Source: an uncultured Bacillales bacterium (GTDB lineage Bacteria; Bacillota_I; Bacilli_A; RF39; UBA660). Taken from it: a stretch of DNA of 64,000 bases. A program made the position numbers and the translations under genes. Positions 1 to 64,000 of this stretch are shown here, piece after piece. Numbering within the stretch: the first letter of the stretch is position 1; each line of letters opens with the position of its first letter. The notes beneath the pieces are model-generated. The model worked only from the letters and a program-made list of their open reading frames with translations, did not search any database and was not told the origin of the DNA. The stretch is taken from assembly GCA_905206805.1 (NCBI GenBank), contig CAJLIR010000003.1, positions 16,063-80,062 on the forward strand. The letters run 5' to 3'.

Positions 1-1
1 C

Positions 2-1336
2 GATAATTTAAAAAAATATGGATTTAAAATTATAAGATTAAAAACAGGAACACCACAACGTATTGATAAAAATAGTATAGATTTCAGTAAGACAAAACCA
101 GAATACGGTGATTCAACATATCATACATTCAGTTTTGATACAAATCCACTATACAAAATAGAAAATCAAGTTCCATGTCACTTAATATATACTACACCAT
201 TAACACATAAAATAATCAAAGATAATTTACATAAAGCAAGTATGTATGGTGGATTAAATGATGTTACTGGAGTTGGTCCAAGATATTGTCCATCAATTGA
301 AGATAAAATTGTAAGATTTGCAGATAAGGAAAGACATCAATTATTTCTAGAACCTGAAAGTTTATATTATGACGATATTTATCTTCAAGGTTTTTCTACA
401 AGTATGCCTCATGATGTACAAGAGTTGATGGTACATAGCTTACCAGGTCTTGAAAATGCGAAGATATTAAAATATGCTTATGCAATTGAATATGATGCGA
501 TAGATGCATTACAGTTAAAACCATCTTTAGAAACAAAAATTGTTGAAAATTTATATACAGCAGGTCAAATTAATGGAACAAGTGGTTATGAAGAAGCTGC
601 TTGTCAAGGCTTAATTGCGGGAATAAACGCAGCCTTGAAACTTGAAAATAAAGAACCATTAGTTTTAAAGAGAAATGAAGCATATATAGGTGTATTGATA
701 GATGATTTAATAACAAAAGGAGTAAGAGATCCATATAGACTATTAACATCAAGAGCGGAATATAGACTATTATTAAGACACGATAACGCTGATATTAGAT
801 TAAGAAAATTAGGATACGAAGTTGGTTTAATAGATAAAGAAAGATACAATAAACTCCTTGAAAAAGAGAAAAAAATTAATGAATTAACAGAAGAATTAAA
901 AAATAATAAAATTACACCAAAAGAAAATATAAATAATTATCTACTAAATATTAATTCATCACCAATTAAAGATGGTATTACATTATATGATTTACTAAAA
1001 AGACCAGAAATTAATATGAATGATATAAAAAATTTTATAGATATAGATTACCCAGAGGATGTAATCGAGCAAGTAGAAATTAATATAAAATATGAGGGAT
1101 ATATAAAAAAAGCAAATAGAGAAGCAGAAAAAATGTTAGACTTAGAAAATAAAAAAATTCCAGAAAATATAGATTATGATAAAATTCATAATTTAGCAAG
1201 TGAAGCAAAACAAAAATTGAAAGAAGTAAAACCTATATCAATAGGACAGGCATTAAGAATAAGTGGAGTAAATCCCGCTGATATTTCAATATTAATGATT
1301 TATATAAAAAAGGAATATAACCATGAACATAAATGA
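2..1336 (+). CDS. mnmG: tRNA uridine 5-carboxymethylaminomethyl modification enzyme MnmG/GidA; the 5' end lies outside the window and the frame is open from base 2
   Basis: Frame 2 is open from the window edge. The translation (RLKTGTPQRI... GPRYCPSIEDK... LYTAGQINGTSGYEEAA) matches conserved MnmG motifs. It is followed by rsmG, as at bacterial origins. Confidence 0.9.
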   Translation, partial: DNLKKYGFKIIRLKTGTPQRIDKNSIDFSKTKPEYGDSTYHTFSFDTNPLYKIENQVPCHLIYTTPLTHKIIKDNLHKASMYGGLNDVTGVGPRYCPSIEDKIVRFADKERHQLFLEPESLYYDDIYLQGFSTSMPHDVQELMVHSLPGLENAKILKYAYAIEYDAIDALQLKPSLETKIVENLYTAGQINGTSGYEEAACQGLIAGINAALKLENKEPLVLKRNEAYIGVLIDDLITKGVRDPYRLLTSRAEYRLLLRHDNADIRLRKLGYEVGLIDKERYNKLLEKEKKINELTEELKNNKITPKENINNYLLNINSSPIKDGITLYDLLKRPEINMNDIKNFIDIDYPEDVIEQVEINIKYEGYIKKANREAEKMLDLENKKIPENIDYDKIHNLASEAKQKLKEVKPISIGQALRISGVNPADISILMIYIKKEYNHEHK

Positions 1337-2027
1337 TTTTATAAATGAATTAAAAAAAATTAATATTGAAATAAATGATTACCAATTAAAACAATTAAAT
1401 AGATATTATGAACTTCTTGTAGAATATAACGAAAAAATGAATTTAACCGGAATTACAGAAAAAAATCAAGTTTATTTAAAACATTTCTACGATAGTCTAA
1501 CAATAAATAAAATTATTGACTTAAATACTGTTCAAACATTATGTGATGTAGGAACGGGTGCAGGTTTTCCAGGAATGGTAATAAAAATATTATTTCCCAA
1601 AATAAAAATCACATTAGTTGATTCACTTAATAAAAGAATAGAATTTCTAAATGTTGTTATTAATGAACTAGGATTAAAAGACATTGATGCTTTACATTCT
1701 AGAATTGAAGATTATGGGAAAAATAATAGGGAAATATTCGATGTTGTCACTGCAAGAGCAGTAGCACCGTTAAATATTTTGTTAGAGTATTGTACACCTT
1801 TAGTAAAATGTGGGAAATATTTTATACCATTAAAAGCCAATATTTCCCGGGAAATATTAGAAATTAATAGTGCTTTAAAAGAATTAAATTGCACAATAGA
1901 AGAAAAATGTGAATTTATACTTCCATATGAAGAAAGTCAAAGAACATTAATAAAATTTAAAAAAATAGGTAAAACTAATAAAAAATATCCAAGAGTGTAT
2001 GCTCAAATTAAGAAGAAACCATTGTAA
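1323..2027 (+). CDS. rsmG: 16S rRNA (guanine527-N7)-methyltransferase RsmG/GidB
   Basis: 234 aa with the SAM-binding motif VGTGAGFPG. The mnmG-rsmG order is conserved and the start overlaps the mnmG stop. Confidence 0.85.
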   Translation: MNINDFINELKKINIEINDYQLKQLNRYYELLVEYNEKMNLTGITEKNQVYLKHFYDSLTINKIIDLNTVQTLCDVGTGAGFPGMVIKILFPKIKITLVDSLNKRIEFLNVVINELGLKDIDALHSRIEDYGKNNREIFDVVTARAVAPLNILLEYCTPLVKCGKYFIPLKANISREILEINSALKELNCTIEEKCEFILPYEESQRTLIKFKKIGKTNKKYPRVYAQIKKKPL

Positions 2028-2123
2028 TTTGGTTTTTTTTTAATTTGTGAAAAAAATTATTGAAATATTTCCCAAAATATAGTATGATTATAACTAGAAA
2101 ATAAAAGTGGAAGGAGAATTTAT

Positions 2124-3941
2124 ATGAACCACAAAAAAATAGTTGTAGAATTAGAACTTGATGATATTTTACCTAATAGATTTCAACCAAGATTCCGTTT
2201 TCCAGAACAAGCAATCACAGAACTTGCAGAATCAATTAAAGAACATGGAGTTATTCAACCTATACTTGTTAGAAGATTAGGTGATAAATATGAAATAATT
2301 GCGGGTGAAAGAAGATATAAAGCTAGTCTTTTAGCTGGAAAAAGAACTATCCCAGCTATTGTAGCGGAACTTAATGATAAAGATAGTGCTGAAGTAGCTT
2401 TAATTGAAAACGTACAAAGACAAGATTTAACACCAATCGAAGAAGCAGTGTCATATAGAAAAATTCTTGATATGGGATATTTAACACAAGAACAACTTGC
2501 AGATAAATTAGGTAAAACTCAATCAACTGTTAGTAACAAATTAAGATTACTTAATCTAGATGATGATGTTCAAGAAGCTTTATTAGATGAAAAAATTTCA
2601 GAACGTCATGCTAGATCCCTTTTAAAAATTGATAGTAAGCAACAACAAAGAGAAATATTAGAAAAAATTATTAAAGAAAGATTAACTGTTAAAAAAACAG
2701 ATGAGCTTATAAATAAGATTTTAAAAGGTGAAGAAAATATTTCGAATACTATTCAAGCAACAGAAATACCAAGTATTTTTATGAATAATAGTGTACAAGT
2801 TGAAGAACCAGCAATTCAAAGTTCTAGTGCAATAGAATTTATCAACTCAAATGATCAAGTAGTGAATTCATTTGGCAATACTAATACAAAAGATGAAGAT
2901 TTATTAGATTTTCTTAATGTAGATAGTACTGCTCCACAAACAGCACCTGTAGAGGAACCTGATGAACCTATTATCTATAATCCAGTTCAACAAGCAGATT
3001 TTACAACTGCAAATAATATGAATGATAATTATAATATACCAACAAGTCCAATAATAGAAGAAATAGAGCCACAACCAATTTCATCTTCTTCAGTAAGTAG
3101 TAGCGAGTCGGAAATAGATGAAATAAATAATAAGATAAATAATATTTCTAATGGAATTAATCCTGGTTTTGTTGATGTTGATAACATTGAAAAAAATGCA
3201 AAAGACATTTATGTTGAAAGACCATTAGCTGATATAGATAATTTATTAATGTCAGAAAATAATGAACATGAGCAACAAAATACAAATGTAGTTAATTCTT
3301 TTAATGAGCAACCTGTAGAACAACCTGTTCAACAAAATAAGTTTTTTACAATGTTTGCACCAGAAGAAAATGAAGTAAAAAACGAAGAAATAACTGATAC
3401 AAACGATGAAGAAGTATTTAATTTTACACCATCAATTGAAAGTAATAATTCTTTAAATCAATTTTTAACGGAAGAAGAACCTGTCACAACTGAAAATAAT
3501 ATTAATAATGTTGAAAGCACAGTAACACCTGAATTTTCATTTAACAATATTGATGCGATAAATAACAATATTAATGAAACACCAGAAATTTTAAATAGTA
3601 CCCCTGAAGTAACAACAGAAGAAATATTTGAATCTGCACCAATTACAGAATTGAATTATTCTAATGAAGATTCTATAGAAGAAATAGATGATGAACCAAA
3701 AATAATTAATTATCCTGCAGATAATATTCTTGCAGAATCAGTAAGAAAAGAAGATGTATTAGAAACAAAACAAGAACAAACTTCAGATGAATCAGTAGTT
3801 GATTTAAAAACTGTAATCAATACAATCAGAAACTGCGCTGATACAATAGAAAAATATGGTTTCGCACTTGAATGTGAAGAATATGATTTTGAAGATATGT
3901 ATCAAGTAATTTTCAAAATTCAAAAAAATGATAAATATTAA
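2124..3941 (+). CDS. ParB/Spo0J/Noc-family protein with a long acidic low-complexity C-terminal tail
   Basis: The N-terminus has the ParB nuclease-like box (IIAGERRYKAS; LIENVQRQDL) and an HTH (QEQLADKLGKTQSTVSNKLRLL). The remaining ~400 aa are rich in D/E/N/S/T and look disordered. RBS GGAAGGAG precedes the start. Confidence 0.7.
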   Translation: MNHKKIVVELELDDILPNRFQPRFRFPEQAITELAESIKEHGVIQPILVRRLGDKYEIIAGERRYKASLLAGKRTIPAIVAELNDKDSAEVALIENVQRQDLTPIEEAVSYRKILDMGYLTQEQLADKLGKTQSTVSNKLRLLNLDDDVQEALLDEKISERHARSLLKIDSKQQQREILEKIIKERLTVKKTDELINKILKGEENISNTIQATEIPSIFMNNSVQVEEPAIQSSSAIEFINSNDQVVNSFGNTNTKDEDLLDFLNVDSTAPQTAPVEEPDEPIIYNPVQQADFTTANNMNDNYNIPTSPIIEEIEPQPISSSSVSSSESEIDEINNKINNISNGINPGFVDVDNIEKNAKDIYVERPLADIDNLLMSENNEHEQQNTNVVNSFNEQPVEQPVQQNKFFTMFAPEENEVKNEEITDTNDEEVFNFTPSIESNNSLNQFLTEEEPVTTENNINNVESTVTPEFSFNNIDAINNNINETPEILNSTPEVTTEEIFESAPITELNYSNEDSIEEIDDEPKIINYPADNILAESVRKEDVLETKQEQTSDESVVDLKTVINTIRNCADTIEKYGFALECEEYDFEDMYQVIFKIQKNDKY

Positions 3942-3997
3942 AAGAATATACTTTATTGTATATTTCTTTTTATATAAAATAATTTGGAGGTAAAAAA

Positions 3998-4429
3998 ATG
4001 AAAAAAGATAATAAAAATAAAGAAAAAATTAAAATTACAAACAACATAAAAAAAGAAGTAAATGAATTTAAAACTTTTATTTCTAGAGGAAACGTTGTTG
4101 ATATGGCAATAGGTGTTATAATTGGTGGAGCATTTGGAAAAATTGTTTCAAGTCTTGTAAATGATATATTAATGCCACTAATCGGAATAGTATTAGGAGG
4201 ACTTGATTTTAGCAGTTTAAGTATCAAAATTAATGATGCTACTATTGCTTATGGAAATTTTATCCAAACAATCGTTGATTTTTTAATAATCGCCTTTTGT
4301 ATATTTGTAATGATTAAAATATTTGAAAAATTCAAAACAAAAGAAGAAAAAAAGAAGGAAGAACCAGTAAAAAGTTCTGAAGTTATTCTTTTAGAAGAAA
4401 TAAGAGATTTACTAAAAAATAATAAATAG
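3998..4429 (+). CDS. mscL: large-conductance mechanosensitive channel MscL
   Basis: 143 aa. The motif [34 protein letters not shown] is the canonical MscL TM1 region. RBS GGAGG precedes the start. Confidence 0.85.
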
Positions 4430-4555
4430 TCAAAGTTTTATTTATTATCAAAGTTATCACTTGTAATATCTGTTAATAAAATGATATATTAATTATATAC
4501 ATTTTAATTACATATAGAAAAAATTATGAAATAGATGTAAAGATGAGAATGATAT

Positions 4556-5300
4556 ATGCCAAAAATAAGTGTTATTATATCAATTTATAATTTTGAAACA
4601 ATGTATCTCAAGTATAACTAATCAAACCATGAAAGATATAGAAATAATAGCAATTAATGATGGATCTATAGATAATGACTTAAACATATTAGATAGTATG
4701 TCACAACAATATAAAGGTAAAATAAAAATATTTGACAAAGAAAATGGTGATGCAAGTTCTGCTAGAAATATTGGAATAGAAAATGCAATTGGTAAATTTA
4801 TTAAATTTGTGGATGCTGATGATTATTTGGGTATAGATGCTTTGAATAAAATATCACAAGAGAATAATGTTAAACTGGTTAGAGGAAATTATTAAACTAT
4901 AATAGGACCAATTAAAATGTAAGATAAATTAGTTTTAATAATAAAAAAGGTAATAAAATTGTAAATGTAAGAGAAAACAAAGATTATATTTTGACAGAAA
5001 CTCCGAGAATTGGTAATAGACTTATAAGTCGTGATTTGATAGGTGATTTAGGATTTCCAGAAAAACAAAATGGGAAGATTTAGCCATAATTCCTATTATT
5101 GTAGCTAACTCAGAAAAACTATTTAATATTGATGAACTTGTTTATAATTAGTAGAATCAATATTAATACTACAGTAAAAGATTTTATTAATAAAATTCCA
5201 AATATTTTAGATATATTTAAGTGTTTAGGAAGTATCGAGAGTAAGTTGAAATCATTAGGATTGTCAGAATAATACAATAACCAAATTGAAAGCTTATATA
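4556..5300 (+). pseudogene. family 2 glycosyltransferase remnant, frameshifted and interrupted by stops
   Basis: ATG at 4556 encodes MPKISVIISIYNFE, a GT2 N-terminus, then hits a stop. The GT2 DxD region (IIAINDGSIDN...VDADDYL) continues in another frame (ORF 4569..4895). The next 400 bp hold only short stop-riddled fragments. Confidence 0.5.
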
Positions 5301-5618
5301 TTCTACATACATTATTTAGAATTGAAAAAGCTATGCTTTTGGTTAATCTTCAGCATTAAAAAAAAGAAATAGTAATAAGTTCTTTACTAGGAATTTTAGA
5401 AGTAAAATACCCATATTGGTATGAGAATAAAATTATACAACAATATAGAAAACGAATAGATTATTTGATTTTCATATGAGAGTATTAGGTAATTTTATAA
5501 ATGAAAAATATAAAAATATGGATAGTGAAACAGCAGAAGCAAATATATTAAAATCTATTAAATAATTGACAAAATATAAAAATAGTATATAATATTCAAA
5601 TAAATATGGAGGGATAAT

Positions 5619-6395
5619 ATGGATACATTAAAAATAGGAAGTTTTAATACCAAAGATAATGCTACTAATAGAAAAGGTGGAATGCGAGAAGATGGTATTT
5701 CGAATGCTGATATTTTGGCTAGTCAAATAAAAGAAAATGAATTTGATTTAATAGGAACACAAGAATTAACAATTAAATATGTAAATGAACTTGTTTCAAG
5801 ATTAAAAGATTATAAATTTTATGGGAGTTATCGCTATGGAAACTTATTAACAAAAATACCATTTAATGAAAATAACAATATTATTACAAAGAAAAATGTT
5901 GTATTACAAAATACAATTTGGTTGCCTTGGATAGCTAATAATTTTTCCGACTTCAAAGACTCAATAACTAAAATGTCAATAATGCCACGTATTGCAACTA
6001 TTGTTGTTATAAAGAATCAAATAAATGAAGAAATATGTATGATTAATACTCATTTAGATTATCAAATACCATCTATTCAAAAAAGACAATTACAAGCTTT
6101 AAAACAAATAATTGAAAAGTATTCTAACAAATATCCAATAATATTAACTGGAGATTTCAATATGGAAATTACCGATCAAAATTTTAAAGATTTTATTTCA
6201 GATGTTAAAGATAAAAATTTAAAACGTGTAGAAATAAATGAAAGTACTTGGTATGATAAAAATGGAAATGGTAAAACATTGGATCATATATTTTTACCTA
6301 ATGACTGGGATATTCAAAATGCTGGTATTATAGATTTAAAAGATACATCAGATCATAAAGGAATTTTCGTAGAGACAAATGTAAAACATAAATAA
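5619..6395 (+). CDS. endonuclease/exonuclease/phosphatase (EEP) family protein
   Basis: 258 aa with EEP-family blocks (GTQEL; INTHLDY; ILTGDFNM; TLDHIFL). A strong RBS GGAGGG precedes the start. No signal peptide. Confidence 0.65.
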   Translation: MDTLKIGSFNTKDNATNRKGGMREDGISNADILASQIKENEFDLIGTQELTIKYVNELVSRLKDYKFYGSYRYGNLLTKIPFNENNNIITKKNVVLQNTIWLPWIANNFSDFKDSITKMSIMPRIATIVVIKNQINEEICMINTHLDYQIPSIQKRQLQALKQIIEKYSNKYPIILTGDFNMEITDQNFKDFISDVKDKNLKRVEINESTWYDKNGNGKTLDHIFLPNDWDIQNAGIIDLKDTSDHKGIFVETNVKHK

Positions 6396-6420
6396 GTTTG
6401 AATATAAAACTAGTCTTCAA

Positions 6421-6466
6421 TTGATATGAACCCCGTTTCTTGGACATAGAAACGGGGTTCATATCA
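6421..6466 (+). terminator. Rho-independent terminator-like hairpin after the EEP gene
   Basis: Perfect inverted repeat GATATGAACCCCGTTTCT / AGAAACGGGGTTCATATC with GC-rich stem and short loop, immediately downstream of the stop at 6395. Confidence 0.6.
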
Positions 6467-6592
6467 GATTTACACTTACCAACACTATTTATAATAAAAC
6501 CATATAAATAAATTTGTAACTTAGTTAGTATATGGTTAAATATTATAATATAGTTGGTTAATAAATAATTTTTATATAAGGAGCATTTTAAT

Positions 6593-7711
6593 ATGAAATA
6601 TGATAAATCAGAAGAGAAAGAAAAGTTAGAAAAAACAAATGAAGAATTAATTAAATTTATGAAAGAATATCCTAAAAAAATTATATCATTAACTGCAATT
6701 GGAAATTCAATTAGTGATGGATATTCTATGTCAGAACCTGGGAGATTACTTTTAGATAGAAATTTAGGATTAATAGAAATTGGTAAAAAAAATGATGTCA
6801 TAGTTAGAAAATATCAACTTTCTAGAAGTGAAAATAATAATTCATTGGCAGTAGCAAATTGGATCCGTAATAATTGTACCGAACAAGATTCTTATAATTG
6901 GAACATAGAAGATTATAAACGGGCTATAAAAAATGGTAATACTTTACTGACAGAAGAAGAAATAGAAAAGTATTTATCAAATGGCAGTAATAAAAAAATA
7001 CAAGATGTAATATTGAAATCAAAACAAGAAGAAGCTAATATCGTTATTTTAAATTTAGGTACAGGGTCATTTTTAGATATTTTAACAAGGCATGGAAGTT
7101 TAACAATACCTAGTATTTTTGGTTCATTACAAAGAGATATAATGGGAATATCTCAAATTTTAGAATTAATACAAAATAGTAATAGAGAAAATAAACAGCA
7201 TACACAAGTATATTTATGTGGCGCACCTAGAGTGATGAATACAGTAATAACTGATTTGACAATGAATACCTCTATAAAAAAAATAGGTAAAGAATATGCT
7301 AATGTTACGTACGTTCCATCATTTCCAAGACAAGCTTTTTATAAAACAGAAAATGGATTAATTTTACCTGATCCACATTATAATCATGCTGAATATTATC
7401 ATTTTTTAAATGAAATTGAAAAAAATATTATAAATAGTTATTTAGTTAGAGATTTAATGATAGATATGGATAATATGTTGTATCAGTTAAGTAGAGAAAA
7501 TGATATCAAAGGTGCAAGTAATAATAGTGATGATGCATTAGATATTATAAAGAGTATTGCAAAAAAATATGAAAATAAAGATGGTGATTATAATTATTTT
7601 CTTGAACTATCAAAAGTATATATTAAAAATAGATATCCGTTTGATTTCTACAGACTTTCACCTAAAAAAAATATTGGTAATAGTATAGATAACTTGAAGA
7701 AAAAAAGATAA
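6593..7711 (+). CDS. hypothetical cytoplasmic protein, possibly SGNH/GDSL-like hydrolase
   Basis: 372 aa. The N-terminal block AIGNSISDGYS resembles SGNH block I (GDSxxD). A later DPHYNH could be a block V D-x-x-H. Good RBS (AAGGAG). The assignment is weak. Confidence 0.45.
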   Translation: MKYDKSEEKEKLEKTNEELIKFMKEYPKKIISLTAIGNSISDGYSMSEPGRLLLDRNLGLIEIGKKNDVIVRKYQLSRSENNNSLAVANWIRNNCTEQDSYNWNIEDYKRAIKNGNTLLTEEEIEKYLSNGSNKKIQDVILKSKQEEANIVILNLGTGSFLDILTRHGSLTIPSIFGSLQRDIMGISQILELIQNSNRENKQHTQVYLCGAPRVMNTVITDLTMNTSIKKIGKEYANVTYVPSFPRQAFYKTENGLILPDPHYNHAEYYHFLNEIEKNIINSYLVRDLMIDMDNMLYQLSRENDIKGASNNSDDALDIIKSIAKKYENKDGDYNYFLELSKVYIKNRYPFDFYRLSPKKNIGNSIDNLKKKR

Positions 7712-7898
7712 TAACATTAAAAATAATGGAAAAAAATCATTATATTAAAGATAAAATAAATTATATTTCTTTTAAACTTAGAACATTTTTTATAAAAAAA
7801 TCATTAATTATTATAAAAAATATATAAAAACTTTATAATCACAAATTTAATTACTATTTTCAATAATCTTACTTTATACTTTAGTTTTAACTTATAAA

Positions 7899-7970
7899 AA
7901 AACACTTGTGAATCAATTATATGATGAGTTAAAAATTTTATTTTCAAATAATCATGTTGAATATTTTGTT
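7899..7970 (+). pseudogene. short relic of a uvrB 5' end (about 24 codons)
   Basis: In-frame translation is [24 protein letters not shown]. It matches UvrB residues KTLAGQLY(G/A)ELKE(L/I)FP(N/D)NHV(E/C)YFV seen in the 8860 fragment and the intact uvrB at 45801. No start codon; it sits in AT-rich non-coding DNA. Confidence 0.45.
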
Positions 7971-8138
7971 TTATTTATATAAATATACTAAAAAGATTTT
8001 TAAGATTTATTTAATATCTCTAAAATAACATAAATAAAACTATATAAAATTATAAATGATAAAATAAATTTGTGTACAAAAACTAAAAAAAATGTTACTA
8101 TATATACTATAATGTTATATAGGAATGGAGATTAGAAT

Positions 8139-8540
8139 ATGGCAACATTAAACTTGCAAAGCGGTTATATTGCCGACGCAATAATAGAAACAAAGAAAAA
8201 CAGATTTAATGAAAATTTTACAACAATGGGTGAAGTTAATATTGTTAAACAAGTGGTTGAAAGAAGAATTCAAGAAGAAAATTTAAAAGTTCAAATTACT
8301 AATGGTTTTTTTGACAATTATTTTAATATCATAAATGGAGTAATTACTAAAAATGATAAAGAATTTCAAACTTTAAAGATTTTTATATCAGGAAGTAATA
8401 TTCGTGAAACAAATAAAATTCGTGAAACAATTTATGATGAAAATTTAATTTGTTTATGTCTTTGTGAAATTAAAAATAATCAACTTAAACTTAATAATGT
8501 AAAAAATAAATATAAAATACACAAGTTCAACTTGCGATAG
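8139..8540 (+). CDS. hypothetical protein
   Basis: 133-aa ORF with RBS GGAATGGAG. No recognisable motifs. Confidence 0.4.
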   Translation: MATLNLQSGYIADAIIETKKNRFNENFTTMGEVNIVKQVVERRIQEENLKVQITNGFFDNYFNIINGVITKNDKEFQTLKIFISGSNIRETNKIRETIYDENLICLCLCEIKNNQLKLNNVKNKYKIHKFNLR

Positions 8541-8859
8541 CTTATGCTATGGTTTATTACGTGGAGAACATGTAAATGATTGTAGTAAATGGACTCATAA
8601 TTTAGAAAAAATAATAAAACAATTGAAATATAAGATTGTTGTAGAAAGATTTTTTTATAAGTATAACAATAAAACAGGAAGTTTGTGCTTCCTTGTTTTA
8701 CTTTCAAATAAGTGTTAAAATTATTACTAGAAAATATTTAATTTTACTTTGTTATATTTATTAATTTGTAATTCAGACTCACTTATTTGTGTATCTATAA
8801 AATTTTATTAGTATATTAAATCTTAGAATACAAATTAATATTTATGTAAGGAGGAATTT

Positions 8860-9126
8860 ATGTTTGAATTAGTATCAAAATTTAAACCAAATGGTGATCA
8901 ACCAGAAGCAATAGATGCACTAGTTAATGGAATAAATGAGGGAAAAAAACATCAGGTTTTACTAGGTGCCACTGGAACAGGAAAAACATTTACAATCGCA
9001 AATGTGATTGCTAATGTTAATAAACCAACACTAGTTTTGGCTCATAATAAAACTCTTGCCGGTCAATTATACGGTGAATTAAAAGAATTATTTCCAAATA
9101 ACCATGTTGAATACTTTGTCTCATAG
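8860..9126 (+). pseudogene. truncated uvrB 5' copy encoding only the first 88 aa of UvrB
   Basis: The 88-aa translation carries GDQPEAI and the Walker A motif GATGTGKTF and aligns at about 80% identity to the N-terminus of the intact UvrB at 45801. It has its own RBS AAGGAGG and stops right after NHVEYFVS. It lies just outside the left repeat of the ICE. Confidence 0.8.
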
Positions 9127-9229
9127 TATAGTAACCACTCGAAAACCCTTTTATTTCAAGACTTTTAGTTTTATTTAGTCCCTCGAAAATACCAAAAAAA
9201 GACTAAATAAAACTAAATAATAAAATGTA

Positions 9230-9254
9230 AATTTGTGGCTGAAATTCGTATCCA
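9230..9254 (+). repeat. left copy of the 25-bp direct repeat (candidate attL core) AATTTGTGGCTGAAATTCGTATCCA
   Basis: Identical 25-mer to 45670..45694. Next to it is a 16-bp inverted repeat TTAGTTTTATTTAGTC / GACTAAATAAAACTAA (9166..9216) holding TTATTTAGTC motifs that also occur twice beside the right copy. Confidence 0.6.
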
Positions 9255-9362
9255 TTCGTGTCCACTATAAATATATATCTAAACTGATTTATTTAATCAG
9301 TTTTTTTTGTGTTTACTTTGCTGCGTAGAGATAGCGTGGCAGATTAGAAAGGAGGAAAGTAA

Positions 9363-10193
9363 ATGAATAATTGCAAGGTAATAGCTGTTACCAATCAAAA
9401 GGGTGGAGTTGGAAAAACAACAACTACATTAAGTTTAGGTGTTGCTTTATCAAAACTTGGTAAAAAAGTTTTATTAGTAGATGCTGATCCACAGGGTGAT
9501 CTGACAACTTACATGGGATGGTATAATCAATATGATATTCCAGTTACAATTTCTGAATTAATGGAATATGAAATAAATGATAAATCAATAAATTCTAAAG
9601 ATGCTATATTACATCATAAAGAAAATATTGATTTAATTCCATCTAACCTAGATTTTTCTACAATGGAAATGAAATTGATAAATGCAATGAGTAGAGAACA
9701 TACTATGAGAAGATGTTTAGCAGACTTAAAAAAGAGTTATGACTATATTATAATTGATTGTATGCCATCACTTGGTATGATTACAGTAAATGCTTTAGCA
9801 AGTGCAGATAGAGTAATAATACCTGTTCAAGCACATTATCTAGCATTAAAAGGGATGGGAAATTTATTATCTACTATTTCAAGTGTAAGAAAACACTTAA
9901 ATCCTGATTTGCAAGTTGGTGGAGTTCTTTTAACTTTAGTAGATAATAGAACTAATTTAGCAAAGGAAATAAAAGAAGAATTAGTTGCAAACTATGGTAA
10001 TTTAGTTAAAATATTTAATACTCAAATACCTATTGCAATAAAAGCGGCAGAATCAGCTTCACAGGGTAAAAGTATATTCAGCTATGATAAAAATAGTAAA
10101 GTTGCAGAAGCATATTCTTCATTTGCTAAAGAGTTAATAAAAGATGAAAGAAATAAAACAAAAGATGCATCTTCCAGAGATGACAGTAGATGA
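9363..10193 (+). CDS. parA: ParA/Soj-family partition ATPase
   Basis: Deviant Walker A KGGVGKTTTT; downstream blocks VLLVDADPQGD and IIIDCMPSLG. RBS GGAGG precedes the start. Confidence 0.85.
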   Translation: MNNCKVIAVTNQKGGVGKTTTTLSLGVALSKLGKKVLLVDADPQGDLTTYMGWYNQYDIPVTISELMEYEINDKSINSKDAILHHKENIDLIPSNLDFSTMEMKLINAMSREHTMRRCLADLKKSYDYIIIDCMPSLGMITVNALASADRVIIPVQAHYLALKGMGNLLSTISSVRKHLNPDLQVGGVLLTLVDNRTNLAKEIKEELVANYGNLVKIFNTQIPIAIKAAESASQGKSIFSYDKNSKVAEAYSSFAKELIKDERNKTKDASSRDDSR

Positions 10194-19456: not shown

Positions 19457-19765
19457 AAACAAGTTTGGTTAAATAAAGAAGAAGCTACAAAATTAAAAAA
19501 TAAATCTAAAAAGGTTGGACTCAATGAATCAACTTATATTAGATATTGTATTAATGAGTATCCGATAAGAGAAAAACCTGATGAACAATTTTACGATTAT
19601 CTAAAACTTTTGAGAAATATTAGTAATAATATAAATCAAATTGCAAAAAGAAATAATGCAACAGGAATTTTGGATATATCATCTTATCAAAAAGAACAAG
19701 AAAAATTAGATGATTTTATTTTTAAAATAAAAAAGACATATTTATATCCAAAAACTGAAAAATAA
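19436..19765 (+). CDS. mobC: MobC-family relaxosome accessory protein
   Basis: 109 aa. Ends with a MobC-like helix (LRNISNNINQIAKRNNATG, cf. MobC GNNLNQIAR). It sits directly upstream of the relaxase. Confidence 0.6.
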   Translation: MRTRNIKKQVWLNKEEATKLKNKSKKVGLNESTYIRYCINEYPIREKPDEQFYDYLKLLRNISNNINQIAKRNNATGILDISSYQKEQEKLDDFIFKIKKTYLYPKTEK

Positions 19766-19766
19766 A

Positions 19767-21143
19767 ATGGCTACTACTGGATTATGGAAAATTGCTAGTA
19801 GGCTTGATAAAGTTATAGATTATATTGGTAATGCTGAGAAAACACATAATGAAGAATTTTTAAAAGAGTTGCACAATGTAATAGATTATGCAAAAGCAGA
19901 TTATAAAACAGAAAAACAATATTATGTGTCAGCATTAAATTGTGGAGTAGATACAGCTTTTACAGAAATGATACAAACAAAAAATGGTTTTGGTAAAACT
20001 AATGGCATATTAGGTTATCACGGTTTTCAATCATTTAAAGAAGGTGAAGTAACTCCAGAAATGGCACACGAAATAGGTGTAAGACTTGCTGAAGAAATGT
20101 GGGGAGATAGATTTGAAGTAGTTATAAGTACACACTTAAATACAAATCATATTCACAATCATTTTGTTGTTAATTCTGTTTCATTTAAAGATGGTAAAAA
20201 ATATTATGATAAAAGAGAAACACAAGCAGAGATAAGACATATTTCAGATTCACTTTGTGCTGAATATGGACTTAGTGTATTAGAGGAAAAACCTTGTCGT
20301 AATAGTAGAATAAATTATGCTAATTATTATAAGGGTGTAGTAGCAAGATCAACATATCACTCAACATCAAAAATTGATATAGATCTGGCTATAGGACAAG
20401 CTTATGATTATAAAGATTTTCTTAATTTATTGAGAAATATGAATTATGAAATAACTTGTAGATATGGCAAGTTAAGTGTTAAAAGACCACCATATAAAAG
20501 AAATATAAGAATTGAAAGAAGTTTTGGTGAAGAATATAGCATCGAAAATATTATTAAAAGAATCAAAACTACAACAATGATAAGAGATCCATTTCCAGAA
20601 GCAAAAAATGTATATAAAAAATTTATAAGTAAGTCAGAGTATAAAAAAAATAAAGTTGGTGGAATATATGGACTTTATTTATATTATTGTTATTTGCTAA
20701 AAATTTTCCCACAAGAATATCCAACTAAGAGAATTCCACCCTCAATTAGAGCAGATGTTAAAATAATGGATCAAATATCTGAAGAAACTAGGATGTTAAG
20801 TGAGAAAAAAATTAAAACTTATGATGAACTTAAAGAATATAAAAATTCATTAGAAAATAATTTATCTAAAATTATTGATAAAAAAGAGGATCTGTGGAAA
20901 TTAGAAAAGAAAGTTAATACTCCAGATAAAAAAGAAAGTATTAAACAAACAATTTTAGAATTAAATATGGAAGCAAATTCTTTAAGAAAAGAAATAAAAT
21001 TATGTTCTGGCGTAGAAGAAAGACTTTCAGTAATGTTATCAAAAGTATCCGAAATAGATAAAGAAGAAGTACCAGATCTAATTTCTAAAATGAATTTAAA
21101 ATCAGATAAGAAGGAGGATGAAAAAAATGAACACATCAAGTGA
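19767..21143 (+). CDS. conjugative relaxase (MobA/VirD2-type relaxase/mobilisation nuclease domain)
   Basis: 458 aa. The N-terminal nuclease domain has the His-cluster THLNTNHIHNHFVV (relaxase 3-His motif) and is preceded by MobC. The C-terminal half is a coiled-coil. Confidence 0.8.
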   Translation: MATTGLWKIASRLDKVIDYIGNAEKTHNEEFLKELHNVIDYAKADYKTEKQYYVSALNCGVDTAFTEMIQTKNGFGKTNGILGYHGFQSFKEGEVTPEMAHEIGVRLAEEMWGDRFEVVISTHLNTNHIHNHFVVNSVSFKDGKKYYDKRETQAEIRHISDSLCAEYGLSVLEEKPCRNSRINYANYYKGVVARSTYHSTSKIDIDLAIGQAYDYKDFLNLLRNMNYEITCRYGKLSVKRPPYKRNIRIERSFGEEYSIENIIKRIKTTTMIRDPFPEAKNVYKKFISKSEYKKNKVGGIYGLYLYYCYLLKIFPQEYPTKRIPPSIRADVKIMDQISEETRMLSEKKIKTYDELKEYKNSLENNLSKIIDKKEDLWKLEKKVNTPDKKESIKQTILELNMEANSLRKEIKLCSGVEERLSVMLSKVSEIDKEEVPDLISKMNLKSDKKEDEKNEHIK

Positions 21144-21894
21144 TGCAGCTGAATCAACAGTAAGGATGTGTATGCAAGGTATAGAAATTGCAGCAAAAAT
21201 AACAGGTTCAGGAGCAAAAAATGTAACTGTATTATTATATACAATATTAAAAAATCAAAAACAAACAAAAGGTAAAACATCATTAACTAATATGCTTAAA
21301 ACGAATAAAGAACTTAAAGTCTTTTCATTAAAAGAAGAAGATTTAAAGAAATTTACTGAAGAAGCAAAAGGATATGGTGTTTTATTTTGTGCTTTAATAA
21401 ATAGAAAACACAAAAGTAATGATGGTTTAGTAGATATAATGGTTAGAGCTGAAGATGCATCTAAAATTAACAGAATTATAGAAAGGTTTAAATTGTCAAT
21501 CGTTGATACAGCAAGTATTAGAAGTGAAATATCAAAATCAAAAGAACCTAAAGAAAATGATATTGAAGTGAGTATTGAAGATAAGCTAGTTAACGAAATG
21601 TTATCTAAGCCAATTCAAAAAGAAAATAATGAACAATCAAACCCCTATTTAGCTCAGACAGAAAAAGACCCTCTGTCCGAGACTTTATCAAAGAACAAAA
21701 TGCCTTTAGAGGAGGGTGCTAAAAAGATTGAAAAGCCTTCTGTTAGAGAAGAAATAAAACGCATAGAACAAGAACAAAAAGAAAAATCTAAATTAGATGA
21801 CTCTAAAGAAACAGTTAAAGTTTCAAAAAATAGGGAAACAAAACATACTCAGCCCAAAAATAAAAAGAAAAAAAATAAAGAAAGGAGAATTTGA
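21118..21894 (+). CDS. conjugation-associated protein, PcfB/DUF3801-like (weak)
   Basis: 258 aa. The N-terminal ~130 aa (GYGVLFCALINRK...) resemble the DUF3801 proteins encoded beside coupling-protein genes in Firmicutes conjugative elements. The C-terminus is K/E-rich. Confidence 0.35.
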   Translation: MKKMNTSSDAAESTVRMCMQGIEIAAKITGSGAKNVTVLLYTILKNQKQTKGKTSLTNMLKTNKELKVFSLKEEDLKKFTEEAKGYGVLFCALINRKHKSNDGLVDIMVRAEDASKINRIIERFKLSIVDTASIRSEISKSKEPKENDIEVSIEDKLVNEMLSKPIQKENNEQSNPYLAQTEKDPLSETLSKNKMPLEEGAKKIEKPSVREEIKRIEQEQKEKSKLDDSKETVKVSKNRETKHTQPKNKKKKNKERRI

Positions 21895-22760
21895 ATTTGA
21901 ATATAGATGAAATATTAGAAACTGATTTTCAAGAAAATAATTTTCAAAAAGACTTTAATAAAGAAAAATGGATTAAAGAAAAAAATGGGGAAAGAAATAA
22001 AGTTTATTCATTAATTGATAAAACATCTTTAAAAATAGTACAGGATAGTGAAATGTTTAAAGGTTATTTGAATATTCAGAGTCGATTTGATAAATATTCT
22101 GTTGCTAATGGATTATTAATATATGCACAAATGCCAAGTGCTACTCAATTAAGAGAATATTCCGAGTGGAAAGCAATACCTAATCTCTTTTTTAACGATA
22201 ATAAAAATAGTATATTATTATTAAAAAAAGATAGAAAAAATACTATGCAATTTGTAGTATATAAAATGTTTGATATATCTCAAACAAATATGCCACAGAA
22301 ACAAACACATTCAAAAGTTTTAGATGATCGGATTTTATTGAAAGCATTTATTCACGAAAATCCTACTGAGATTAAAGTTGTGGATGAGTTAACAAGTGGA
22401 TTATTTGTAGAACTAAATGATGATGATAATATTCTGTATATACAAAGGGGAGCAGATCCTAGAGAGATATATCAAGGGATTGTAAGAGAAATTTCCAAAG
22501 TATCATTTGAAACTGATGATCCTAGCATTGCTTCCTTTAAAGCAAAGTGTACATCATATATTGTTTGTAAAAAATATGGTATAGATGTAACAAACTATAG
22601 TTTTAATGATATTCCAAAAGAATTTAAAAATTTATCTTCAAGAGAGATAAGAAAAGAATTAGAGGAAGTTAAAGATGCAACTGAAGAATTTAATAGTAGG
22701 ATTAATAGTTCTTTAGAATCTGCTTTTAAACATCTAAAAAATAAAAGTTATGAAAGATAG
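21891..22760 (+). CDS. hypothetical protein
   Basis: 289-aa ORF; its start overlaps the upstream stop. Confidence 0.4.
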   Translation: MNLNIDEILETDFQENNFQKDFNKEKWIKEKNGERNKVYSLIDKTSLKIVQDSEMFKGYLNIQSRFDKYSVANGLLIYAQMPSATQLREYSEWKAIPNLFFNDNKNSILLLKKDRKNTMQFVVYKMFDISQTNMPQKQTHSKVLDDRILLKAFIHENPTEIKVVDELTSGLFVELNDDDNILYIQRGADPREIYQGIVREISKVSFETDDPSIASFKAKCTSYIVCKKYGIDVTNYSFNDIPKEFKNLSSREIRKELEEVKDATEEFNSRINSSLESAFKHLKNKSYER

Positions 22761-22974
22761 GAGGAAATATTTATGAAAGATAAAATAGAATTGGATAAAT
22801 ATGAAACTGGAATTTTAATTAATTCTTTAAATTCATTTAGAAATGAACAAATAAATCTAAATAAATCACCTGATATTTTAGAACCTATTAATAATTTGTT
22901 GCTTAAATTAATGGATTTTTATGAAAAAAAACCAACTATGTAAAATGTTTGAGGAAAGATAATTATATAAGGTA

Positions 22975-24768
22975 ATGAATAATAATAAAAAAAATAGAAA
23001 AATCATAATAATTCTAGGTATTATACCGACAATTTGGTTTTCTCTTTTAATTTCTCCATCATTAAATGGTGGTTTTCCACAGGTTATTAAAAATATTCCA
23101 CTTATAATTGACAATCCATTTAAGATAACTTGGTGTGAAAATAGTTTAAAAGGGATATTTATTTTTATAATTGTTTATATCTGTATAGTTTGTTTTTATT
23201 TATCCACAAGAAAAAATTACCGAAAAGGTGAAGAACACGGTTCAGCTAGGTGGGGAAATATAAAAGAGGTAAATAAAAAATATTTTCAATCACCTTCTGT
23301 AAATAATAAAATATTAACACAAAATGTTAGTATTGGATTAAATGCTAAAAAACATAGAAGGAACTTAAACACTTTAGTATGTGGTGGATCAGGTGCAGGA
23401 AAAACAAGATTTTTTTGTAAACCTAATGTGTTACAAGCAAATACATCATTTGTAATATTAGATCCTAAGGGTGAAATAGCACGAGATACAGGAACTTTAT
23501 TAGAAAAAGAAGGTTATGAAATTAAAGTATTAGACTTAATTAATATGGAAAAAAGTCATTGTTATAATCCATTTGTATATTTAAAAACGGATAATGATGT
23601 TCAAAAATTAGTAACTAATTTATTTAAGTCAACAACTCCAAAAGGATCATCATCAAGTGATCCATTTTGGGATACGGCAGCTTCTATGTTGTTATTAGCA
23701 CTTATTTTTTATTTAAAATATGAAGCTCCAGATAATGAACAAAATTTTACAATGGTAATGGAAATGTTAAGAGCAGGGCAAATAGAAGATGAAGATAGTC
23801 CTATTCCAAGCACATTAGATATTCTCTTTAATAATTTAGAATTAAAGAATCCAAATCATATAGCAGTTAAGTATTATAAAGATTATCATAGTGGTTCAGC
23901 TAAAACATTAAAGTCAATTCAAATAACTCTTGCTTCTAGGTTGGAGAAATTTAATCTGGAAAGTTTATCAGCACTAACAATTACTGATGAATTAGATCTT
24001 CCCAGTTTGGGAGAAAAGAAAACAGCACTTTTTGCTATAATTCCAGATAATGACACATCATTTAATTTTTTAATTAGTATTTTATATACACAGTTGTTTC
24101 AACAATTATTTTATGTTGCAGATCATAAGTACAGAGGTTCTTTGCCAATCCCTGTACATTTTTTGATGGATGAGTTTGCAAATGTAAGTTTACCGGATGA
24201 TTTTGACAAAATATTAAGTGTTATGCGTTCAAGATCTGTTTCTGTAAGTATAATTCTTCAAAATCTAGCACAATTAAAGGCATTATTTGAAAAACAATGG
24301 GAATCAATAGTTGGTAATTGTGATGAATTTTTATATTTAGGAGGAAATGAACAATCCACACATAAATATGTATCTGAACTCTTAGGTAAAGAAACAATAG
24401 ATATAAATACCTATGGTAAAAGTAAGGGTAGAAATGGCAATTATTCGATTAACTATCAATTAAGTGGCAGAGAATTAATGACACCTGATGAAGTAAGATT
24501 GTTAAATAATGATTATGCAATTTTATTTATAAGAGGTGAAAAACCTATTATAGATTTAAAATATGACATATTAACACATCCAAATATTAAATTAACTCCA
24601 GATGATAAGGGTAAACCTTATGTTCACGGTAGTACATCAAATGCTATTGCAACAATAAATTTTGATGTAGTTAATAATGATTATAAATATGATGAAGTAA
24701 AAGAAATAGAAACTGATTATGAACTATTATCAATAGAAGAAATAGAAGAATATTTGAAAGAGAGGTAA
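22975..24768 (+). CDS. type IV secretion coupling protein (VirD4/TraG/TcpA family)
   Basis: 597 aa. Two N-terminal TM helices, Walker A VCGGSGAGKT, Walker B FLMDEFANV, and the conserved LLALIFYL... helical block. Confidence 0.85.
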   Translation: MNNNKKNRKIIIILGIIPTIWFSLLISPSLNGGFPQVIKNIPLIIDNPFKITWCENSLKGIFIFIIVYICIVCFYLSTRKNYRKGEEHGSARWGNIKEVNKKYFQSPSVNNKILTQNVSIGLNAKKHRRNLNTLVCGGSGAGKTRFFCKPNVLQANTSFVILDPKGEIARDTGTLLEKEGYEIKVLDLINMEKSHCYNPFVYLKTDNDVQKLVTNLFKSTTPKGSSSSDPFWDTAASMLLLALIFYLKYEAPDNEQNFTMVMEMLRAGQIEDEDSPIPSTLDILFNNLELKNPNHIAVKYYKDYHSGSAKTLKSIQITLASRLEKFNLESLSALTITDELDLPSLGEKKTALFAIIPDNDTSFNFLISILYTQLFQQLFYVADHKYRGSLPIPVHFLMDEFANVSLPDDFDKILSVMRSRSVSVSIILQNLAQLKALFEKQWESIVGNCDEFLYLGGNEQSTHKYVSELLGKETIDINTYGKSKGRNGNYSINYQLSGRELMTPDEVRLLNNDYAILFIRGEKPIIDLKYDILTHPNIKLTPDDKGKPYVHGSTSNAIATINFDVVNNDYKYDEVKEIETDYELLSIEEIEEYLKER

Positions 24769-24772
24769 GAAT

Positions 24773-25102
24773 ATGAAGAAAAAAGAAAATTCAATCGAAA
24801 AAAAATTAAAGAAAGGCTATAAATATTATACATTGGCAATCTTAGTAGGATTAGTAACTATTGGAGGAGCAACAAATGTACTAGCAGCTGATGATCCTAT
24901 TTCCGTTGTAAATAATTTATCTAATTTTATTTTTAGTTTAACAAGAGCATTAGGTTTAATTATAACTGGATATGCTGTAGTCCAAATTGGTCTATCATTT
25001 ACTAGCCACGATCCAAGTCAGAGAGCAAACGGATTTATGTTTGTAGCTGGTGGATTAATTATTACATTTGCTAAAGAAATATTAGATTTAATATCAAAAT
25101 AG
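24773..25102 (+). CDS. small two-TM membrane protein, possible VirB2/PrgF-like T4SS component
   Basis: 109 aa: signal/TM, about 25 aa extracellular, then a second TM (LGLIITGYAVVQIGLSF). Position between the T4CP and VirB6-like genes supports the call. Confidence 0.35.
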   Translation: MKKKENSIEKKLKKGYKYYTLAILVGLVTIGGATNVLAADDPISVVNNLSNFIFSLTRALGLIITGYAVVQIGLSFTSHDPSQRANGFMFVAGGLIITFAKEILDLISK

Positions 25103-25123
25103 TTTAACTAGGAGGTGTAGAAC

Positions 25124-25960
25124 TTGTCAAAAAATTGGGTAGTACAAAATATCCAAAATGCACTCGATACGTGGAACGGAAAATTGGGTGAAATATGGAG
25201 TTTAGTAACACAATCACCTCAAACTTTTAAAGGTGGAACGATTTATAATGTTATTACAACGATAAATGGAGCAATGCAGGCAATAGGATTTGCACTTCTT
25301 GTTTTATTTTTTGTTGTAGGAGTAGTAAAAACCTGTAGTTCATTTTCAGAAATAAAAAAACCAGAACACGCTTTAAAATTATTTTTAAGGTTTGCAATAG
25401 CTAAAGGCGTTGTAACTTATGGATTACAATTAATGATGGCAATATTTAATATAGCTCAAGGTATAATTTCAACTATAATTAAAACTTCTGGTATAACACA
25501 AGGTGGAGGAGCTACTATCCCTCAGGAAATGGTACAAGCAATAGAAAATTGTGGATTTTTTGAGAGTATCCCACTTTGGTCTGTTACATTAATTGGAGGT
25601 TTAGTTGTAACTGTGTTATCATTTATAATGATCTTAACAGTATATGGAAGATTTTTTAAATTATATTTATATATTGCTATAGCACCAATCCCACTTTCTA
25701 CAATAGTAAGTGAACCTACTCAAAATGTTAGTAAGAGTTTTCTTAAATCATTTTGTGGAGTATGTTTAGAAGGTGCAATCATTGTTTTGGCGTGTATTAT
25801 ATTTTCACTCTTTGCTTCAGCAGCACCAGTTGTCGATACAAATGCAGCTACCGTAACAATGGTTTGGAAATATATTGGAGAATTGGTCTTTAATATGCTT
25901 GTATTAGTTGGTACAGTAAAAGTATCCGATAGAGTAGTAAGGGAGATGATGGGATTATAA
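25124..25960 (+). CDS. polytopic membrane protein, VirB6/TrbL-like T4SS channel component (putative)
   Basis: 278 aa with at least 5 predicted TM helices. TTG start with RBS TAGGAGG. Confidence 0.4.
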   Translation: MSKNWVVQNIQNALDTWNGKLGEIWSLVTQSPQTFKGGTIYNVITTINGAMQAIGFALLVLFFVVGVVKTCSSFSEIKKPEHALKLFLRFAIAKGVVTYGLQLMMAIFNIAQGIISTIIKTSGITQGGGATIPQEMVQAIENCGFFESIPLWSVTLIGGLVVTVLSFIMILTVYGRFFKLYLYIAIAPIPLSTIVSEPTQNVSKSFLKSFCGVCLEGAIIVLACIIFSLFASAAPVVDTNAATVTMVWKYIGELVFNMLVLVGTVKVSDRVVREMMGL

Positions 25961-26874
25961 TGCAAAAAAATAAGACTAGAGAAATGCTTATAAAAATGTA
26001 TTTAGATTCTTTGAAAGAGGACAAAATGCCTTTTCATAAATCTTGGAATACTCTTGAAAATAGAAATGGTATTACTAATAAGAGATATAGAGGTGAAAAT
26101 TCTTTATTATTATCATTAATTTCAGAAAATGAAAAATACTCTGATCCAAGATGGTACACATTTTTACAAATAAAAAATAAGGGTTGGAAATTAAAGGATG
26201 CTAAAAATAAAGGAGTACCAGTAGAGTTTTGGAGTTGTTATGATAAAATAAGAAAAAGAAAAATAGAATATTCAAAATATCAAGAAATTATAGATGAATT
26301 TCCTGAAAGAAAAAAGGATTTTTCTATAATAAGAGAAGTAAGTTATGTTTATAATGCTAAATATATTGAAGGGTTACCAGAATTTAAAATAGATTATCAA
26401 GATAAAAAAATCGAAATACCTAAGTATATATCAAATATTTTTCATAATTTAAAAATATCATATAAAGAAGAAGGAAATGAAGCTTATTATGATGTTGCTA
26501 ATGATACAATAACATTACCACCATCAACGCGTTTTGAAGATAAATATTCATATTATGCAACACAGCTTCACGAACTAAGCCACGCAAGCGGTTCAAAAAA
26601 TAGATTAAATAGACAGATAGAAAATAAATTTGGTACAGAAGATTATGCAAGGGAAGAATTGATTGCTGAAATTGGTTCTTCTTTTTTGATGTCTAAATTA
26701 AATATAAAAGTAGGTAGTAAACATTATAATAATCATAAATGTTATATACAATCGTGGATAAGAATTTTAGAGGATAATCCTAATGAATTATTTAAAGCAA
26801 TAAATGAAGCAAATAAAGTATTTGATTATTTAGATAAAAATAGTGTAATTAAAATTAAAGATAAAGAAAGGTAA
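25960..26874 (+). CDS. ardC: ArdC-family antirestriction protein (N-terminal ssDNA-binding domain + zincin-like metalloprotease domain)
   Basis: N-terminal block YRGENSLLLSL...DPRWYTFLQIKNKGWKLKDAKNKGVPVEFW is DUF1738-like. The C-terminal block QLHELSHASGSKNRLNR...YAREELIAEIGSSFLMSKL is an HExxH metalloprotease typical of ArdC. Confidence 0.7.
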   Translation: MQKNKTREMLIKMYLDSLKEDKMPFHKSWNTLENRNGITNKRYRGENSLLLSLISENEKYSDPRWYTFLQIKNKGWKLKDAKNKGVPVEFWSCYDKIRKRKIEYSKYQEIIDEFPERKKDFSIIREVSYVYNAKYIEGLPEFKIDYQDKKIEIPKYISNIFHNLKISYKEEGNEAYYDVANDTITLPPSTRFEDKYSYYATQLHELSHASGSKNRLNRQIENKFGTEDYAREELIAEIGSSFLMSKLNIKVGSKHYNNHKCYIQSWIRILEDNPNELFKAINEANKVFDYLDKNSVIKIKDKER

Positions 26875-26882
26875 GTGATATT

Positions 26883-27407
26883 ATGAGAAAACAATATGAT
26901 GATTTTACACAATTAAAATTAAAGGATATGAGTAAGACAATTAGTGATATGACATATAAATACATTAATCCAGATACTCAAACTCCCACTATAGTTCCAG
27001 CAGGACACTATGAAAATATATTAAATCAAATAACAGAAAAATATATGGAGGAAGTTACAAGTAGGCAATTTTTATCAGTAATGTACAATCAATTATCTTC
27101 ATTAAAAAAGGAAGATGAAAAGTATTTTTATCAAGCCTTATTATGTATAGATATGGGAATTAACCCAAAAGATCTAAGAATTAATGAACAGATTGCTTTA
27201 ACTTATACAAATGAGTATATAGGTGAAAAACAACAAGAAGAAAAGAAAAATTTTCATTTATTAAGTGAGGATATTGTTGAAACTTATGAACAATTAAAAA
27301 ATGATCCAGAGTTTCAATCAAAAATTATAAGAGAATCTGATAGATTAGAGCGTCAAGAAGATCAAATGTTTCGTAATAGAAATTATGATTCAAGAGATGA
27401 GAGGTAG
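26883..27407 (+). CDS. hypothetical protein
   Basis: 174-aa ORF after the GAAAGGTAAGTGATATTATG junction. Confidence 0.4.
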   Translation: MRKQYDDFTQLKLKDMSKTISDMTYKYINPDTQTPTIVPAGHYENILNQITEKYMEEVTSRQFLSVMYNQLSSLKKEDEKYFYQALLCIDMGINPKDLRINEQIALTYTNEYIGEKQQEEKKNFHLLSEDIVETYEQLKNDPEFQSKIIRESDRLERQEDQMFRNRNYDSRDER

Positions 27408-27410
27408 ATT

Positions 27411-27650
27411 ATGAATAATAAAGAAAGTTTAGAAAAAGTAGAATTAAATATTTATCATAATTTATGTGATATATCAAAAGTTTGTAGAAAATTCTTCTAT
27501 GAAAGACAATTTGATGGTTTAGGAAATATACCATACAATAATATTAAACAAATATTTAACTATACCAAAAGTTTAACTGAAAATATGAAGACAAGAGAAA
27601 AATATATTAAACTAATTTGTGAGGAAAATAATGGAAGTAAAAATAAATAA
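27411..27650 (+). CDS. hypothetical protein
   Basis: 79-aa ORF. Confidence 0.35.
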   Translation: MNNKESLEKVELNIYHNLCDISKVCRKFFYERQFDGLGNIPYNNIKQIFNYTKSLTENMKTREKYIKLICEENNGSKNK

Positions 27651-27987
27651 GGAAATTAGAAAATTTAGTGAATCTATATTTTTTGGATTATCATTAAGAC
27701 AATTTATATTTTCAGTAATTGCTTGTTTAATGGCAATAGTAATTTATTTTTTATTGCATGGTAAAGTTAATGAAGAAGTAGTTTCTTGGGGTTGTATTTT
27801 AGGTGCAGCCCCTTTTGCTGCTTTAGGTTTTATAACTTATAATGGATTACCAGCTGAAAAAATCTTTTATAGTATTATAAAATCAAAATTTTTAATACCA
27901 AAAAAATTAGTATTTAAACCCACTAATTACTATTATAAATTATTAGAGTTAACATATAGAAAACTAGAGAAGGAAGGATTAAAGTGA
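27631..27987 (+). CDS. small membrane protein, VirB3/PrgI-like (putative)
   Basis: Two-TM hairpin (FIFSVIACLMAIVIYFLL; CILGAAPFAALGFITY). Position just upstream of VirB4, as for VirB3 homologues. Confidence 0.4.
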   Translation: MEVKINKEIRKFSESIFFGLSLRQFIFSVIACLMAIVIYFLLHGKVNEEVVSWGCILGAAPFAALGFITYNGLPAEKIFYSIIKSKFLIPKKLVFKPTNYYYKLLELTYRKLEKEGLK

Positions 27988-28128
27988 AAAATTTTATAGT
28001 TTCAAAAAAGGTTTAAGATATAATATCAATTACTAGATTATAGGAAGTTGGTATTTTTTATAGAGTAAGTTCTATGATTACAAATAACAAACTATTAAAT
28101 AAAGTAAAAAATAAGGAGGAAAAACGTT

Positions 28129-29232
28129 ATGGAAGATTGTTTTGAACTTTATAATAAAAAAGAAATAGAAAAATTAATTAAAGAACAGGAAAAACTTGTT
28201 TATGTTGATGATGGATTTGATGAAGTTATAGTAAGAGTTGAAGATTTACCCGATTTTATAGTAGATGTAAATAATAGAACAGGACAAGGTTCAAATTTAA
28301 TAATATATGATTTTCATAATCCATCAATGACTCCAATAGCAACTACAATAGGATGCCATTTAGATAAATGTGAACCAAAGTTTAGAAGAGAAATTATTGA
28401 AAGACTTGTTGATTTACAAAAAGGGAAAAAAGTAAAAAAATACAAAATAATTGATGAAGTTATGTTTGGAGATGTAAGAGAAAAATTACTCAGTCAAAAA
28501 GTGTTATCGGAATACGGTGATATAGTTGAGTATAAAGGTATGATAGCAGAGATAGAAGACACAAATGATAATAATTATAAAGAAAAAATAGTAAAGCTTT
28601 TTAGTAGTCAAGAAGATTATAATAGTAAAAATTATACTGAAATAATTTCATTAAATAGTATTAATTTAGAGATGAATATTAAAGATTATATTGATACTAA
28701 ATATAGAAATAATATGATAACAAGTGAAAAAGCATATTTCACATTTGTATTAGGATATGATTTATTAAATGATTTGCTTACAAAATCATCTACATCAGAA
28801 AATGATATAAGTTATGATTTTTGCAATATGATAGCAGAACAATTTTTAAAGAGTGAAGAATACAGAAATGAAAAATATTCTTCTTATGAAATGTTAGAAT
28901 ATTGGGTAAATAATAATAAAAATTACATTAAAAATCAACACGATTTATTTTTTGAACAAAAATCAAATAATAAAATAGGAAAATTAGAAGATGGAATAAC
29001 TGTTATTAGTGCTGGCTATCGAAATGAGCAACCTGTTGCATTAGTAAAAAGAGATACTGATTATGGTGTAGAATATGTAGTTGCATTTAATTATGAAATT
29101 AATAACGACCAAATTAATTGGGCTTATGGTAGTTACTATGGCACTGATCTACCAAAAGCAAAACAAGATTTTAATAAAGTTTTAAATGGTGGAAATTTAT
29201 ATAAAACTTTTGACAGAGATGATGAGAGGTGA
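28129..29232 (+). CDS. hypothetical protein (367 aa) within the T4SS cluster
   Basis: Strong RBS AAGGAGG. The C-terminal block ITVISAGYRNEQPVALVKRDTDYGVEYVVAFNY looks like a conserved domain, but no family was recognised. Confidence 0.45.
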   Translation: MEDCFELYNKKEIEKLIKEQEKLVYVDDGFDEVIVRVEDLPDFIVDVNNRTGQGSNLIIYDFHNPSMTPIATTIGCHLDKCEPKFRREIIERLVDLQKGKKVKKYKIIDEVMFGDVREKLLSQKVLSEYGDIVEYKGMIAEIEDTNDNNYKEKIVKLFSSQEDYNSKNYTEIISLNSINLEMNIKDYIDTKYRNNMITSEKAYFTFVLGYDLLNDLLTKSSTSENDISYDFCNMIAEQFLKSEEYRNEKYSSYEMLEYWVNNNKNYIKNQHDLFFEQKSNNKIGKLEDGITVISAGYRNEQPVALVKRDTDYGVEYVVAFNYEINNDQINWAYGSYYGTDLPKAKQDFNKVLNGGNLYKTFDRDDER

Positions 29233-29237
29233 TAGAT

Positions 29238-29510
29238 ATGAGAGATAGAAAAGAAGTTGAAATGATAAAAAAAATGTATCCTATCGGAACAAGAATAAAA
29301 TTAAATTATATGGAAGACAATTTTTCTGTTCCAGCAGGAACAACTGGAACAGTTGATTATGTAGATGATGAAGGACAAATAGGTATGATCTGGGACAATG
29401 GAAGAACATTATCGTTAGTTTATGGAGTTGATAGTTTTTCAAAGATTGAATCCAAAAATGTATGTAAAACAGTAGAAGTGATAGAGTTAAAAAAAGATTA
29501 TGAAAGGTAG
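29238..29510 (+). CDS. small protein, DUF4314-like (weak)
   Basis: GTRIKLNYMEDNFSVPAGTTGTVDYVDDEGQIGMIWDNGRTLSL resembles the small domain often found beside ArdC/methylase genes on Firmicutes ICEs. Confidence 0.35.
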   Translation: MRDRKEVEMIKKMYPIGTRIKLNYMEDNFSVPAGTTGTVDYVDDEGQIGMIWDNGRTLSLVYGVDSFSKIESKNVCKTVEVIELKKDYER

Positions 29511-31852
29511 TGAAAAAAGTGAAAACTCTTAAAAATTTATTTAAACAGGATAAAGAAAAATTTATAGTTCCAAAAGGGGTACAAGATGTAATACCAATCA
29601 CTAGAGTATGGGAAGATGGTATTTTTTTATGTGGAAAAAATAAATATTCAAAAAGTTTTATGTTTACTGATATTAATTATACAGTAGCAAGTAAACAAGA
29701 TCAGGAGGCAATGTTTTTAGAATATTCTGAGTTATTAAATTCATTAGATAATGGAGCAACTTCTAAAATTACCATTTCTAATAGAAAAATAAATAAGATA
29801 GATTTTGAAAAACGCGTTTTAATTCCAAAAGAAGAAGATGATCTTAATAGATATAGAGATGAATATAACAATATGTTATTAGAAAAAATAAGTAGTACAA
29901 ATGGCATAGTTCAAGAAAAATATTTAACTATTTCTATAAATAAAAAATCAATAGAAGAAGCAAGAAATTATTTTACAAGAATAAGTGCTGATCTAATAAG
30001 TAAATTTTCTGCTCTTGGTTCTAAATGTATTGAATTAGATACTATAGATAGATTGAAAATAGCTCACGACTTTTATAGAGTTGGTGATGAAAATGCTTTT
30101 TTCTTTAATTTAAAAGACAGTATGCAAAAAGGACATAGTTATACTGATTATATATGTCCTGATACAATGGAATTTAAAGATGATTATTTTAAGATGGGAA
30201 ATAGGTATGGAAGGGTAATATTTTTAAAAGATTATGCTTCTTATATAAAAGACACAATGGTTGCAGAGTTGACAGAAATTGACAGAAATATGATGTTAAG
30301 TTTAGATGTTGTACCAGTTCCAATGGATGAGGCTATAAAGGAAGTTGAAAACAGAAGACTTGGTGTAGAAACAAATATTACTAATTGGCAAAGAAAACAA
30401 AATGCTAATAATAACTTTTCAGCAATTATACCTTATGATATGGAACAACAAAGAGCAGAAAGTAAAGAATTTTTGGATGATCTAACAACTAGAGATCAAA
30501 GGATGTTTTTAACTGTATTAACTTTAGTACATACAGCTGACACAAAAGAACAACTGGATAATGATACAGAATCTCTTTTAACTATAGGAAGAAAAAATCT
30601 ATGTCAATTTTCTATATTAAAATTTCAACAAATGGATGGACTTAACACTGTAATGCCATTTGGTGTTAGAAAAATTGATTCATTAAGAACATTAACTACA
30701 GAATCTCTAGCTGTATTTATGCCATTTAAGGTTCAAGAAATAAATCACGAAAATGGGATCTATTATGGGCAAAATGTTATAAGTAAAAATATGATAATTG
30801 CTGATAGAAAACAATTATTAAATGGTAATAGTTTTATTTTAGGAGTAAGTGGTAGTGGTAAATCATTTACAGGTAAAAATGAAATAGTTTCTATAATTCT
30901 TCGTGATCCAAAAGCTGATGTAATAATAATTGATCCAGAGCGTGAATATTCATCATTAACTAACGCATTAAATGGTGAAGTTATCAAAATTTCAGCAACT
31001 AGCAAAAATCATATAAACGCAATGGATATAAATGCCAATTATGGAGATGGTACTAACCCAGTAATTTTAAAATCAGAATTTATTTTATCTCTATGTGAAC
31101 AACTAATCGGAAGTAAGAATTTAGGACCAAAACAAAAATCTATAATTGATAGATGTACAGCAAATGTTTATAGAAATTATCAACAAAATAATTATCAAGG
31201 GAATCCGCCAACATTACAAGATTTTAGAAAAGAACTATTAAAGCAAGAAGAAAAAGAAGGAAAAGAAATAGCACTTGCAATCGAGTTATTTACAGATGGA
31301 TCACTTAATACATTTGCTAAAGAAACTAATGTTAATACCGACAATAGATTAATATGCTATGATATTTTAGATCTAGGAAAGCAACTGTTACAAATAGGTA
31401 TGTTAGTAGTATTAGATAGTATTTTAAATAGAATAACAATGAATAGAAGTAAGGGAAGAAATACATACATTTTTATAGATGAAATTTATTTGTTATTCCA
31501 ACACGAATATTCAGCTAATTTCTTATTTACTCTATGGAAGCGTGTGCGTAAATATGGAGCTTATGCAACAGGTATAACACAAAATGTAGATGATCTATTA
31601 CAATCTCATACTGCACGAACTATGCTTGCTAATTCAGAATTTATAGTTATGCTTAATCAAGCATCTACAGACAGGCTAGAACTTGCTAAATTATTAAATA
31701 TTTCAGAATTACAAATGAGTTATATTACAAATGTTGGTGTAGGACAAGGATTAATTAAAGTAGGTAGTAATTTAGTACCTTTTATAAATAAATTTCCTAA
31801 AAATACTAAACTTTATAAGTTAATGACAACAAAACCAAATGAAGAAGAATAG
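29510..31852 (+). CDS. VirB4/TrsE/PrgJ-family conjugal transfer ATPase
   Basis: 780 aa. Walker A LGVSGSGKSF, Walker B/DE box YIFIDEIYLL, typical VirB4 length. The start may be the GTG at 29519 rather than 29510. Confidence 0.85.
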   Translation: MKKVKTLKNLFKQDKEKFIVPKGVQDVIPITRVWEDGIFLCGKNKYSKSFMFTDINYTVASKQDQEAMFLEYSELLNSLDNGATSKITISNRKINKIDFEKRVLIPKEEDDLNRYRDEYNNMLLEKISSTNGIVQEKYLTISINKKSIEEARNYFTRISADLISKFSALGSKCIELDTIDRLKIAHDFYRVGDENAFFFNLKDSMQKGHSYTDYICPDTMEFKDDYFKMGNRYGRVIFLKDYASYIKDTMVAELTEIDRNMMLSLDVVPVPMDEAIKEVENRRLGVETNITNWQRKQNANNNFSAIIPYDMEQQRAESKEFLDDLTTRDQRMFLTVLTLVHTADTKEQLDNDTESLLTIGRKNLCQFSILKFQQMDGLNTVMPFGVRKIDSLRTLTTESLAVFMPFKVQEINHENGIYYGQNVISKNMIIADRKQLLNGNSFILGVSGSGKSFTGKNEIVSIILRDPKADVIIIDPEREYSSLTNALNGEVIKISATSKNHINAMDINANYGDGTNPVILKSEFILSLCEQLIGSKNLGPKQKSIIDRCTANVYRNYQQNNYQGNPPTLQDFRKELLKQEEKEGKEIALAIELFTDGSLNTFAKETNVNTDNRLICYDILDLGKQLLQIGMLVVLDSILNRITMNRSKGRNTYIFIDEIYLLFQHEYSANFLFTLWKRVRKYGAYATGITQNVDDLLQSHTARTMLANSEFIVMLNQASTDRLELAKLLNISELQMSYITNVGVGQGLIKVGSNLVPFINKFPKNTKLYKLMTTKPNEEE

Positions 31853-31854
31853 TT

Positions 31855-33453
31855 ATGGCTGATATTAAAATTAAATATAAGAAATCTAAAGGTATTAAAG
31901 TTTTAGATAAGACAGTTATAGGTACACAGAAATTTAAAAATAATTTAGTAGAAACAAAACAAAAAACAAATGATTTAATAAAAGAAAATAACAAGGAAAA
32001 TGAGTTTGGAGAAAATGTTATAATTAATACATCTAATTATATATCAAGAAAATCGGTATCTACTATTTCTAAAATTAATAAAAAATCCTTTTCTAATATT
32101 AAAAATAAAAGTAATATAAAGAAGGACAATAAAAAGATTTTAAAAGAAAATATTAAAGGAATAAAAAAAACTAGGAAAGCTATAAAAAATACCAAAAATA
32201 TTGGTAATGAAGGAAGAAAAACAGTTTTAAGAACTAAAAAAGCTATTGAAATGACAAAAAAGACAATTAAAACTACTATTAAAGGAATAAAAATAGGAAC
32301 AAAAGCTGCTTCAACAAGTATCAAAGCAATAATAGCTGGTACAAAATCTTTAATGGCTATTTTAACTGCTGGTAGTTCGGTTGTAGGTGTTATAATAATT
32401 AGTATAACTTTAGTAGCTTTATTAGTTGGATCAATATTTGGAATATTTTTTAGTGGTTATAAAACAAATTCTAATTCAATTACAATGGATCAGGTTGTTT
32501 CGGAGTGTCATAAAGAATTTTCTGAAAGAATACAAAATATTCAAGATACTAACCCCCACGATGATTATGTATTTGAAGGAGATATGGCTTCTTGGAAAGA
32601 CATATTAATTGTTTATACTGTAGAAGAAACAAACAGTTTAGATCAAAGAGATGTTGTTACAATAGATGAAAATAAGAAAAATAAAATAAAAGAAATATTT
32701 TGGAGTATGAATATTTTATCATCAGAAGTAAAAACAGAAACCGTAATTGAACAAGGTACTAATGCACTTGAAATGCCTAAAGAAGTACAAAAGAAGGTAT
32801 TACATATAACAGTAAAATCAAAGACTTTAGAACAAGTTAAACTACAAAAGAACTTTAACTATTTTCAAAATCAACAAATAAGTGAATTATTAAGTGATGA
32901 ATATAAGTCTTTATGGAATACTGTTATTTATGGTGAGGATTCAGGAGAATATACTAAATGGAGGCAAAAAGGTGCTGTTTGGTCTAACATAAAAATAGGT
33001 AATACTAATAGTACAATAAGTGATATAGGATGTTTAGTAACTTCAGTAGCTATTTTAATTGAAAAATCTGGTGTAGAAACACCGATAGATCCATTTAATC
33101 CTGGCACTTTTGTAGAAGCTTTAAATAAAAATGGTGGTTTTAGTGAAAATGGTAATCTTCAGTATGCAGCAATAAATAAAGTAGTTCCTAAATTTAGTTA
33201 TGTTGGTAATGTAAATTTAAGAGGATTAACAAAACAAGAAAAAATAGGTATGATTAAATTATATCTTGAGCAAGGATATTATTTAACAGCTGAAGTAAAA
33301 GGAGCAACAGAAGGTAATCAACATTGGGTTGCAATAATGGAAGTAAATGAAAATAATATTAAAATGGTAGATCCAGCTTCAAATTATACTGATCTTTGGA
33401 ACGCGTATGAACATATTAAAACAACACAATTTAATTATTTTAAGGCAAATTAA
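31855..33453 (+). CDS. T4SS-associated peptidoglycan hydrolase (CHAP/NlpC-P60-like Cys-His domain) with K-rich N-terminus and TM anchor
   Basis: 532 aa. A lysine-rich region precedes a TM (LMAILTAGSSVVGVIIISITLVALLV). The C-terminal domain has Cys in DIGCLVTSVAI and His in NQHWVAIMEV, like PrgK/TcpG-type hydrolases. Confidence 0.55.
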   Translation: MADIKIKYKKSKGIKVLDKTVIGTQKFKNNLVETKQKTNDLIKENNKENEFGENVIINTSNYISRKSVSTISKINKKSFSNIKNKSNIKKDNKKILKENIKGIKKTRKAIKNTKNIGNEGRKTVLRTKKAIEMTKKTIKTTIKGIKIGTKAASTSIKAIIAGTKSLMAILTAGSSVVGVIIISITLVALLVGSIFGIFFSGYKTNSNSITMDQVVSECHKEFSERIQNIQDTNPHDDYVFEGDMASWKDILIVYTVEETNSLDQRDVVTIDENKKNKIKEIFWSMNILSSEVKTETVIEQGTNALEMPKEVQKKVLHITVKSKTLEQVKLQKNFNYFQNQQISELLSDEYKSLWNTVIYGEDSGEYTKWRQKGAVWSNIKIGNTNSTISDIGCLVTSVAILIEKSGVETPIDPFNPGTFVEALNKNGGFSENGNLQYAAINKVVPKFSYVGNVNLRGLTKQEKIGMIKLYLEQGYYLTAEVKGATEGNQHWVAIMEVNENNIKMVDPASNYTDLWNAYEHIKTTQFNYFKAN

Positions 33454-33456
33454 AAG

Positions 33457-33473
33457 TCGTTTCTTAAACGACA
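33457..33473 (+). terminator. short hairpin GTCGTTT-CTT-AAACGAC after the hydrolase gene
   Basis: Perfect 7-bp stem right after the stop. The T-tract is weak. Confidence 0.3.
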
Positions 33474-33633
33474 TTACTTTATAGCACTTATCAGCACAAA
33501 AAATAGAATAAATAGTAAAATATCTTATTAGGTGTGATAATATAAGTTGCATAGATAATTTCTTAGATTGTTATTATAGTGAGTATAAAAAATTATATCA
33601 ACTAGGATATTATACATTATAAGAAATAAAAAA

Positions 33634-33710
33634 TTACAAAATTTGACAAAAATTACAAAATTTGACAAAAATATTGACTTTAATAAAAAAATGTTATATT
33701 CTATATTTAG
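33634..33710 (+). promoter_or_regulatory. tandem 21-bp direct repeat (AAAATTACAAAATTTGACAAA x2) with overlapping TTGACA/TTGACT -35 boxes and a TATATT -10
   Basis: Two exact copies, each with a TTGACA hexamer, then TTGACT-15/17 nt-TATATT, about 80 bp upstream of the cargo lipoprotein/ABC operon. Confidence 0.4.
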
Positions 33711-33786
33711 AAGTTTAATATGTTTGTTGAGCAGTACCCAGAAAATATTTTTGTGTACTGCTTTTTGTATAAGAGGTGTATTTGTT

Positions 33787-34635
33787 ATGCTTAATAAAAG
33801 GATGAAAATTATTTTTATGATTATTGTTTCATTATTATATGTAACAGGCTGCAACAAGAAAGTAGATTTTGATGAAAATTTGAATTCATATCCAAAGTTT
33901 GTTTCAAAATGTGTTACAACTGATAGTGATGATGGATGGTTTTATTATTTTTGTATTCAGTATCCAAAGAAAAATAAAAATACAAAGGAAGTCAAAAATA
34001 ATTATCAAAAAGACAATGCTTTTTCATATGTATTTGACGGATTTAATATAAAATATAAAAAAATTGATGGTTATTATATTCCTATCTATGATGAAAGCGG
34101 AACAGAAGTTGGAAATATTGAGCCAGCTGTACCTTCATTGTCAGTTTCATCACAAATGAGAAATGAAATAAAAAAAATTAATGATTTTTTTATGAAAGAA
34201 GATTTTAATAGAATAATATCTGAGGATGATTTAGATGAACTAGAGTTAGAATTTATAGATAAAAGTTTATTAGTAACAATGTTTAACAATGCCTACAATA
34301 AAGAACCAATTGATTTGGGGGTTTGGGTTAATTTGCCACAAGTAGAAATAGTAAAAAGTGAAAAAATTGATAATTATTATTTTAATATAGGATATTATGT
34401 TGAATATGGAAATCTTCAAAAGGTTAATATTGATTTGTTATATGAAGATGGAAGTTATTTATCAGATTTAGTAAAGAATAAAAAAGCTTCAGAAGATAAA
34501 GTAAATGAGTATAATGAATTTAAAAAAATTGAAGAATATATTATTAAAAATCAAACATTTGACTTGTCAAATTATAAAAAATTAGATTTAAAACATTTTG
34601 AAGAATTAAAAAAATTACTTAAGAAAATTGGCTGA
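33787..34635 (+). CDS. lipoprotein, hypothetical (first gene of cargo operon)
   Basis: Start taken at MLNKRMKIIFMIIVSLLYVTGC, a lipobox LYVTGC. The upstream part of the 33643 ORF overlaps the promoter repeats and is unlikely to be coding. Confidence 0.5.
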   Translation: MLNKRMKIIFMIIVSLLYVTGCNKKVDFDENLNSYPKFVSKCVTTDSDDGWFYYFCIQYPKKNKNTKEVKNNYQKDNAFSYVFDGFNIKYKKIDGYYIPIYDESGTEVGNIEPAVPSLSVSSQMRNEIKKINDFFMKEDFNRIISEDDLDELELEFIDKSLLVTMFNNAYNKEPIDLGVWVNLPQVEIVKSEKIDNYYFNIGYYVEYGNLQKVNIDLLYEDGSYLSDLVKNKKASEDKVNEYNEFKKIEEYIIKNQTFDLSNYKKLDLKHFEELKKLLKKIG

Positions 34636-34649
34636 TGAGTGGTGATTTT

Positions 34650-36572
34650 ATGAAAAATATAATAAATGTTACAAATTTAACAAAAAAGTATAATTTATAT
34701 GATGAATATGTTTTGAAAAATTTTAATTATTCTTTTCATGAAACAGGATTTTATGTTCTATTTGGACCTAGCGGATGTGGAAAGACAACTTTGCTTAATA
34801 TATTGTATGGACTAACTGAATATGAAAATGGGGGTATAGAACTTGGAAATGAAAAGTACATCAATAAAATTCCAACAGATGTATCTGAGTCATATATGGC
34901 TTATTTAACCCAAGAAAACTATTTTGTTGATTATTTAACAGTCAAAGATAACATAGAACTATGCAGTGATAATGAGGAAAAAATAAATAAACTTTTAAAA
35001 AAATTTAAACTTGAAGATAAAATTAATTTGTATCCTAAAAATTTATCTGGTGGTGAAAAACAAAGATTATCATTACTTCAGGCCTTGTTGAAACAAAAAA
35101 AAATAATTTTATTAGATGAGCCAACTGCTTCCTTAGATCCAGCAAATAAAACTTTAATATTCGAACTTTTAATGGAAATGAAAGATGATGTTTTAATAAT
35201 ATGTGCTTCGCATGATTCAAAAATTTTTGAATATTGTGATAATGTTATAGAATTTGATAAAATAGAAAAATATACATTAGATGATAATAAAATTGGAAAA
35301 ATATTGAATCCGTTGACACCCCAAAAACAAAAGCCATTGGTTCATTACATGATGAAACAAAATGATAAAAAAACTGTTAGAAGTAAAATACTGATATTAT
35401 TGATATTTTTATTTAGTTTTATGTTATGCTACTTTTGCTTTGATATTAAAGGAAAACTGGTTACAACAATTCAAAACAAGTATAAAGTTAACTATTTAAC
35501 TGTATATTGTCCAATAAATACAAATAGTTGTGAGAGTCTATTTAAAAATGAGAATATTGTAGAATATAATTATGTTTATTCACTGAATGTTCCTTTGGCA
35601 ACATCAGTGGAAGTAGAAGAGGGATTTGTTGGAAATTTAAACTATGAAACATCACTAGTTACTTTACCGGCTAATAAAAATAATTTTCCTTTAGTAAATA
35701 AAATACTTTTTGGGCACTACATAATGGAAAAAAATCAAATAATGTTAGGTTACGAATTAGCAATGGAGCTTTCAAATGGTGATATAGACAAACTAATAGA
35801 TAGCGATATTGTATTAAAATTACCAGATGGAGAGCAAAAATTTGTTGTGGCGGGAGTATTTAATAATTTTACTGATATAGATGCAAAATATTTTCAATCT
35901 GGTGAGATTGATATTGAAAACATTAATAATAAGTATTTTATATCAGGAGAATATACCAAAAAATATTTGAAAGATGATGTATTGGGATATAATGAAATAT
36001 CAAATTCAAAATTAGTTTATTATGTTTATTTTAATGATTTTAATGAACTTTATAATGTTAATAAGAGGTATAGTCAAAATATAATTAGTGGTGATGATAT
36101 CTATGTAAGCTCCTTTCCAAGCCAGTATTTAGATTTTATGAATCAATTTAGAACTTTTTCACTTTTTATATACCCAATAGTATTTTTATCAATAATAATA
36201 GCTATGATATTCTATTTTCAAACAATGGTTTTAGATATTAATTATAATATTCATATAATAGGTGTATATCAGTTTTATGGTTATTCATTAGCAAAAATTA
36301 AAAAGGGCTTGATATTGAATAATATAATAAACATTAGTAAATGTTTTGCATGTTCATTTTTTATTTCATTTGTACTATCATTTTTACTTAATAAAATAAA
36401 TACATCTTTTAATTTATTTAACTATGAGCTATTTAATGTTAATTTCCCAATTGTTTTGGTAATGTATATTATTACGATATTAATATCGATAATTATGTCG
36501 ATATATTTATGCAAAAGTATTAAAAAGAACGGATGGTATAGAATTGTTAAAAATGGTGGTGATTTAATATGA
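34650..36572 (+). CDS. fused ABC transporter ATP-binding / FtsX-like permease protein (MacB-type)
   Basis: Walker A GPSGCGKTT, signature LSGGEKQRLS, Walker B ILLDEPTASLD. The C-terminal ~400 aa form an extracytoplasmic domain plus 4 TM, as in the FtsX/MacB fold. Confidence 0.8.
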   Translation: MKNIINVTNLTKKYNLYDEYVLKNFNYSFHETGFYVLFGPSGCGKTTLLNILYGLTEYENGGIELGNEKYINKIPTDVSESYMAYLTQENYFVDYLTVKDNIELCSDNEEKINKLLKKFKLEDKINLYPKNLSGGEKQRLSLLQALLKQKKIILLDEPTASLDPANKTLIFELLMEMKDDVLIICASHDSKIFEYCDNVIEFDKIEKYTLDDNKIGKILNPLTPQKQKPLVHYMMKQNDKKTVRSKILILLIFLFSFMLCYFCFDIKGKLVTTIQNKYKVNYLTVYCPINTNSCESLFKNENIVEYNYVYSLNVPLATSVEVEEGFVGNLNYETSLVTLPANKNNFPLVNKILFGHYIMEKNQIMLGYELAMELSNGDIDKLIDSDIVLKLPDGEQKFVVAGVFNNFTDIDAKYFQSGEIDIENINNKYFISGEYTKKYLKDDVLGYNEISNSKLVYYVYFNDFNELYNVNKRYSQNIISGDDIYVSSFPSQYLDFMNQFRTFSLFIYPIVFLSIIIAMIFYFQTMVLDINYNIHIIGVYQFYGYSLAKIKKGLILNNIINISKCFACSFFISFVLSFLLNKINTSFNLFNYELFNVNFPIVLVMYIITILISIIMSIYLCKSIKKNGWYRIVKNGGDLI

Positions 36573-38341
36573 TAGAGATTAAAAATATAAATAAATCATA
36601 TGATCGACCTATTTTAAAAAATATAAATCTTAAGTTTTATGAAAATAATATTTATTTGTTAAAGGGAATTAGTGGTTGTGGCAAAACAAGTTTGCTTAAT
36701 ATAATAGGTGGAATAGATGATGATTATTCTGGACAGTATTTTTCAGATGGTGTTAGTATTACCGATCAAAATAAAAAAAATAGGAACAAATTTTTCACTA
36801 AAATTGGATATGTTTTTCAAGAAAGCTTATTGGTTAGTAATCTAAGTATCTATGAAAATTTAGAACTTATAAAAAATGACAAAGAAAAAATTTATGAGTT
36901 GTCGAAAAAATTTAAAGTAAGTAAATTATTAGATAAAATGCCTAGTGAATTATCGGGTGGAGAACGACAGAGAGTGAGCATTATTAGAGCACTGTTACTA
37001 GATCCTGATATCATAATTGCTGATGAGCCAACTGCTTCTTTAGATAGAAAGAATGCATTGGAATTGTGTGAATTACTTAATCTATTGCACGAAGAAAACA
37101 AGATCATAATAATATCAACTCACGATAATATATTTGATAACATTTCTGATTGCATTATAACAATAGATTATGGTGTTACTTCTATTGTGAAGGATAATGT
37201 AGCAAAAAAAAATTCAGAAAAAAAATATATTACTGGTTATAAAAAAAATAATTTTAAACAAATAGACTTTACTTATTCTTTTAGAAAATTTAAAAAATCT
37301 TTTAATATTGGTTCTATAGTTACAATTACTTCAATAATGCTATTAATATTTATAATTTTAGCTATTAAGATGAATTTTAAGGAAGCATATATTAAATATA
37401 TGAGTAAAAAATACCCTTTTGAAACAGTTGATCTAAATTCTAAAATATATAATAATATGAAAGATAAAATAAATTTTAAAGTATATGATAACTATAATTT
37501 TAATGAAGAAAATATAGATTATTTAACTTTATTGCCTAAAAAAGAATCATTATTAAGTAATAAGATTTATTTGTATGATGGCTATTTTCCAAATGAAGAG
37601 AATCAAGTTTTAATAAATGAAGATTTTTTAAACAAAGTTTTAAAAAAGAAAATACTAACTGGAAATGAATCTATTTTAATAAGAGGTAAAAATTTTAAAA
37701 TAACAGGTGTAATAACAAATAATGAAACATTATTAAATGATATTTATAATACAAATTCTTATTATGATAATACCATAAATCCAAAGGTTTTTATACCATA
37801 TGAATCTATAAAAAAGATTTCAAAAAAAATAACGACAGAAAATATAATGGTTACAATCAAAGGATTATATAATGAACATTTATCTGAAGAATTATCTAAG
37901 TTAGGGTTTGTTAATTGTTGGAGTAATAAAATAGAAAATATAACATATACATTAGATTTATTTATAAATTTGTTTTTTATAGCGTTAGCAATTTTATCAT
38001 TTATATCTTTCATATTTTTAGCAAATCAAATAATTTTATCTTTATATTATAGAAAAAAAGAGTTCGGATATTTACAATTATTTGGTGTTAACAAGAGAAG
38101 AATAAAAAAAATCGTTTTATATGAATATTTTTATAAATATATTTTTTCATTGATTTTAGCAATAATTATAGATTTTATAATATCTTTGATATTTTCTTAT
38201 ATTTTAAATGTTAATGTTTTTTTATCGATTAAACATTTTATATTAATAGTATTGATAATATTGATATATTGTTATTTACTTATTTTTATACCATTTAGAA
38301 TTTATATATCAAAAAGCATAAAATCGTTGATATATGATTAA
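36569..38341 (+). CDS. second fused ABC transporter ATP-binding / FtsX-like permease protein (MacB-type)
   Basis: Walker A GISGCGKTS, signature LSGGERQRVS, Walker B IIADEPTASLD, with a C-terminal FtsX-like permease. Its start overlaps the upstream stop (ATGA). Confidence 0.8.
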   Translation: MIEIKNINKSYDRPILKNINLKFYENNIYLLKGISGCGKTSLLNIIGGIDDDYSGQYFSDGVSITDQNKKNRNKFFTKIGYVFQESLLVSNLSIYENLELIKNDKEKIYELSKKFKVSKLLDKMPSELSGGERQRVSIIRALLLDPDIIIADEPTASLDRKNALELCELLNLLHEENKIIIISTHDNIFDNISDCIITIDYGVTSIVKDNVAKKNSEKKYITGYKKNNFKQIDFTYSFRKFKKSFNIGSIVTITSIMLLIFIILAIKMNFKEAYIKYMSKKYPFETVDLNSKIYNNMKDKINFKVYDNYNFNEENIDYLTLLPKKESLLSNKIYLYDGYFPNEENQVLINEDFLNKVLKKKILTGNESILIRGKNFKITGVITNNETLLNDIYNTNSYYDNTINPKVFIPYESIKKISKKITTENIMVTIKGLYNEHLSEELSKLGFVNCWSNKIENITYTLDLFINLFFIALAILSFISFIFLANQIILSLYYRKKEFGYLQLFGVNKRRIKKIVLYEYFYKYIFSLILAIIIDFIISLIFSYILNVNVFLSIKHFILIVLIILIYCYLLIFIPFRIYISKSIKSLIYD

Positions 38342-38406
38342 TTTGATTAAAAATCGCTAGTACAGGGTTTTTAATATATATATAGCAGTGAGGAGGTGAG
38401 TGGAAA

Positions 38407-38901
38407 ATGAAAAAGATATTAATGTCAATGTTCTTAACATTTGCGGCAGTTATTGCAACTACTACGACAGCTCATGCTGGAAGTTGTACAGCTGTTTTAG
38501 ATGGTCCTAGTTTAAAAGCTGGCACTGATCATAACGGGACTGTATATTCTTTAGCAAGTAGTTATGCTACTGCAACTGGAAATAGGGCTAAAACATATTT
38601 CTACAATTTATCTACATTATCTAATACATTTGCTAGCGATCCTAATAGATTATTGGGTGCTAATTTAATGGAAGATGATTGGCTAAATGCAGATGATTTA
38701 GTAAAAACTTACTATGGTACTTTTACAGGAATTACGTTAACTAATGTATATTTAAATAGTACAAAAATCAGTGGAAATATTGAAGATGAAGGCGATAATG
38801 TTAGCGAATTATATTTAAGATCTGTTGTCTCAAAAAGTAACCTTGATGGAGGTACTTTAACAACAAGAAGCTTCTTTGATTATCAACTTTGTCAAGAATA
38901 A
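38407..38901 (+). CDS. small secreted protein (164 aa) with Sec signal peptide and terminal Cys pair; function unknown
   Basis: MKKILMSMFLTFAAVIATTTTAHA|GSC... is an AXA cleavage site. The mature protein of about 140 aa is Gly/Thr/Asn-rich, with Cys right after the cleavage site and Cys 3 residues from the C-terminus. Strong RBS GGAGGTGAG. Confidence 0.55.
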   Translation: MKKILMSMFLTFAAVIATTTTAHAGSCTAVLDGPSLKAGTDHNGTVYSLASSYATATGNRAKTYFYNLSTLSNTFASDPNRLLGANLMEDDWLNADDLVKTYYGTFTGITLTNVYLNSTKISGNIEDEGDNVSELYLRSVVSKSNLDGGTLTTRSFFDYQLCQE

Positions 38902-38945
38902 TGCTACTAATTATGATATTGTGGAGCTTTCAATAGCTCCTTTTT

Positions 38946-39416
38946 TTGGGAGTGTTAACATTGAAAAAAATTTTTAGAGATATAATAATAATTACTTTTC
39001 CAACTATTATTATTATGATAATTACAAATTTCTTTTATTCATTTTCTCTTATCAAAGGTACTTCAATGCAGCCAAATTTTATTGAAGGTGATTTTGTAGT
39101 ATATCAAAAATTTAATAAAATTATTTCTAGGTTTGACGTTGTTATATTAAAAAAAGGTAATACTATTTATATAAAGAGAGTAATTGGATTACCTACGGAA
39201 GAAATTATGTATGAAAATAATAACCTATACATTAATGGTGAGAATATAAGTGAAGAATTTTTAGATAAATTTGCATATACAGAAAATTTTAATTATGTAG
39301 TATCAAAAGGAAAATATTTTGTTCTTGGGGATAATAGAGAAAACTCTTTAGATAGTAGAAGCTTTGGATTAGTAGATTATGATGAAATTTTAGGCATTAT
39401 TAAAATCAAAATTTAG
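38946..39416 (+). CDS. signal peptidase I (P-type, LepB/SipS family)
   Basis: Box B KGTSMQPNF (catalytic Ser), box D YIKRVIGLP (catalytic Lys), box E VLGDNRENSLDSRSFG. The start may be the TTG at 38961. Confidence 0.75.
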   Translation: MGVLTLKKIFRDIIIITFPTIIIMIITNFFYSFSLIKGTSMQPNFIEGDFVVYQKFNKIISRFDVVILKKGNTIYIKRVIGLPTEEIMYENNNLYINGENISEEFLDKFAYTENFNYVVSKGKYFVLGDNRENSLDSRSFGLVDYDEILGIIKIKI

Positions 39417-39582
39417 ATAGTAACATCCTTTAATGCTTAAATGAAGTGATTATCATAGTTTGAAGTAATATTTAATTGTTTTTTACATTACATAGTGTGA
39501 ATATTGGAAAATGATTAATAAAAAAGAAGTAACCGAATTTGCTTCTTTTTTTATAAAAAACTATGTAATTTTTTTACAAAGT

Positions 39583-39864
39583 TTACTTTTTTTGATCAAT
39601 TCTTGTGTAATTAGTAATATGACTTTCATCATATTTTAATAAATCAGAACTTGTTATATTTAATTTACTATCAATATTTTTATTAATACCCTCAGCAAGT
39701 TTGTCTAACATTTCTAATGATGTTTTCCTTCTACCTTTTTCTAGTTGATTAATATATACTAAACTACTACCCACTTTAGATGCAAATTCCTCTTGGGATA
39801 AGTTATAAATCTTTCTAATATATCTCAAATTTATAGAAAGAATTTCTTTACTACTTTTCATCAA
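39583..39864 (-). CDS. XRE-family HTH transcriptional regulator (only ICE gene on the minus strand)
   Basis: LSQEEFASKVGSSLVYINQLEKGRR is an HTH_XRE. RBS GGAGGTAAG precedes the start on the minus strand. Its divergent position relative to 40011 suggests a switch-like arrangement. Confidence 0.65.
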   Translation of the reverse strand: MMKSSKEILSINLRYIRKIYNLSQEEFASKVGSSLVYINQLEKGRRKTSLEMLDKLAEGINKNIDSKLNITSSDLLKYDESHITNYTRIDQKK

Positions 39865-40010
39865 CTTACCTCCATTTCTACAAAATATATTTTATACAAG
39901 TGTTAAATAAATGTCTTTTAACATTTGTTAAAGGAAAATACTTGATTTTTGATAAAAAACAATATAATATATCAATAAGCAGTACAAGTATTCACTAGGA
40001 GGAGGCATTA

Positions 40011-40562
40011 ATGAGAGATTACTTAATAAAAGACTATGAGGATATGATTGATAGAGAAATAAAAAAAGAAGCAAAAAGAATATTTGAAGTATTATATGAT
40101 TTGTATAAAAAAGATAATAAAACTAATTTGAGTTTTAATTGTTTAGTTGAAAAATATATGAACAAAAAGTTTAATATACTAAGGTTAGAAGTTCTTAATG
40201 AAACTATAAAAAATATTCCTACCTATTTATATATATGTCCAGATAATACAAAAATATTTGTAACAAATAATGAATTACAAAAAATAGAAAATAAAAAAAT
40301 AACTGAAAGAATTAATGATGATAAATTGTTATTAGATAAAATTTCAAAAAAAGTAGCTGAAAAAATAATGTTAATTAATGAAAATATGGATAGTTTAACA
40401 ATTTTAGATGTTTTAAATGAAAATATTAATGAAAAAGAGGGAAAGAGCATTGACTTGATAAATGAGGGAAACTACTTGATAGAAAATATTAATTTAAAAC
40501 TTATAGATCAAGGGAAAGAACTTATAAGTATTAATCCAATTAAAATTACAGAATATAAATAA
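40011..40562 (+). CDS. hypothetical protein
   Basis: 183-aa ORF with RBS AGGAGGAGG. Confidence 0.4.
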   Translation: MRDYLIKDYEDMIDREIKKEAKRIFEVLYDLYKKDNKTNLSFNCLVEKYMNKKFNILRLEVLNETIKNIPTYLYICPDNTKIFVTNNELQKIENKKITERINDDKLLLDKISKKVAEKIMLINENMDSLTILDVLNENINEKEGKSIDLINEGNYLIENINLKLIDQGKELISINPIKITEYK

Positions 40563-40629
40563 TAATTTTTTAATGGTTTGTTTTATGAGATTAATGATAT
40601 AATAGTTTTAATGTGAGGTGAGTAATAAA

Positions 40630-41088
40630 ATGAAAAAAATTACTTTTGACTCTATATACAAAAAATTATGTAGTGCTAATAATAAAGATAATATTACTAA
40701 AATATATGAAGATAGTTTAGATAATAATATTTTAGATTATGATAAAGAATATTTAGGTTATAAAAAAAATTATAAAACGGATAGGCTATTATATAAAGAA
40801 AAAAAATACAATAACATTACCTATGCCATATATATGTTTAAAACGCCAGAATATAGTGATTTAAGCATAGACAGCAACTACACTATTAAAGAAGAAAAAA
40901 GGTCTTATTATGAGGCTAGTATGATGATGATAAAGGATGATATTGATGGTAGATATTCAATAGATAATATATGTGCAATCAGGAATCGAGATGAACAAAC
41001 TGTAATAAACCGATATAACTACTTAGAAGCAATTTTAAATGAATTTACTGAATCAAGGTTATTAGAGTTTATTGATAGTCAAATATAG
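40630..41088 (+). CDS. hypothetical protein
   Basis: Start chosen at ATG 40630 with RBS GAGGTGAG. The ORF track began at GTG 40618. Confidence 0.4.
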   Translation: MKKITFDSIYKKLCSANNKDNITKIYEDSLDNNILDYDKEYLGYKKNYKTDRLLYKEKKYNNITYAIYMFKTPEYSDLSIDSNYTIKEEKRSYYEASMMMIKDDIDGRYSIDNICAIRNRDEQTVINRYNYLEAILNEFTESRLLEFIDSQI

Positions 41089-41607
41089 TTAAAATTATAG
41101 AAATATGCAAAAATATACAGAAATATACAAAAATATAATATTATAAAAATTTATTAATCAAACTTATTCACTTAGTTGCTTGAATATAATTTGTCAAGTG
41201 CTATAATGTAGTAAAATGAAATAATTATGGAAAAAGAGAGTATCCAAAAATTATTTCATTTTTTTTGGCATAAAAAGAGCTTTGCTAAAAAAACTTGACA
41301 TTGATAAAAAAAGTGCTAAAATAAATAACAAGTTTTGAGACTATTTCTCAAAAGTATTTATTTAGAAGAAGCAGTACCAAGTTATATAGATATTATTTGT
41401 GCTGTTTCTTCTTTTATTTTAGTAGAGGTGAAAATATGCAAAAATTACTACATAAAAAATATAGATGGTATATTAATGTATCTAGTAATAGAAACAATTT
41501 TTCATTGACTAAAAATTGCACTAATAATCAATATCAATTAATTTTAAAAGAGAAATAACTTGGGTTTTTATTCCCTGTGTTGTTTCTCTTTTTCTTTAGG
41601 AGGATAC

Positions 41608-42114
41608 ACTATGGAAGAACAAATGTATTTAGAAAATGAAATATTAAGTAAAGAGTTTATTTCTGATTATAACTTAGATGAGTGTAAATCTATAGCTACA
41701 ATGCTAATGAAAAAGTATAAAAGGTTAAAAAACTCTTGCCCTGAAGAAGTTGATCTTAAAATTACACATAACTACGAACCTATTTATTCTTGCCCAATGC
41801 CGAGAAAAAATGCTGTAATGGAAAAAATTGATAGACATTTAGATGATATAAGAGATTATGAATTTATGAACGAAAAAATAAAAAATATTATGAATAAAAT
41901 GTCTTCGGAAGAAAGAGCTTGTTTTACGGAAATACTTTTACATAATAAAGGTGAAAGTACAGCAGCAAAAATAATAGGAAGATCAAGAATAGGATTAATT
42001 CCAATATATAATAGTTGTGTAATTAGATTAGTATTAGCATTTCATTTGGAAATATATAAAGATCAAATAAATGAGATAGATGTAACTAAAGAAATTGAAT
42101 TAAAGTATTATTAG
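41608..42114 (+). CDS. ArpU/sigma-70 region-4-like transcriptional regulator (putative)
   Basis: Start at MEEQMY with RBS AGGAGGA. The C-terminal SEERACFTEILLHNKGESTAAKIIGRSRIGLIPIYNSCVIRL resembles ArpU-family late regulators of phages/ICEs. Confidence 0.4.
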   Translation, partial: TMEEQMYLENEILSKEFISDYNLDECKSIATMLMKKYKRLKNSCPEEVDLKITHNYEPIYSCPMPRKNAVMEKIDRHLDDIRDYEFMNEKIKNIMNKMSSEERACFTEILLHNKGESTAAKIIGRSRIGLIPIYNSCVIRLVLAFHLEIYKDQINEIDVTKEIELKYY

Positions 42115-42174
42115 TAAGCAATTATTTATGACTTCATATAGAGGTCTTTTTTTTATGCCTAAAGTGGAGGATTT

Positions 42175-42549
42175 ATGAAAAAAATTAAACGAGGAGAAAT
42201 ATTTAATGCCAATTTAGATCCTGTTCTAGGACACGAACAGGGTGGAAATAGACCAGTTTTAGTTTTACAAAATAATCATAGTTTAAAAAGATGCCCAACT
42301 GTTTTGGTAGCACCTTTAACAAAAATGATCAATAAGAAATACGATTTACCCACACACGTATATATTGAACCTTCTAATTATTTAAAATATGATTCGGTGG
42401 TCTTAGCTGAGCATATTAGAGAAATAGATAGATTGAGAATAACATATTACTTAACAACATTAACAAAAAAACAACAAAAATTGGTAGATAAGGCAATTAT
42501 AAACGCATTTGGATTAAGTATTAAGGAGATAAATTTATATGAGAAATAA
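42175..42549 (+). CDS. MazF/PemK-family endoribonuclease toxin
   Basis: RGEIFNANLDPVLGHEQGGNRPVLVLQNN...VLVAPLT is the canonical PemK/MazF N-terminal signature. RBS GGAGGA. Confidence 0.75.
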   Translation: MKKIKRGEIFNANLDPVLGHEQGGNRPVLVLQNNHSLKRCPTVLVAPLTKMINKKYDLPTHVYIEPSNYLKYDSVVLAEHIREIDRLRITYYLTTLTKKQQKLVDKAIINAFGLSIKEINLYEK

Positions 42550-42757
42550 AAATTATATGATTAAGGTAAAGATGATTAAAGAAACTGAGATGATTGTTAG
42601 TGAGAAAAGTATGCAAAAAGCAGTGATTAAAGTTGCAAGCTTATTAAATAAATGTAGTGATAACAATGTTTTATTAAATAAAACCTTTGATAGTAAACCT
42701 AATTTTATATATAAAGTAGAAAAATATATTGAAGCTATAAAAAATGTACAAATTTAA
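42539..42757 (+). CDS. small hypothetical protein overlapping the mazF-like stop; possible cognate partner
   Basis: 72 aa with RBS AAGGAGA and an 11-nt overlap with the toxin gene. No upstream antitoxin ORF is present. Confidence 0.35.
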   Translation: MRNKNYMIKVKMIKETEMIVSEKSMQKAVIKVASLLNKCSDNNVLLNKTFDSKPNFIYKVEKYIEAIKNVQI

Positions 42758-42842
42758 AATTTGCACATTCGTAAAAAAATAAAATAATTGGTATTCTCAT
42801 AGTGATAGCCAATTATTAAATCTAATTTAGGAGATAATAATT

Positions 42843-43043
42843 ATGAATAATGATATAGAAAAAAAGGTTTACAATGCAACAGAGATTCAAAAAATGCTAG
42901 GGATGGGGAAAAATAGATTATATGAATATTTAGAAGAAGTATATAAAAAACAAACCCCATTTAGAGTATTAAAATTTGGAAAAATATACAAAGTTCCAAA
43001 ACAAGCCTTCGATAATTGGATAAATGGTTATCAAGTGTCATAG
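42843..43043 (+). CDS. xis: excisionase/Xis-like small HTH DNA-binding protein
   Basis: 66 aa, basic, with an HTH (ATEIQKMLGMGKNRLYEYL) and a C-terminal ...KVPKQAFDNWI. It lies immediately upstream of the integrase, as for Tn916-type Xis. Confidence 0.55.
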   Translation: MNNDIEKKVYNATEIQKMLGMGKNRLYEYLEEVYKKQTPFRVLKFGKIYKVPKQAFDNWINGYQVS

Positions 43044-43055
43044 GAGAGATGGTTT

Positions 43056-44255
43056 ATGAAAAAAACAAAACTAACTTGGGGAAAAAGTGGGATAGTTTTC
43101 TTTGAAGGTTCATCGTGGGGATTTAGATATAAAGAAAGGTTAGAAGATGGATCAACTAAATATGGAAAAGTTAAGGGATATGCAACGGAACAAGATGCTG
43201 TAAAAGATTATTATATATATGAAGAAAAATTTAAAGAAAAAAGTAGAGAATATGAAGTAAGCATTAACAAAGATATAATGTTTGTTGATTACCTGATTTA
43301 TTGGTTTGAAAATATATATTCTGAACGAATAGAAACAACAACAAAAATGGTTAGTTCATATATCATATATAATTTAATCGTGCCTAGTATTGAATATAAT
43401 TTAAAAATAAATTTAGTAACAACTGATTATTTAGACGATATAATAAAAAGAGCTTCTAATTTAACAGAAAGTGGCGGATATTCTGCAAGGATGATTATAA
43501 TTATGGCAATGAAAGATGCATTGATTGGTGGATATATTTCACACAATCCATCTTTAGATACTAAACAATACAGAAGAAAAAAACCTAAAATTAGAGTATA
43601 TACTAAAAGGCAATTAAAGAGATTTTTAACAGCATCCCAATCATCAAATTGGTATCTTGAAATATTATTAGGATTATTTTGTGGACTTCGTAAGGGTGAA
43701 ATAATGGGACTTAAATTTTCTGATTTTGATATGGAAAATAGAACTGTGAAAGTGGAAAGACAAATAGCAAAAGAATATGAATTAGAAAAAAATACTAGTA
43801 AAATTACAAAATGTTCATTAGTAGAAAAAAATCCAAAGACCCCTGAAAGTATAAGAACACTTAAAGTTCCCGATATAATTATAGAAGAATTAGAGAAAAG
43901 AAATGAAAAAGTAAATTTAGATAAAGCAATTTATAAAAATAAATATATAGATAATAATTATATATCTTGCACAGAAATAGGGGTAGTGCATTCTCAATCA
44001 TCTTTAAATGCTAGAATAATAAAAATATGCAGACAACTAAGTTTACCAGATTTGACCGTACACGGTTTAAGACATATGTGTGCAACAATTCTATTAGAAA
44101 GTGGAGCTTCACTTGCTAAAATACAAGCATTTCTAGGGCATAGATCAATCCATACAACATTTGAATATTATTGTGAGGTAATGGATGAAAAAGATAAAAT
44201 ATTGGCATTTATGAATAATATTTTTGCTATTGAAGATGGTGATACGAAATGTTAA
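43056..44255 (+). CDS. int: tyrosine-type site-specific integrase (Int-Tn-like, with N-terminal arm-binding domain)
   Basis: Catalytic-domain motifs LRKGEIMGLKFSDFD (Arg box), HGLRHMCAT (HxxR), LGHRSIHTTFEYY (His and Tyr nucleophile). Confidence 0.85.
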   Translation: MKKTKLTWGKSGIVFFEGSSWGFRYKERLEDGSTKYGKVKGYATEQDAVKDYYIYEEKFKEKSREYEVSINKDIMFVDYLIYWFENIYSERIETTTKMVSSYIIYNLIVPSIEYNLKINLVTTDYLDDIIKRASNLTESGGYSARMIIIMAMKDALIGGYISHNPSLDTKQYRRKKPKIRVYTKRQLKRFLTASQSSNWYLEILLGLFCGLRKGEIMGLKFSDFDMENRTVKVERQIAKEYELEKNTSKITKCSLVEKNPKTPESIRTLKVPDIIIEELEKRNEKVNLDKAIYKNKYIDNNYISCTEIGVVHSQSSLNARIIKICRQLSLPDLTVHGLRHMCATILLESGASLAKIQAFLGHRSIHTTFEYYCEVMDEKDKILAFMNNIFAIEDGDTKC

Positions 44256-45547
44256 CAAAAGAACAAATGCGGAAAGTTTATAATGATTATACAGTATATT
44301 CTGTATTAAAATTAAAAGATAAATACGGATTTAAGGTTAAGCTGACATTTATAGATGGACAGCAAGAAATAAGGCAAATAGGTGGTTTTAAAACAAAAAA
44401 AGAGGCAAACCTAGAAAGAGATAAAGTTGTAGCACAATTAGTCAACCACTCCTATGTTGTTTATCCAAAAATAAAAAGTAGTGAGTATTTTGAATATTGG
44501 TTAGAAATAGTGATGAAACCTAATTTAACATATAATAGTTATATGTCATATAGAAATGTAGTTAATAATTATGCTATCCCATATTTCAAAAATTACTACA
44601 TTAATCAAATAAATATGGGACATATTCAAAAATTTTATAATGAAGTTTCAATTAAATATAAATCGATAGCAAAGTTATCAAAAGTAGTATTAAATTCAGC
44701 ATTTGAATATGCTAAAAAGAATAATTTAATTAATACTAATCCAACATTAAATGTTAGACTTCCGAAAGGAATTGATACATCATATAATAAGGTTCAAGTA
44801 ATTGATATAGAAAAGACATTTAATATTGAACAGATAAAATTAATAATTGAGAAAAGTAAAGAAACACCAATATATTTACATATATTATTTGCGTTGTTGA
44901 TGGGATTAAGAAAGCAAGAAATTAATGGAGTAAAATATTCAGATATTGATTATGTTAATAGAAAATTATATTTAAAAAGGCAACTAGGAATTGATCCAAA
45001 TAAATCAAAAGAAGATTGTAAGAAAAAAACATACACGAAACAGGAAATAAAATTAAAAACCTTTTCAAGTGAAAGGGTACTTGATATACCTGATATGGTT
45101 TTTGAGGCAATACAAGAACAAAGAAAAATTTATGAAACAAATAGAAGAAGGAGAATAAATGATAAAACAACTCCCTTTACTGATTTAGGATTTATTTGTT
45201 GTTCTACCTATGGGCATCCAAGAAGTAAAGGGTTTCATAAAAGATATTATGATAAACTATTAGAAGAAAATAATTTACCAAAAATTAGATTTCACGATTT
45301 AAGACATACATATACCACATTATTATTAATGAATAATCACGATTTAAAGGCTGTATCAGAACTACTAGGACACTCATCAACAATAATTACATCAAGTACA
45401 TATTTTGACAAGAATAAAATAATTGTTGATTGTAATAAAGAATTAAATTCATTTATTGAATTAGTTAAACCAGATGAAAACTTGTATTCATCAGATACAA
45501 TAATAGACATAGATACAAATGATATTTTGGCAAAATATTTATATTAA
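44249..45547 (+). CDS. second tyrosine-type site-specific integrase, diverged paralog
   Basis: LRKQEINGVKYSDID; HDLRHTYTT; LGHSSTIITSSTY. It overlaps the stop of int1 by 7 nt, suggesting co-transcription. Confidence 0.85.
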   Translation: MLTKEQMRKVYNDYTVYSVLKLKDKYGFKVKLTFIDGQQEIRQIGGFKTKKEANLERDKVVAQLVNHSYVVYPKIKSSEYFEYWLEIVMKPNLTYNSYMSYRNVVNNYAIPYFKNYYINQINMGHIQKFYNEVSIKYKSIAKLSKVVLNSAFEYAKKNNLINTNPTLNVRLPKGIDTSYNKVQVIDIEKTFNIEQIKLIIEKSKETPIYLHILFALLMGLRKQEINGVKYSDIDYVNRKLYLKRQLGIDPNKSKEDCKKKTYTKQEIKLKTFSSERVLDIPDMVFEAIQEQRKIYETNRRRRINDKTTPFTDLGFICCSTYGHPRSKGFHKRYYDKLLEENNLPKIRFHDLRHTYTTLLLMNNHDLKAVSELLGHSSTIITSSTYFDKNKIIVDCNKELNSFIELVKPDENLYSSDTIIDIDTNDILAKYLY

Positions 45548-45669
45548 ATATATACATAATAATAAGGAAAGACTGTTGTAGCTTTCCTTGTTTTATTGTT
45601 AAATTAGTGTTAAAATAAGTTACTGGAAAACATTTAGTTTTACTTGGTTTTATTTAGTCTTATTTAGTC

Positions 45670-45694
45670 AATTTGTGGCTGAAATTCGTATCCA
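45670..45694 (+). repeat. right copy of the 25-bp direct repeat (candidate attR core)
   Basis: Identical to 9230..9254. Two TTATTTAGTC motifs precede it (45650..45669). An inverted partial copy (TGGATACGAATTT) lies at 45758..45770. Confidence 0.6.
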
Positions 45695-45800
45695 AGCAAA
45701 AAAGACACATTTTTGGGGTTATAAAAATGAATTAGGATACGCATTTTTGATAATTGGATACGAATTTTAGGCTGGTAATAATCGTAGTAAGGAGGACAAT

Positions 45801-47771
45801 ATGGAACAAAAAGATACAAAAATGTTCAAAATTCACTCAAAATATACACCTAGTGGAGATCAACCAGAGGCAATAAATTCATTAGTTAAAGGAATTGAAA
45901 ATGGTGAGAAATACCAAGTTTTACTTGGTGCAACGGGAACTGGAAAAACTTTTACGATTGCAAACGTAATTGAAAAAGTGAATAAACCAACTCTAGTTTT
46001 AGCTCATAATAAGACACTTGCAGGGCAATTATACGCGGAACTCAAGGAGATCTTCCCCGACAATCACGTATGTTACTTTGTATCATATTATGATTATTAT
46101 CAACCAGAAGCATACGTTGCTAAAACTGATACATATATTGAAAAAGATGCATCAATTAACGACGAGATAGATGAGTTACGTCATTCCGCAACAGCGTCCT
46201 TATTAAAATATAAGGATGTAATAGTAGTATCTTCTGTATCTTGTATTTATGGAATAGGTGAAATAGAAGAATATAAAAATAAAATGTTATCACTTGCGGT
46301 AGATGATGAGATAGATAGAGATAAAGTATTAGAAAAATTAATTGATATGTTATATGAAAGAAATAATATAGATTTAAAAAGAGGAACTTTTAGAGTAAGG
46401 GGAGATGTTTTAGAAATAATTCCAGTTAATGAACATTCTAAAGGAATAAGAGTTGAATTTTTTGGAGATACGGTTGAAAAAATCTCAGAATTTGATATTT
46501 TAACTGGCGTAATAACAAATAATAAAAAGGCAATATCAATATTTCCCGCAAGTCATTTCGTAACAAGTGATGAAAAAATAAAGAAAGCAATTAAAAATAT
46601 TCAAATAGAGTTAGAAGAACAACTACAAAAATTCAAAGATGAAAATAAATTACTTGAATATCAAAGATTGCAAGAAAGAACAAATTATGATATAGAAATG
46701 CTTAGTGAAACTGGTACTTGTCGTGGTGTTGAAAATTATTCTAGACATTTAGCGTTAAAAGAACCAGGTGCAACCCCAACTACACTTATTGATTTCTTTG
46801 GTGATGATTATCTTATGATAATAGATGAATCACACGTAACAGTTCCCCAAGTACGTGGTATGTATAATGGTGATCAAGCAAGAAAAAAGGTACTTGTTGA
46901 TTATGGTTTCAGACTTCCAAGTGCGATGGATAATAGACCATTAAAATTTGAAGAATTTGAAAAAAAGATAAATCAAATTATTTATGTATCAGCAACACCT
47001 GGTGATTACGAATTAGAAAAATGTAATGGTAAATTTGTAGAACAAATAATAAGACCAACTGGTTTATTAGATCCTACTATTGAAGTTAGAAAAACAGAAG
47101 GTCAAATAGATAACTTAGTAGAAGAAATATATAAGAAAATAGAAAAAAATGAAAGAACATTAATTACGACTTTAACAATTCGTATGGCAGAAGAATTAAC
47201 TACATATTTAAAAAATATTGATATAAAAGTGGCTTACCTACATAGTGAAATTAAGACATTAGAAAGAATGAAAATAATACGCGATTTACGTATGGGCAAG
47301 TATGATGTATTAGTTGGTATAAATTTACTTAGGGAAGGAATTGATATACCAGAAGTTAGCTTAATTGCGATAATGGATGCTGATAAACAAGGGTTCTTAA
47401 GAAGTGAAAGAAGTTTAATTCAAACTATTGGAAGAGCGGCAAGAAATTCAAACGGACATGTTATTATGTATGCCGATACCATAAGTGATTCTATGAGTCT
47501 TGCAATATCAGAAACAGAAAGAAGAAGAAAAATACAAGAAGAATATAATAGGAAAAATAATATTATTCCTAAAACTATCATAAAAGAAATACGTGATGTA
47601 ATTAGTATTAATGAAGAAAAAACACAACCTGATAAAATAAAAATGACAAGCTCTGATAAAAACAAAATGATAGAAAAATTAGAAATAGAAATGAGAGAAG
47701 CAGCCAAAAATCTTGATTTTGAAAGAGCAATGGAATTAAGAGATATATTATTTGAATTAAAAAGCGAATAA
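45801..47771 (+). CDS. uvrB: excinuclease ABC subunit B
   Basis: 656 aa, full length, with Walker [10 protein letters not shown], helicase motifs and the UvrB C-terminal UVR domain. Strong RBS AAGGAGG. Confidence 0.9.
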
Positions 47772-47953
47772 TTGTACATTTATCGACAAATTATTTACAT
47801 TTTAATCAATATATTTATTATGTAATTAATTTAGTTAAAAAAGTAATATATTTATATATAATAAAAAAAGGTAATATTTTAGTAAAATATATTAAATTTA
47901 TCAAAATGTATTCATTTGCAACTTAATTAATAAATGATATAATTTAATAGGAG

Positions 47954-48391
47954 ATGAAAAAGATGGCAAAGAAAAAATTTGAATATAAAAAATTCAATTC
48001 TATGTTTGACTGGATATTAAAAATGATAGGTTATGCCTTAATTCTTATCTGTATATCAACTGTATTAGGAAGTGATAAATCAATTTATATAGATCCTAAC
48101 TATTTCGGATTATGGGGACTTTTAACTGCGATTTTAATATACATATTAAATAAAACAGTAAAACCGCTAATAGTATGGTTAACACTACCTCTAACAGGAC
48201 TTACATTAGGATTGTTTTATCCTTTAATAAATGTTTTTATCTTAAAACTAGTTGATTTGATATTATGGAAGCATTTTGATATTACAGGTGGTATATTTAT
48301 GAGTTTTTTCGTTGCTATATTAATTTCAATATTAAATATTATAATGGATAGTATTATTTTTAAAGGAATACTTGGAGAGGAGAGAAAATAA
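47954..48391 (+). CDS. hypothetical integral membrane protein
   Basis: 145 aa with 4 predicted TM helices and RBS AGGAGATG. Confidence 0.45.
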   Translation: MKKMAKKKFEYKKFNSMFDWILKMIGYALILICISTVLGSDKSIYIDPNYFGLWGLLTAILIYILNKTVKPLIVWLTLPLTGLTLGLFYPLINVFILKLVDLILWKHFDITGGIFMSFFVAILISILNIIMDSIIFKGILGEERK

Positions 48392-49206
48392 TGAATCCAA
48401 TTTTCTTAGATTTAGGTTTTATTAAAATATATTGGTACTCTATTATGATTTTCATAGCTTTTTTTGTAGGTGGTACTCTTGCCTTAAATGAAGCAAAAAA
48501 ATGGAAAATACCAGAAGACTTAATGATAAATTATTTTTTCTTTTTAATTCCAATCGCACTTATAGGAGCAAGACTTTACTACGTTTTATTTAATTTAGAT
48601 TATTATAGTAGTGATCCAATCTCAATTTTAAAAGTATGGGAAGGTGGGCTTGCAATTCACGGAGGAATTATTGCTGGTATTTTATGGACACTTTTTTATA
48701 CACATAAATATAAGGTAAACTTTTTCCGTATGACAGATATAATGGTTGTAAGTTTAATTATTGGTCAAGCAATAGGTAGATGGGGAAATTTCTTTAATGG
48801 TGAGGCATACGGTCCAGTTACTACATTAGATTTTTTAACAAAATTACATATTCCTGACTTTATTATAAAAAATATGTATATTAATGGTGTATATCATCAA
48901 CCAACATTTTTATATGAATCAGTATGGTGTATTATAGGATTTGTAATCCTATTAACTATTAGAAGAATGAAATATATAAAAATAGGCCAAATTACTGGTA
49001 TATATTTTATTTGGTATGGAATAGGCAGATTTTTAATAGAATCACTAAGAACAGACAGTTTAATGTTAGGAAATTTAAAAATGGCCCAAATTATATCAAT
49101 TATAATGGTTTTAACTGGTATAGTATTGATTATTTTATTTCAAAAAAATTCTGTTTTTAAAAATCAATATAATGACAAGGAGAATACTAATGACATCAAT
49201 TTTTGA
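48391..49206 (+). CDS. lgt: prolipoprotein diacylglyceryl transferase
   Basis: Lgt signature GRWGNFFNGEAYG and LAIHGGIIAGILW; 271 aa. Confidence 0.85.
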   Translation: MNPIFLDLGFIKIYWYSIMIFIAFFVGGTLALNEAKKWKIPEDLMINYFFFLIPIALIGARLYYVLFNLDYYSSDPISILKVWEGGLAIHGGIIAGILWTLFYTHKYKVNFFRMTDIMVVSLIIGQAIGRWGNFFNGEAYGPVTTLDFLTKLHIPDFIIKNMYINGVYHQPTFLYESVWCIIGFVILLTIRRMKYIKIGQITGIYFIWYGIGRFLIESLRTDSLMLGNLKMAQIISIIMVLTGIVLIILFQKNSVFKNQYNDKENTNDINF

Positions 49207-50101
49207 TTGTATTATAGTTGGATCTGGAATCGCAGGAATGACATCCGCAATATATTTAAAAAGAGCAGGAAAAAGAGTATTATTATTAGAAAAAAGTGCT
49301 CCAGGTGGTCAAATAAATATGAGTCCAGCTGTTGAAAATTATCCGGGTTTTTTAAATATCGAAGGAGCTATATTAGCGTCAAATATTTTTGAACAAACTC
49401 AAAAATTAAATATTGATTATAAATATGGAAATGTTTTAAATATAAAAAAAGAAGAAAAAAATTTTACTGTTACAACTGATATTGAAAGTTATGAGACTGC
49501 TTCAATTATAATCGCAACAGGAAGAAAAGTAGAAAAATTAAATCTTAATTATGAAGAAGAATTGATAGGAAAAGGAATAAGTTATTGCGCTATATGTGAT
49601 GGAAATTTTTTCAAAGGTAAAAATGTATCTATATATGGAAACGATTACAAAGTATTAGAAGAAGCAATATATTTAGCAAATATATGTGAAAATGTAAATA
49701 TAATTTGTGAGAAAGATAAATTTGAAAATAATACAACTTTATTAGAAACAATAAATGAATATAAAAATATTACTATTTATTTTAATAGTAAAATAATAGA
49801 GCTTATTAAAGATAATGGATTACTATCTGGTATCAAAATAAAAAAAACGCCTGAAAAAATAATTAATTGTGAATGCTTATTTGTTGGAAATAATCTTGTT
49901 CCAGATTTGAATTTTTTATCTGATATAAAGAAAGATAATGGATATATAATAGTTGATAAAAATATGAATACAAATATTAAAGGGGTATTTGCTTGTGGTG
50001 ATGTTATAAAAAAGGATGTATATCAACTTACTACAGCAATAGGTGAAGCAGCTATATCTGCAAATAGTGTACTAACATATTTAACAGGAGGAGAAAAATG
50101 A
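49190..50101 (+). CDS. trxB: thioredoxin-disulfide reductase (TrxB-like)
   Basis: FAD site IIVGSGIAGMTSAIY and redox-active CAICDG. Start set at MTSIFD with RBS AAGGAGA. Confidence 0.75.
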   Translation: MTSIFDCIIVGSGIAGMTSAIYLKRAGKRVLLLEKSAPGGQINMSPAVENYPGFLNIEGAILASNIFEQTQKLNIDYKYGNVLNIKKEEKNFTVTTDIESYETASIIIATGRKVEKLNLNYEEELIGKGISYCAICDGNFFKGKNVSIYGNDYKVLEEAIYLANICENVNIICEKDKFENNTTLLETINEYKNITIYFNSKIIELIKDNGLLSGIKIKKTPEKIINCECLFVGNNLVPDLNFLSDIKKDNGYIIVDKNMNTNIKGVFACGDVIKKDVYQLTTAIGEAAISANSVLTYLTGGEK

Positions 50102-51039
50102 AAAAGAAAGTTGTAATTTTAGGTGGAGGTAATGGTTTATCAACACTAATAAGAGGTATAAAACTTTTCCCAGTAGATATAACTGCTGTTGTAACAGTAA
50201 GTGATGATGGAACAAGTACAGGTAGATTAAGAGAAGAATTTAATATTCCAGCAGTAGGTGATATAAGAAGAGTTTTAGTGTCACTTTCTGAAACTGAACC
50301 ACTAGTAGAAGAATTATTTAATTATCGCTTTAAAACTACAAGCGAATTAAATGGTCATACAGTTGGTAATTTATTATTAACTGCAGTTACAAATATTGCA
50401 GGAAATATGTCTGATGGTATTGAGTCATTAGGAAAAATATTAAATTTAAAAGGTAAAGTACTTCCTTTAACAGAAGATAATTGTACACTTATGGCTGAAA
50501 TGAGTGATGGACGAATTATTGAAGGTGAACATAATATAACTGAGGCATCTGGAGTAATAAAAGAAGTTTTTTACAAAGAAAAGCCAGTTATAACACCAGA
50601 AACAATGAAAGCTATAAAAGAAGCTGATTTGATTGTTTTAAGTATGGGAAGTTTATATACAAGTATTATTCCAAATTTAATAGTTAAAGAAATGATTGAT
50701 CAAATAGATTCAAGTTCTGCAAAAATAATGTATGTATGCAACATTATGACACAGCCAGGTGAAACAGATGGATTTAAAGTAAGTGATCATATAAATACTT
50801 TGAACAAATATTTAGGAAAAAAGAAAGTAGATACCGTTATTGTAAATAATGGAAAAATAACTAAAGATATAATAGAAAAGTATTCTGTTTTAGAACAAAA
50901 AGATCCAGTAATTTTAGATAAAGAAAATATAGATGAAAATGTAAAAATTATTGAGTGTGATTTAGTAGATACATCAACTGGAAAAATAAGTCACGATGTT
51001 TTAAAATTAGGATTTAATATTTTTTCTTGTACATTGTAG
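50098..51039 (+). CDS. yvcK: YvcK/GlmR-family gluconeogenesis factor (UPF0052, CofD-like)
   Basis: N-terminal VVILGGGNGLSTLIRGIK with the conserved yvcK-whiA gene pair. Confidence 0.75.
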   Translation: MKKKVVILGGGNGLSTLIRGIKLFPVDITAVVTVSDDGTSTGRLREEFNIPAVGDIRRVLVSLSETEPLVEELFNYRFKTTSELNGHTVGNLLLTAVTNIAGNMSDGIESLGKILNLKGKVLPLTEDNCTLMAEMSDGRIIEGEHNITEASGVIKEVFYKEKPVITPETMKAIKEADLIVLSMGSLYTSIIPNLIVKEMIDQIDSSSAKIMYVCNIMTQPGETDGFKVSDHINTLNKYLGKKKVDTVIVNNGKITKDIIEKYSVLEQKDPVILDKENIDENVKIIECDLVDTSTGKISHDVLKLGFNIFSCTL

Positions 51040-51045
51040 GTAACT

Positions 51046-51975
51046 ATGTCATTTACAGCTCAAATAAAATCTGAAATTTGTTCAATAAAAACAACCGAAA
51101 CAGAAAAAATCAGTGAATTATCTGCAATAATAAATAATATTTCTGAAATTGAAAAAAACATTAATATTAGTACAGAAAATATTGCGGTATTTAAGCATAT
51201 ATATGATTTAATTACAAGTATATATCATATAGAACCTAGAATAATTGTAAGACAAGGTTACAATTTTAATAAAAATCACCTTTATATTTTAGAAATTGAA
51301 TCAAATGTTGATACAATATTAGATGATTTAAGTATTAAGAAAAATGGCAAAATTTTAAATGTTCCAGAAGATTACATAATTGATGATTTTGAACTTCTAA
51401 GAGCATATTTAAGAGGGATGTTTATAGCTGTTGGAAGTATTAATGATCCAAAGACATCAAGATATCATTTAGAAATGATAGTAAATAATCGTGAATATGC
51501 AGAATTTATTTCAAAAAAATTAAATAAAAATAATTTAAAAAGCAAAATTATAAAGCGTGATAATAAGTATATGATATATATTAAAGAATCGGAAAAAATA
51601 AGTGATTTTCTAAGAATGATTAAGGCAAATAATGCAGTATTATATTATGAAGATATAAGAATATATAGAGACTATAAAAATATGACAAATAGGCTTAATA
51701 ATTGTGAACAAGCAAACATTGATAAAATGATTCAAACTGCAAATACACAAGTTTTAGATATTGAGTTAATAGAAAAATATGGAAGTCTTGATTTATTACC
51801 AGATAAAGTAAAAGAGGTAGCAATTTATAGAAAAAAATATCCAGAAGTATCATTACTTGAACTGAGCCAAATAATTACAATCGAAACAGGTAATGAAATT
51901 ACAAAATCAGGTATATATCATAGAATGAAAAAAATAAATGATCTAGCAAATAAAATAAGGGATAAACAAAAATAA
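51046..51975 (+). CDS. whiA: DNA-binding protein WhiA
   Basis: 309 aa with LAGLIDADG-like repeats and a C-terminal HTH, immediately after yvcK. Confidence 0.8.
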   Translation: MSFTAQIKSEICSIKTTETEKISELSAIINNISEIEKNINISTENIAVFKHIYDLITSIYHIEPRIIVRQGYNFNKNHLYILEIESNVDTILDDLSIKKNGKILNVPEDYIIDDFELLRAYLRGMFIAVGSINDPKTSRYHLEMIVNNREYAEFISKKLNKNNLKSKIIKRDNKYMIYIKESEKISDFLRMIKANNAVLYYEDIRIYRDYKNMTNRLNNCEQANIDKMIQTANTQVLDIELIEKYGSLDLLPDKVKEVAIYRKKYPEVSLLELSQIITIETGNEITKSGIYHRMKKINDLANKIRDKQK

Positions 51976-52082
51976 TATTGTTTATCCTTTTAAAATTAGA
52001 AATTATTTCCTAATTTATTTAAAAAAATAATAAAGACATATTGTTCTATTTGTAGTATAATATATGTTGGATGGAGGTATAT

Positions 52083-53066
52083 ATGGAAGAATTTTTTAAA
52101 CAATTAACAAAACAAATAAAAGATTGTGAAAAAATTATATTTATGACTCATCAAAATATGGATTTAGATGGATTTGCTTCTATTTTAGCTCTATCTGAGG
52201 TAGCAGACGCATTTAAAAAAGTAAATTATATATTGATTAATAATAAATTTACAAATACTTCAATAAATAAATCATTAGATAAATTAAAATCAGAACAATT
52301 ATTTTTTAATTATATCTATAAAAAAGATGTTACAAAAGTATTAACTGATAAAGCAATAATAATTGTTTTAGATGTTCATAAACCTAGTATGGTTGAAATG
52401 CCTTCCTTATTGGAAAAATGTCCAAACATTATAGTAATTGATCATCACATAAAATGTAAGCAATATATACAAAATACAGTTTTAAATTACATTAATTCAA
52501 ATATGTCTAGTACTATTGAAATAATTTCTAAATACTTAAAATTTTTAAACAAAAAAGTTAATCCAATAGTTGCAACAATGATGTTAGCAGGTATGGAAAT
52601 TGATACTAACTCATTTAATGTAAAAACAAACGCTTCAACATTTTCAAGTGCAGCATTTCTAATGGATATGGGTGCAGATAATATTTTAAAACAAGAACTA
52701 TTAAAAGAAGATAAAGATGAATATATAATAAGACAAAAATATATTGAAAATAGCTATATGTTAAATAATAAAATAGCTATTTGTACACTTGATAATAAAA
52801 TAGTTGATAATAAAATTTTAGCCCAAATTGCTGAAAATTTACTCCAATTTGATAATGTTGAAATAGCCTATGCGATTGGTTACGTAAGCAAAAATAAAGT
52901 TGGAATAAGTGCTAGATCAATTGGAAAATATAATGTAGAACCAATTATGAAAAATTTATTTGGAGGTGGACATGCTACAGAAGCAGCTACCCAAATAAAA
53001 AATGTAAATATAGAATCAGCACTCAATATGTTAATGAATGAAATTGATAAAGATGAGGTGAATTAA
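52083..53066 (+). CDS. DHH/DHHA1-family phosphoesterase (NrnA/GdpP-like)
   Basis: DHH motifs MTHQNMDLDGFAS, DHH (IVIDHH) and DHHA1 GGGHATEAA. It sits upstream of rplI-dnaB, as gdpP does in Firmicutes, but lacks the TM/PAS/GGDEF N-terminus. Confidence 0.65.
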   Translation: MEEFFKQLTKQIKDCEKIIFMTHQNMDLDGFASILALSEVADAFKKVNYILINNKFTNTSINKSLDKLKSEQLFFNYIYKKDVTKVLTDKAIIIVLDVHKPSMVEMPSLLEKCPNIIVIDHHIKCKQYIQNTVLNYINSNMSSTIEIISKYLKFLNKKVNPIVATMMLAGMEIDTNSFNVKTNASTFSSAAFLMDMGADNILKQELLKEDKDEYIIRQKYIENSYMLNNKIAICTLDNKIVDNKILAQIAENLLQFDNVEIAYAIGYVSKNKVGISARSIGKYNVEPIMKNLFGGGHATEAATQIKNVNIESALNMLMNEIDKDEVN

Positions 53067-53513
53067 ATGAAAGTAATATTTTTAAAAGATGTTAAAGGAC
53101 AAGGAAAGAAAGATGAAATAAAAGAAGTAAGCGATGGTTACGGTAAAAACTTTTTAATCAATAAAGGCTATGCGGTTTTAGCAACACCTACAGGATTAAA
53201 AAAACTAAATAAGGAACAACAAGAACATAAAGAACAAGAAGAAATAAAAAAATCATTTGCTTTAGAACAAAAAAGTAAATTAGAAAAAGAAACTTTAAAA
53301 TTTAAGGTTAAAACTGGTGAACAAGATAGAGTATTTGGAAGTGTATCATCAAAACAAATCATTTCTGAATTAAAAAAATTAGGATATAATATTGATAAAA
53401 AAATGTTTAAGACAAATGAATCATTAACATTTTTAGGATTTCACAATGTTGAAATTGAATTATATAAAGGCGTAATCGCAACATTAAAAGTACAATTAGT
53501 TAAAGAAAAATAG
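53067..53513 (+). CDS. rplI: 50S ribosomal protein L9
   Basis: [31 protein letters not shown]; 148 aa. Confidence 0.9.
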
Positions 53514-53523
53514 GTGATGTAAT

Positions 53524-54900
53524 GTGGAAAAAATAATGCCACATAATATAGATGCAGAAAAAGCAGTATTAGGTTCAATGATTTTATCAAAGTATGCAAT
53601 GCAGCGTGGAATAGAAAGTTTATCAGAAGAACTATTCTATCTTGACGCACATAAAAAAATATTTGTGGCCTTAACTGAACTTGCTAATAATAATCACGCA
53701 GTAGATATTACAACATTAACAGACGTTTTAATAAATAAAAATTGGTTAAAACAAGTTGGTGATATTGAATATATAACTGAATTATTTAATGCAGTTCCAA
53801 CTGCTTATAACGTAGATGAATATATAAATATAGTAAATGAAAAAGCAATTAGAAGACGTCTAATTGAAGCAGGAACAAGTATAGTAGATTCTGCGTATCA
53901 AATTGATGATGAATTAACGGATACACTAGATGGAGCAGAAAAGAAAATATTAAGTGTCGTTAAAACAAGACAAGGAACTGAGTTTAAAAGTATTCAAGAC
54001 GTTGTTTTAAAAGCCCAATCAGATTTGGAAAAATTATCTCAAAGTAAGGGTGAAGTAACTGGCCTTGCAACTAATTTCACAGAAATAGATAAAGTAACGT
54101 CAGGACTTCACGCTAATGAATTAATTATTATAGCTGCTCGTCCTGCAATGGGAAAAACCGCATTTGCTCTTAATTTAGCAACTAATATGGCAGTTACAAA
54201 TAAAAAAACAGTTGCCCTTTTTAACCTGGAAATGGGTGCAGAACAATTGGTTAATCGTATGTTTTCATCTCTAGGTCAAATTGAAGGTAATAAGCTTAAA
54301 AGTGGTTATCTAGAACATAATGATTGGAAAAGAGTAGATGAGGCAGTAAGCTTACTTGCAAAATCAAATATGTATATAGATGATACGCCAGGTATTACAA
54401 TTGGTGAAATAAGAGCAAAATGTAGGCGACTTGCAAGTTCAGAAAAAGGACTTGATATTGTAATTATTGACTATTTGCAATTAATTTCTGGATCTGCAAA
54501 ATATGCGGGAAATCGTCAACAAGAAATTGCCGAGATTTCTCGTTCGTTAAAAACATTAGCTATGGAATTAAAAATTCCTATAATAGCGTTAGCTCAGTTA
54601 TCTCGTGATGTAGAAAAACGTCAAGGTGATAAAAGACCAATTTTAAGTGATTTAAGAGAATCAGGTTCAATTGAACAAGATGCCGATATTGTTTCCTTCT
54701 TGTATCGTGATGATTACTATAACAAACCTGGAACAATTGAAGAGGATGATACAGGAGAAAAAAATATATCTATGCCAGGACTTGATTCTGAAACAAGTAT
54801 TAGTGAATTTATAATTGCAAAACATCGTAATGGTCCAACTTGTACAATTAAATTATTATTCAAAAGAGATACAAGTACATTTATAGATATAGAAAATTAG
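53524..54900 (+). CDS. dnaB: replicative DNA helicase DnaB
   Basis: NIDAEKAVLGSMI; Walker A AARPAMGKT; Walker B; RecA-like C-terminal domain. The start is either GTG 53524 or ATG 53536. Confidence 0.9.
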   Translation: MEKIMPHNIDAEKAVLGSMILSKYAMQRGIESLSEELFYLDAHKKIFVALTELANNNHAVDITTLTDVLINKNWLKQVGDIEYITELFNAVPTAYNVDEYINIVNEKAIRRRLIEAGTSIVDSAYQIDDELTDTLDGAEKKILSVVKTRQGTEFKSIQDVVLKAQSDLEKLSQSKGEVTGLATNFTEIDKVTSGLHANELIIIAARPAMGKTAFALNLATNMAVTNKKTVALFNLEMGAEQLVNRMFSSLGQIEGNKLKSGYLEHNDWKRVDEAVSLLAKSNMYIDDTPGITIGEIRAKCRRLASSEKGLDIVIIDYLQLISGSAKYAGNRQQEIAEISRSLKTLAMELKIPIIALAQLSRDVEKRQGDKRPILSDLRESGSIEQDADIVSFLYRDDYYNKPGTIEEDDTGEKNISMPGLDSETSISEFIIAKHRNGPTCTIKLLFKRDTSTFIDIEN

Positions 54901-54911
54901 GAAGTGATTAT

Positions 54912-56627
54912 ATGAAAAAATTTGGAATTGGATTCATTGTAGTAGTGCTAAGTCTTATGACATTCGTTTTAGGCTTTGATTATCGTGATAATGAAATACC
55001 AAACGAATATTATCAAGTATATTTAGACGATGAATTAATTGGAACTATAAAATCAAAAGATGAACTTGAAAATTATATAAAAAATGAAGGAGAAACAATC
55101 AAAAATAAAGTTACAGATTATCAATTTTTATTAGATTTTGAATGCAACAACGATTTAACAGAAGAAGATAAAACACGTTATAATAAAATATTGAATGACT
55201 TTAAAGATGAATATTCTTCTGAATTAAAATTACTAGAAAAAGGTAATATTATTGATAATTCAAAAACAAATTCTTTAGAAAATTGTGCAAATGGAGAATT
55301 AACTAATAATGAAAAATATTTATTAAACAATTATATTTTAAAAAATCAAATATATTTATATGCGGATCAAATTAATGAACCAAATGGCCTACAAATAAGA
55401 AAAGTTACAACATATAATAATTCATTTACTGATGCTAAAGAAATATATGAAAAAATCGCAGAAAAAAAATCATTTACAGTTAAAGGATATCAAATTTCTA
55501 TAAAATCTGTTGACACAGAAACAAATGAAAACACAGTAAAAACAATTTATGTATTGAATGAAGATGTGTTTAAAAAAGCTGTAGAATCAATGATTAAAAC
55601 ATACTTAGGTGAAGATGATTACAAAGCATATTATGATGAAACTCAAACAAAAATAGAAACAGTAGGTTACTATATAAATAATGTTTATGTAGAAGAAAAT
55701 ATAACTATAAAAGAGATGCAGATACCTGTAGATGAAGTAATATATATGGATGATGTAACACTTGCTTCATATCTATTATTTGGAACTACTGATAAACAAA
55801 GAACATATGTAGTACAAGAGGGAGATACTATTAGTTCAATAGCCCTTAATAATAAAATTAGTACATCAGAATTTTTAATATCTAATAGACAATTTAAAAG
55901 CGAATCAAGCCTTTTATTTGCCGGTCAAGAAGTAGTAATAGGTGTTACTGATCCTCAAATAAAGGTAGTTGTTGAAAAAGAAGTTAGAGAAGATGTTGAA
56001 AGTAAATACAATACTACAGAAAGAATAAATCCAGACAAAGTTATAGGTGACGATAGCGTTGTTCAAAAAGGTGAAAATGGTATATTAAGAGTTAGTCGTT
56101 TAACTAAAACAGTTAATGGTGATGTTATAAGCGTTGAACCAGTTGGCGAAAATGAAGTATTAAAATACCCAGTAGATGAAGTAATTGAACGTGGTGGAAA
56201 AGCTGTTCCAAACGTAGGAACATTAACAAATTGGGCTTGGCCAACAAATCAAGGTTATATGATTACATCTTATTATCAATGGAGAATTAGTCCAATTACC
56301 GGAAAACGTGAATTCCATACAGGTCTTGATATAGCAGGAACAGGTTATAGATCACCAATATATGCAGCAAATAATGGTACTGTCATAACTGCCGGATGGA
56401 GTTCTGGTGGATGGGGTAACTATGTTGTAATAAATCATAATAATGGATATTATACAATGTATGCTCATATGGATCAACAAATTGTTAAAGTTGGTCAAAC
56501 AGTTGCAAAAGGTACTGTCATTGGTTATATGGGACATACTGGATGGGCAACTGGAGACCATGTACATTTTGAGGTATGGCACGGTGGAGAATGGCAACGT
56601 ATTAATCCACTAGAAATATATCAATAA
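54912..56627 (+). CDS. M23-family peptidase with LysM domain
   Basis: LysM (QEGDTISSIALNN) and the M23 motifs HTGLDIA...YAHM...GHTGWATGDHVHFE. N-terminal TM anchor. Confidence 0.75.
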   Translation: MKKFGIGFIVVVLSLMTFVLGFDYRDNEIPNEYYQVYLDDELIGTIKSKDELENYIKNEGETIKNKVTDYQFLLDFECNNDLTEEDKTRYNKILNDFKDEYSSELKLLEKGNIIDNSKTNSLENCANGELTNNEKYLLNNYILKNQIYLYADQINEPNGLQIRKVTTYNNSFTDAKEIYEKIAEKKSFTVKGYQISIKSVDTETNENTVKTIYVLNEDVFKKAVESMIKTYLGEDDYKAYYDETQTKIETVGYYINNVYVEENITIKEMQIPVDEVIYMDDVTLASYLLFGTTDKQRTYVVQEGDTISSIALNNKISTSEFLISNRQFKSESSLLFAGQEVVIGVTDPQIKVVVEKEVREDVESKYNTTERINPDKVIGDDSVVQKGENGILRVSRLTKTVNGDVISVEPVGENEVLKYPVDEVIERGGKAVPNVGTLTNWAWPTNQGYMITSYYQWRISPITGKREFHTGLDIAGTGYRSPIYAANNGTVITAGWSSGGWGNYVVINHNNGYYTMYAHMDQQIVKVGQTVAKGTVIGYMGHTGWATGDHVHFEVWHGGEWQRINPLEIYQ

Positions 56628-57391
56628 TGAAAGTATGTGTATTATCAAGCGGTAGTGGAGGAAATTGTACCTTGATCGAAAGTGGAAAAACAAAAATACT
56701 TGTCGATTTAGGTACTTCTTCACTTTATGCCGAAAAAAGATTACGTGAAATCAATATCGAACCTGAAGAAATTGATGGAATTTTTATAACTCATACCCAC
56801 GTTGACCATATTAAAGGAATAAAAGTATTTTTAAAAAAATATAACACTAAGTTATATTTAAGTGAAATAATTTTAAAGGAAATATATAATGAAATTAAAC
56901 CACAAAATTATGAAATAATTGATAGTGAAATTAATTTAAATGATTTTAATGTTACAATGTTTAAAATATCGCATGACACAGAAGATGCTAATGGATTTAT
57001 ATTTGAATCAAACGGTAGAAGTGTTGTATATGTAACCGATACAGGATATTTGAATATACGAAATCATAAATTATTAACCAATAGAAATATGTATGTATTT
57101 GAAAGTAATCACGATGTCGAAATGTTAATGAATGGACATTATCCATATCATATCAAACAAAGAATTTTAGGTGATAAAGGACATTTATCAAACAAAGATT
57201 CAGCATATTATTTATCAAAATTTGTTGGTAATAATACAAAATGTGTTATTCTTGCCCATTTAAGTAAAGACAATAATACCAAAGAACTTGCTTTAGAAAC
57301 ATTACAAGACTGTTTAAAAAAATGTAATAAAGATGTTGAAAAAATCCTAATAGCAGAACAAGACAAAAGAACTGAGTTGATTGAAGTATGA
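56627..57391 (+). CDS. MBL-fold metallo-hydrolase (WalJ/YycJ-like)
   Basis: HxHxDH motif ITHTHVDHIKG and a downstream GHLSN. Confidence 0.7.
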   Translation: MKVCVLSSGSGGNCTLIESGKTKILVDLGTSSLYAEKRLREINIEPEEIDGIFITHTHVDHIKGIKVFLKKYNTKLYLSEIILKEIYNEIKPQNYEIIDSEINLNDFNVTMFKISHDTEDANGFIFESNGRSVVYVTDTGYLNIRNHKLLTNRNMYVFESNHDVEMLMNGHYPYHIKQRILGDKGHLSNKDSAYYLSKFVGNNTKCVILAHLSKDNNTKELALETLQDCLKKCNKDVEKILIAEQDKRTELIEV

Positions 57392-57843
57392 TAAAAGTAC
57401 TTTGTGTTGGAAAAATAAAGGAAAAGTTTTTTAAAGATGCAATAGCTGAATATCAAAAAAGATTATCTAAATATACAAAATTAGAAATTATCGAAGTAGA
57501 AGATATAAACTTACCAAATATCATAGATATAAAGAAAAAAGAAGCAGAATTATTAGAAAAATATATAGGACCGAAAGATTATTTAATAACTTTGGAAATC
57601 GATGGAAAACAAATTTCTTCTTTAGAACTATCTAAAAAGTTATCCACAACTTTAATAGAAAATTCTAATATAATTTTTCTAATAGGTGGTTCTTATGGAA
57701 TAGCAGAATCAATAAAAAATAGGAGTAATTATGCATTGTCTTTTTCAAAAATGACTTTTCCACATCAATTATTTAGAGTGATTTTATTAGAACAAATATA
57801 CCGTTCATATAAAATAATGAATAATGAAAGCTATCATAAATAA
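57388..57843 (+). CDS. rlmH: 23S rRNA (pseudouridine1915-N3)-methyltransferase RlmH
   Basis: SPOUT signature of about 150 aa (MIKVLCVGKIKEKFF...IGGSYGI...). Confidence 0.85.
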   Translation: MIKVLCVGKIKEKFFKDAIAEYQKRLSKYTKLEIIEVEDINLPNIIDIKKKEAELLEKYIGPKDYLITLEIDGKQISSLELSKKLSTTLIENSNIIFLIGGSYGIAESIKNRSNYALSFSKMTFPHQLFRVILLEQIYRSYKIMNNESYHK

Positions 57844-58034
57844 GTTTTTGCACTATATATGTGTAAAACTTTTTTTTTATATCAAAAAAATAATATACTG
57901 AAATCTAATTTTTAAACATCAGTTGTGCAAAACTATGCAGAAATAATTAATAATAATTTTTAAAAATCTTAATTATAAACAAAATATGTGCAAAACTATA
58001 ATAAAATTACAAAAAAATACTGAAATAATCAGTA

Positions 58035-59660
58035 TTAATTTTCTAACGTGTTTAAAAGTACTGGAACAACTTGTTTTTTTCTAGAAACAACACCAGGTAA
58101 GAATGAACCCTCTTCCAAGTTATCAACATTAAAACATTTTGCAAGTACATCGCGAGCAGATTTATTGAAAAATATATATGAACCATTTTCAATAACATCT
58201 GTAACAAAGAATGCAACTAAATAATATTCTTCTTTTGAACATATATTTTCAATTGTATTGATATAATTTTCTTTTTTATCTAAAATTTCGTCAACACTAA
58301 CTGTTGAAAATTGTCCTATTCCTAATTTTAAATTATTACAAGGATAATTCTTAAAATCAGTATAAATAACATCTTCTTCAGTTTTACCTTCTAGAGAAGC
58401 TCCTGCTTTAATCATTTGCTTTCCGTAAACTTTATAATCAACACCAGCAATTGCTGCAAGTATTGGTACTATTTCACGGTCTATATCGGTAGTAGTTGGT
58501 GAAGTTAATATTAATGTATCAGATAATATTCCAGACAACATTAATCCAGCAATATCCTTTGGAATTTCAATGTTGTTTTCTTTATACATTAAGTAAAGAA
58601 TTGTATTTGTACTTCCAACAGGCATATTTCTAAAATTAATTGGAGCAGTTGTACCAATATTTCCAATATTATGGTGATCAATTACCTCAACAATTTCAGC
58701 TTCTTCAATTCCAACTGCACTTTGCATATATGAATTGTGATCAACTAATATACATTGTTTACGTTTGTGATCAGCTATGTCACTAAGTCTTAACATTCCT
58801 AAACATTTATTATGTTTATCAACAACTGGGTAATTAGTATATTTTACTTTGTTAGCAATTTCTAAACAACTATTTAATTCATCATTTTGATTAAAACATA
58901 CTATATCATCAGTCATCATCGCATTTTTAAGATAGTTGCATAAACTAATCATATTTGCTGCTTTAAATGTATCGTATTCAGTAGAAATAATATTGATATT
59001 ATTTTTCTTAGCTAGTTCTAAGCATTTTTCATTTAAACTAAATCCACCAGTTAATATAACTAATTTTAATTTTTTGTTTAAAACATATTCTAAAATATCA
59101 TTTCTATTTCCAACAATTAAAATAGTATCATTATCAATTGTAACATCGTTTATAAATGTATTTGTTTCATAAGATGCAACTAAAATATTTCCCTTTAGTT
59201 CTGTATCAAATTTACAAATTTCCTTTCCCTTTAAAGCTTCAACAATATTATCATAAGATGAATCTAAGAATTTGTCAGAATTAAAAATTTCTTCCTTAGC
59301 TATATTTTTCATACCAATCATACCAACAAAATCTTGATTATCATTAACAATTGGTAACATAGTAACACCTAATTCACACATTTTTAAATAACATTTATAT
59401 ATAGAATTCTGTGCATTAATAAAATAATCTTTATGATAATTTACATCTTTAATTTCGACTTTAACATCATTTAGATATCTAGGCTCTGAAACATTAAAAT
59501 AATCAAGTACAAACTTACTTTCAGGATTTGTATCACTTAATATTCTAGGTTCAGTATTAAAACCTAATTTGTTTTTTAAATAAGATAACGATATCGCTGC
59601 CGCAACACTATCAGTATCTGGCTTGCGATGTCCAAATATATAAATTTTTTCATTTTCCAT
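58035..59660 (-). CDS. ppaC: manganese-dependent inorganic pyrophosphatase with CBS-domain insertion (family II, DHH)
   Basis: N-terminus IFGHRKPDTDSVAAAIS, later DHH and DHHA2 motifs, and a ~250-aa insert with CBS pairs; 541 aa. Confidence 0.8.
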   Translation of the reverse strand: MENEKIYIFGHRKPDTDSVAAAISLSYLKNKLGFNTEPRILSDTNPESKFVLDYFNVSEPRYLNDVKVEIKDVNYHKDYFINAQNSIYKCYLKMCELGVTMLPIVNDNQDFVGMIGMKNIAKEEIFNSDKFLDSSYDNIVEALKGKEICKFDTELKGNILVASYETNTFINDVTIDNDTILIVGNRNDILEYVLNKKLKLVILTGGFSLNEKCLELAKKNNINIISTEYDTFKAANMISLCNYLKNAMMTDDIVCFNQNDELNSCLEIANKVKYTNYPVVDKHNKCLGMLRLSDIADHKRKQCILVDHNSYMQSAVGIEEAEIVEVIDHHNIGNIGTTAPINFRNMPVGSTNTILYLMYKENNIEIPKDIAGLMLSGILSDTLILTSPTTTDIDREIVPILAAIAGVDYKVYGKQMIKAGASLEGKTEEDVIYTDFKNYPCNNLKLGIGQFSTVSVDEILDKKENYINTIENICSKEEYYLVAFFVTDVIENGSYIFFNKSARDVLAKCFNVDNLEEGSFLPGVVSRKKQVVPVLLNTLEN

Positions 59661-59818
59661 AAAATACCTCCATTACATACTAATCATTATATCATTTAAC
59701 AAATTTGATGTAAATTAAAAATAAATAAGTATATATATATATAATAAAAAATGATATAATAAAATGCATTGGAATAAAAAAATATTTTTGACTCAAACTA
59801 TTGATAGAAAGTGGGGAA

Positions 59819-60352
59819 TTTATGAAATCAACTGGTGTAATAAGAAGAATAGATGAATTAGGTCGAATCGTTATTCCAAAAGAAATCAGAAAAAGTCTAA
59901 GAATACATGAAGGAGATAGCATAGAAATATATACTGACAATAATGAAAATATCGTTTTAAAAAAATATTCAAATATAGATTCTAGAAACGATATAGCAAA
60001 AATACTCATAAAAGAGATAAATAAATATTTAAAACATGATGTATTAATAACAGATCAAGATAAAATAATAGCGGTTGAAGGAAGCATAAAAAAGGATTAC
60101 TTAGATAAAGAATTAAATTCAAAATTTACTAGTGAATTTATAAATAAAAAAAATGACTTTGAAGACAAAAAAAATATTCAAATAATTGATAATAAAAATC
60201 TAGAAGGCTATTTTATTATTAAACCATTAAATATAGATGGAATTAATTCTGGATTTATAATTATTTATTCTAAAGATACAAAATTTACTATAGATAATGA
60301 TAATTTTATTCAATTTATAGCGTCTTTTTTTACAAAATATCTTGAAGAATAA
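59819..60352 (+). CDS. AbrB/SpoVT-family transcriptional regulator with C-terminal GAF-like domain (SpoVT-like)
   Basis: N-terminal swapped-hairpin domain GVIRRIDELGRIVIPKEIRKSL plus a ~120-aa C-terminal domain, like SpoVT. Confidence 0.55.
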   Translation, partial: FMKSTGVIRRIDELGRIVIPKEIRKSLRIHEGDSIEIYTDNNENIVLKKYSNIDSRNDIAKILIKEINKYLKHDVLITDQDKIIAVEGSIKKDYLDKELNSKFTSEFINKKNDFEDKKNIQIIDNKNLEGYFIIKPLNIDGINSGFIIIYSKDTKFTIDNDNFIQFIASFFTKYLEE

Positions 60353-60384
60353 AAATAAAAATGATATAATACACCTGATTTGTT

Positions 60385-60600
60385 AAAAACTGTGATGGAA
60401 AGAAAAATAATTAGATTTTAAAGAGAGTCTATATTTGGTGTGAATAGATATTGATAATTATTTCGAATGGTTCCTTGAGTTGCTTAATCGATATTTAGAT
60501 TAAGACGTTTAATGCGTTAAATTATTAAGATATAGTAAAACACTATAAATAAGGTGGTACCGCGGTAATTTCGCCCTTAATTATGGTGTTTTTTTTGTTT
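60385..60600 (+). promoter_or_regulatory. T-box leader (tRNA-sensing riboswitch) upstream of dut-metG
   Basis: An AGAGA box at about 60418 and the conserved T-box AAGGTGGTACCGCGG at 60550..60565, followed by a T-run at 60587..60596. A Met-tRNA synthetase operon lies downstream. Confidence 0.5.
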
Positions 60601-60613
60601 AGGAGGATATTTT

Positions 60614-61096
60614 ATGAGAGAATTTTCTAAAATAAGTTTTGAACAATTTAAAAAAGATGTTTGTGATGATAAAAAATTATATGAAGAATATAATTTACCA
60701 AAAAGACAAACAAAAAATAGTGCAGGATATGATTTTGAATCATTAACTGATTTTACTTTAAAACCAAATGAATCAAAAAAAATACCTTTAGGAATTAAAG
60801 TAAAAATGAATGAAGATGAATTTCTTATGATAGTAGTAAGAAGTAGCCTAGGATTTAAGTATAATGTACGGATGTGTAATCAAGTTGGAATTATTGATAG
60901 CGATTACTTTGATAATCCAGATAATGAAGGACATTTATTTATTAAATTATATAATGAAGGAAATGAAGAATTTTGTGTTAAAAAACATGATCGTTTATGT
61001 CAAGGAATATTCACTAAATTTTTAACAGTTTCAAATGAAGAAGAAATAAAAAATACAAGAACTAATGGATTTGGTTCTACTAATAAAGGAGAATAA
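60614..61096 (+). CDS. dut: dUTP diphosphatase (dUTPase/dCTP deaminase superfamily)
   Basis: Motifs SAGYDF, VGIIDSDY and a C-terminal TNGFGSTNKG glycine-rich motif. Confidence 0.65.
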   Translation: MREFSKISFEQFKKDVCDDKKLYEEYNLPKRQTKNSAGYDFESLTDFTLKPNESKKIPLGIKVKMNEDEFLMIVVRSSLGFKYNVRMCNQVGIIDSDYFDNPDNEGHLFIKLYNEGNEEFCVKKHDRLCQGIFTKFLTVSNEEEIKNTRTNGFGSTNKGE

Positions 61097-61098
61097 AT

Positions 61099-62661
61099 AT
61101 GGAAAAGAAAAAATTTTATATTGCAACAGCAATCGCGTACACTTCTGCAAAACCACATTTAGGAAATACTTATGAAATTGTCTTAGCTGATGCGATAGCT
61201 CGTTACAAAAGATTAACAGGATACGATGTATATTTTCAAACAGGAACAGATGAACATGGTCAAAAAATAGAGGAAAAAGCTATTCAAAATAATAAAGAAC
61301 CACAGGAATATGTAGATGAAATGTCACTTGAAGTTAGAAGAATATGGGATTCTATGAACACAAGTTATGATAAATTTGTACGTACAACTTCCCCTAGTCA
61401 CGAAAAAGTTGTTGAAAAAGTATTTAAAAAATTATATGATCAAGGTGATATATATAAAGGATTCTATGAAGGTTTATATTGTACACCATGTGAGTCATTT
61501 TTTACTGAATCACAACTTGTAGATGGATTATGTCCTGATTGCGGAAGAGAAGTACATAGTGAAAAAGAAGAAGCATATTTTTTTAAATTAAGTAACTATA
61601 CAAAACGTTTAGAACAATACCTAGATGAACACCCAGATTTTATTGAACCAATTTCTAGAAAAAATGAAATTGTCAATAATTTTATAAAACCAGGAGTTCA
61701 AGATTTATGTGTTTCAAGAACAACATTCAAATGGGGAATACCAGTTAGCTTTGATCCAAAACACGTAGTATATGTTTGGCTTGATGCGTTACTAAACTAT
61801 ATTACATTTTTAGGATATGATATAGATTCAGAATCAGAAGAATTTAAAAAATACTGGCCTTGTGATTTACATTTAATAGGAAAAGATATTTTGCGTTTTC
61901 ATACAATTTATTGGCCAATTATTCTAATGGCACTAGATTTACCATTACCTAAAAAAATATTTGGACATCCTTGGTTATTATTTGGAAATGATAAAATGAG
62001 TAAATCAAAAGGAAATATTGTTTATGCCGATTCTCTAGCAAGCATTTTTGGAGTAGATGCGGTAAGATATTATTTATTACATGAAATACCATATTCTAAT
62101 GATGGAAATTATACTAATGAATTACTAATTGAAAGATATAATTCAGATTTAGCAAATGTTTTAGGAAATTTGGTCAATAGAACAATAAGTATGGCTCATA
62201 AATATTTTAATGGTGAAGTATTAGAACCAAATTGTAAAGAAAATATTGATGATGAGTTAATTAACTTAGTACTTAATGCTAATAACATTGTAGAAGAAAA
62301 AATGAATAGCTATCACGTTGCAGAAGCAATTGACGCAATTTTTGATATTTTTAAAAGATCAAACAAATATATAGATGAAACAACACCTTGGATTTTAGCT
62401 AAAGATGAAAGCAAAAAAGATAGACTTGCAACTGTAATTTACAATATTCTAGAATCAATTCGTCACGGTGCAGTGTTGTTGCAAGCATTTTTACCTGAAA
62501 CGTCTAAACAAATATTTCATCAGTTAAATACACAAAATAATCAATATGAATCTATTAAAGATTTTAATGGAATGGATATTGGAATTCATTTAAACGAGGC
62601 TCATCCATTATTTGAAAGAATAGATAAAAATGACATATTAGACAAAATAACGACAAAATAA
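61099..62661 (+). CDS. metG: methionine--tRNA ligase
   Basis: HLGNTYE is the class I HIGH motif and KMSKSKGN is the KMSKS motif; zinc-knuckle cysteines are present. 520 aa. Confidence 0.9.
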   Translation: MEKKKFYIATAIAYTSAKPHLGNTYEIVLADAIARYKRLTGYDVYFQTGTDEHGQKIEEKAIQNNKEPQEYVDEMSLEVRRIWDSMNTSYDKFVRTTSPSHEKVVEKVFKKLYDQGDIYKGFYEGLYCTPCESFFTESQLVDGLCPDCGREVHSEKEEAYFFKLSNYTKRLEQYLDEHPDFIEPISRKNEIVNNFIKPGVQDLCVSRTTFKWGIPVSFDPKHVVYVWLDALLNYITFLGYDIDSESEEFKKYWPCDLHLIGKDILRFHTIYWPIILMALDLPLPKKIFGHPWLLFGNDKMSKSKGNIVYADSLASIFGVDAVRYYLLHEIPYSNDGNYTNELLIERYNSDLANVLGNLVNRTISMAHKYFNGEVLEPNCKENIDDELINLVLNANNIVEEKMNSYHVAEAIDAIFDIFKRSNKYIDETTPWILAKDESKKDRLATVIYNILESIRHGAVLLQAFLPETSKQIFHQLNTQNNQYESIKDFNGMDIGIHLNEAHPLFERIDKNDILDKITTK

Positions 62662-62783
62662 AATATAAATTTTATGTAAAATGATGTAAAATGTCGATAA
62701 CAAAACGCAAATAATGTTTGAAATATATAATAAAAATTGGTATAGTAAATATGTTGTCTAAAAAAGAATAGAAGAGGGATAGA

Positions 62784-62948
62784 ATGATAGAAAAAGGAAA
62801 ACAACATAAAGTAATATTATTACCTTATGCTGTACTATTTTTATTAATATTAGGTAGTGTTTTAGTTGATTTTAAAATTATAGATATCTTATACCTATTT
62901 GCTTTAATACTATTTTTGGTTAAATATTTACGTATTAAACATAGTTAA
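62784..62948 (+). CDS. small membrane peptide (54 aa), hypothetical
   Basis: RBS AGAGGGA, one long hydrophobic segment. Below the ORF-track cutoff. Confidence 0.25.
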   Translation: MIEKGKQHKVILLPYAVLFLLILGSVLVDFKIIDILYLFALILFLVKYLRIKHS

Positions 62949-63045
62949 AAAGGTAATTTTATTAAAAGATAATTAAAAATTTTATTGTACAAAGTCATAG
63001 TAAAAACTATGATTTTTTGTTATACTTAATACAAGAGGTGATAAT

Positions 63046-63795
63046 ATGATAATTGACTCACATTGTCATTTAAGTCATAACGATTACGAAAATGTAGAAC
63101 AAATAATAAAAAATATGGAAGGAAATATAATGATTGCTAGTGGAGCAGATGCTGAATCCAATAAAGATGTAGTAAGTTTATGCAAAAATTATAATAATAT
63201 ATATGGAGTAATAGGAATTCATCCAACAGAGATAACAAACAACATAGAAGACGATTTAAAATATATAGAGAAACATATTAATGATAAACATATAGTTGGT
63301 ATTGGTGAAATTGGTCTAGATTATCATTATGAATGTGATAAAGATTTGCAAAAAAAGATTTTTATTAGACAAATAAGAATAGCTAAAAAATATAATAAAC
63401 CAATTGTTATTCATACTAGGGACGCTATTAAGGATACTTATGATATTTTAGAAAGCGAATTAGCTTATGATGTGCCTATTTATATACATTGTTTTTCAGA
63501 AAGCCTAGAAATGGCCAAACTATTTGTAAAAAAAGGTGCAAAATTAGGAGTTGGGGGTATTGTAACCTTTAAAAACGCAAAAAAAATAGTAGAGGTTGTA
63601 GAAAATATTTCGCTTGAACATATATTATTAGAGACAGATAGTCCGTATTTAGCGCCAGTTCCACTAAGAGGAACTAAAAACGAACCGAAAAATGTTTATT
63701 TAGTTGCACAAAAAATTGCGGAATTAAAAAATATGAGTATAGAGAAAGTCATAGCTACAACTACTGCTAATTCTAAGTCACAATTTGACTTATAA
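63046..63795 (+). CDS. tatD: TatD-family metal-dependent DNase/hydrolase
   Basis: MIIDSHCHL (the HxH of the TIM-barrel metal site), plus later GEIGLDY and ETDSPY blocks. Confidence 0.85.
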   Translation: MIIDSHCHLSHNDYENVEQIIKNMEGNIMIASGADAESNKDVVSLCKNYNNIYGVIGIHPTEITNNIEDDLKYIEKHINDKHIVGIGEIGLDYHYECDKDLQKKIFIRQIRIAKKYNKPIVIHTRDAIKDTYDILESELAYDVPIYIHCFSESLEMAKLFVKKGAKLGVGGIVTFKNAKKIVEVVENISLEHILLETDSPYLAPVPLRGTKNEPKNVYLVAQKIAELKNMSIEKVIATTTANSKSQFDL

Positions 63796-63845
63796 TGAAT
63801 AGTATGTTATAATTTCTTTAGCACTTGCAACAAATTGAGGTGAAA

Positions 63846-64000
63846 TATGAATATATTTTTAATACAAGTAATTGGTAACTTTGTAAACTTTTTAACAGTA
63901 ACAATATTATCATTATTTGGAATGTTAAATAGTGTTGATACTGAAATTAAAAATTCCGATGTAACAAAAAATTCATACATCGAAAATCAAACAATAAATT
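63846..64000 (+). CDS. hypothetical protein, 3'-truncated by window edge
   Basis: ORF with RBS TGAGGTGA, open to the window end. Confidence 0.3.

Follow-up and report, generated by a model that had tools for sequence, protein, structure and literature searches.

The window (the whole 64,000-nucleotide stretch that we analyzed, from an uncultured Bacillales bacterium) contains a full-length uvrB gene, a predicted ICE whose right end lies within that gene, and two truncated copies of the uvrB 5′ end upstream of the ICE. Two diverged 5′ pseudo-copies had been described in a preliminary description of this DNA, and an alignment of the three copies bears this out. We refer to the upstream copies as relic A and copy B and to the 5′ end of the intact gene (45822–46091) as copy C. 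The features are as follows.

7826..7974, + strand: relic A, a decayed, frameshifted uvrB 5′ fragment (residues about 42–88; GC 15%)
7975..8074, + strand: putative decayed left end (attL side) of an older element, homologous to the ICE left end at 9127–9237
8139..8540, + strand: 133-aa ORF within the older remnant; its product belongs, in shortened form, to a 157–166-aa family
8656..8859, + strand: uvrB leader that precedes copy B; homologous to 45549–45656 at the right end of the ICE (z = 17.4)
8860..9126, + strand: copy B, the resident uvrB 5′ end (88 codons with RBS and ATG), 99–100% identical in amino acid sequence to the conspecific UvrB N-terminus
9112..9125, + strand: attL core, TACTTTGTCTCATA
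9126..46087, + strand: ICE, 36,962 bp, with boundaries from cross-contig comparisons
9127..9264, + strand: predicted ICE left arm (P′), from alignment, repeats and arm motifs
42843..43043, + strand: candidate excisionase, 66 aa, HTH_17-like (E = 2.7e-4, below the Pfam cutoff), directly upstream of Int1
43056..44255, + strand: Int1, tyrosine recombinase, 399 aa (PF00589)
44249..45547, + strand: Int2, tyrosine recombinase, 432 aa (PF00589), with a 7-nt overlap with Int1
45548..45800, + strand: predicted ICE right arm (P), with a hairpin, the conserved uvrB leader (45584–45656) and an RBS
45801..46073, + strand: replacement 5′ module of uvrB carried by the ICE, with codons 1–84 preceded by seven extra codons (MEQKDTK)
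46074..46087, + strand: attR core, TACTTTGTATCATA
46088..47771, + strand: chromosomal remainder of uvrB, 561 codons, 98–100% identical to conspecific UvrB

Copies B and C (45822–46085) agree at 198 of 264 nucleotides (75%) and 69 of 88 amino acids (78%; blastn E = 4e-57), with the homology of B to C running over 8860–9129. Over 93 nt, the nucleotide identity of relic A is 78% with B and 63% with C. It had been placed at 7899–7970; a relic does exist there, but its homology runs over 7826–7974. Extending it upstream to about 7718, as one BLAST alignment (L037) would have it, was unconvincing in a multiple alignment, and tblastn detected no further uvrB fragments in the window.

Extent and gene content of the element

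The left boundary of the ICE was placed by comparison with five other backgrounds, to which identity rises from 70–85% to 97–100% at about 9121. On the right, the window is 97–100% identical to a contig of another species (L007) from 43087 to about 46087, and about 75% identical thereafter. The genes that we recognized between these boundaries, besides the integration genes listed above, begin at the following positions.

9363: ParA
10144: ParB
11937: thioester/SpaA adhesin
15574: sortase
17554: primase, DUF3991/Toprim
19767: relaxase, MOBP-type (PF03432, E = 2e-38)
22975: T4CP (NCBIfam conju_CD1115, 515 bits; cutoff 250)
25124: VirB6-like protein
25960: ArdC
27619: PrgI
29510: VirB4 (NCBIfam conju_CD1110, 1029 bits; cutoff 325)
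34635 and 36569: two ABC/FtsX transporters
38946: S26 peptidase
42175: MazF

DUF3801 is also encoded. The element has a relaxase, a type IV coupling protein and a VirB4-type ATPase, the latter two above curated cutoffs (the scores of the relaxase against NCBIfam relaxase models were far under theirs), and it has integrases, att repeats and an empty site in related genomes. These features identify 9126–46087 as a site-specific ICE that rebuilds its target gene, uvrB, and is predicted to excise and to transfer by conjugation. Element DNA is 97–100% identical in species whose chromosomes are about 75% identical, and this near-identity across diverged species is an indirect sign of transfer by conjugation. 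An attP-like junction (ICE-type uvrB end joined to the left end) had no matches in the JGI metagenome collection, where the element occurs at one place only and the lack of matches is therefore uninformative (a relaxed attL pattern matched a single contig, L026), and no excised circle or attP junction was seen in the data searched.

The element recurs widely. An identical ParA occurs in 10 contexts representing at least four chromosomal backgrounds, with a truncated uvrB fragment directly upstream in all 10 (88 aa; 95 aa in L018) and every fragment cut at one core; in the index of public assemblies, ParA occurs in 256 blocks. The arrangement in the window was assembled independently in other samples (L002, L013 and L015).

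Int1 and Int2 share only about 25% identity, and in NCBIfam both matched only generic Xer/integron-integrase models, far under the cutoffs. The pair is kept together in all relatives: Int2 homologs at 71%, 67%, 57% and 52% identity each belong to an Int1–Int2 pair located directly upstream of uvrB. We counted 778 homologs of Int2 at E ≤ 1e-20, and a scan of genome contigs with Int2 as query returned only six loci, all in MAGs of uncultured Bacilli or Clostridia bacteria. Related elements have a small ORF of about 66–67 aa at the position of the candidate excisionase, and its counterpart in L029–L032 gives a faint HTH_17 match. Int1 and Int2 most likely catalyze integration together, aided by this Xis-like protein.

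The left arm contains a perfect 16-nt inverted repeat (9165–9180 and 9201–9216) and an arm-type motif, GGATACGAATTT, on the minus strand at 9242–9253, followed by a degenerate second copy at 9254–9264. In the right arm, a 28-nt stretch (45667–45694) repeats the ICE left end, and motifs lie at 45682–45693 (−), 45735–45746 (+) and 45756–45767 (+). The motif GGATACGMATTT occurs four times without mismatch, each time at an ICE end, as compared to 0.55 matches (with at most one mismatch) expected by chance, and the motif differs with the integrase variant, being GGACACGAATTT, TGTACGAATTT or GGGGACGAATT in variant elements. From these patterns we infer the role of the predicted arm sites. A candidate second arm motif, TTTATTTAGTC, was dropped, having been found eight times against an expectation of 8.25.

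Probable exchange of the uvrB 5′ end at a 14-bp core

Copies A, B and C all terminate at one 14-bp core, TAYTTTGTNTCNTA, which corresponds to codons 86–90 of the 649-codon uvrB and encodes Tyr-Phe-Val-Ser-Tyr, part of a near-invariant UvrB motif. It had been proposed that the fragments end at the same place in uvrB and that a fixed recombination point lies inside the gene; both proposals agree with this common core and with the junctions, as all 16 of the attL and attR junctions that we read (from at least five backgrounds) fell inside the 14 bp. Since core positions 9 and 12 are wobble positions that are polymorphic in hosts and ICEs, the data leave the exact cleavage sites unfixed, and any placement of them within the core is putative. 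To regard the variation at positions 9 and 12 as heteroduplex resolution would be an over-interpretation, for these positions vary in empty attB sites too (T,T in L003; C,A in L004).

Conspecific strains reveal what the locus looked like without the ICE. Contigs L003 and L004 are 99.3–99.4% identical to window positions 1–9129 and then to about 45837–57771, with nothing between, and precise empty sites were found in L003–L006. Conspecific UvrB proteins (P0002 and others, 649 aa) have copy B as their N-terminus and are 98–100% identical to the window protein past residue 95. By these matches copy B is the species' own 5′ end, cut off by insertion of the ICE, and its TAG stop codon (9124–9126) is completed by the first ICE base; the 88-aa product matches ResIII. 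The preliminary description had treated copy B as the extra copy, whose nearest relative might be a donor of another species. The assignment has to be reversed, because copy B is 99–100% identical to the N-terminus of ICE-free conspecifics and it is C that is the import.

Several lines of evidence mark copy C as the immigrant. The 95-aa N-terminus, which comprises module and core, does not vary (100% identity) among proteins that elsewhere match the window protein at 99%, 78% or 76%. Likewise, at least three host backgrounds carry segment C in identical form, and copy C is 97–100% identical in other species, whereas the 3′ part of uvrB in those species is only about 75% identical. Moreover, the GC3 of the module is 0.25, as compared to 0.12–0.13 in host uvrB, and, identical copies aside, its closest relative belongs to a variant ICE (P0059, 94%). 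We conclude from these comparisons that the first 95 codons of the intact gene are imported. The earlier suggestion that elements carry a replacement 5′ segment of uvrB thus holds, since C travels with the ICE across hosts, and related genomes with ICEs bearing such a segment at one end were indeed found on several host backgrounds. The rebuilt gene, 45801–47771, is an unbroken reading frame of 656 codons with all UvrB Pfam domains, an RBS and a leader, and is predicted to encode a full-length chimeric UvrB. The crossover, then, falls within the 5′ coding part of a conserved gene, the element restores the full-length ORF with a new 5′ end, and the old 5′ end, copy B, abuts the ICE left end as its outer boundary.

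The leader upstream of copy B contains a terminator-like hairpin (8676–8693), an RBS and a conserved, promoter-like segment at 8693–8721 (TTGTTT-17-TGnTAAAAT, as we read it by eye); scans with consensus promoters and terminators yielded no more than shuffled sequence would and left the uvrB promoters undefined. Because a conserved leader is found upstream of uvrB in every related species, its likeness to the leader at the ICE right end is no proof that an ICE delivered copy B. The distal leader of copy B had no significant similarity to the arm-site region (z = 2.5 and 1.5). An older element may have delivered copy B.

Remnants upstream of the element

Relic A ends in a degenerate form of the core (TATTTTGTTTTATT as compared to TAYTTTGTNTCNTA) and is followed by sequence resembling the left end of the ICE. 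A single HSP joins 7826–8074 to 8983–9237 (69% over 263 nt, E = 1e-20) and runs past the uvrB part; the part outside uvrB, taken alone, scored 38 as compared to a shuffle mean of 15.6 and maximum of 24 (z = 10.7). The 133-aa ORF beyond it had no Pfam or NCBIfam match. The 157–166-aa family to which it belongs is encoded, in another species, between a uvrB 5′ pseudogene and the uvrB gene that directly follows. Window positions 7882–8618 are 71% identical over 748 nt to L036 (4736–5458), and the two species have in common the order uvrB relic, left end, gene for the 133- or 162-aa protein, leader, uvrB. The species represented by L036–L040 also has a near-full-length uvrB relic, and three of its five loci have a further one. 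This sharing of relic A and a decayed ICE left end with another species speaks for the serial integration and accretion at uvrB that had been proposed. Comparable cases of accretion are L036–L040 and ERZ15609937 NODE_15, in which a variant ICE displaced an ICE-type 95-aa fragment; in L022 and L025, relics of an Int2 pseudogene lie just upstream of uvrB.

The decayed, accreted DNA had been drawn as extending over 4556–9229. We retain 7826–9126, to which the element-derived signatures upstream of the present ICE are confined by our alignments; 9127–9229 is the intact left end of the ICE, and 4556–7825 (a GT2 pseudogene, an EEP gene and a 372-aa ORF), which varies between strains, showed no homology to the ICE. 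No significant relics of ICE proteins were detected in 4400–8860 with all ICE ORFs and Int1/Int2 as queries, and the EEP, 372-aa, GT2 and 133-aa proteins had no relatives in the ICE or in the other-species flanks compared before the L036-type loci. The retained region has flanks that appear to be att-derived (7826–8074 is attL-like, and 8656–9126 is right-end-like with a uvrB 5′ module) and lacks recombinase and transfer genes, and a later element, the present ICE, starts at 9126 in the att site on the target-gene side, directly after copy B. This is the organization of a CIME. Given its degenerate core and the absence of an intact arm motif adjoining relic A, the older remnant is probably no longer cis-mobilisable. 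Three conspecific contigs (L005, L006 and L010) have copy B without relic A, and relic A may therefore have entered by lateral replacement of the adjacent segment.

Mechanism, alternatives and related systems

We favor, with a probability of roughly 0.85, the explanation that the ICE integrated site-specifically in uvrB while supplying its own 5′ end and that relic A is the scar of an earlier element. What was observed directly comprises the junctions and the empty site, the chimerism seen in several species, and the association of the Int pair with uvrB throughout the family. Crossover would take place in the 14-bp core, at codons 86–90 of chromosomal uvrB, with the P arm of attP bringing a substitute (a uvrB-type leader and promoter, an RBS and 95 codons). 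Integration would thereby create the full-length chimeric gene, and copy B, with the host promoter, would be left behind as an 88-codon fragment at the opposite, left end of the element. Relic A and the decayed left end would be the displaced front end from an older element of the same family, which would have shrunk to about 1.15 kb (7975–9126) with loss of its recombinase and transfer genes. The present ICE would then have entered the att site at the right end of the remnant, a tandem accretion of the kind seen in ICE/CIME arrays.

A different history would have copy B vertically inherited and never mobile and the segment with relic A (about 6420–8687) imported from a relative by homologous replacement, so that the locus would record one integration and an imported scar. 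Strains with identical UvrB that lack relic A and have different DNA from 6420 to 8687, with a breakpoint exactly at the leader hairpin, are what such an import would produce, as is the lower identity near the variable region (97.5% versus 99.3–99.5% elsewhere), and the leader conserved in all species fits a copy B that never moved. However, the alternative segment, too, is shared laterally, with 94% identity to L016 and 89–90% to L018 and L007, and in L018 adjoins an Int2 relic. The relic-A structure is collinear with another species at chromosome-typical divergence, as expected from old vertical inheritance. In addition, any integration at the core must replace the 5′ end. We consider this history unlikely.

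The remaining alternatives concern the present insertion and its copies. That RecA-dependent homologous recombination with an element-borne uvrB homolog, rather than site-specific recombination, inserted the ICE is highly improbable: about 270 nt on the element are 75% identical to the target, and the mixed N-terminal module of one protein, P0087 (L028), with an ICE-type start and a host-type end, is as expected from exchange upstream of the core, but homologous exchange would scatter over the 270 nt, and 16 of 16 junctions fall in the same 14 bp of an element equipped with two conserved recombinases, an Xis-like ORF and co-varying arm motifs. We give equally little credence to the idea that copy C was taken from this host by recent imprecise excision, which had also been raised for this insertion. 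An ancestor of the element must once have gained a uvrB 5′ end and leader from some chromosome, and the leader at the ICE right end is of the chromosomal type; yet C is only 75% identical to copy B of this host, its protein is 100% identical across hosts whose UvrB differs by 22–24%, its GC3 is twice that of the host, and its nearest non-identical relative is the variant-ICE module. Finally, only the short length of relic A could be said to favor an assembly artefact or chance likeness to generic Walker-A ATPases, either of which would have undone the original claim. The copies are diverged and the same assembly was obtained from independent samples, and the alignments are specific to the UvrB N-terminus and extend far beyond Walker A (tblastn E = 1e-39 and 3e-6), with the 88-aa product matching ResIII; this last explanation we regard as close to negligible.

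A literature search found no earlier report of uvrB as a target of an ICE or prophage, and in the mobile-element literature searched uvrB appears as cargo only (PMC7466150). On our reading, uvrB, a core DNA-repair gene, joins a short list of protein genes whose 5′ docking site is repaired by the arriving element, and the element represents a large, uncharacterised ICE family that is widespread in uncultured human-gut Bacilli. Chimeric, horizontally moving N-termini of UvrB in these genomes can mislead phylogenies based on uvrB, the binning of MAGs and the calling of pseudogenes; the 88-aa "ResIII" ORFs would be att scars, and the uvrB core with the Int pair should be a simple marker for such ICEs and for what remains of them. 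With two recombinases, long arms and co-varying arm motifs, the attP could be a tractable system for heteromeric tyrosine integrases. The uvrB-type promoter is separated from the RBS by the predicted recombinase arm sites. A speculative and rather doubtful extension is that in this clade of gut Bacilli the uvrB promoter and first 88–95 codons (from the Walker A domain to the base of the beta-hairpin) are an ICE-carried cassette swapped between species, that most native front ends are former element ends, that occupancy of the arm sites by Int or Xis couples nucleotide-excision repair to the state of the element, and that the stranded promoter and 88-codon fragment are expressed as a Walker-A peptide.

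The closest parallel in mechanism is SXT, for which a 1999 paper reportedly described restoration of prfC by an element-borne 5′ end and promoter. Both are tyrosine-recombinase ICEs that target the 5′ part of a conserved housekeeping gene. Unlike our element, SXT resides in Gammaproteobacteria, relies on one Int together with Xis, transfers by an unrelated system of the MPF-F type, and targets prfC, whereas here the target is uvrB and the replaced segment is long (88–95 codons, including the Walker A motif). The element falls outside SXT/R391, its target being uvrB and its T4CP scoring 35 versus 366 bits with the SXT_TraD model; the resemblance appears to be one of mechanism only, with the likeness of the Ints judged from generic models. 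In the SXT type, as here, several elements share one site and tandem arrays form there (PMC5812530). Islands and prophages specific for dusA, with DAI integrases, are a family set by integrase–target association across many genomes (Farrugia et al. 2015, PMC4482086). They have the same anatomy, but are proteobacterial, have one integrase, are mostly non-conjugative and target a dispensable tRNA-modification gene, as compared to an integrase pair, a DNA-repair target and predicted self-transmissibility here.

As to the remnant, accretion of ICESt1/ICESt3 and CIMEs at fda in Streptococcus thermophilus is on record, as is a general three-step model (Pavlovic 2004; Bellanger 2011; PMC5704250), and the succession of 7826–9126 and then the ICE fits this order. 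In the fda case, however, the site is the 3′ end of the gene, and in our remnant both the attL core and the arms are degenerate. Elements with two adjacent tyrosine recombinases at one end, presumed to act jointly, are known with tRNA-Leu or att554 as target; these are unrelated to ours, and the likeness is one of arrangement only. The transfer genes (VirB4, T4CP, PF03432 relaxase, DUF3801, PrgI, ArdC and DUF3991/Toprim primase) resemble the Firmicute MPF-FA system of the C. difficile CD1110/CD1115 type. The CD1110/CD1115 loci presumably lie in CTn4, a Tn1549-like element; unlike Tn1549, the integration module here consists of the Int pair, the uvrB target and an attP that restores the gene.

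The resident and imported fronts of uvrB

The window (25% GC; adjoining genes mnmG, rsmG, a noc/parB-like gene and mscL) holds an intact uvrB gene and two displaced relatives of its 5' part, and a sequence search of the window revealed no uvrB fragments beyond these three copies:

7826-7974, copy A, UvrB residues about 42-88, frameshifted, 15% GC
8860-9126, copy B, an 88-codon ORF with its own RBS and ATG
45801-47771, intact uvrB (656 aa), whose 5' part is copy C

Copy B is 75% identical in nucleotide sequence (198/264) and 78% identical in protein sequence (69/88) to 45822-46085, and in a 93-nt stretch common to the copies, copy A is 78% identical to B and 63% identical to C. Alignment of the three copies with their breakpoints confirmed that diverged uvrB copies lie upstream of the intact gene and that the displaced fragments end after ...YFVS. 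The presence of copy A, originally placed at 7899-7970, was upheld but its extent was not, homology reaching across 7826-7974. An assembly duplication can be dismissed, as the same arrangement was assembled in independent samples and the copies differ in sequence.

Which of the two fronts belongs to the host species? Searching proteins with the window UvrB yielded some twenty clusters of 649 aa that were 96-97% identical to it overall, with the mismatches concentrated at the N-terminal end. Residues 1-88 of these clusters are 98-100% identical to copy B and only 78-80% identical to the window UvrB's own N-terminus; over the other 561 residues, their identity to the window UvrB is 98-100%. Two conspecific loci encoding the 649-aa protein (L003 and L004) are 99.3-99.4% identical to window 1-9129 and then continue directly with window about 45837-57771; their junction is a precise empty site. 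Because the 649-aa proteins start with the B type and the empty site joins copy B to the rest of the gene, copy B is, judged by sequence, the species' normal uvrB front end, and the front of the "intact" gene is an imported piece. Copy B is thus neither foreign nor the extra pseudo-copy that the preliminary description had made of it.

The imported front travels with the 36,962-bp integrative conjugative element (ICE) that lies between copies B and C. The 95-aa N-terminus (ending HVCYFVS) is 100% identical across proteins whose remainders are 99% (this species), 78% (P0039, P0040 and P0056-P0058) or 76% (P0105) identical to the window UvrB, and its GC content at third codon positions is 0.25, compared with 0.12 in copy B and 0.13 in the remainder of the gene. 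These results bear out the earlier proposal that elements carry a replacement 5' uvrB segment. In 10 of 10 contexts with identical ParA, the sequence immediately upstream of ParA is a truncated uvrB fragment; these contexts represent at least four chromosomal backgrounds and both local variants of the window species. The assembly collection lists this ParA in 256 indexed blocks. Cys in place of Glu in HV(E/C)YFVS is common among UvrB homologs, which suggests that the substitution is tolerated.

Other fronts were also seen. In P0087 (locus L028, ERZ15610049 NODE_8585, uvrB 762-2729) the N-terminal module starts as the ICE type and ends as the host type; there is no integrase gene in the 760 nt upstream, and the ICE match is confined to the last ~38 nt before the start codon. 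This gene looks like a scar, left either by homologous exchange inside the duplicated 270 nt of uvrB or by loss of an element. Another type (P0098, P0100, P0104 and P0115-P0119, from the L036-L040 species with two or three upstream uvrB relics) has a 7-residue extension, MEKNKKA..., analogous to MEQKDTK of the ICE module; such extensions may mark front ends of element origin.

Attachment sites and the integrase pair

At the right boundary, the window and the element of L007 (another species) are 97-100% identical from 43087 to about 46087 and about 75% identical thereafter. At the left boundary, identity to five foreign backgrounds is 70-85% up to about 9120 and 97-100% from 9121.

Attachment sites
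attB (L003): ...GAA TACTTTGTTTCTTA TTATGAT...
attL (window): ...GAA TACTTTGTCTCATA GTATAGTAACC...
attR (window): ...TGT TACTTTGTATCATA TTATGAT...

These junctions place the predicted crossover within a 14-bp core, TAYTTTGTNTCNTA, at 9112-9125 and 46074-46087. Base 1 of the ICE converts the Tyr codon of the core to TAG, and hence the displaced fragments all stop after YFVS. The two N positions of the core are wobble bases that are polymorphic also in empty sites (T,T in L003; C,A in L004); attL has C,A and attR has A,A, which would put the exchange inside TCATA, provided that no later mutation occurred. By our reading, the deduced attP has a 6-bp dyad, GTTACT-N14-AGTAAC, around the core and centred on TCATA. 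Among the loci compared, the core is unchanged except for the wobble bases at 28 of 28 matched sites from several species, and the UvrB motif that it partly encodes was present, by motif pattern, in 116 of 120 UvrB homologs. So conserved a target would explain a broad host range.

Two overlapping genes precede the right end:

43056-44255, Int1, tyrosine recombinase
44249-45547, Int2, tyrosine recombinase

The R...HxxR...H...Y pattern can be read directly in both protein sequences. At E<=1e-20 there are 778 Int2 homologs, and the four relatives looked up, at 71% (L027), 67% (P0125), 57% (P0185, indexed in 144 blocks) and 52% identity (P0230, whose host carries yabP/yabQ/divIC), all have an Int1-like gene before them and uvrB directly after. 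By this criterion of gene order, the Int1-Int2 pair appears to define a uvrB-targeting family. The right ends follow a common plan: a hairpin after int2, the conserved uvrB leader, "AAATTTGTGGC", a NNNNACGAATTT motif in one inverted and two direct copies, and finally an RBS followed by the uvrB 5' module. The variable part of the motif shifts with the integrase variant (GGACACGAATTT, TGTACGAATTT, GGGGACGAATT). In the window, GGATACGMATTT occurs without mismatch at four places, each of them at an ICE end (chance expectation, 0.55 matches at <=1 mismatch):

9242-9253 (-)
45682-45693 (-)
45735-45746 (+)
45756-45767 (+)

The NNNNACGAATTT-type motifs are putative arm-type binding sites.

Earlier occupancy of the site

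The alignment of copy A with copy B continues 100 nt into the ICE left end (7826-8074 versus 8983-9237, E=1e-20); taken by itself, the non-uvrB portion has a score of 38, where shuffled sequences averaged 15.6 and reached at most 24 (z=10.7). The interval from A to B holds only a 133-aa ORF, shorter than the other members of its 157-166 aa family, and the uvrB leader; remains of recombinase or transfer genes were not detectable in this interval. In another species (L036-L040), a 162-aa homolog of the ORF lies directly upstream of uvrB and itself follows a uvrB 5' pseudogene that is almost full-length and has a leader of its own, with an extra relic farther upstream in three of the five loci. 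Window 7882-8618 matches this relic structure at 71% over 748 nt, and the left-end landmarks (TATAG after the core, CCTTTATTT and AAATTTGT) align in all of these structures. Independent parallels exist: the ICE of ERZ15609937 NODE_15 is a variant (identity 59% for Int1' and 71% for Int2') that brings a uvrB module of its own, and its attL fragment is the 95-aa ICE-type module, beside an Int2 3' relic; L022 and L025 have Int2 pseudogene pieces just upstream of uvrB. Serial integration at a uvrB hotspot, as first proposed, followed by decay, is therefore well supported by sequence comparison.

Could relic A instead have been brought in, as part of about 6420-8687, by homologous replacement from a relative? 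The conspecific loci L005, L006 and L010 have copy B without relic A, as such a history would require, but the segment that they carry instead is itself laterally shared, being 94% identical to L016 and about 89% identical to L018 and L007, far above chromosomal identity. We consider such an import unlikely and favor decay of an earlier element in place. The alternative segment, about 820 bp with a minus-strand collagen-like ORF, replaces 6420-8687 in these three loci, which have the same UvrB as the window species and also lack the GT2-pseudogene segment (in L005 and L006, both 4492-5572 and 6420-8687 are missing or exchanged for other DNA). The notion that 4556-7825 is accreted element debris found no support: the stretch is strain-variable, and no element homology was found in it.

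From the logic of the site, copy B should itself have been delivered by the older element. Its leader resembles that at the ICE right end (8656-8760 versus 45549-45656, z=17.4); since every related species has this leader in front of uvrB, the homology is no proof of such delivery, and similarity of the distal leader part between the two was not significant. The conserved non-coding leader (window 8693-8760 and 45588-45656; L005, L011, L012, L016, L017, L022, L025, L027 and L035) consists, in order, of a hairpin with compensatory stem changes, TTGTTT-17-TGnTAAAAT, and ATTACTAGAAAACATTTAGTTTTA with an AAAAC/GTTTT inverted repeat, and is possibly a promoter plus operator. The leader does not match a canonical SOS box (GAAC-N4-GTTC).

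Inside the 133-aa ORF, ATTCGTGAAACAA occurs as two direct copies 17 nt apart (8398-8430; minus strand, TTTCACGAAT(T/A)T) that resemble the NNNNACGAATTT motif; these copies may once have served the old element as arm sites, or may simply reflect a repeat in the coding sequence (the peptide IRET, twice). In L007/L008 (3996-10290), only about 6 kb (NUDIX, MFS, Int1, Int2) separate the chromosomal flank from uvrB, and this stretch starts with 127 nt that duplicate the 3' end of int2 and the right end. In their sister contig L018, the same flank leads into that right end, after which come a 95-aa uvrB fragment and a complete ICE; this suggests that the short element arose through deletion between repeated right ends.

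Element content and known systems

The transfer module is, by its profile matches, of the firmicute CD1110/CD1115 type: a VirD4-type coupling protein (NCBIfam conju_CD1115, 515 bits), VirB4 (conju_CD1110, 1029 bits), a VirB6-like protein and PrgI. The element further encodes ParA, ParB, a thioester/SpaA adhesin, a sortase, a PF03432 relaxase, a DUF3991/Toprim primase, a DUF3801 protein, ArdC, an S26 peptidase, MazF and two ABC/FtsX transporters. A 66-aa HTH_17-like ORF (match under the Pfam cutoff) is the candidate excisionase, Xis. Excision of the element, activity of Int1, Int2 and Xis as its recombination proteins, and a working chimeric UvrB are all putative.

The window thus appears to hold a clear, well-delimited gene-restoring ICE with a relic of earlier occupancy. 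Like SXT/R391, which inserts at prfC and also forms tandem arrays (PMC2791158, PMC5812530), it enters the 5' end of its target gene, and like ICEPmu1/ICEMh1 (PMC6861422) it has two tyrosine recombinases; accretion with decayed elements is likewise known (PMC5704250). The gene-restoring mechanism will not surprise specialists, and in the limited full-text collection searched, uvrB was not described as a site of integration. Worth recording are how large the family is and how widespread among uncultured gut Bacilli, the horizontal exchange of a UvrB front end, and a two-integrase attP with co-varying arm motifs.

The PemK/MazF gene (42175-42549) lies a few hundred bases 5' of the Xis-Int1-Int2 block and has equivalents at the same place in L027, L029-L032 and L035 (Int2 identity 57-71%); this gene probably forms a stabilisation module coupled to that for integration. 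The adhesin gene (1220 aa; 1208, 1220 or 1299 aa among element copies) contains three tandem 273-nt repeats (87-89% identical, 14673-15491) and two 291-nt repeats (73%, 13083-13664). A 72-nt direct repeat (83%; 27988-28059 and 29556-29627, 1568 nt apart), one copy 5' of a 367-aa ORF at 28129 and the other at the VirB4 ORF start, may be a duplicated translation-initiation or N-terminal region. Finally, the chromosomal Noc/ParB-like protein (2124-3941) has 605 aa, relatives in related species having 537-539 or 694-709, and its extra length lies outside the ParB_N and HTH_ParB domains in sequence with no Pfam match.

Follow-up and report, generated by a model that had tools for sequence, protein, structure and literature searches.

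The window, by which we mean the whole 64,000-nucleotide stretch of DNA that was analyzed, contains a block of five ORFs, all on the + strand, which by gene context is cargo within an ICE of an uncultured low-GC gut-type bacterium. The block is flanked upstream by a CD1110-type VirB4 gene and a hydrolase gene, and downstream by a PemK toxin gene and two tyrosine integrase genes, followed by uvrB. This setting bears out the original prediction, made from the sequence, that the block is cargo; all five ORFs assigned to the operon were found and their descriptions were nearly right. The gene directly preceding the block encodes the 532-aa putative wall hydrolase of the ICE, for which a Pfam scan returned zero domain matches. 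The genes and associated features are as follows.

33629 to 33672, + strand: exact tandem repeat, unit AAAAATTACAAAATTTGAC, 19-bp period, 2.3 copies (TRF score 88, 100% match)
33729 to 33763, + strand: stable 5'-leader hairpin followed by UUUGUAU, ~20 nt upstream of the RBS of L (AAGAGGTG)
33787 to 34635, + strand: L, 282-aa lipoprotein, lipobox LYVTG/C with cleavage before C (ORF and motif)
34635 to 36572, + strand: A1, 645-aa fused ABC ATPase and MacB/FtsX-type permease (ABC_tran, 101 bits)
36569 to 38341, + strand: A2, 590-aa fused ABC ATPase and MacB/FtsX-type permease (ABC_tran, 105 bits)
38407 to 38901, + strand: S, 164-aa Sec-secreted protein, signal peptide predicted to be cut at AHA/GS
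38923 to 38940, + strand: terminator-like hairpin GGAGCT-TTCAAT-AGCTCC with a T7 run, between the S and peptidase genes
38961 to 39416, + strand: SPase, 151-aa P-type signal peptidase I (TIGR02227, 133.1 bits against a cut-off of 47; Peptidase_S26, 122 bits)
39583 to 39864, - strand: 93-aa XRE/HTH_3 regulator (HTH_3, 51.5 bits), adjacent and convergent to the module

The signal peptide of L ends in a lipobox ([LVI][ASTVI][GAS]C) and the protein is thus predicted to be lipidated, as had been proposed. Its Cys22 is nearly invariant among close homologs; distant homologs lack the lipobox Cys and have an N-terminal TM helix as anchor instead. L belongs to an uncurated family of ~281 aa and gave zero matches in Pfam, NCBIfam, PADLOC, PHROG and PDB. 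Its AF2 model is confident (pLDDT 87), and a Foldseek search with this model against the PDB returned nothing below E = 1e-3.

A1 and A2 each have an N-terminal ABC_tran domain. A hydropathy scan shows four TM segments in each protein, of which TM1 and TM2 are separated by an extracytoplasmic domain of ~200-235 aa (the layout of A1 is NBD, TM1, a ~235-aa extracytoplasmic domain and TM2-4). Both retain an intact Walker A, LSGGE, Walker B (with its Glu) and H-loop, and this, together with the ABC_tran scores, confirms two ABC proteins with complete motifs. With respect to the MacB/type VII class, the NBD fusion and four-TM topology are present, and the FtsX domain exceeds the Pfam cut-off of 25.5 in A2 alone (40.3 bits, versus 20.2 bits in A1); the MacB_PCD match of A2 is weak (19.4 bits, cut-off 27). 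Pfam and NCBIfam identified no HlyD/MacA/YknX-type adaptor in L or any neighboring ORF, so the adaptor expected of a MacB system is missing. The start of A1 overlaps the stop codon of L. A1 and A2 are paralogs with 38% identity over the NBD, and the 4-nt overlap of their genes (ATGA) suggests that the products form a heterodimer. In NCBIfam, both NBDs score highest against TIGR03608 (149 bits, and 170 bits for A2, against a cut-off of 254.85), FtsE is among the top NBD matches, and the sole match of the A2 permease part is the bacteriocin-associated TIGR01654 (17 bits, cut-off 189.35). In the PADLOC anti-phage models, the ABC proteins matched generic ATPase-containing models only, and S, L and SPase matched zero families.

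Mature S has 140 aa (~15 kDa, pI 4.5), the AHA/GS cleavage site being the one originally proposed. Its family comprises 125 representatives at 50% identity, all of ~165 aa, secreted and uncurated, with a median pI of 4.7. Zero matches to S were found in Pfam, NCBIfam and PDB, in line with the statement that it fits no recognized family, and the family is not a housekeeping one, which had been named as a refuting outcome. Structure prediction, which had been proposed for S, gave an all-beta, jelly-roll-like sandwich (AF2 pLDDT 95.7) in which the monomer fold is complete and lacks no strand. The best Foldseek TM-scores were just 0.4-0.55, and S shows a weak fold likeness to the C1q/TNF-like receptor-binding heads of phage tail proteins. 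Two Cys residues lie near the ends of the mature chain: Cys27 is its third residue and Cys162 its third from last. Among 86 aligned family members, 13 have both terminal Cys, 73 have neither and 0 have a single one, and this strict co-occurrence implies that Cys27 and Cys162 form a disulfide. The pair is limited to some subclades and most family members lack any Cys; Cys near both mature ends, as predicted, is therefore a property of S, but not a family trait. We rejected S as a lipoprotein lipidated on Cys, given the Ala at -3, the AxA/G site and the occurrence of the N-terminal Cys only alongside the C-terminal Cys. S was likewise rejected as a TasA/camelysin protein: 0 of the 86 members match Peptidase_M73, there is no SipW-type signal, and TasA is absent from the top 50 Foldseek PDB matches. 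The S gene has a strong RBS (GAGGAGGTGA), which, with the terminator-like hairpin downstream, is expected of an abundantly expressed structural gene. A terminator scan found 3 sites versus 0.7 expected, including this one, which is not strong in RNA folding.

SPase has every feature of the bacterial P-type (S26A) class, with Ser35 (SMQP), Lys72 (KRVIG), box E (GDNRENSLDSR, residue 123) and an N-terminal TM anchor (8-26). Its ORF is open from TTG 38946, which falls in the T-run of the hairpin; judged by the position of GGGAG (38948-38952), the most likely start is TTG 38961. The SipW/ER-type model TIGR02228 scored 19.2 bits against a cut-off of 51.85, and the enzyme is not of that type. In pairing a small secreted beta-sandwich protein with an adjacent type I signal peptidase, the locus recalls the matrix-fiber loci TasA/SipW (BsaA/SipW), and an analogy with matrix proteins had been drawn. 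This analogy fails: the peptidase is a bacterial P-type Ser/Lys enzyme, S lacks a camelysin/Peptidase_M73 or SipW-type signal match, and SPase is missing at most loci that carry the module. The enzyme recurs at one other locus, L015 (151 aa, beside an S homolog, 46% identity); being found at two loci and absent from most, it is no fixed component of the module. What remains of the 'private' peptidase of the original prediction is an intact P-type gene after S. Plasmids of Gram-positive bacteria often carry SPase I genes (187 PLSDB records), the best of which reach 42-44% identity, against the 46% of L015.

Of 12 independent S lineages, with identities as low as 25%, an HMM scan showed S and L to adjoin in 10 (the window, L010, L012, L013, L014, L015, L020, L021, L025 and L026). 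A1 and A2 accompany S-L in the window, L010, L012, L014 and L021; orthologs of A1 occur at the same four other loci and at L028, and the A1+A2 pair recurs in six loci. Gene order is permuted, being L-A1-A2-S or S-L-A1-A2, and the proteins diverge in parallel (identities of 53/57/37/33% for S, 44/43/28/32% for L, 44/51/30/36% for A1 and 45/47/34/35% for A2), S having diverged the least. The four form a coherent conserved module that recurs in unrelated contexts and co-diverges, which upholds the proposed unit of ABC pair, secreted protein and lipoprotein. Nor is the ABC pair an unrelated characterized pump, another outcome named beforehand as fatal to that proposal. A related possibility is that A1/A2 is simply an ICE-borne pump for resistance to antimicrobial peptides or drugs, with S, L and SPase as unrelated neighbors. 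A Bacillus cereus plasmid has a fused ABC pair (648 and 598 aa, ~27% identity) behind a two-component system and without S or L, a layout typical of peptide-resistance modules, and one source labels A1 a 'hemin transport' protein. However, in at least five independent loci the four genes are kept in conserved synteny and diverge in parallel, which rules out a chance neighborhood, and we regard a simple resistance pump as highly improbable.

The module is not invariant. At L028, L-A1-A2 is present without S; at L001, a single lineage, S is present with no L nearby; and in L007, a copy of the ICE, A2 is split in two and S is intact. Other loci carry a second secreted family, T, of ~250 aa. At L013 and L015, L is followed by hydrolase-like proteins with a PG_binding_1 domain, the L015 protein also having an Rv2525c-like glycoside-hydrolase domain, and L010 adjoins sortase and SpaA pilin genes. 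Mobile contexts are frequent, with L010 and L013 beside T4SS genes, L012 beside a serine recombinase gene and L001 beside an IS110 element; several loci are not on conjugative elements.

We tentatively interpret S as a Sec-exported protein effector or bacteriocin and L and the ABC pair as its self-protection, an assignment that we consider quite possible, if short of probable. S would leave the cell via Sec and be processed behind AHA by type I signal peptidase activity, to which the SPase I of the ICE, with S as its presumed substrate, would add capacity. S would fold outside the cell, a disulfide probably stapling its two ends in this subfamily, and could act as a diffusible, bacteriocin-like antimicrobial that targets the envelope of competing cells. 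L, anchored on the outside of the producer's membrane, would intercept S as an immunity protein, and the A1/A2 pump would clear S from the membrane surface via ATP-driven mechanotransmission. Such two-tier self-protection would be akin to LanI with LanFEG, or to YknXYZ against SDP: the lipoprotein LanI and the ABC transporter LanEF(G) are an established self-immunity pair (PMC8538875), and the MacB-type YknXYZ protects against the endogenous toxin SDP (PMC5985334).

The S-L(-A1-A2) linkage, the parallel divergence and the location on mobile elements, which is usual for bacteriocin loci, are best fitted by an effector with self-protection; the effector or bacteriocin with export/immunity pumps proposed originally thus stands, as something we infer. 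The TIGR03608 ('bacteriocin export ABC', lactococcin-972-type) and TIGR01654 matches, both sub-cut-off, may point the same way. L-A1-A2 without S at L028 is expected if these proteins protect rather than export, but the presence of T at other loci means that L028 is not a clean 'immunity-only' island. Several observations oppose an effector role. S has no likeness to any known toxin or bacteriocin in Pfam, NCBIfam or PDB. Mature S is acidic, whereas typical membrane-active bacteriocins are cationic, and as the most conserved component it does not follow the pattern of a fast-evolving toxin. S occurs without L at L001 and stays intact beside the split A2 of L007, and SPase is present in only two loci. 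The PG-binding, hydrolase-like genes at L013 and L015 mean that a role in envelope remodeling fits as well.

Among known bacteriocin systems, lactococcin 972 resembles the module in having a Sec-dependent beta-sandwich secreted protein beside an FtsX-type ABC transporter on a mobile element, and in the families matched by the NBDs and the A2 permease. In contrast, the scores here are far under the cut-offs, S is twice the size of Lcn972 with zero sequence match, the ATPase and permease are fused, duplicated and four-TM in MacB style, and an anchored partner, L, and SPase are additional. Membership in the lactococcin 972 system was rejected, as S matches 0 families in NCBIfam and Pfam and neither TIGR cut-off is reached. 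The LanI/LanFE(G) systems share the logic of two-layer protection, in which the genes for a secreted antimicrobial are accompanied by those for a surface lipoprotein and an ABC transporter (PMC8538875). They differ in that LanFEG consists of ABC-2-type split subunits, whereas A1/A2 are MacB-type; no detectable similarity links L to NisI or SpaI; and S is a folded 15-kDa Sec-exported protein, not a modified peptide, in a module without modification enzymes.

The MacB family (YknXYZ, AS-48EFGH, MacAB-TolC, Aat) shares with A1/A2 the NBD, four TM segments and large extracytoplasmic domain, and with S a substrate that is a small, Sec-exported, disulfide-containing protein or toxin (PMC5985334, PMC7943197). 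MacAB-TolC exports the Sec-exported, disulfide-bonded toxin STII, and AS-48EFGH is listed in the same review, with question marks, as potentially exporting mature bacteriocin AS-48 (PMC5985334). The module differs in lacking an HlyD/MacA/YknX-type adaptor, a TolC-like duct and an acyltransferase, in having two paralogous fused subunits instead of a homodimer, and in its partner L, from an unrelated uncurated family. We speculated that S, or T elsewhere, might be a surface or colonization protein that docks on L, with A1/A2 performing extracytoplasmic work (membrane release, wall passage or assembly) as MacAB-TolC does for STII, Aat for dispersin and LolCDE for lipoproteins. MacB-type transporters work on substrates already outside the membrane (PMC5985334), and in Aat a MacB/Lol-like ABC transporter is combined with a small protein that is cleaved on Sec export (PMC7943197). 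The tight S-L adjacency, the acidic, well-folded and highly conserved S with its likeness to receptor-binding heads, and the sortase and pilin genes at L010 agree with such a role. However, there is no outer membrane to be crossed in a monoderm host, the Pfam/NCBIfam scan detected no MFP adaptor, acyltransferase or TolC-like gene, L-A1-A2 and S are each kept without the other (L028 and L001), and the complete S monomer does not suggest polymerization. We consider release or assembly less likely than an effector with self-protection, but a serious alternative.

Another hypothesis is that A1/A2 act in the manner of FtsEX, passing ATP-driven movements to L and S to regulate a peptidoglycan hydrolase; in the window, the module could help the wall hydrolase of the ICE during conjugation. 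The shared ABC superfamily and FtsE matches, the position directly after the hydrolase gene and the PG_binding_1 and Rv2525c-like domains at L013 and L015 are consistent with this proposal. However, most module loci lack a hydrolase, several are off conjugative elements, and the 532-aa protein itself has no Pfam domain match. To our knowledge, the characterized FtsX partners are coiled-coil proteins that resemble neither S nor L, and we consider FtsEX-type control improbable. It is rather doubtful that S/L/A1/A2 represent an undescribed system of monoderm gut bacteria for the extracytoplasmic handling of S, or a new class of protein bacteriocin with its immunity protein; in either case, S and L would each found a new protein family, disseminated by ICEs.

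The tandem repeat presumably sits in the promoter region of the module. An exact tandem 21-bp repeat with TTGACA had been described here; the exact repetition is real and TTGACA is present in each full unit, but the TRF period is 19 bp. The repeat is polymorphic, with just one unit in the ICE copy L008, and therefore looks like a recent duplication, not a conserved operator pair. Nor is the proposed link to the XRE regulator supported: the sole XRE-style palindrome, TGTTAAA-N9-TTTAACA, lies at 39901-39923 in the divergent intergenic region of the XRE gene itself. This regulator is probably the ICE's own, and is not homologous to the 240-370-aa HTH regulators beside the module at other loci. 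This AT-rich region shows no enrichment of promoter-like hexamers (79 versus an expected 66.8 ± 7.4). The 101-nt segment with the leader hairpin (33700-33800) has an MFE of -22.1 kcal/mol (z = -3.06 versus shuffles), and the hairpin, kept in all aligned ICE copies, may be an attenuator or terminator-like element.

The five genes of the operon named in the original prediction are all present, and the assignments made there for the lipoprotein (L), the two ABC proteins (A1 and A2) and the Sec-secreted protein (S) held:

33787-34635, L, membrane-anchored lipoprotein with lipobox LYVTG↓C
34635-36572, A1, fused ABC protein
36569-38341, A2, fused ABC protein
38407-38901, S, 164 aa, with a typical Sec signal peptide ending AHA↓GS
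3' of S, a P-type signal peptidase I (SPase)

A1 and A2 each carry ATPase and permease in one chain, with complete Walker A, LSGGE, Walker B (with its Glu) and H-loop motifs, and each has four hydrophobic segments, arranged as TM1, a 200-235-aa extracytoplasmic domain and TM2-4, an order that is the MacB layout. The start of A1 overlaps the stop codon of L and the A1/A2 overlap is ATGA, which suggests translational coupling; the gene overlap also suggests that A1 and A2 may form a heterodimer. L, together with 18 members of its family, found no match in Pfam, NCBIfam, PADLOC or PHROGs; its profile retrieved signal-peptide noise only from PDB sequences, and a metagenome scan with L as query returned 3 short loci only. 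Its structural model is confident (pLDDT 87) and gave no Foldseek match in the PDB below E = 1e-3, with weak partial likeness to two structural-genomics proteins of unknown function. In distant L homologs the lipobox is gone and a TM anchor takes its place, so that the conserved property is tethering to the membrane's outer face. Two alignments were too divergent for pattern scans.

S lies outside known families, as first proposed, with 0 Pfam/NCBIfam matches among 86 aligned members and no useful match in PADLOC or PHROGs. Word-indexed searches retrieved 11-17 relatives only, a scan of species-representative genomes 2 relatives only, and an exhaustive HMMER search 125 cluster representatives, nearly all of 150-180 aa; the aligned members start with canonical AxA signal peptides. 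AlphaFold2 with the family alignment predicted an all-beta sandwich (pLDDT 95.7). A profile search of PDB sequences gave signal-peptide noise only, and Foldseek against the PDB nothing below E = 1e-3, the weak matches being jelly-rolls (birnavirus VP2, satellite-virus coats, TNF-family proteins and nucleoplasmin); matches in BFVD were weak C1q-like/TNF-like domains and phage minor tail proteins (TM-scores 0.4-0.55). Mature S is acidic (pI 4.5; family median 4.7). The invariant residues D91, Y102 and E134, with further conserved acidic residues within 'LMEDD...DDxVK' and 'GNIExxGDxxSELY', hint at a possible metal or catalytic site. The Cys residues described at both ends of the mature chain are present in the window protein and are no family trait: 13 of the 86 members have both, 73 neither and 0 a single one. 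This distribution argues for a disulfide between the termini. In the model, short N-terminal strands and the C-terminal strand share one predicted sandwich. Lipidation of S at Cys27, as in a lipoprotein, was considered and rejected because both Cys always co-occur (n=86).

To place the genes in context, contigs were fetched for S homologs 57-25% identical to the window protein and every locus was scanned with S and L HMMs. L directly adjoins S in 10 of 12 independent lineages, in a context sample of about a dozen lineages, several of them on short contigs.

Gene order at the window and the comparison loci
Window: L-A1-A2-S-SPase
L010, L012: L-A1-A2-S
L014, L021: S-L-A1-A2
L013, L020, L025, L026: S-L
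L015: ABC-150aa-SPase-S-L
L001 (exception): lone S next to an IS110 element
L018 (exception): degenerate remnant

A1 and A2 orthologs retain their own sizes wherever the pair is present, and identity to the window falls in parallel for S (53/57/37/33%), L (44/43/28/32%), A1 (44/51/30/36%) and A2 (45/47/34/35%). That S, L and A1/A2 are simply unrelated neighbours seems very improbable. Three further assignments were dropped: a second 165-aa gene of L010 is no S duplicate (E = 13), a 281-aa protein near S in L001 is no L homolog (19% identity, no HMM match), and HMMs gave no support to placing a 114-aa protein of L015 in the lactococcin-972 family. On a Bacillus cereus plasmid (NZ_CP128105.1, 14727-20535), a response regulator and a histidine kinase are directly followed by a fused ABC pair of 648 and 598 aa, about 27% identical to A2; neither S nor L is present there.

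The block sits within an integrative conjugative element (ICE), in a window of about 25% GC throughout:

29510-31852, VirB4-like ATPase, CD1110 family (1029 bits), upstream of the module
31855-33453, 532-aa protein, after the VirB4-like ATPase
42175-42549, PemK-family toxin gene, downstream of the module
43056-44255 and 44249-45547, tandem pair of tyrosine integrases
45801-47771, uvrB, directly after the integrases

The last three entries were placed by position in identical ICE copies. As the PemK toxin and two integrases directly precede uvrB, they mark the right end of the ICE and an insertion beside uvrB; beyond it, gene content varies by copy, with holin/Lgt in some and radical-SAM/SPASM in others. 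A bidirectional terminator-like hairpin, GTCGTTTCTTAAACGAC (33456-33472), lies directly 3' of the 532-aa ICE gene, with the T4SS genes on one side and the cargo module on the other; in another copy of the ICE (L008) the loop is different. The public assembly collection has the identical 164-aa S in 244 indexed blocks, and the same ICE context surrounded it in all six places inspected, which points to active spread of the module among uncultured low-GC Firmicutes. Two close relatives are labelled 'uncultured Erysipelothrix sp.' and 'Bacilli bacterium'. Several other loci likewise involve or adjoin mobile DNA: L010 and L013 have T4SS genes nearby, L012 a serine recombinase and L001 an IS110 element. 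Megablast and tblastn searches of PLSDB plasmids with the region, S, L and the second secreted family T gave no match. In one metagenomic copy of the ICE (L007, 8164-9935), A2 falls into two pieces, an ATPase of 231 aa and an FtsX part of 323 aa, with S intact; the split reflects either a pseudogene or misassembly.

T, an uncurated family of Sec-secreted proteins of about 250 aa with 24-43% pairwise identity, occurs at five module loci and is absent from the window, as are R, HTH_3 regulators of 240-370 aa that precede the module elsewhere:

T: L010:2666-3391, L015:72-824, L021:1048-1836, L025:1785-2555, L028:3462-4238 (minus strand)
R: L010:1466-2569, L013:6400-7149, L014:4829-5620, L028:4480-5208

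No Pfam or NCBIfam match to T reached E <= 0.001 or came close to a curated cut-off. L028 holds an L-A1-A2 set without S, in the cluster T/R/A1/A2/L; this cluster ends at a GC-rich stretch resembling tRNA genes (10100-10538), a possible hotspot of integration.

A Sec-secreted folded protein, an adjacent anchored partner, a MacB-type ABC machine and mobile elements together best match a secreted antagonistic effector with self-protection. S would be the effector, and L with A1/A2 would protect the producer; we favour this reading and hold it as possible rather than probable. In lantibiotic producers the classical immunity pair joins a lipoprotein that faces outward to an ABC transporter, LanI with LanEF(G) (PMC8538875), and B. 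subtilis is shielded from its own SDP toxin by MacB-family pumps (PMC5985334). The Sec-exported, disulfide-bonded toxin STII is exported by MacAB-TolC, and AS-48EFGH is entered, marked as questionable, among possible exporters of the mature bacteriocin AS-48 (PMC5985334). The closest NCBIfam models for the nucleotide-binding domains and the A2 permease are lactococcin-972-associated, all far below cut-off. The L-A1-A2 set lacking S in L028 favours protection over dedicated export. Alternatively, the ABC pair could drive release or assembly of S as a surface protein, which we consider rather unlikely.

The effector reading is kept tentative by several points: S is acidic, is the slowest-evolving component and is like no known toxin; S occurs in one lineage with no L; A2 is split in one copy of the ICE; and other loci add T and hydrolase-like genes with peptidoglycan-binding domains. 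FtsEX-like control of wall hydrolysis, to which genes of the last kind are relevant, appears improbable. The proteins right after L in L015 (5980-8343) and L013 (9348-9971) share an N-terminal PG_binding_1-like domain, the former (787 aa) also having an Rv2525c-like glycoside-hydrolase domain; in both, the sequence starts without an obvious hydrophobic signal peptide.

Literature searches yielded no description of the module, nor any of the families to which S and L belong. The arrangement is of a known kind, either a secreted effector with ABC/lipoprotein protection or a Sec substrate handled by a MacB-type system; what is new is the S and L families, the fused, putatively heterodimeric ABC pair and the fixed S-L coupling. 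Were S an antagonistic effector, its family would be a new one of protein bacteriocins, the immunity apparatus would be unusual, and the ICE would carry a competitive or addiction trait. Were the ABC pair to act on S, MacB-type mechanotransmission would extend to protein handling in bacteria without an outer membrane. Under either reading, S and L, unannotated and with confident models, gain a testable genomic context.

The SPase is a P-type enzyme with intact Ser, Lys and E boxes (TIGR02227, 133 bits; cut-off 47), and its start is more plausibly the TTG at 38961, behind GGGAG, than that at 38946. A T7 run and terminator-like hairpin (38923-38940) lie between S and SPase. A 151-aa SPase I, 46% identical to that of the window, lies directly upstream of the L015 S homolog (28% identical to window S), a suggestive recurrence. 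The other module loci lack an SPase, and Gram-positive plasmids often carry such genes (187 PLSDB records, 42-44% identity to the window SPase), so the description 'private' was abandoned in favour of an optional accessory that does not define the module. Its probable contribution is extra capacity to process a secreted protein made in large amounts.

The repeat of the presumed promoter region, described as 21 bp, has a 19-bp unit in 2.3 exact copies (33629-33672). A single unit occurs in L008, so the duplication is a polymorphism and not a conserved operator pair, and its proposed role as operator for the 93-aa XRE regulator (39583-39864, minus strand; not homologous to R) was dropped, the XRE palindrome lying elsewhere. 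Promoter-like hexamers showed no enrichment in this AT-rich region. About 20 nt before the L RBS, the module leader has a stable hairpin (33729-33763) with a U-run behind it, which may attenuate transcription; folding of the 101-nt region around this hairpin gave z = -3.06. No palindrome of the XRE type was found near the module promoter; the unique TGTTAAA-N9-TTTAACA (39901-39923) lies in the XRE gene's own divergent intergenic region and probably serves the ICE regulatory module as XRE operator. This palindrome is part of a 25-bp imperfect tandem repeat (39883-39932) in the interval that separates the XRE gene from its divergent neighbour at 40011.
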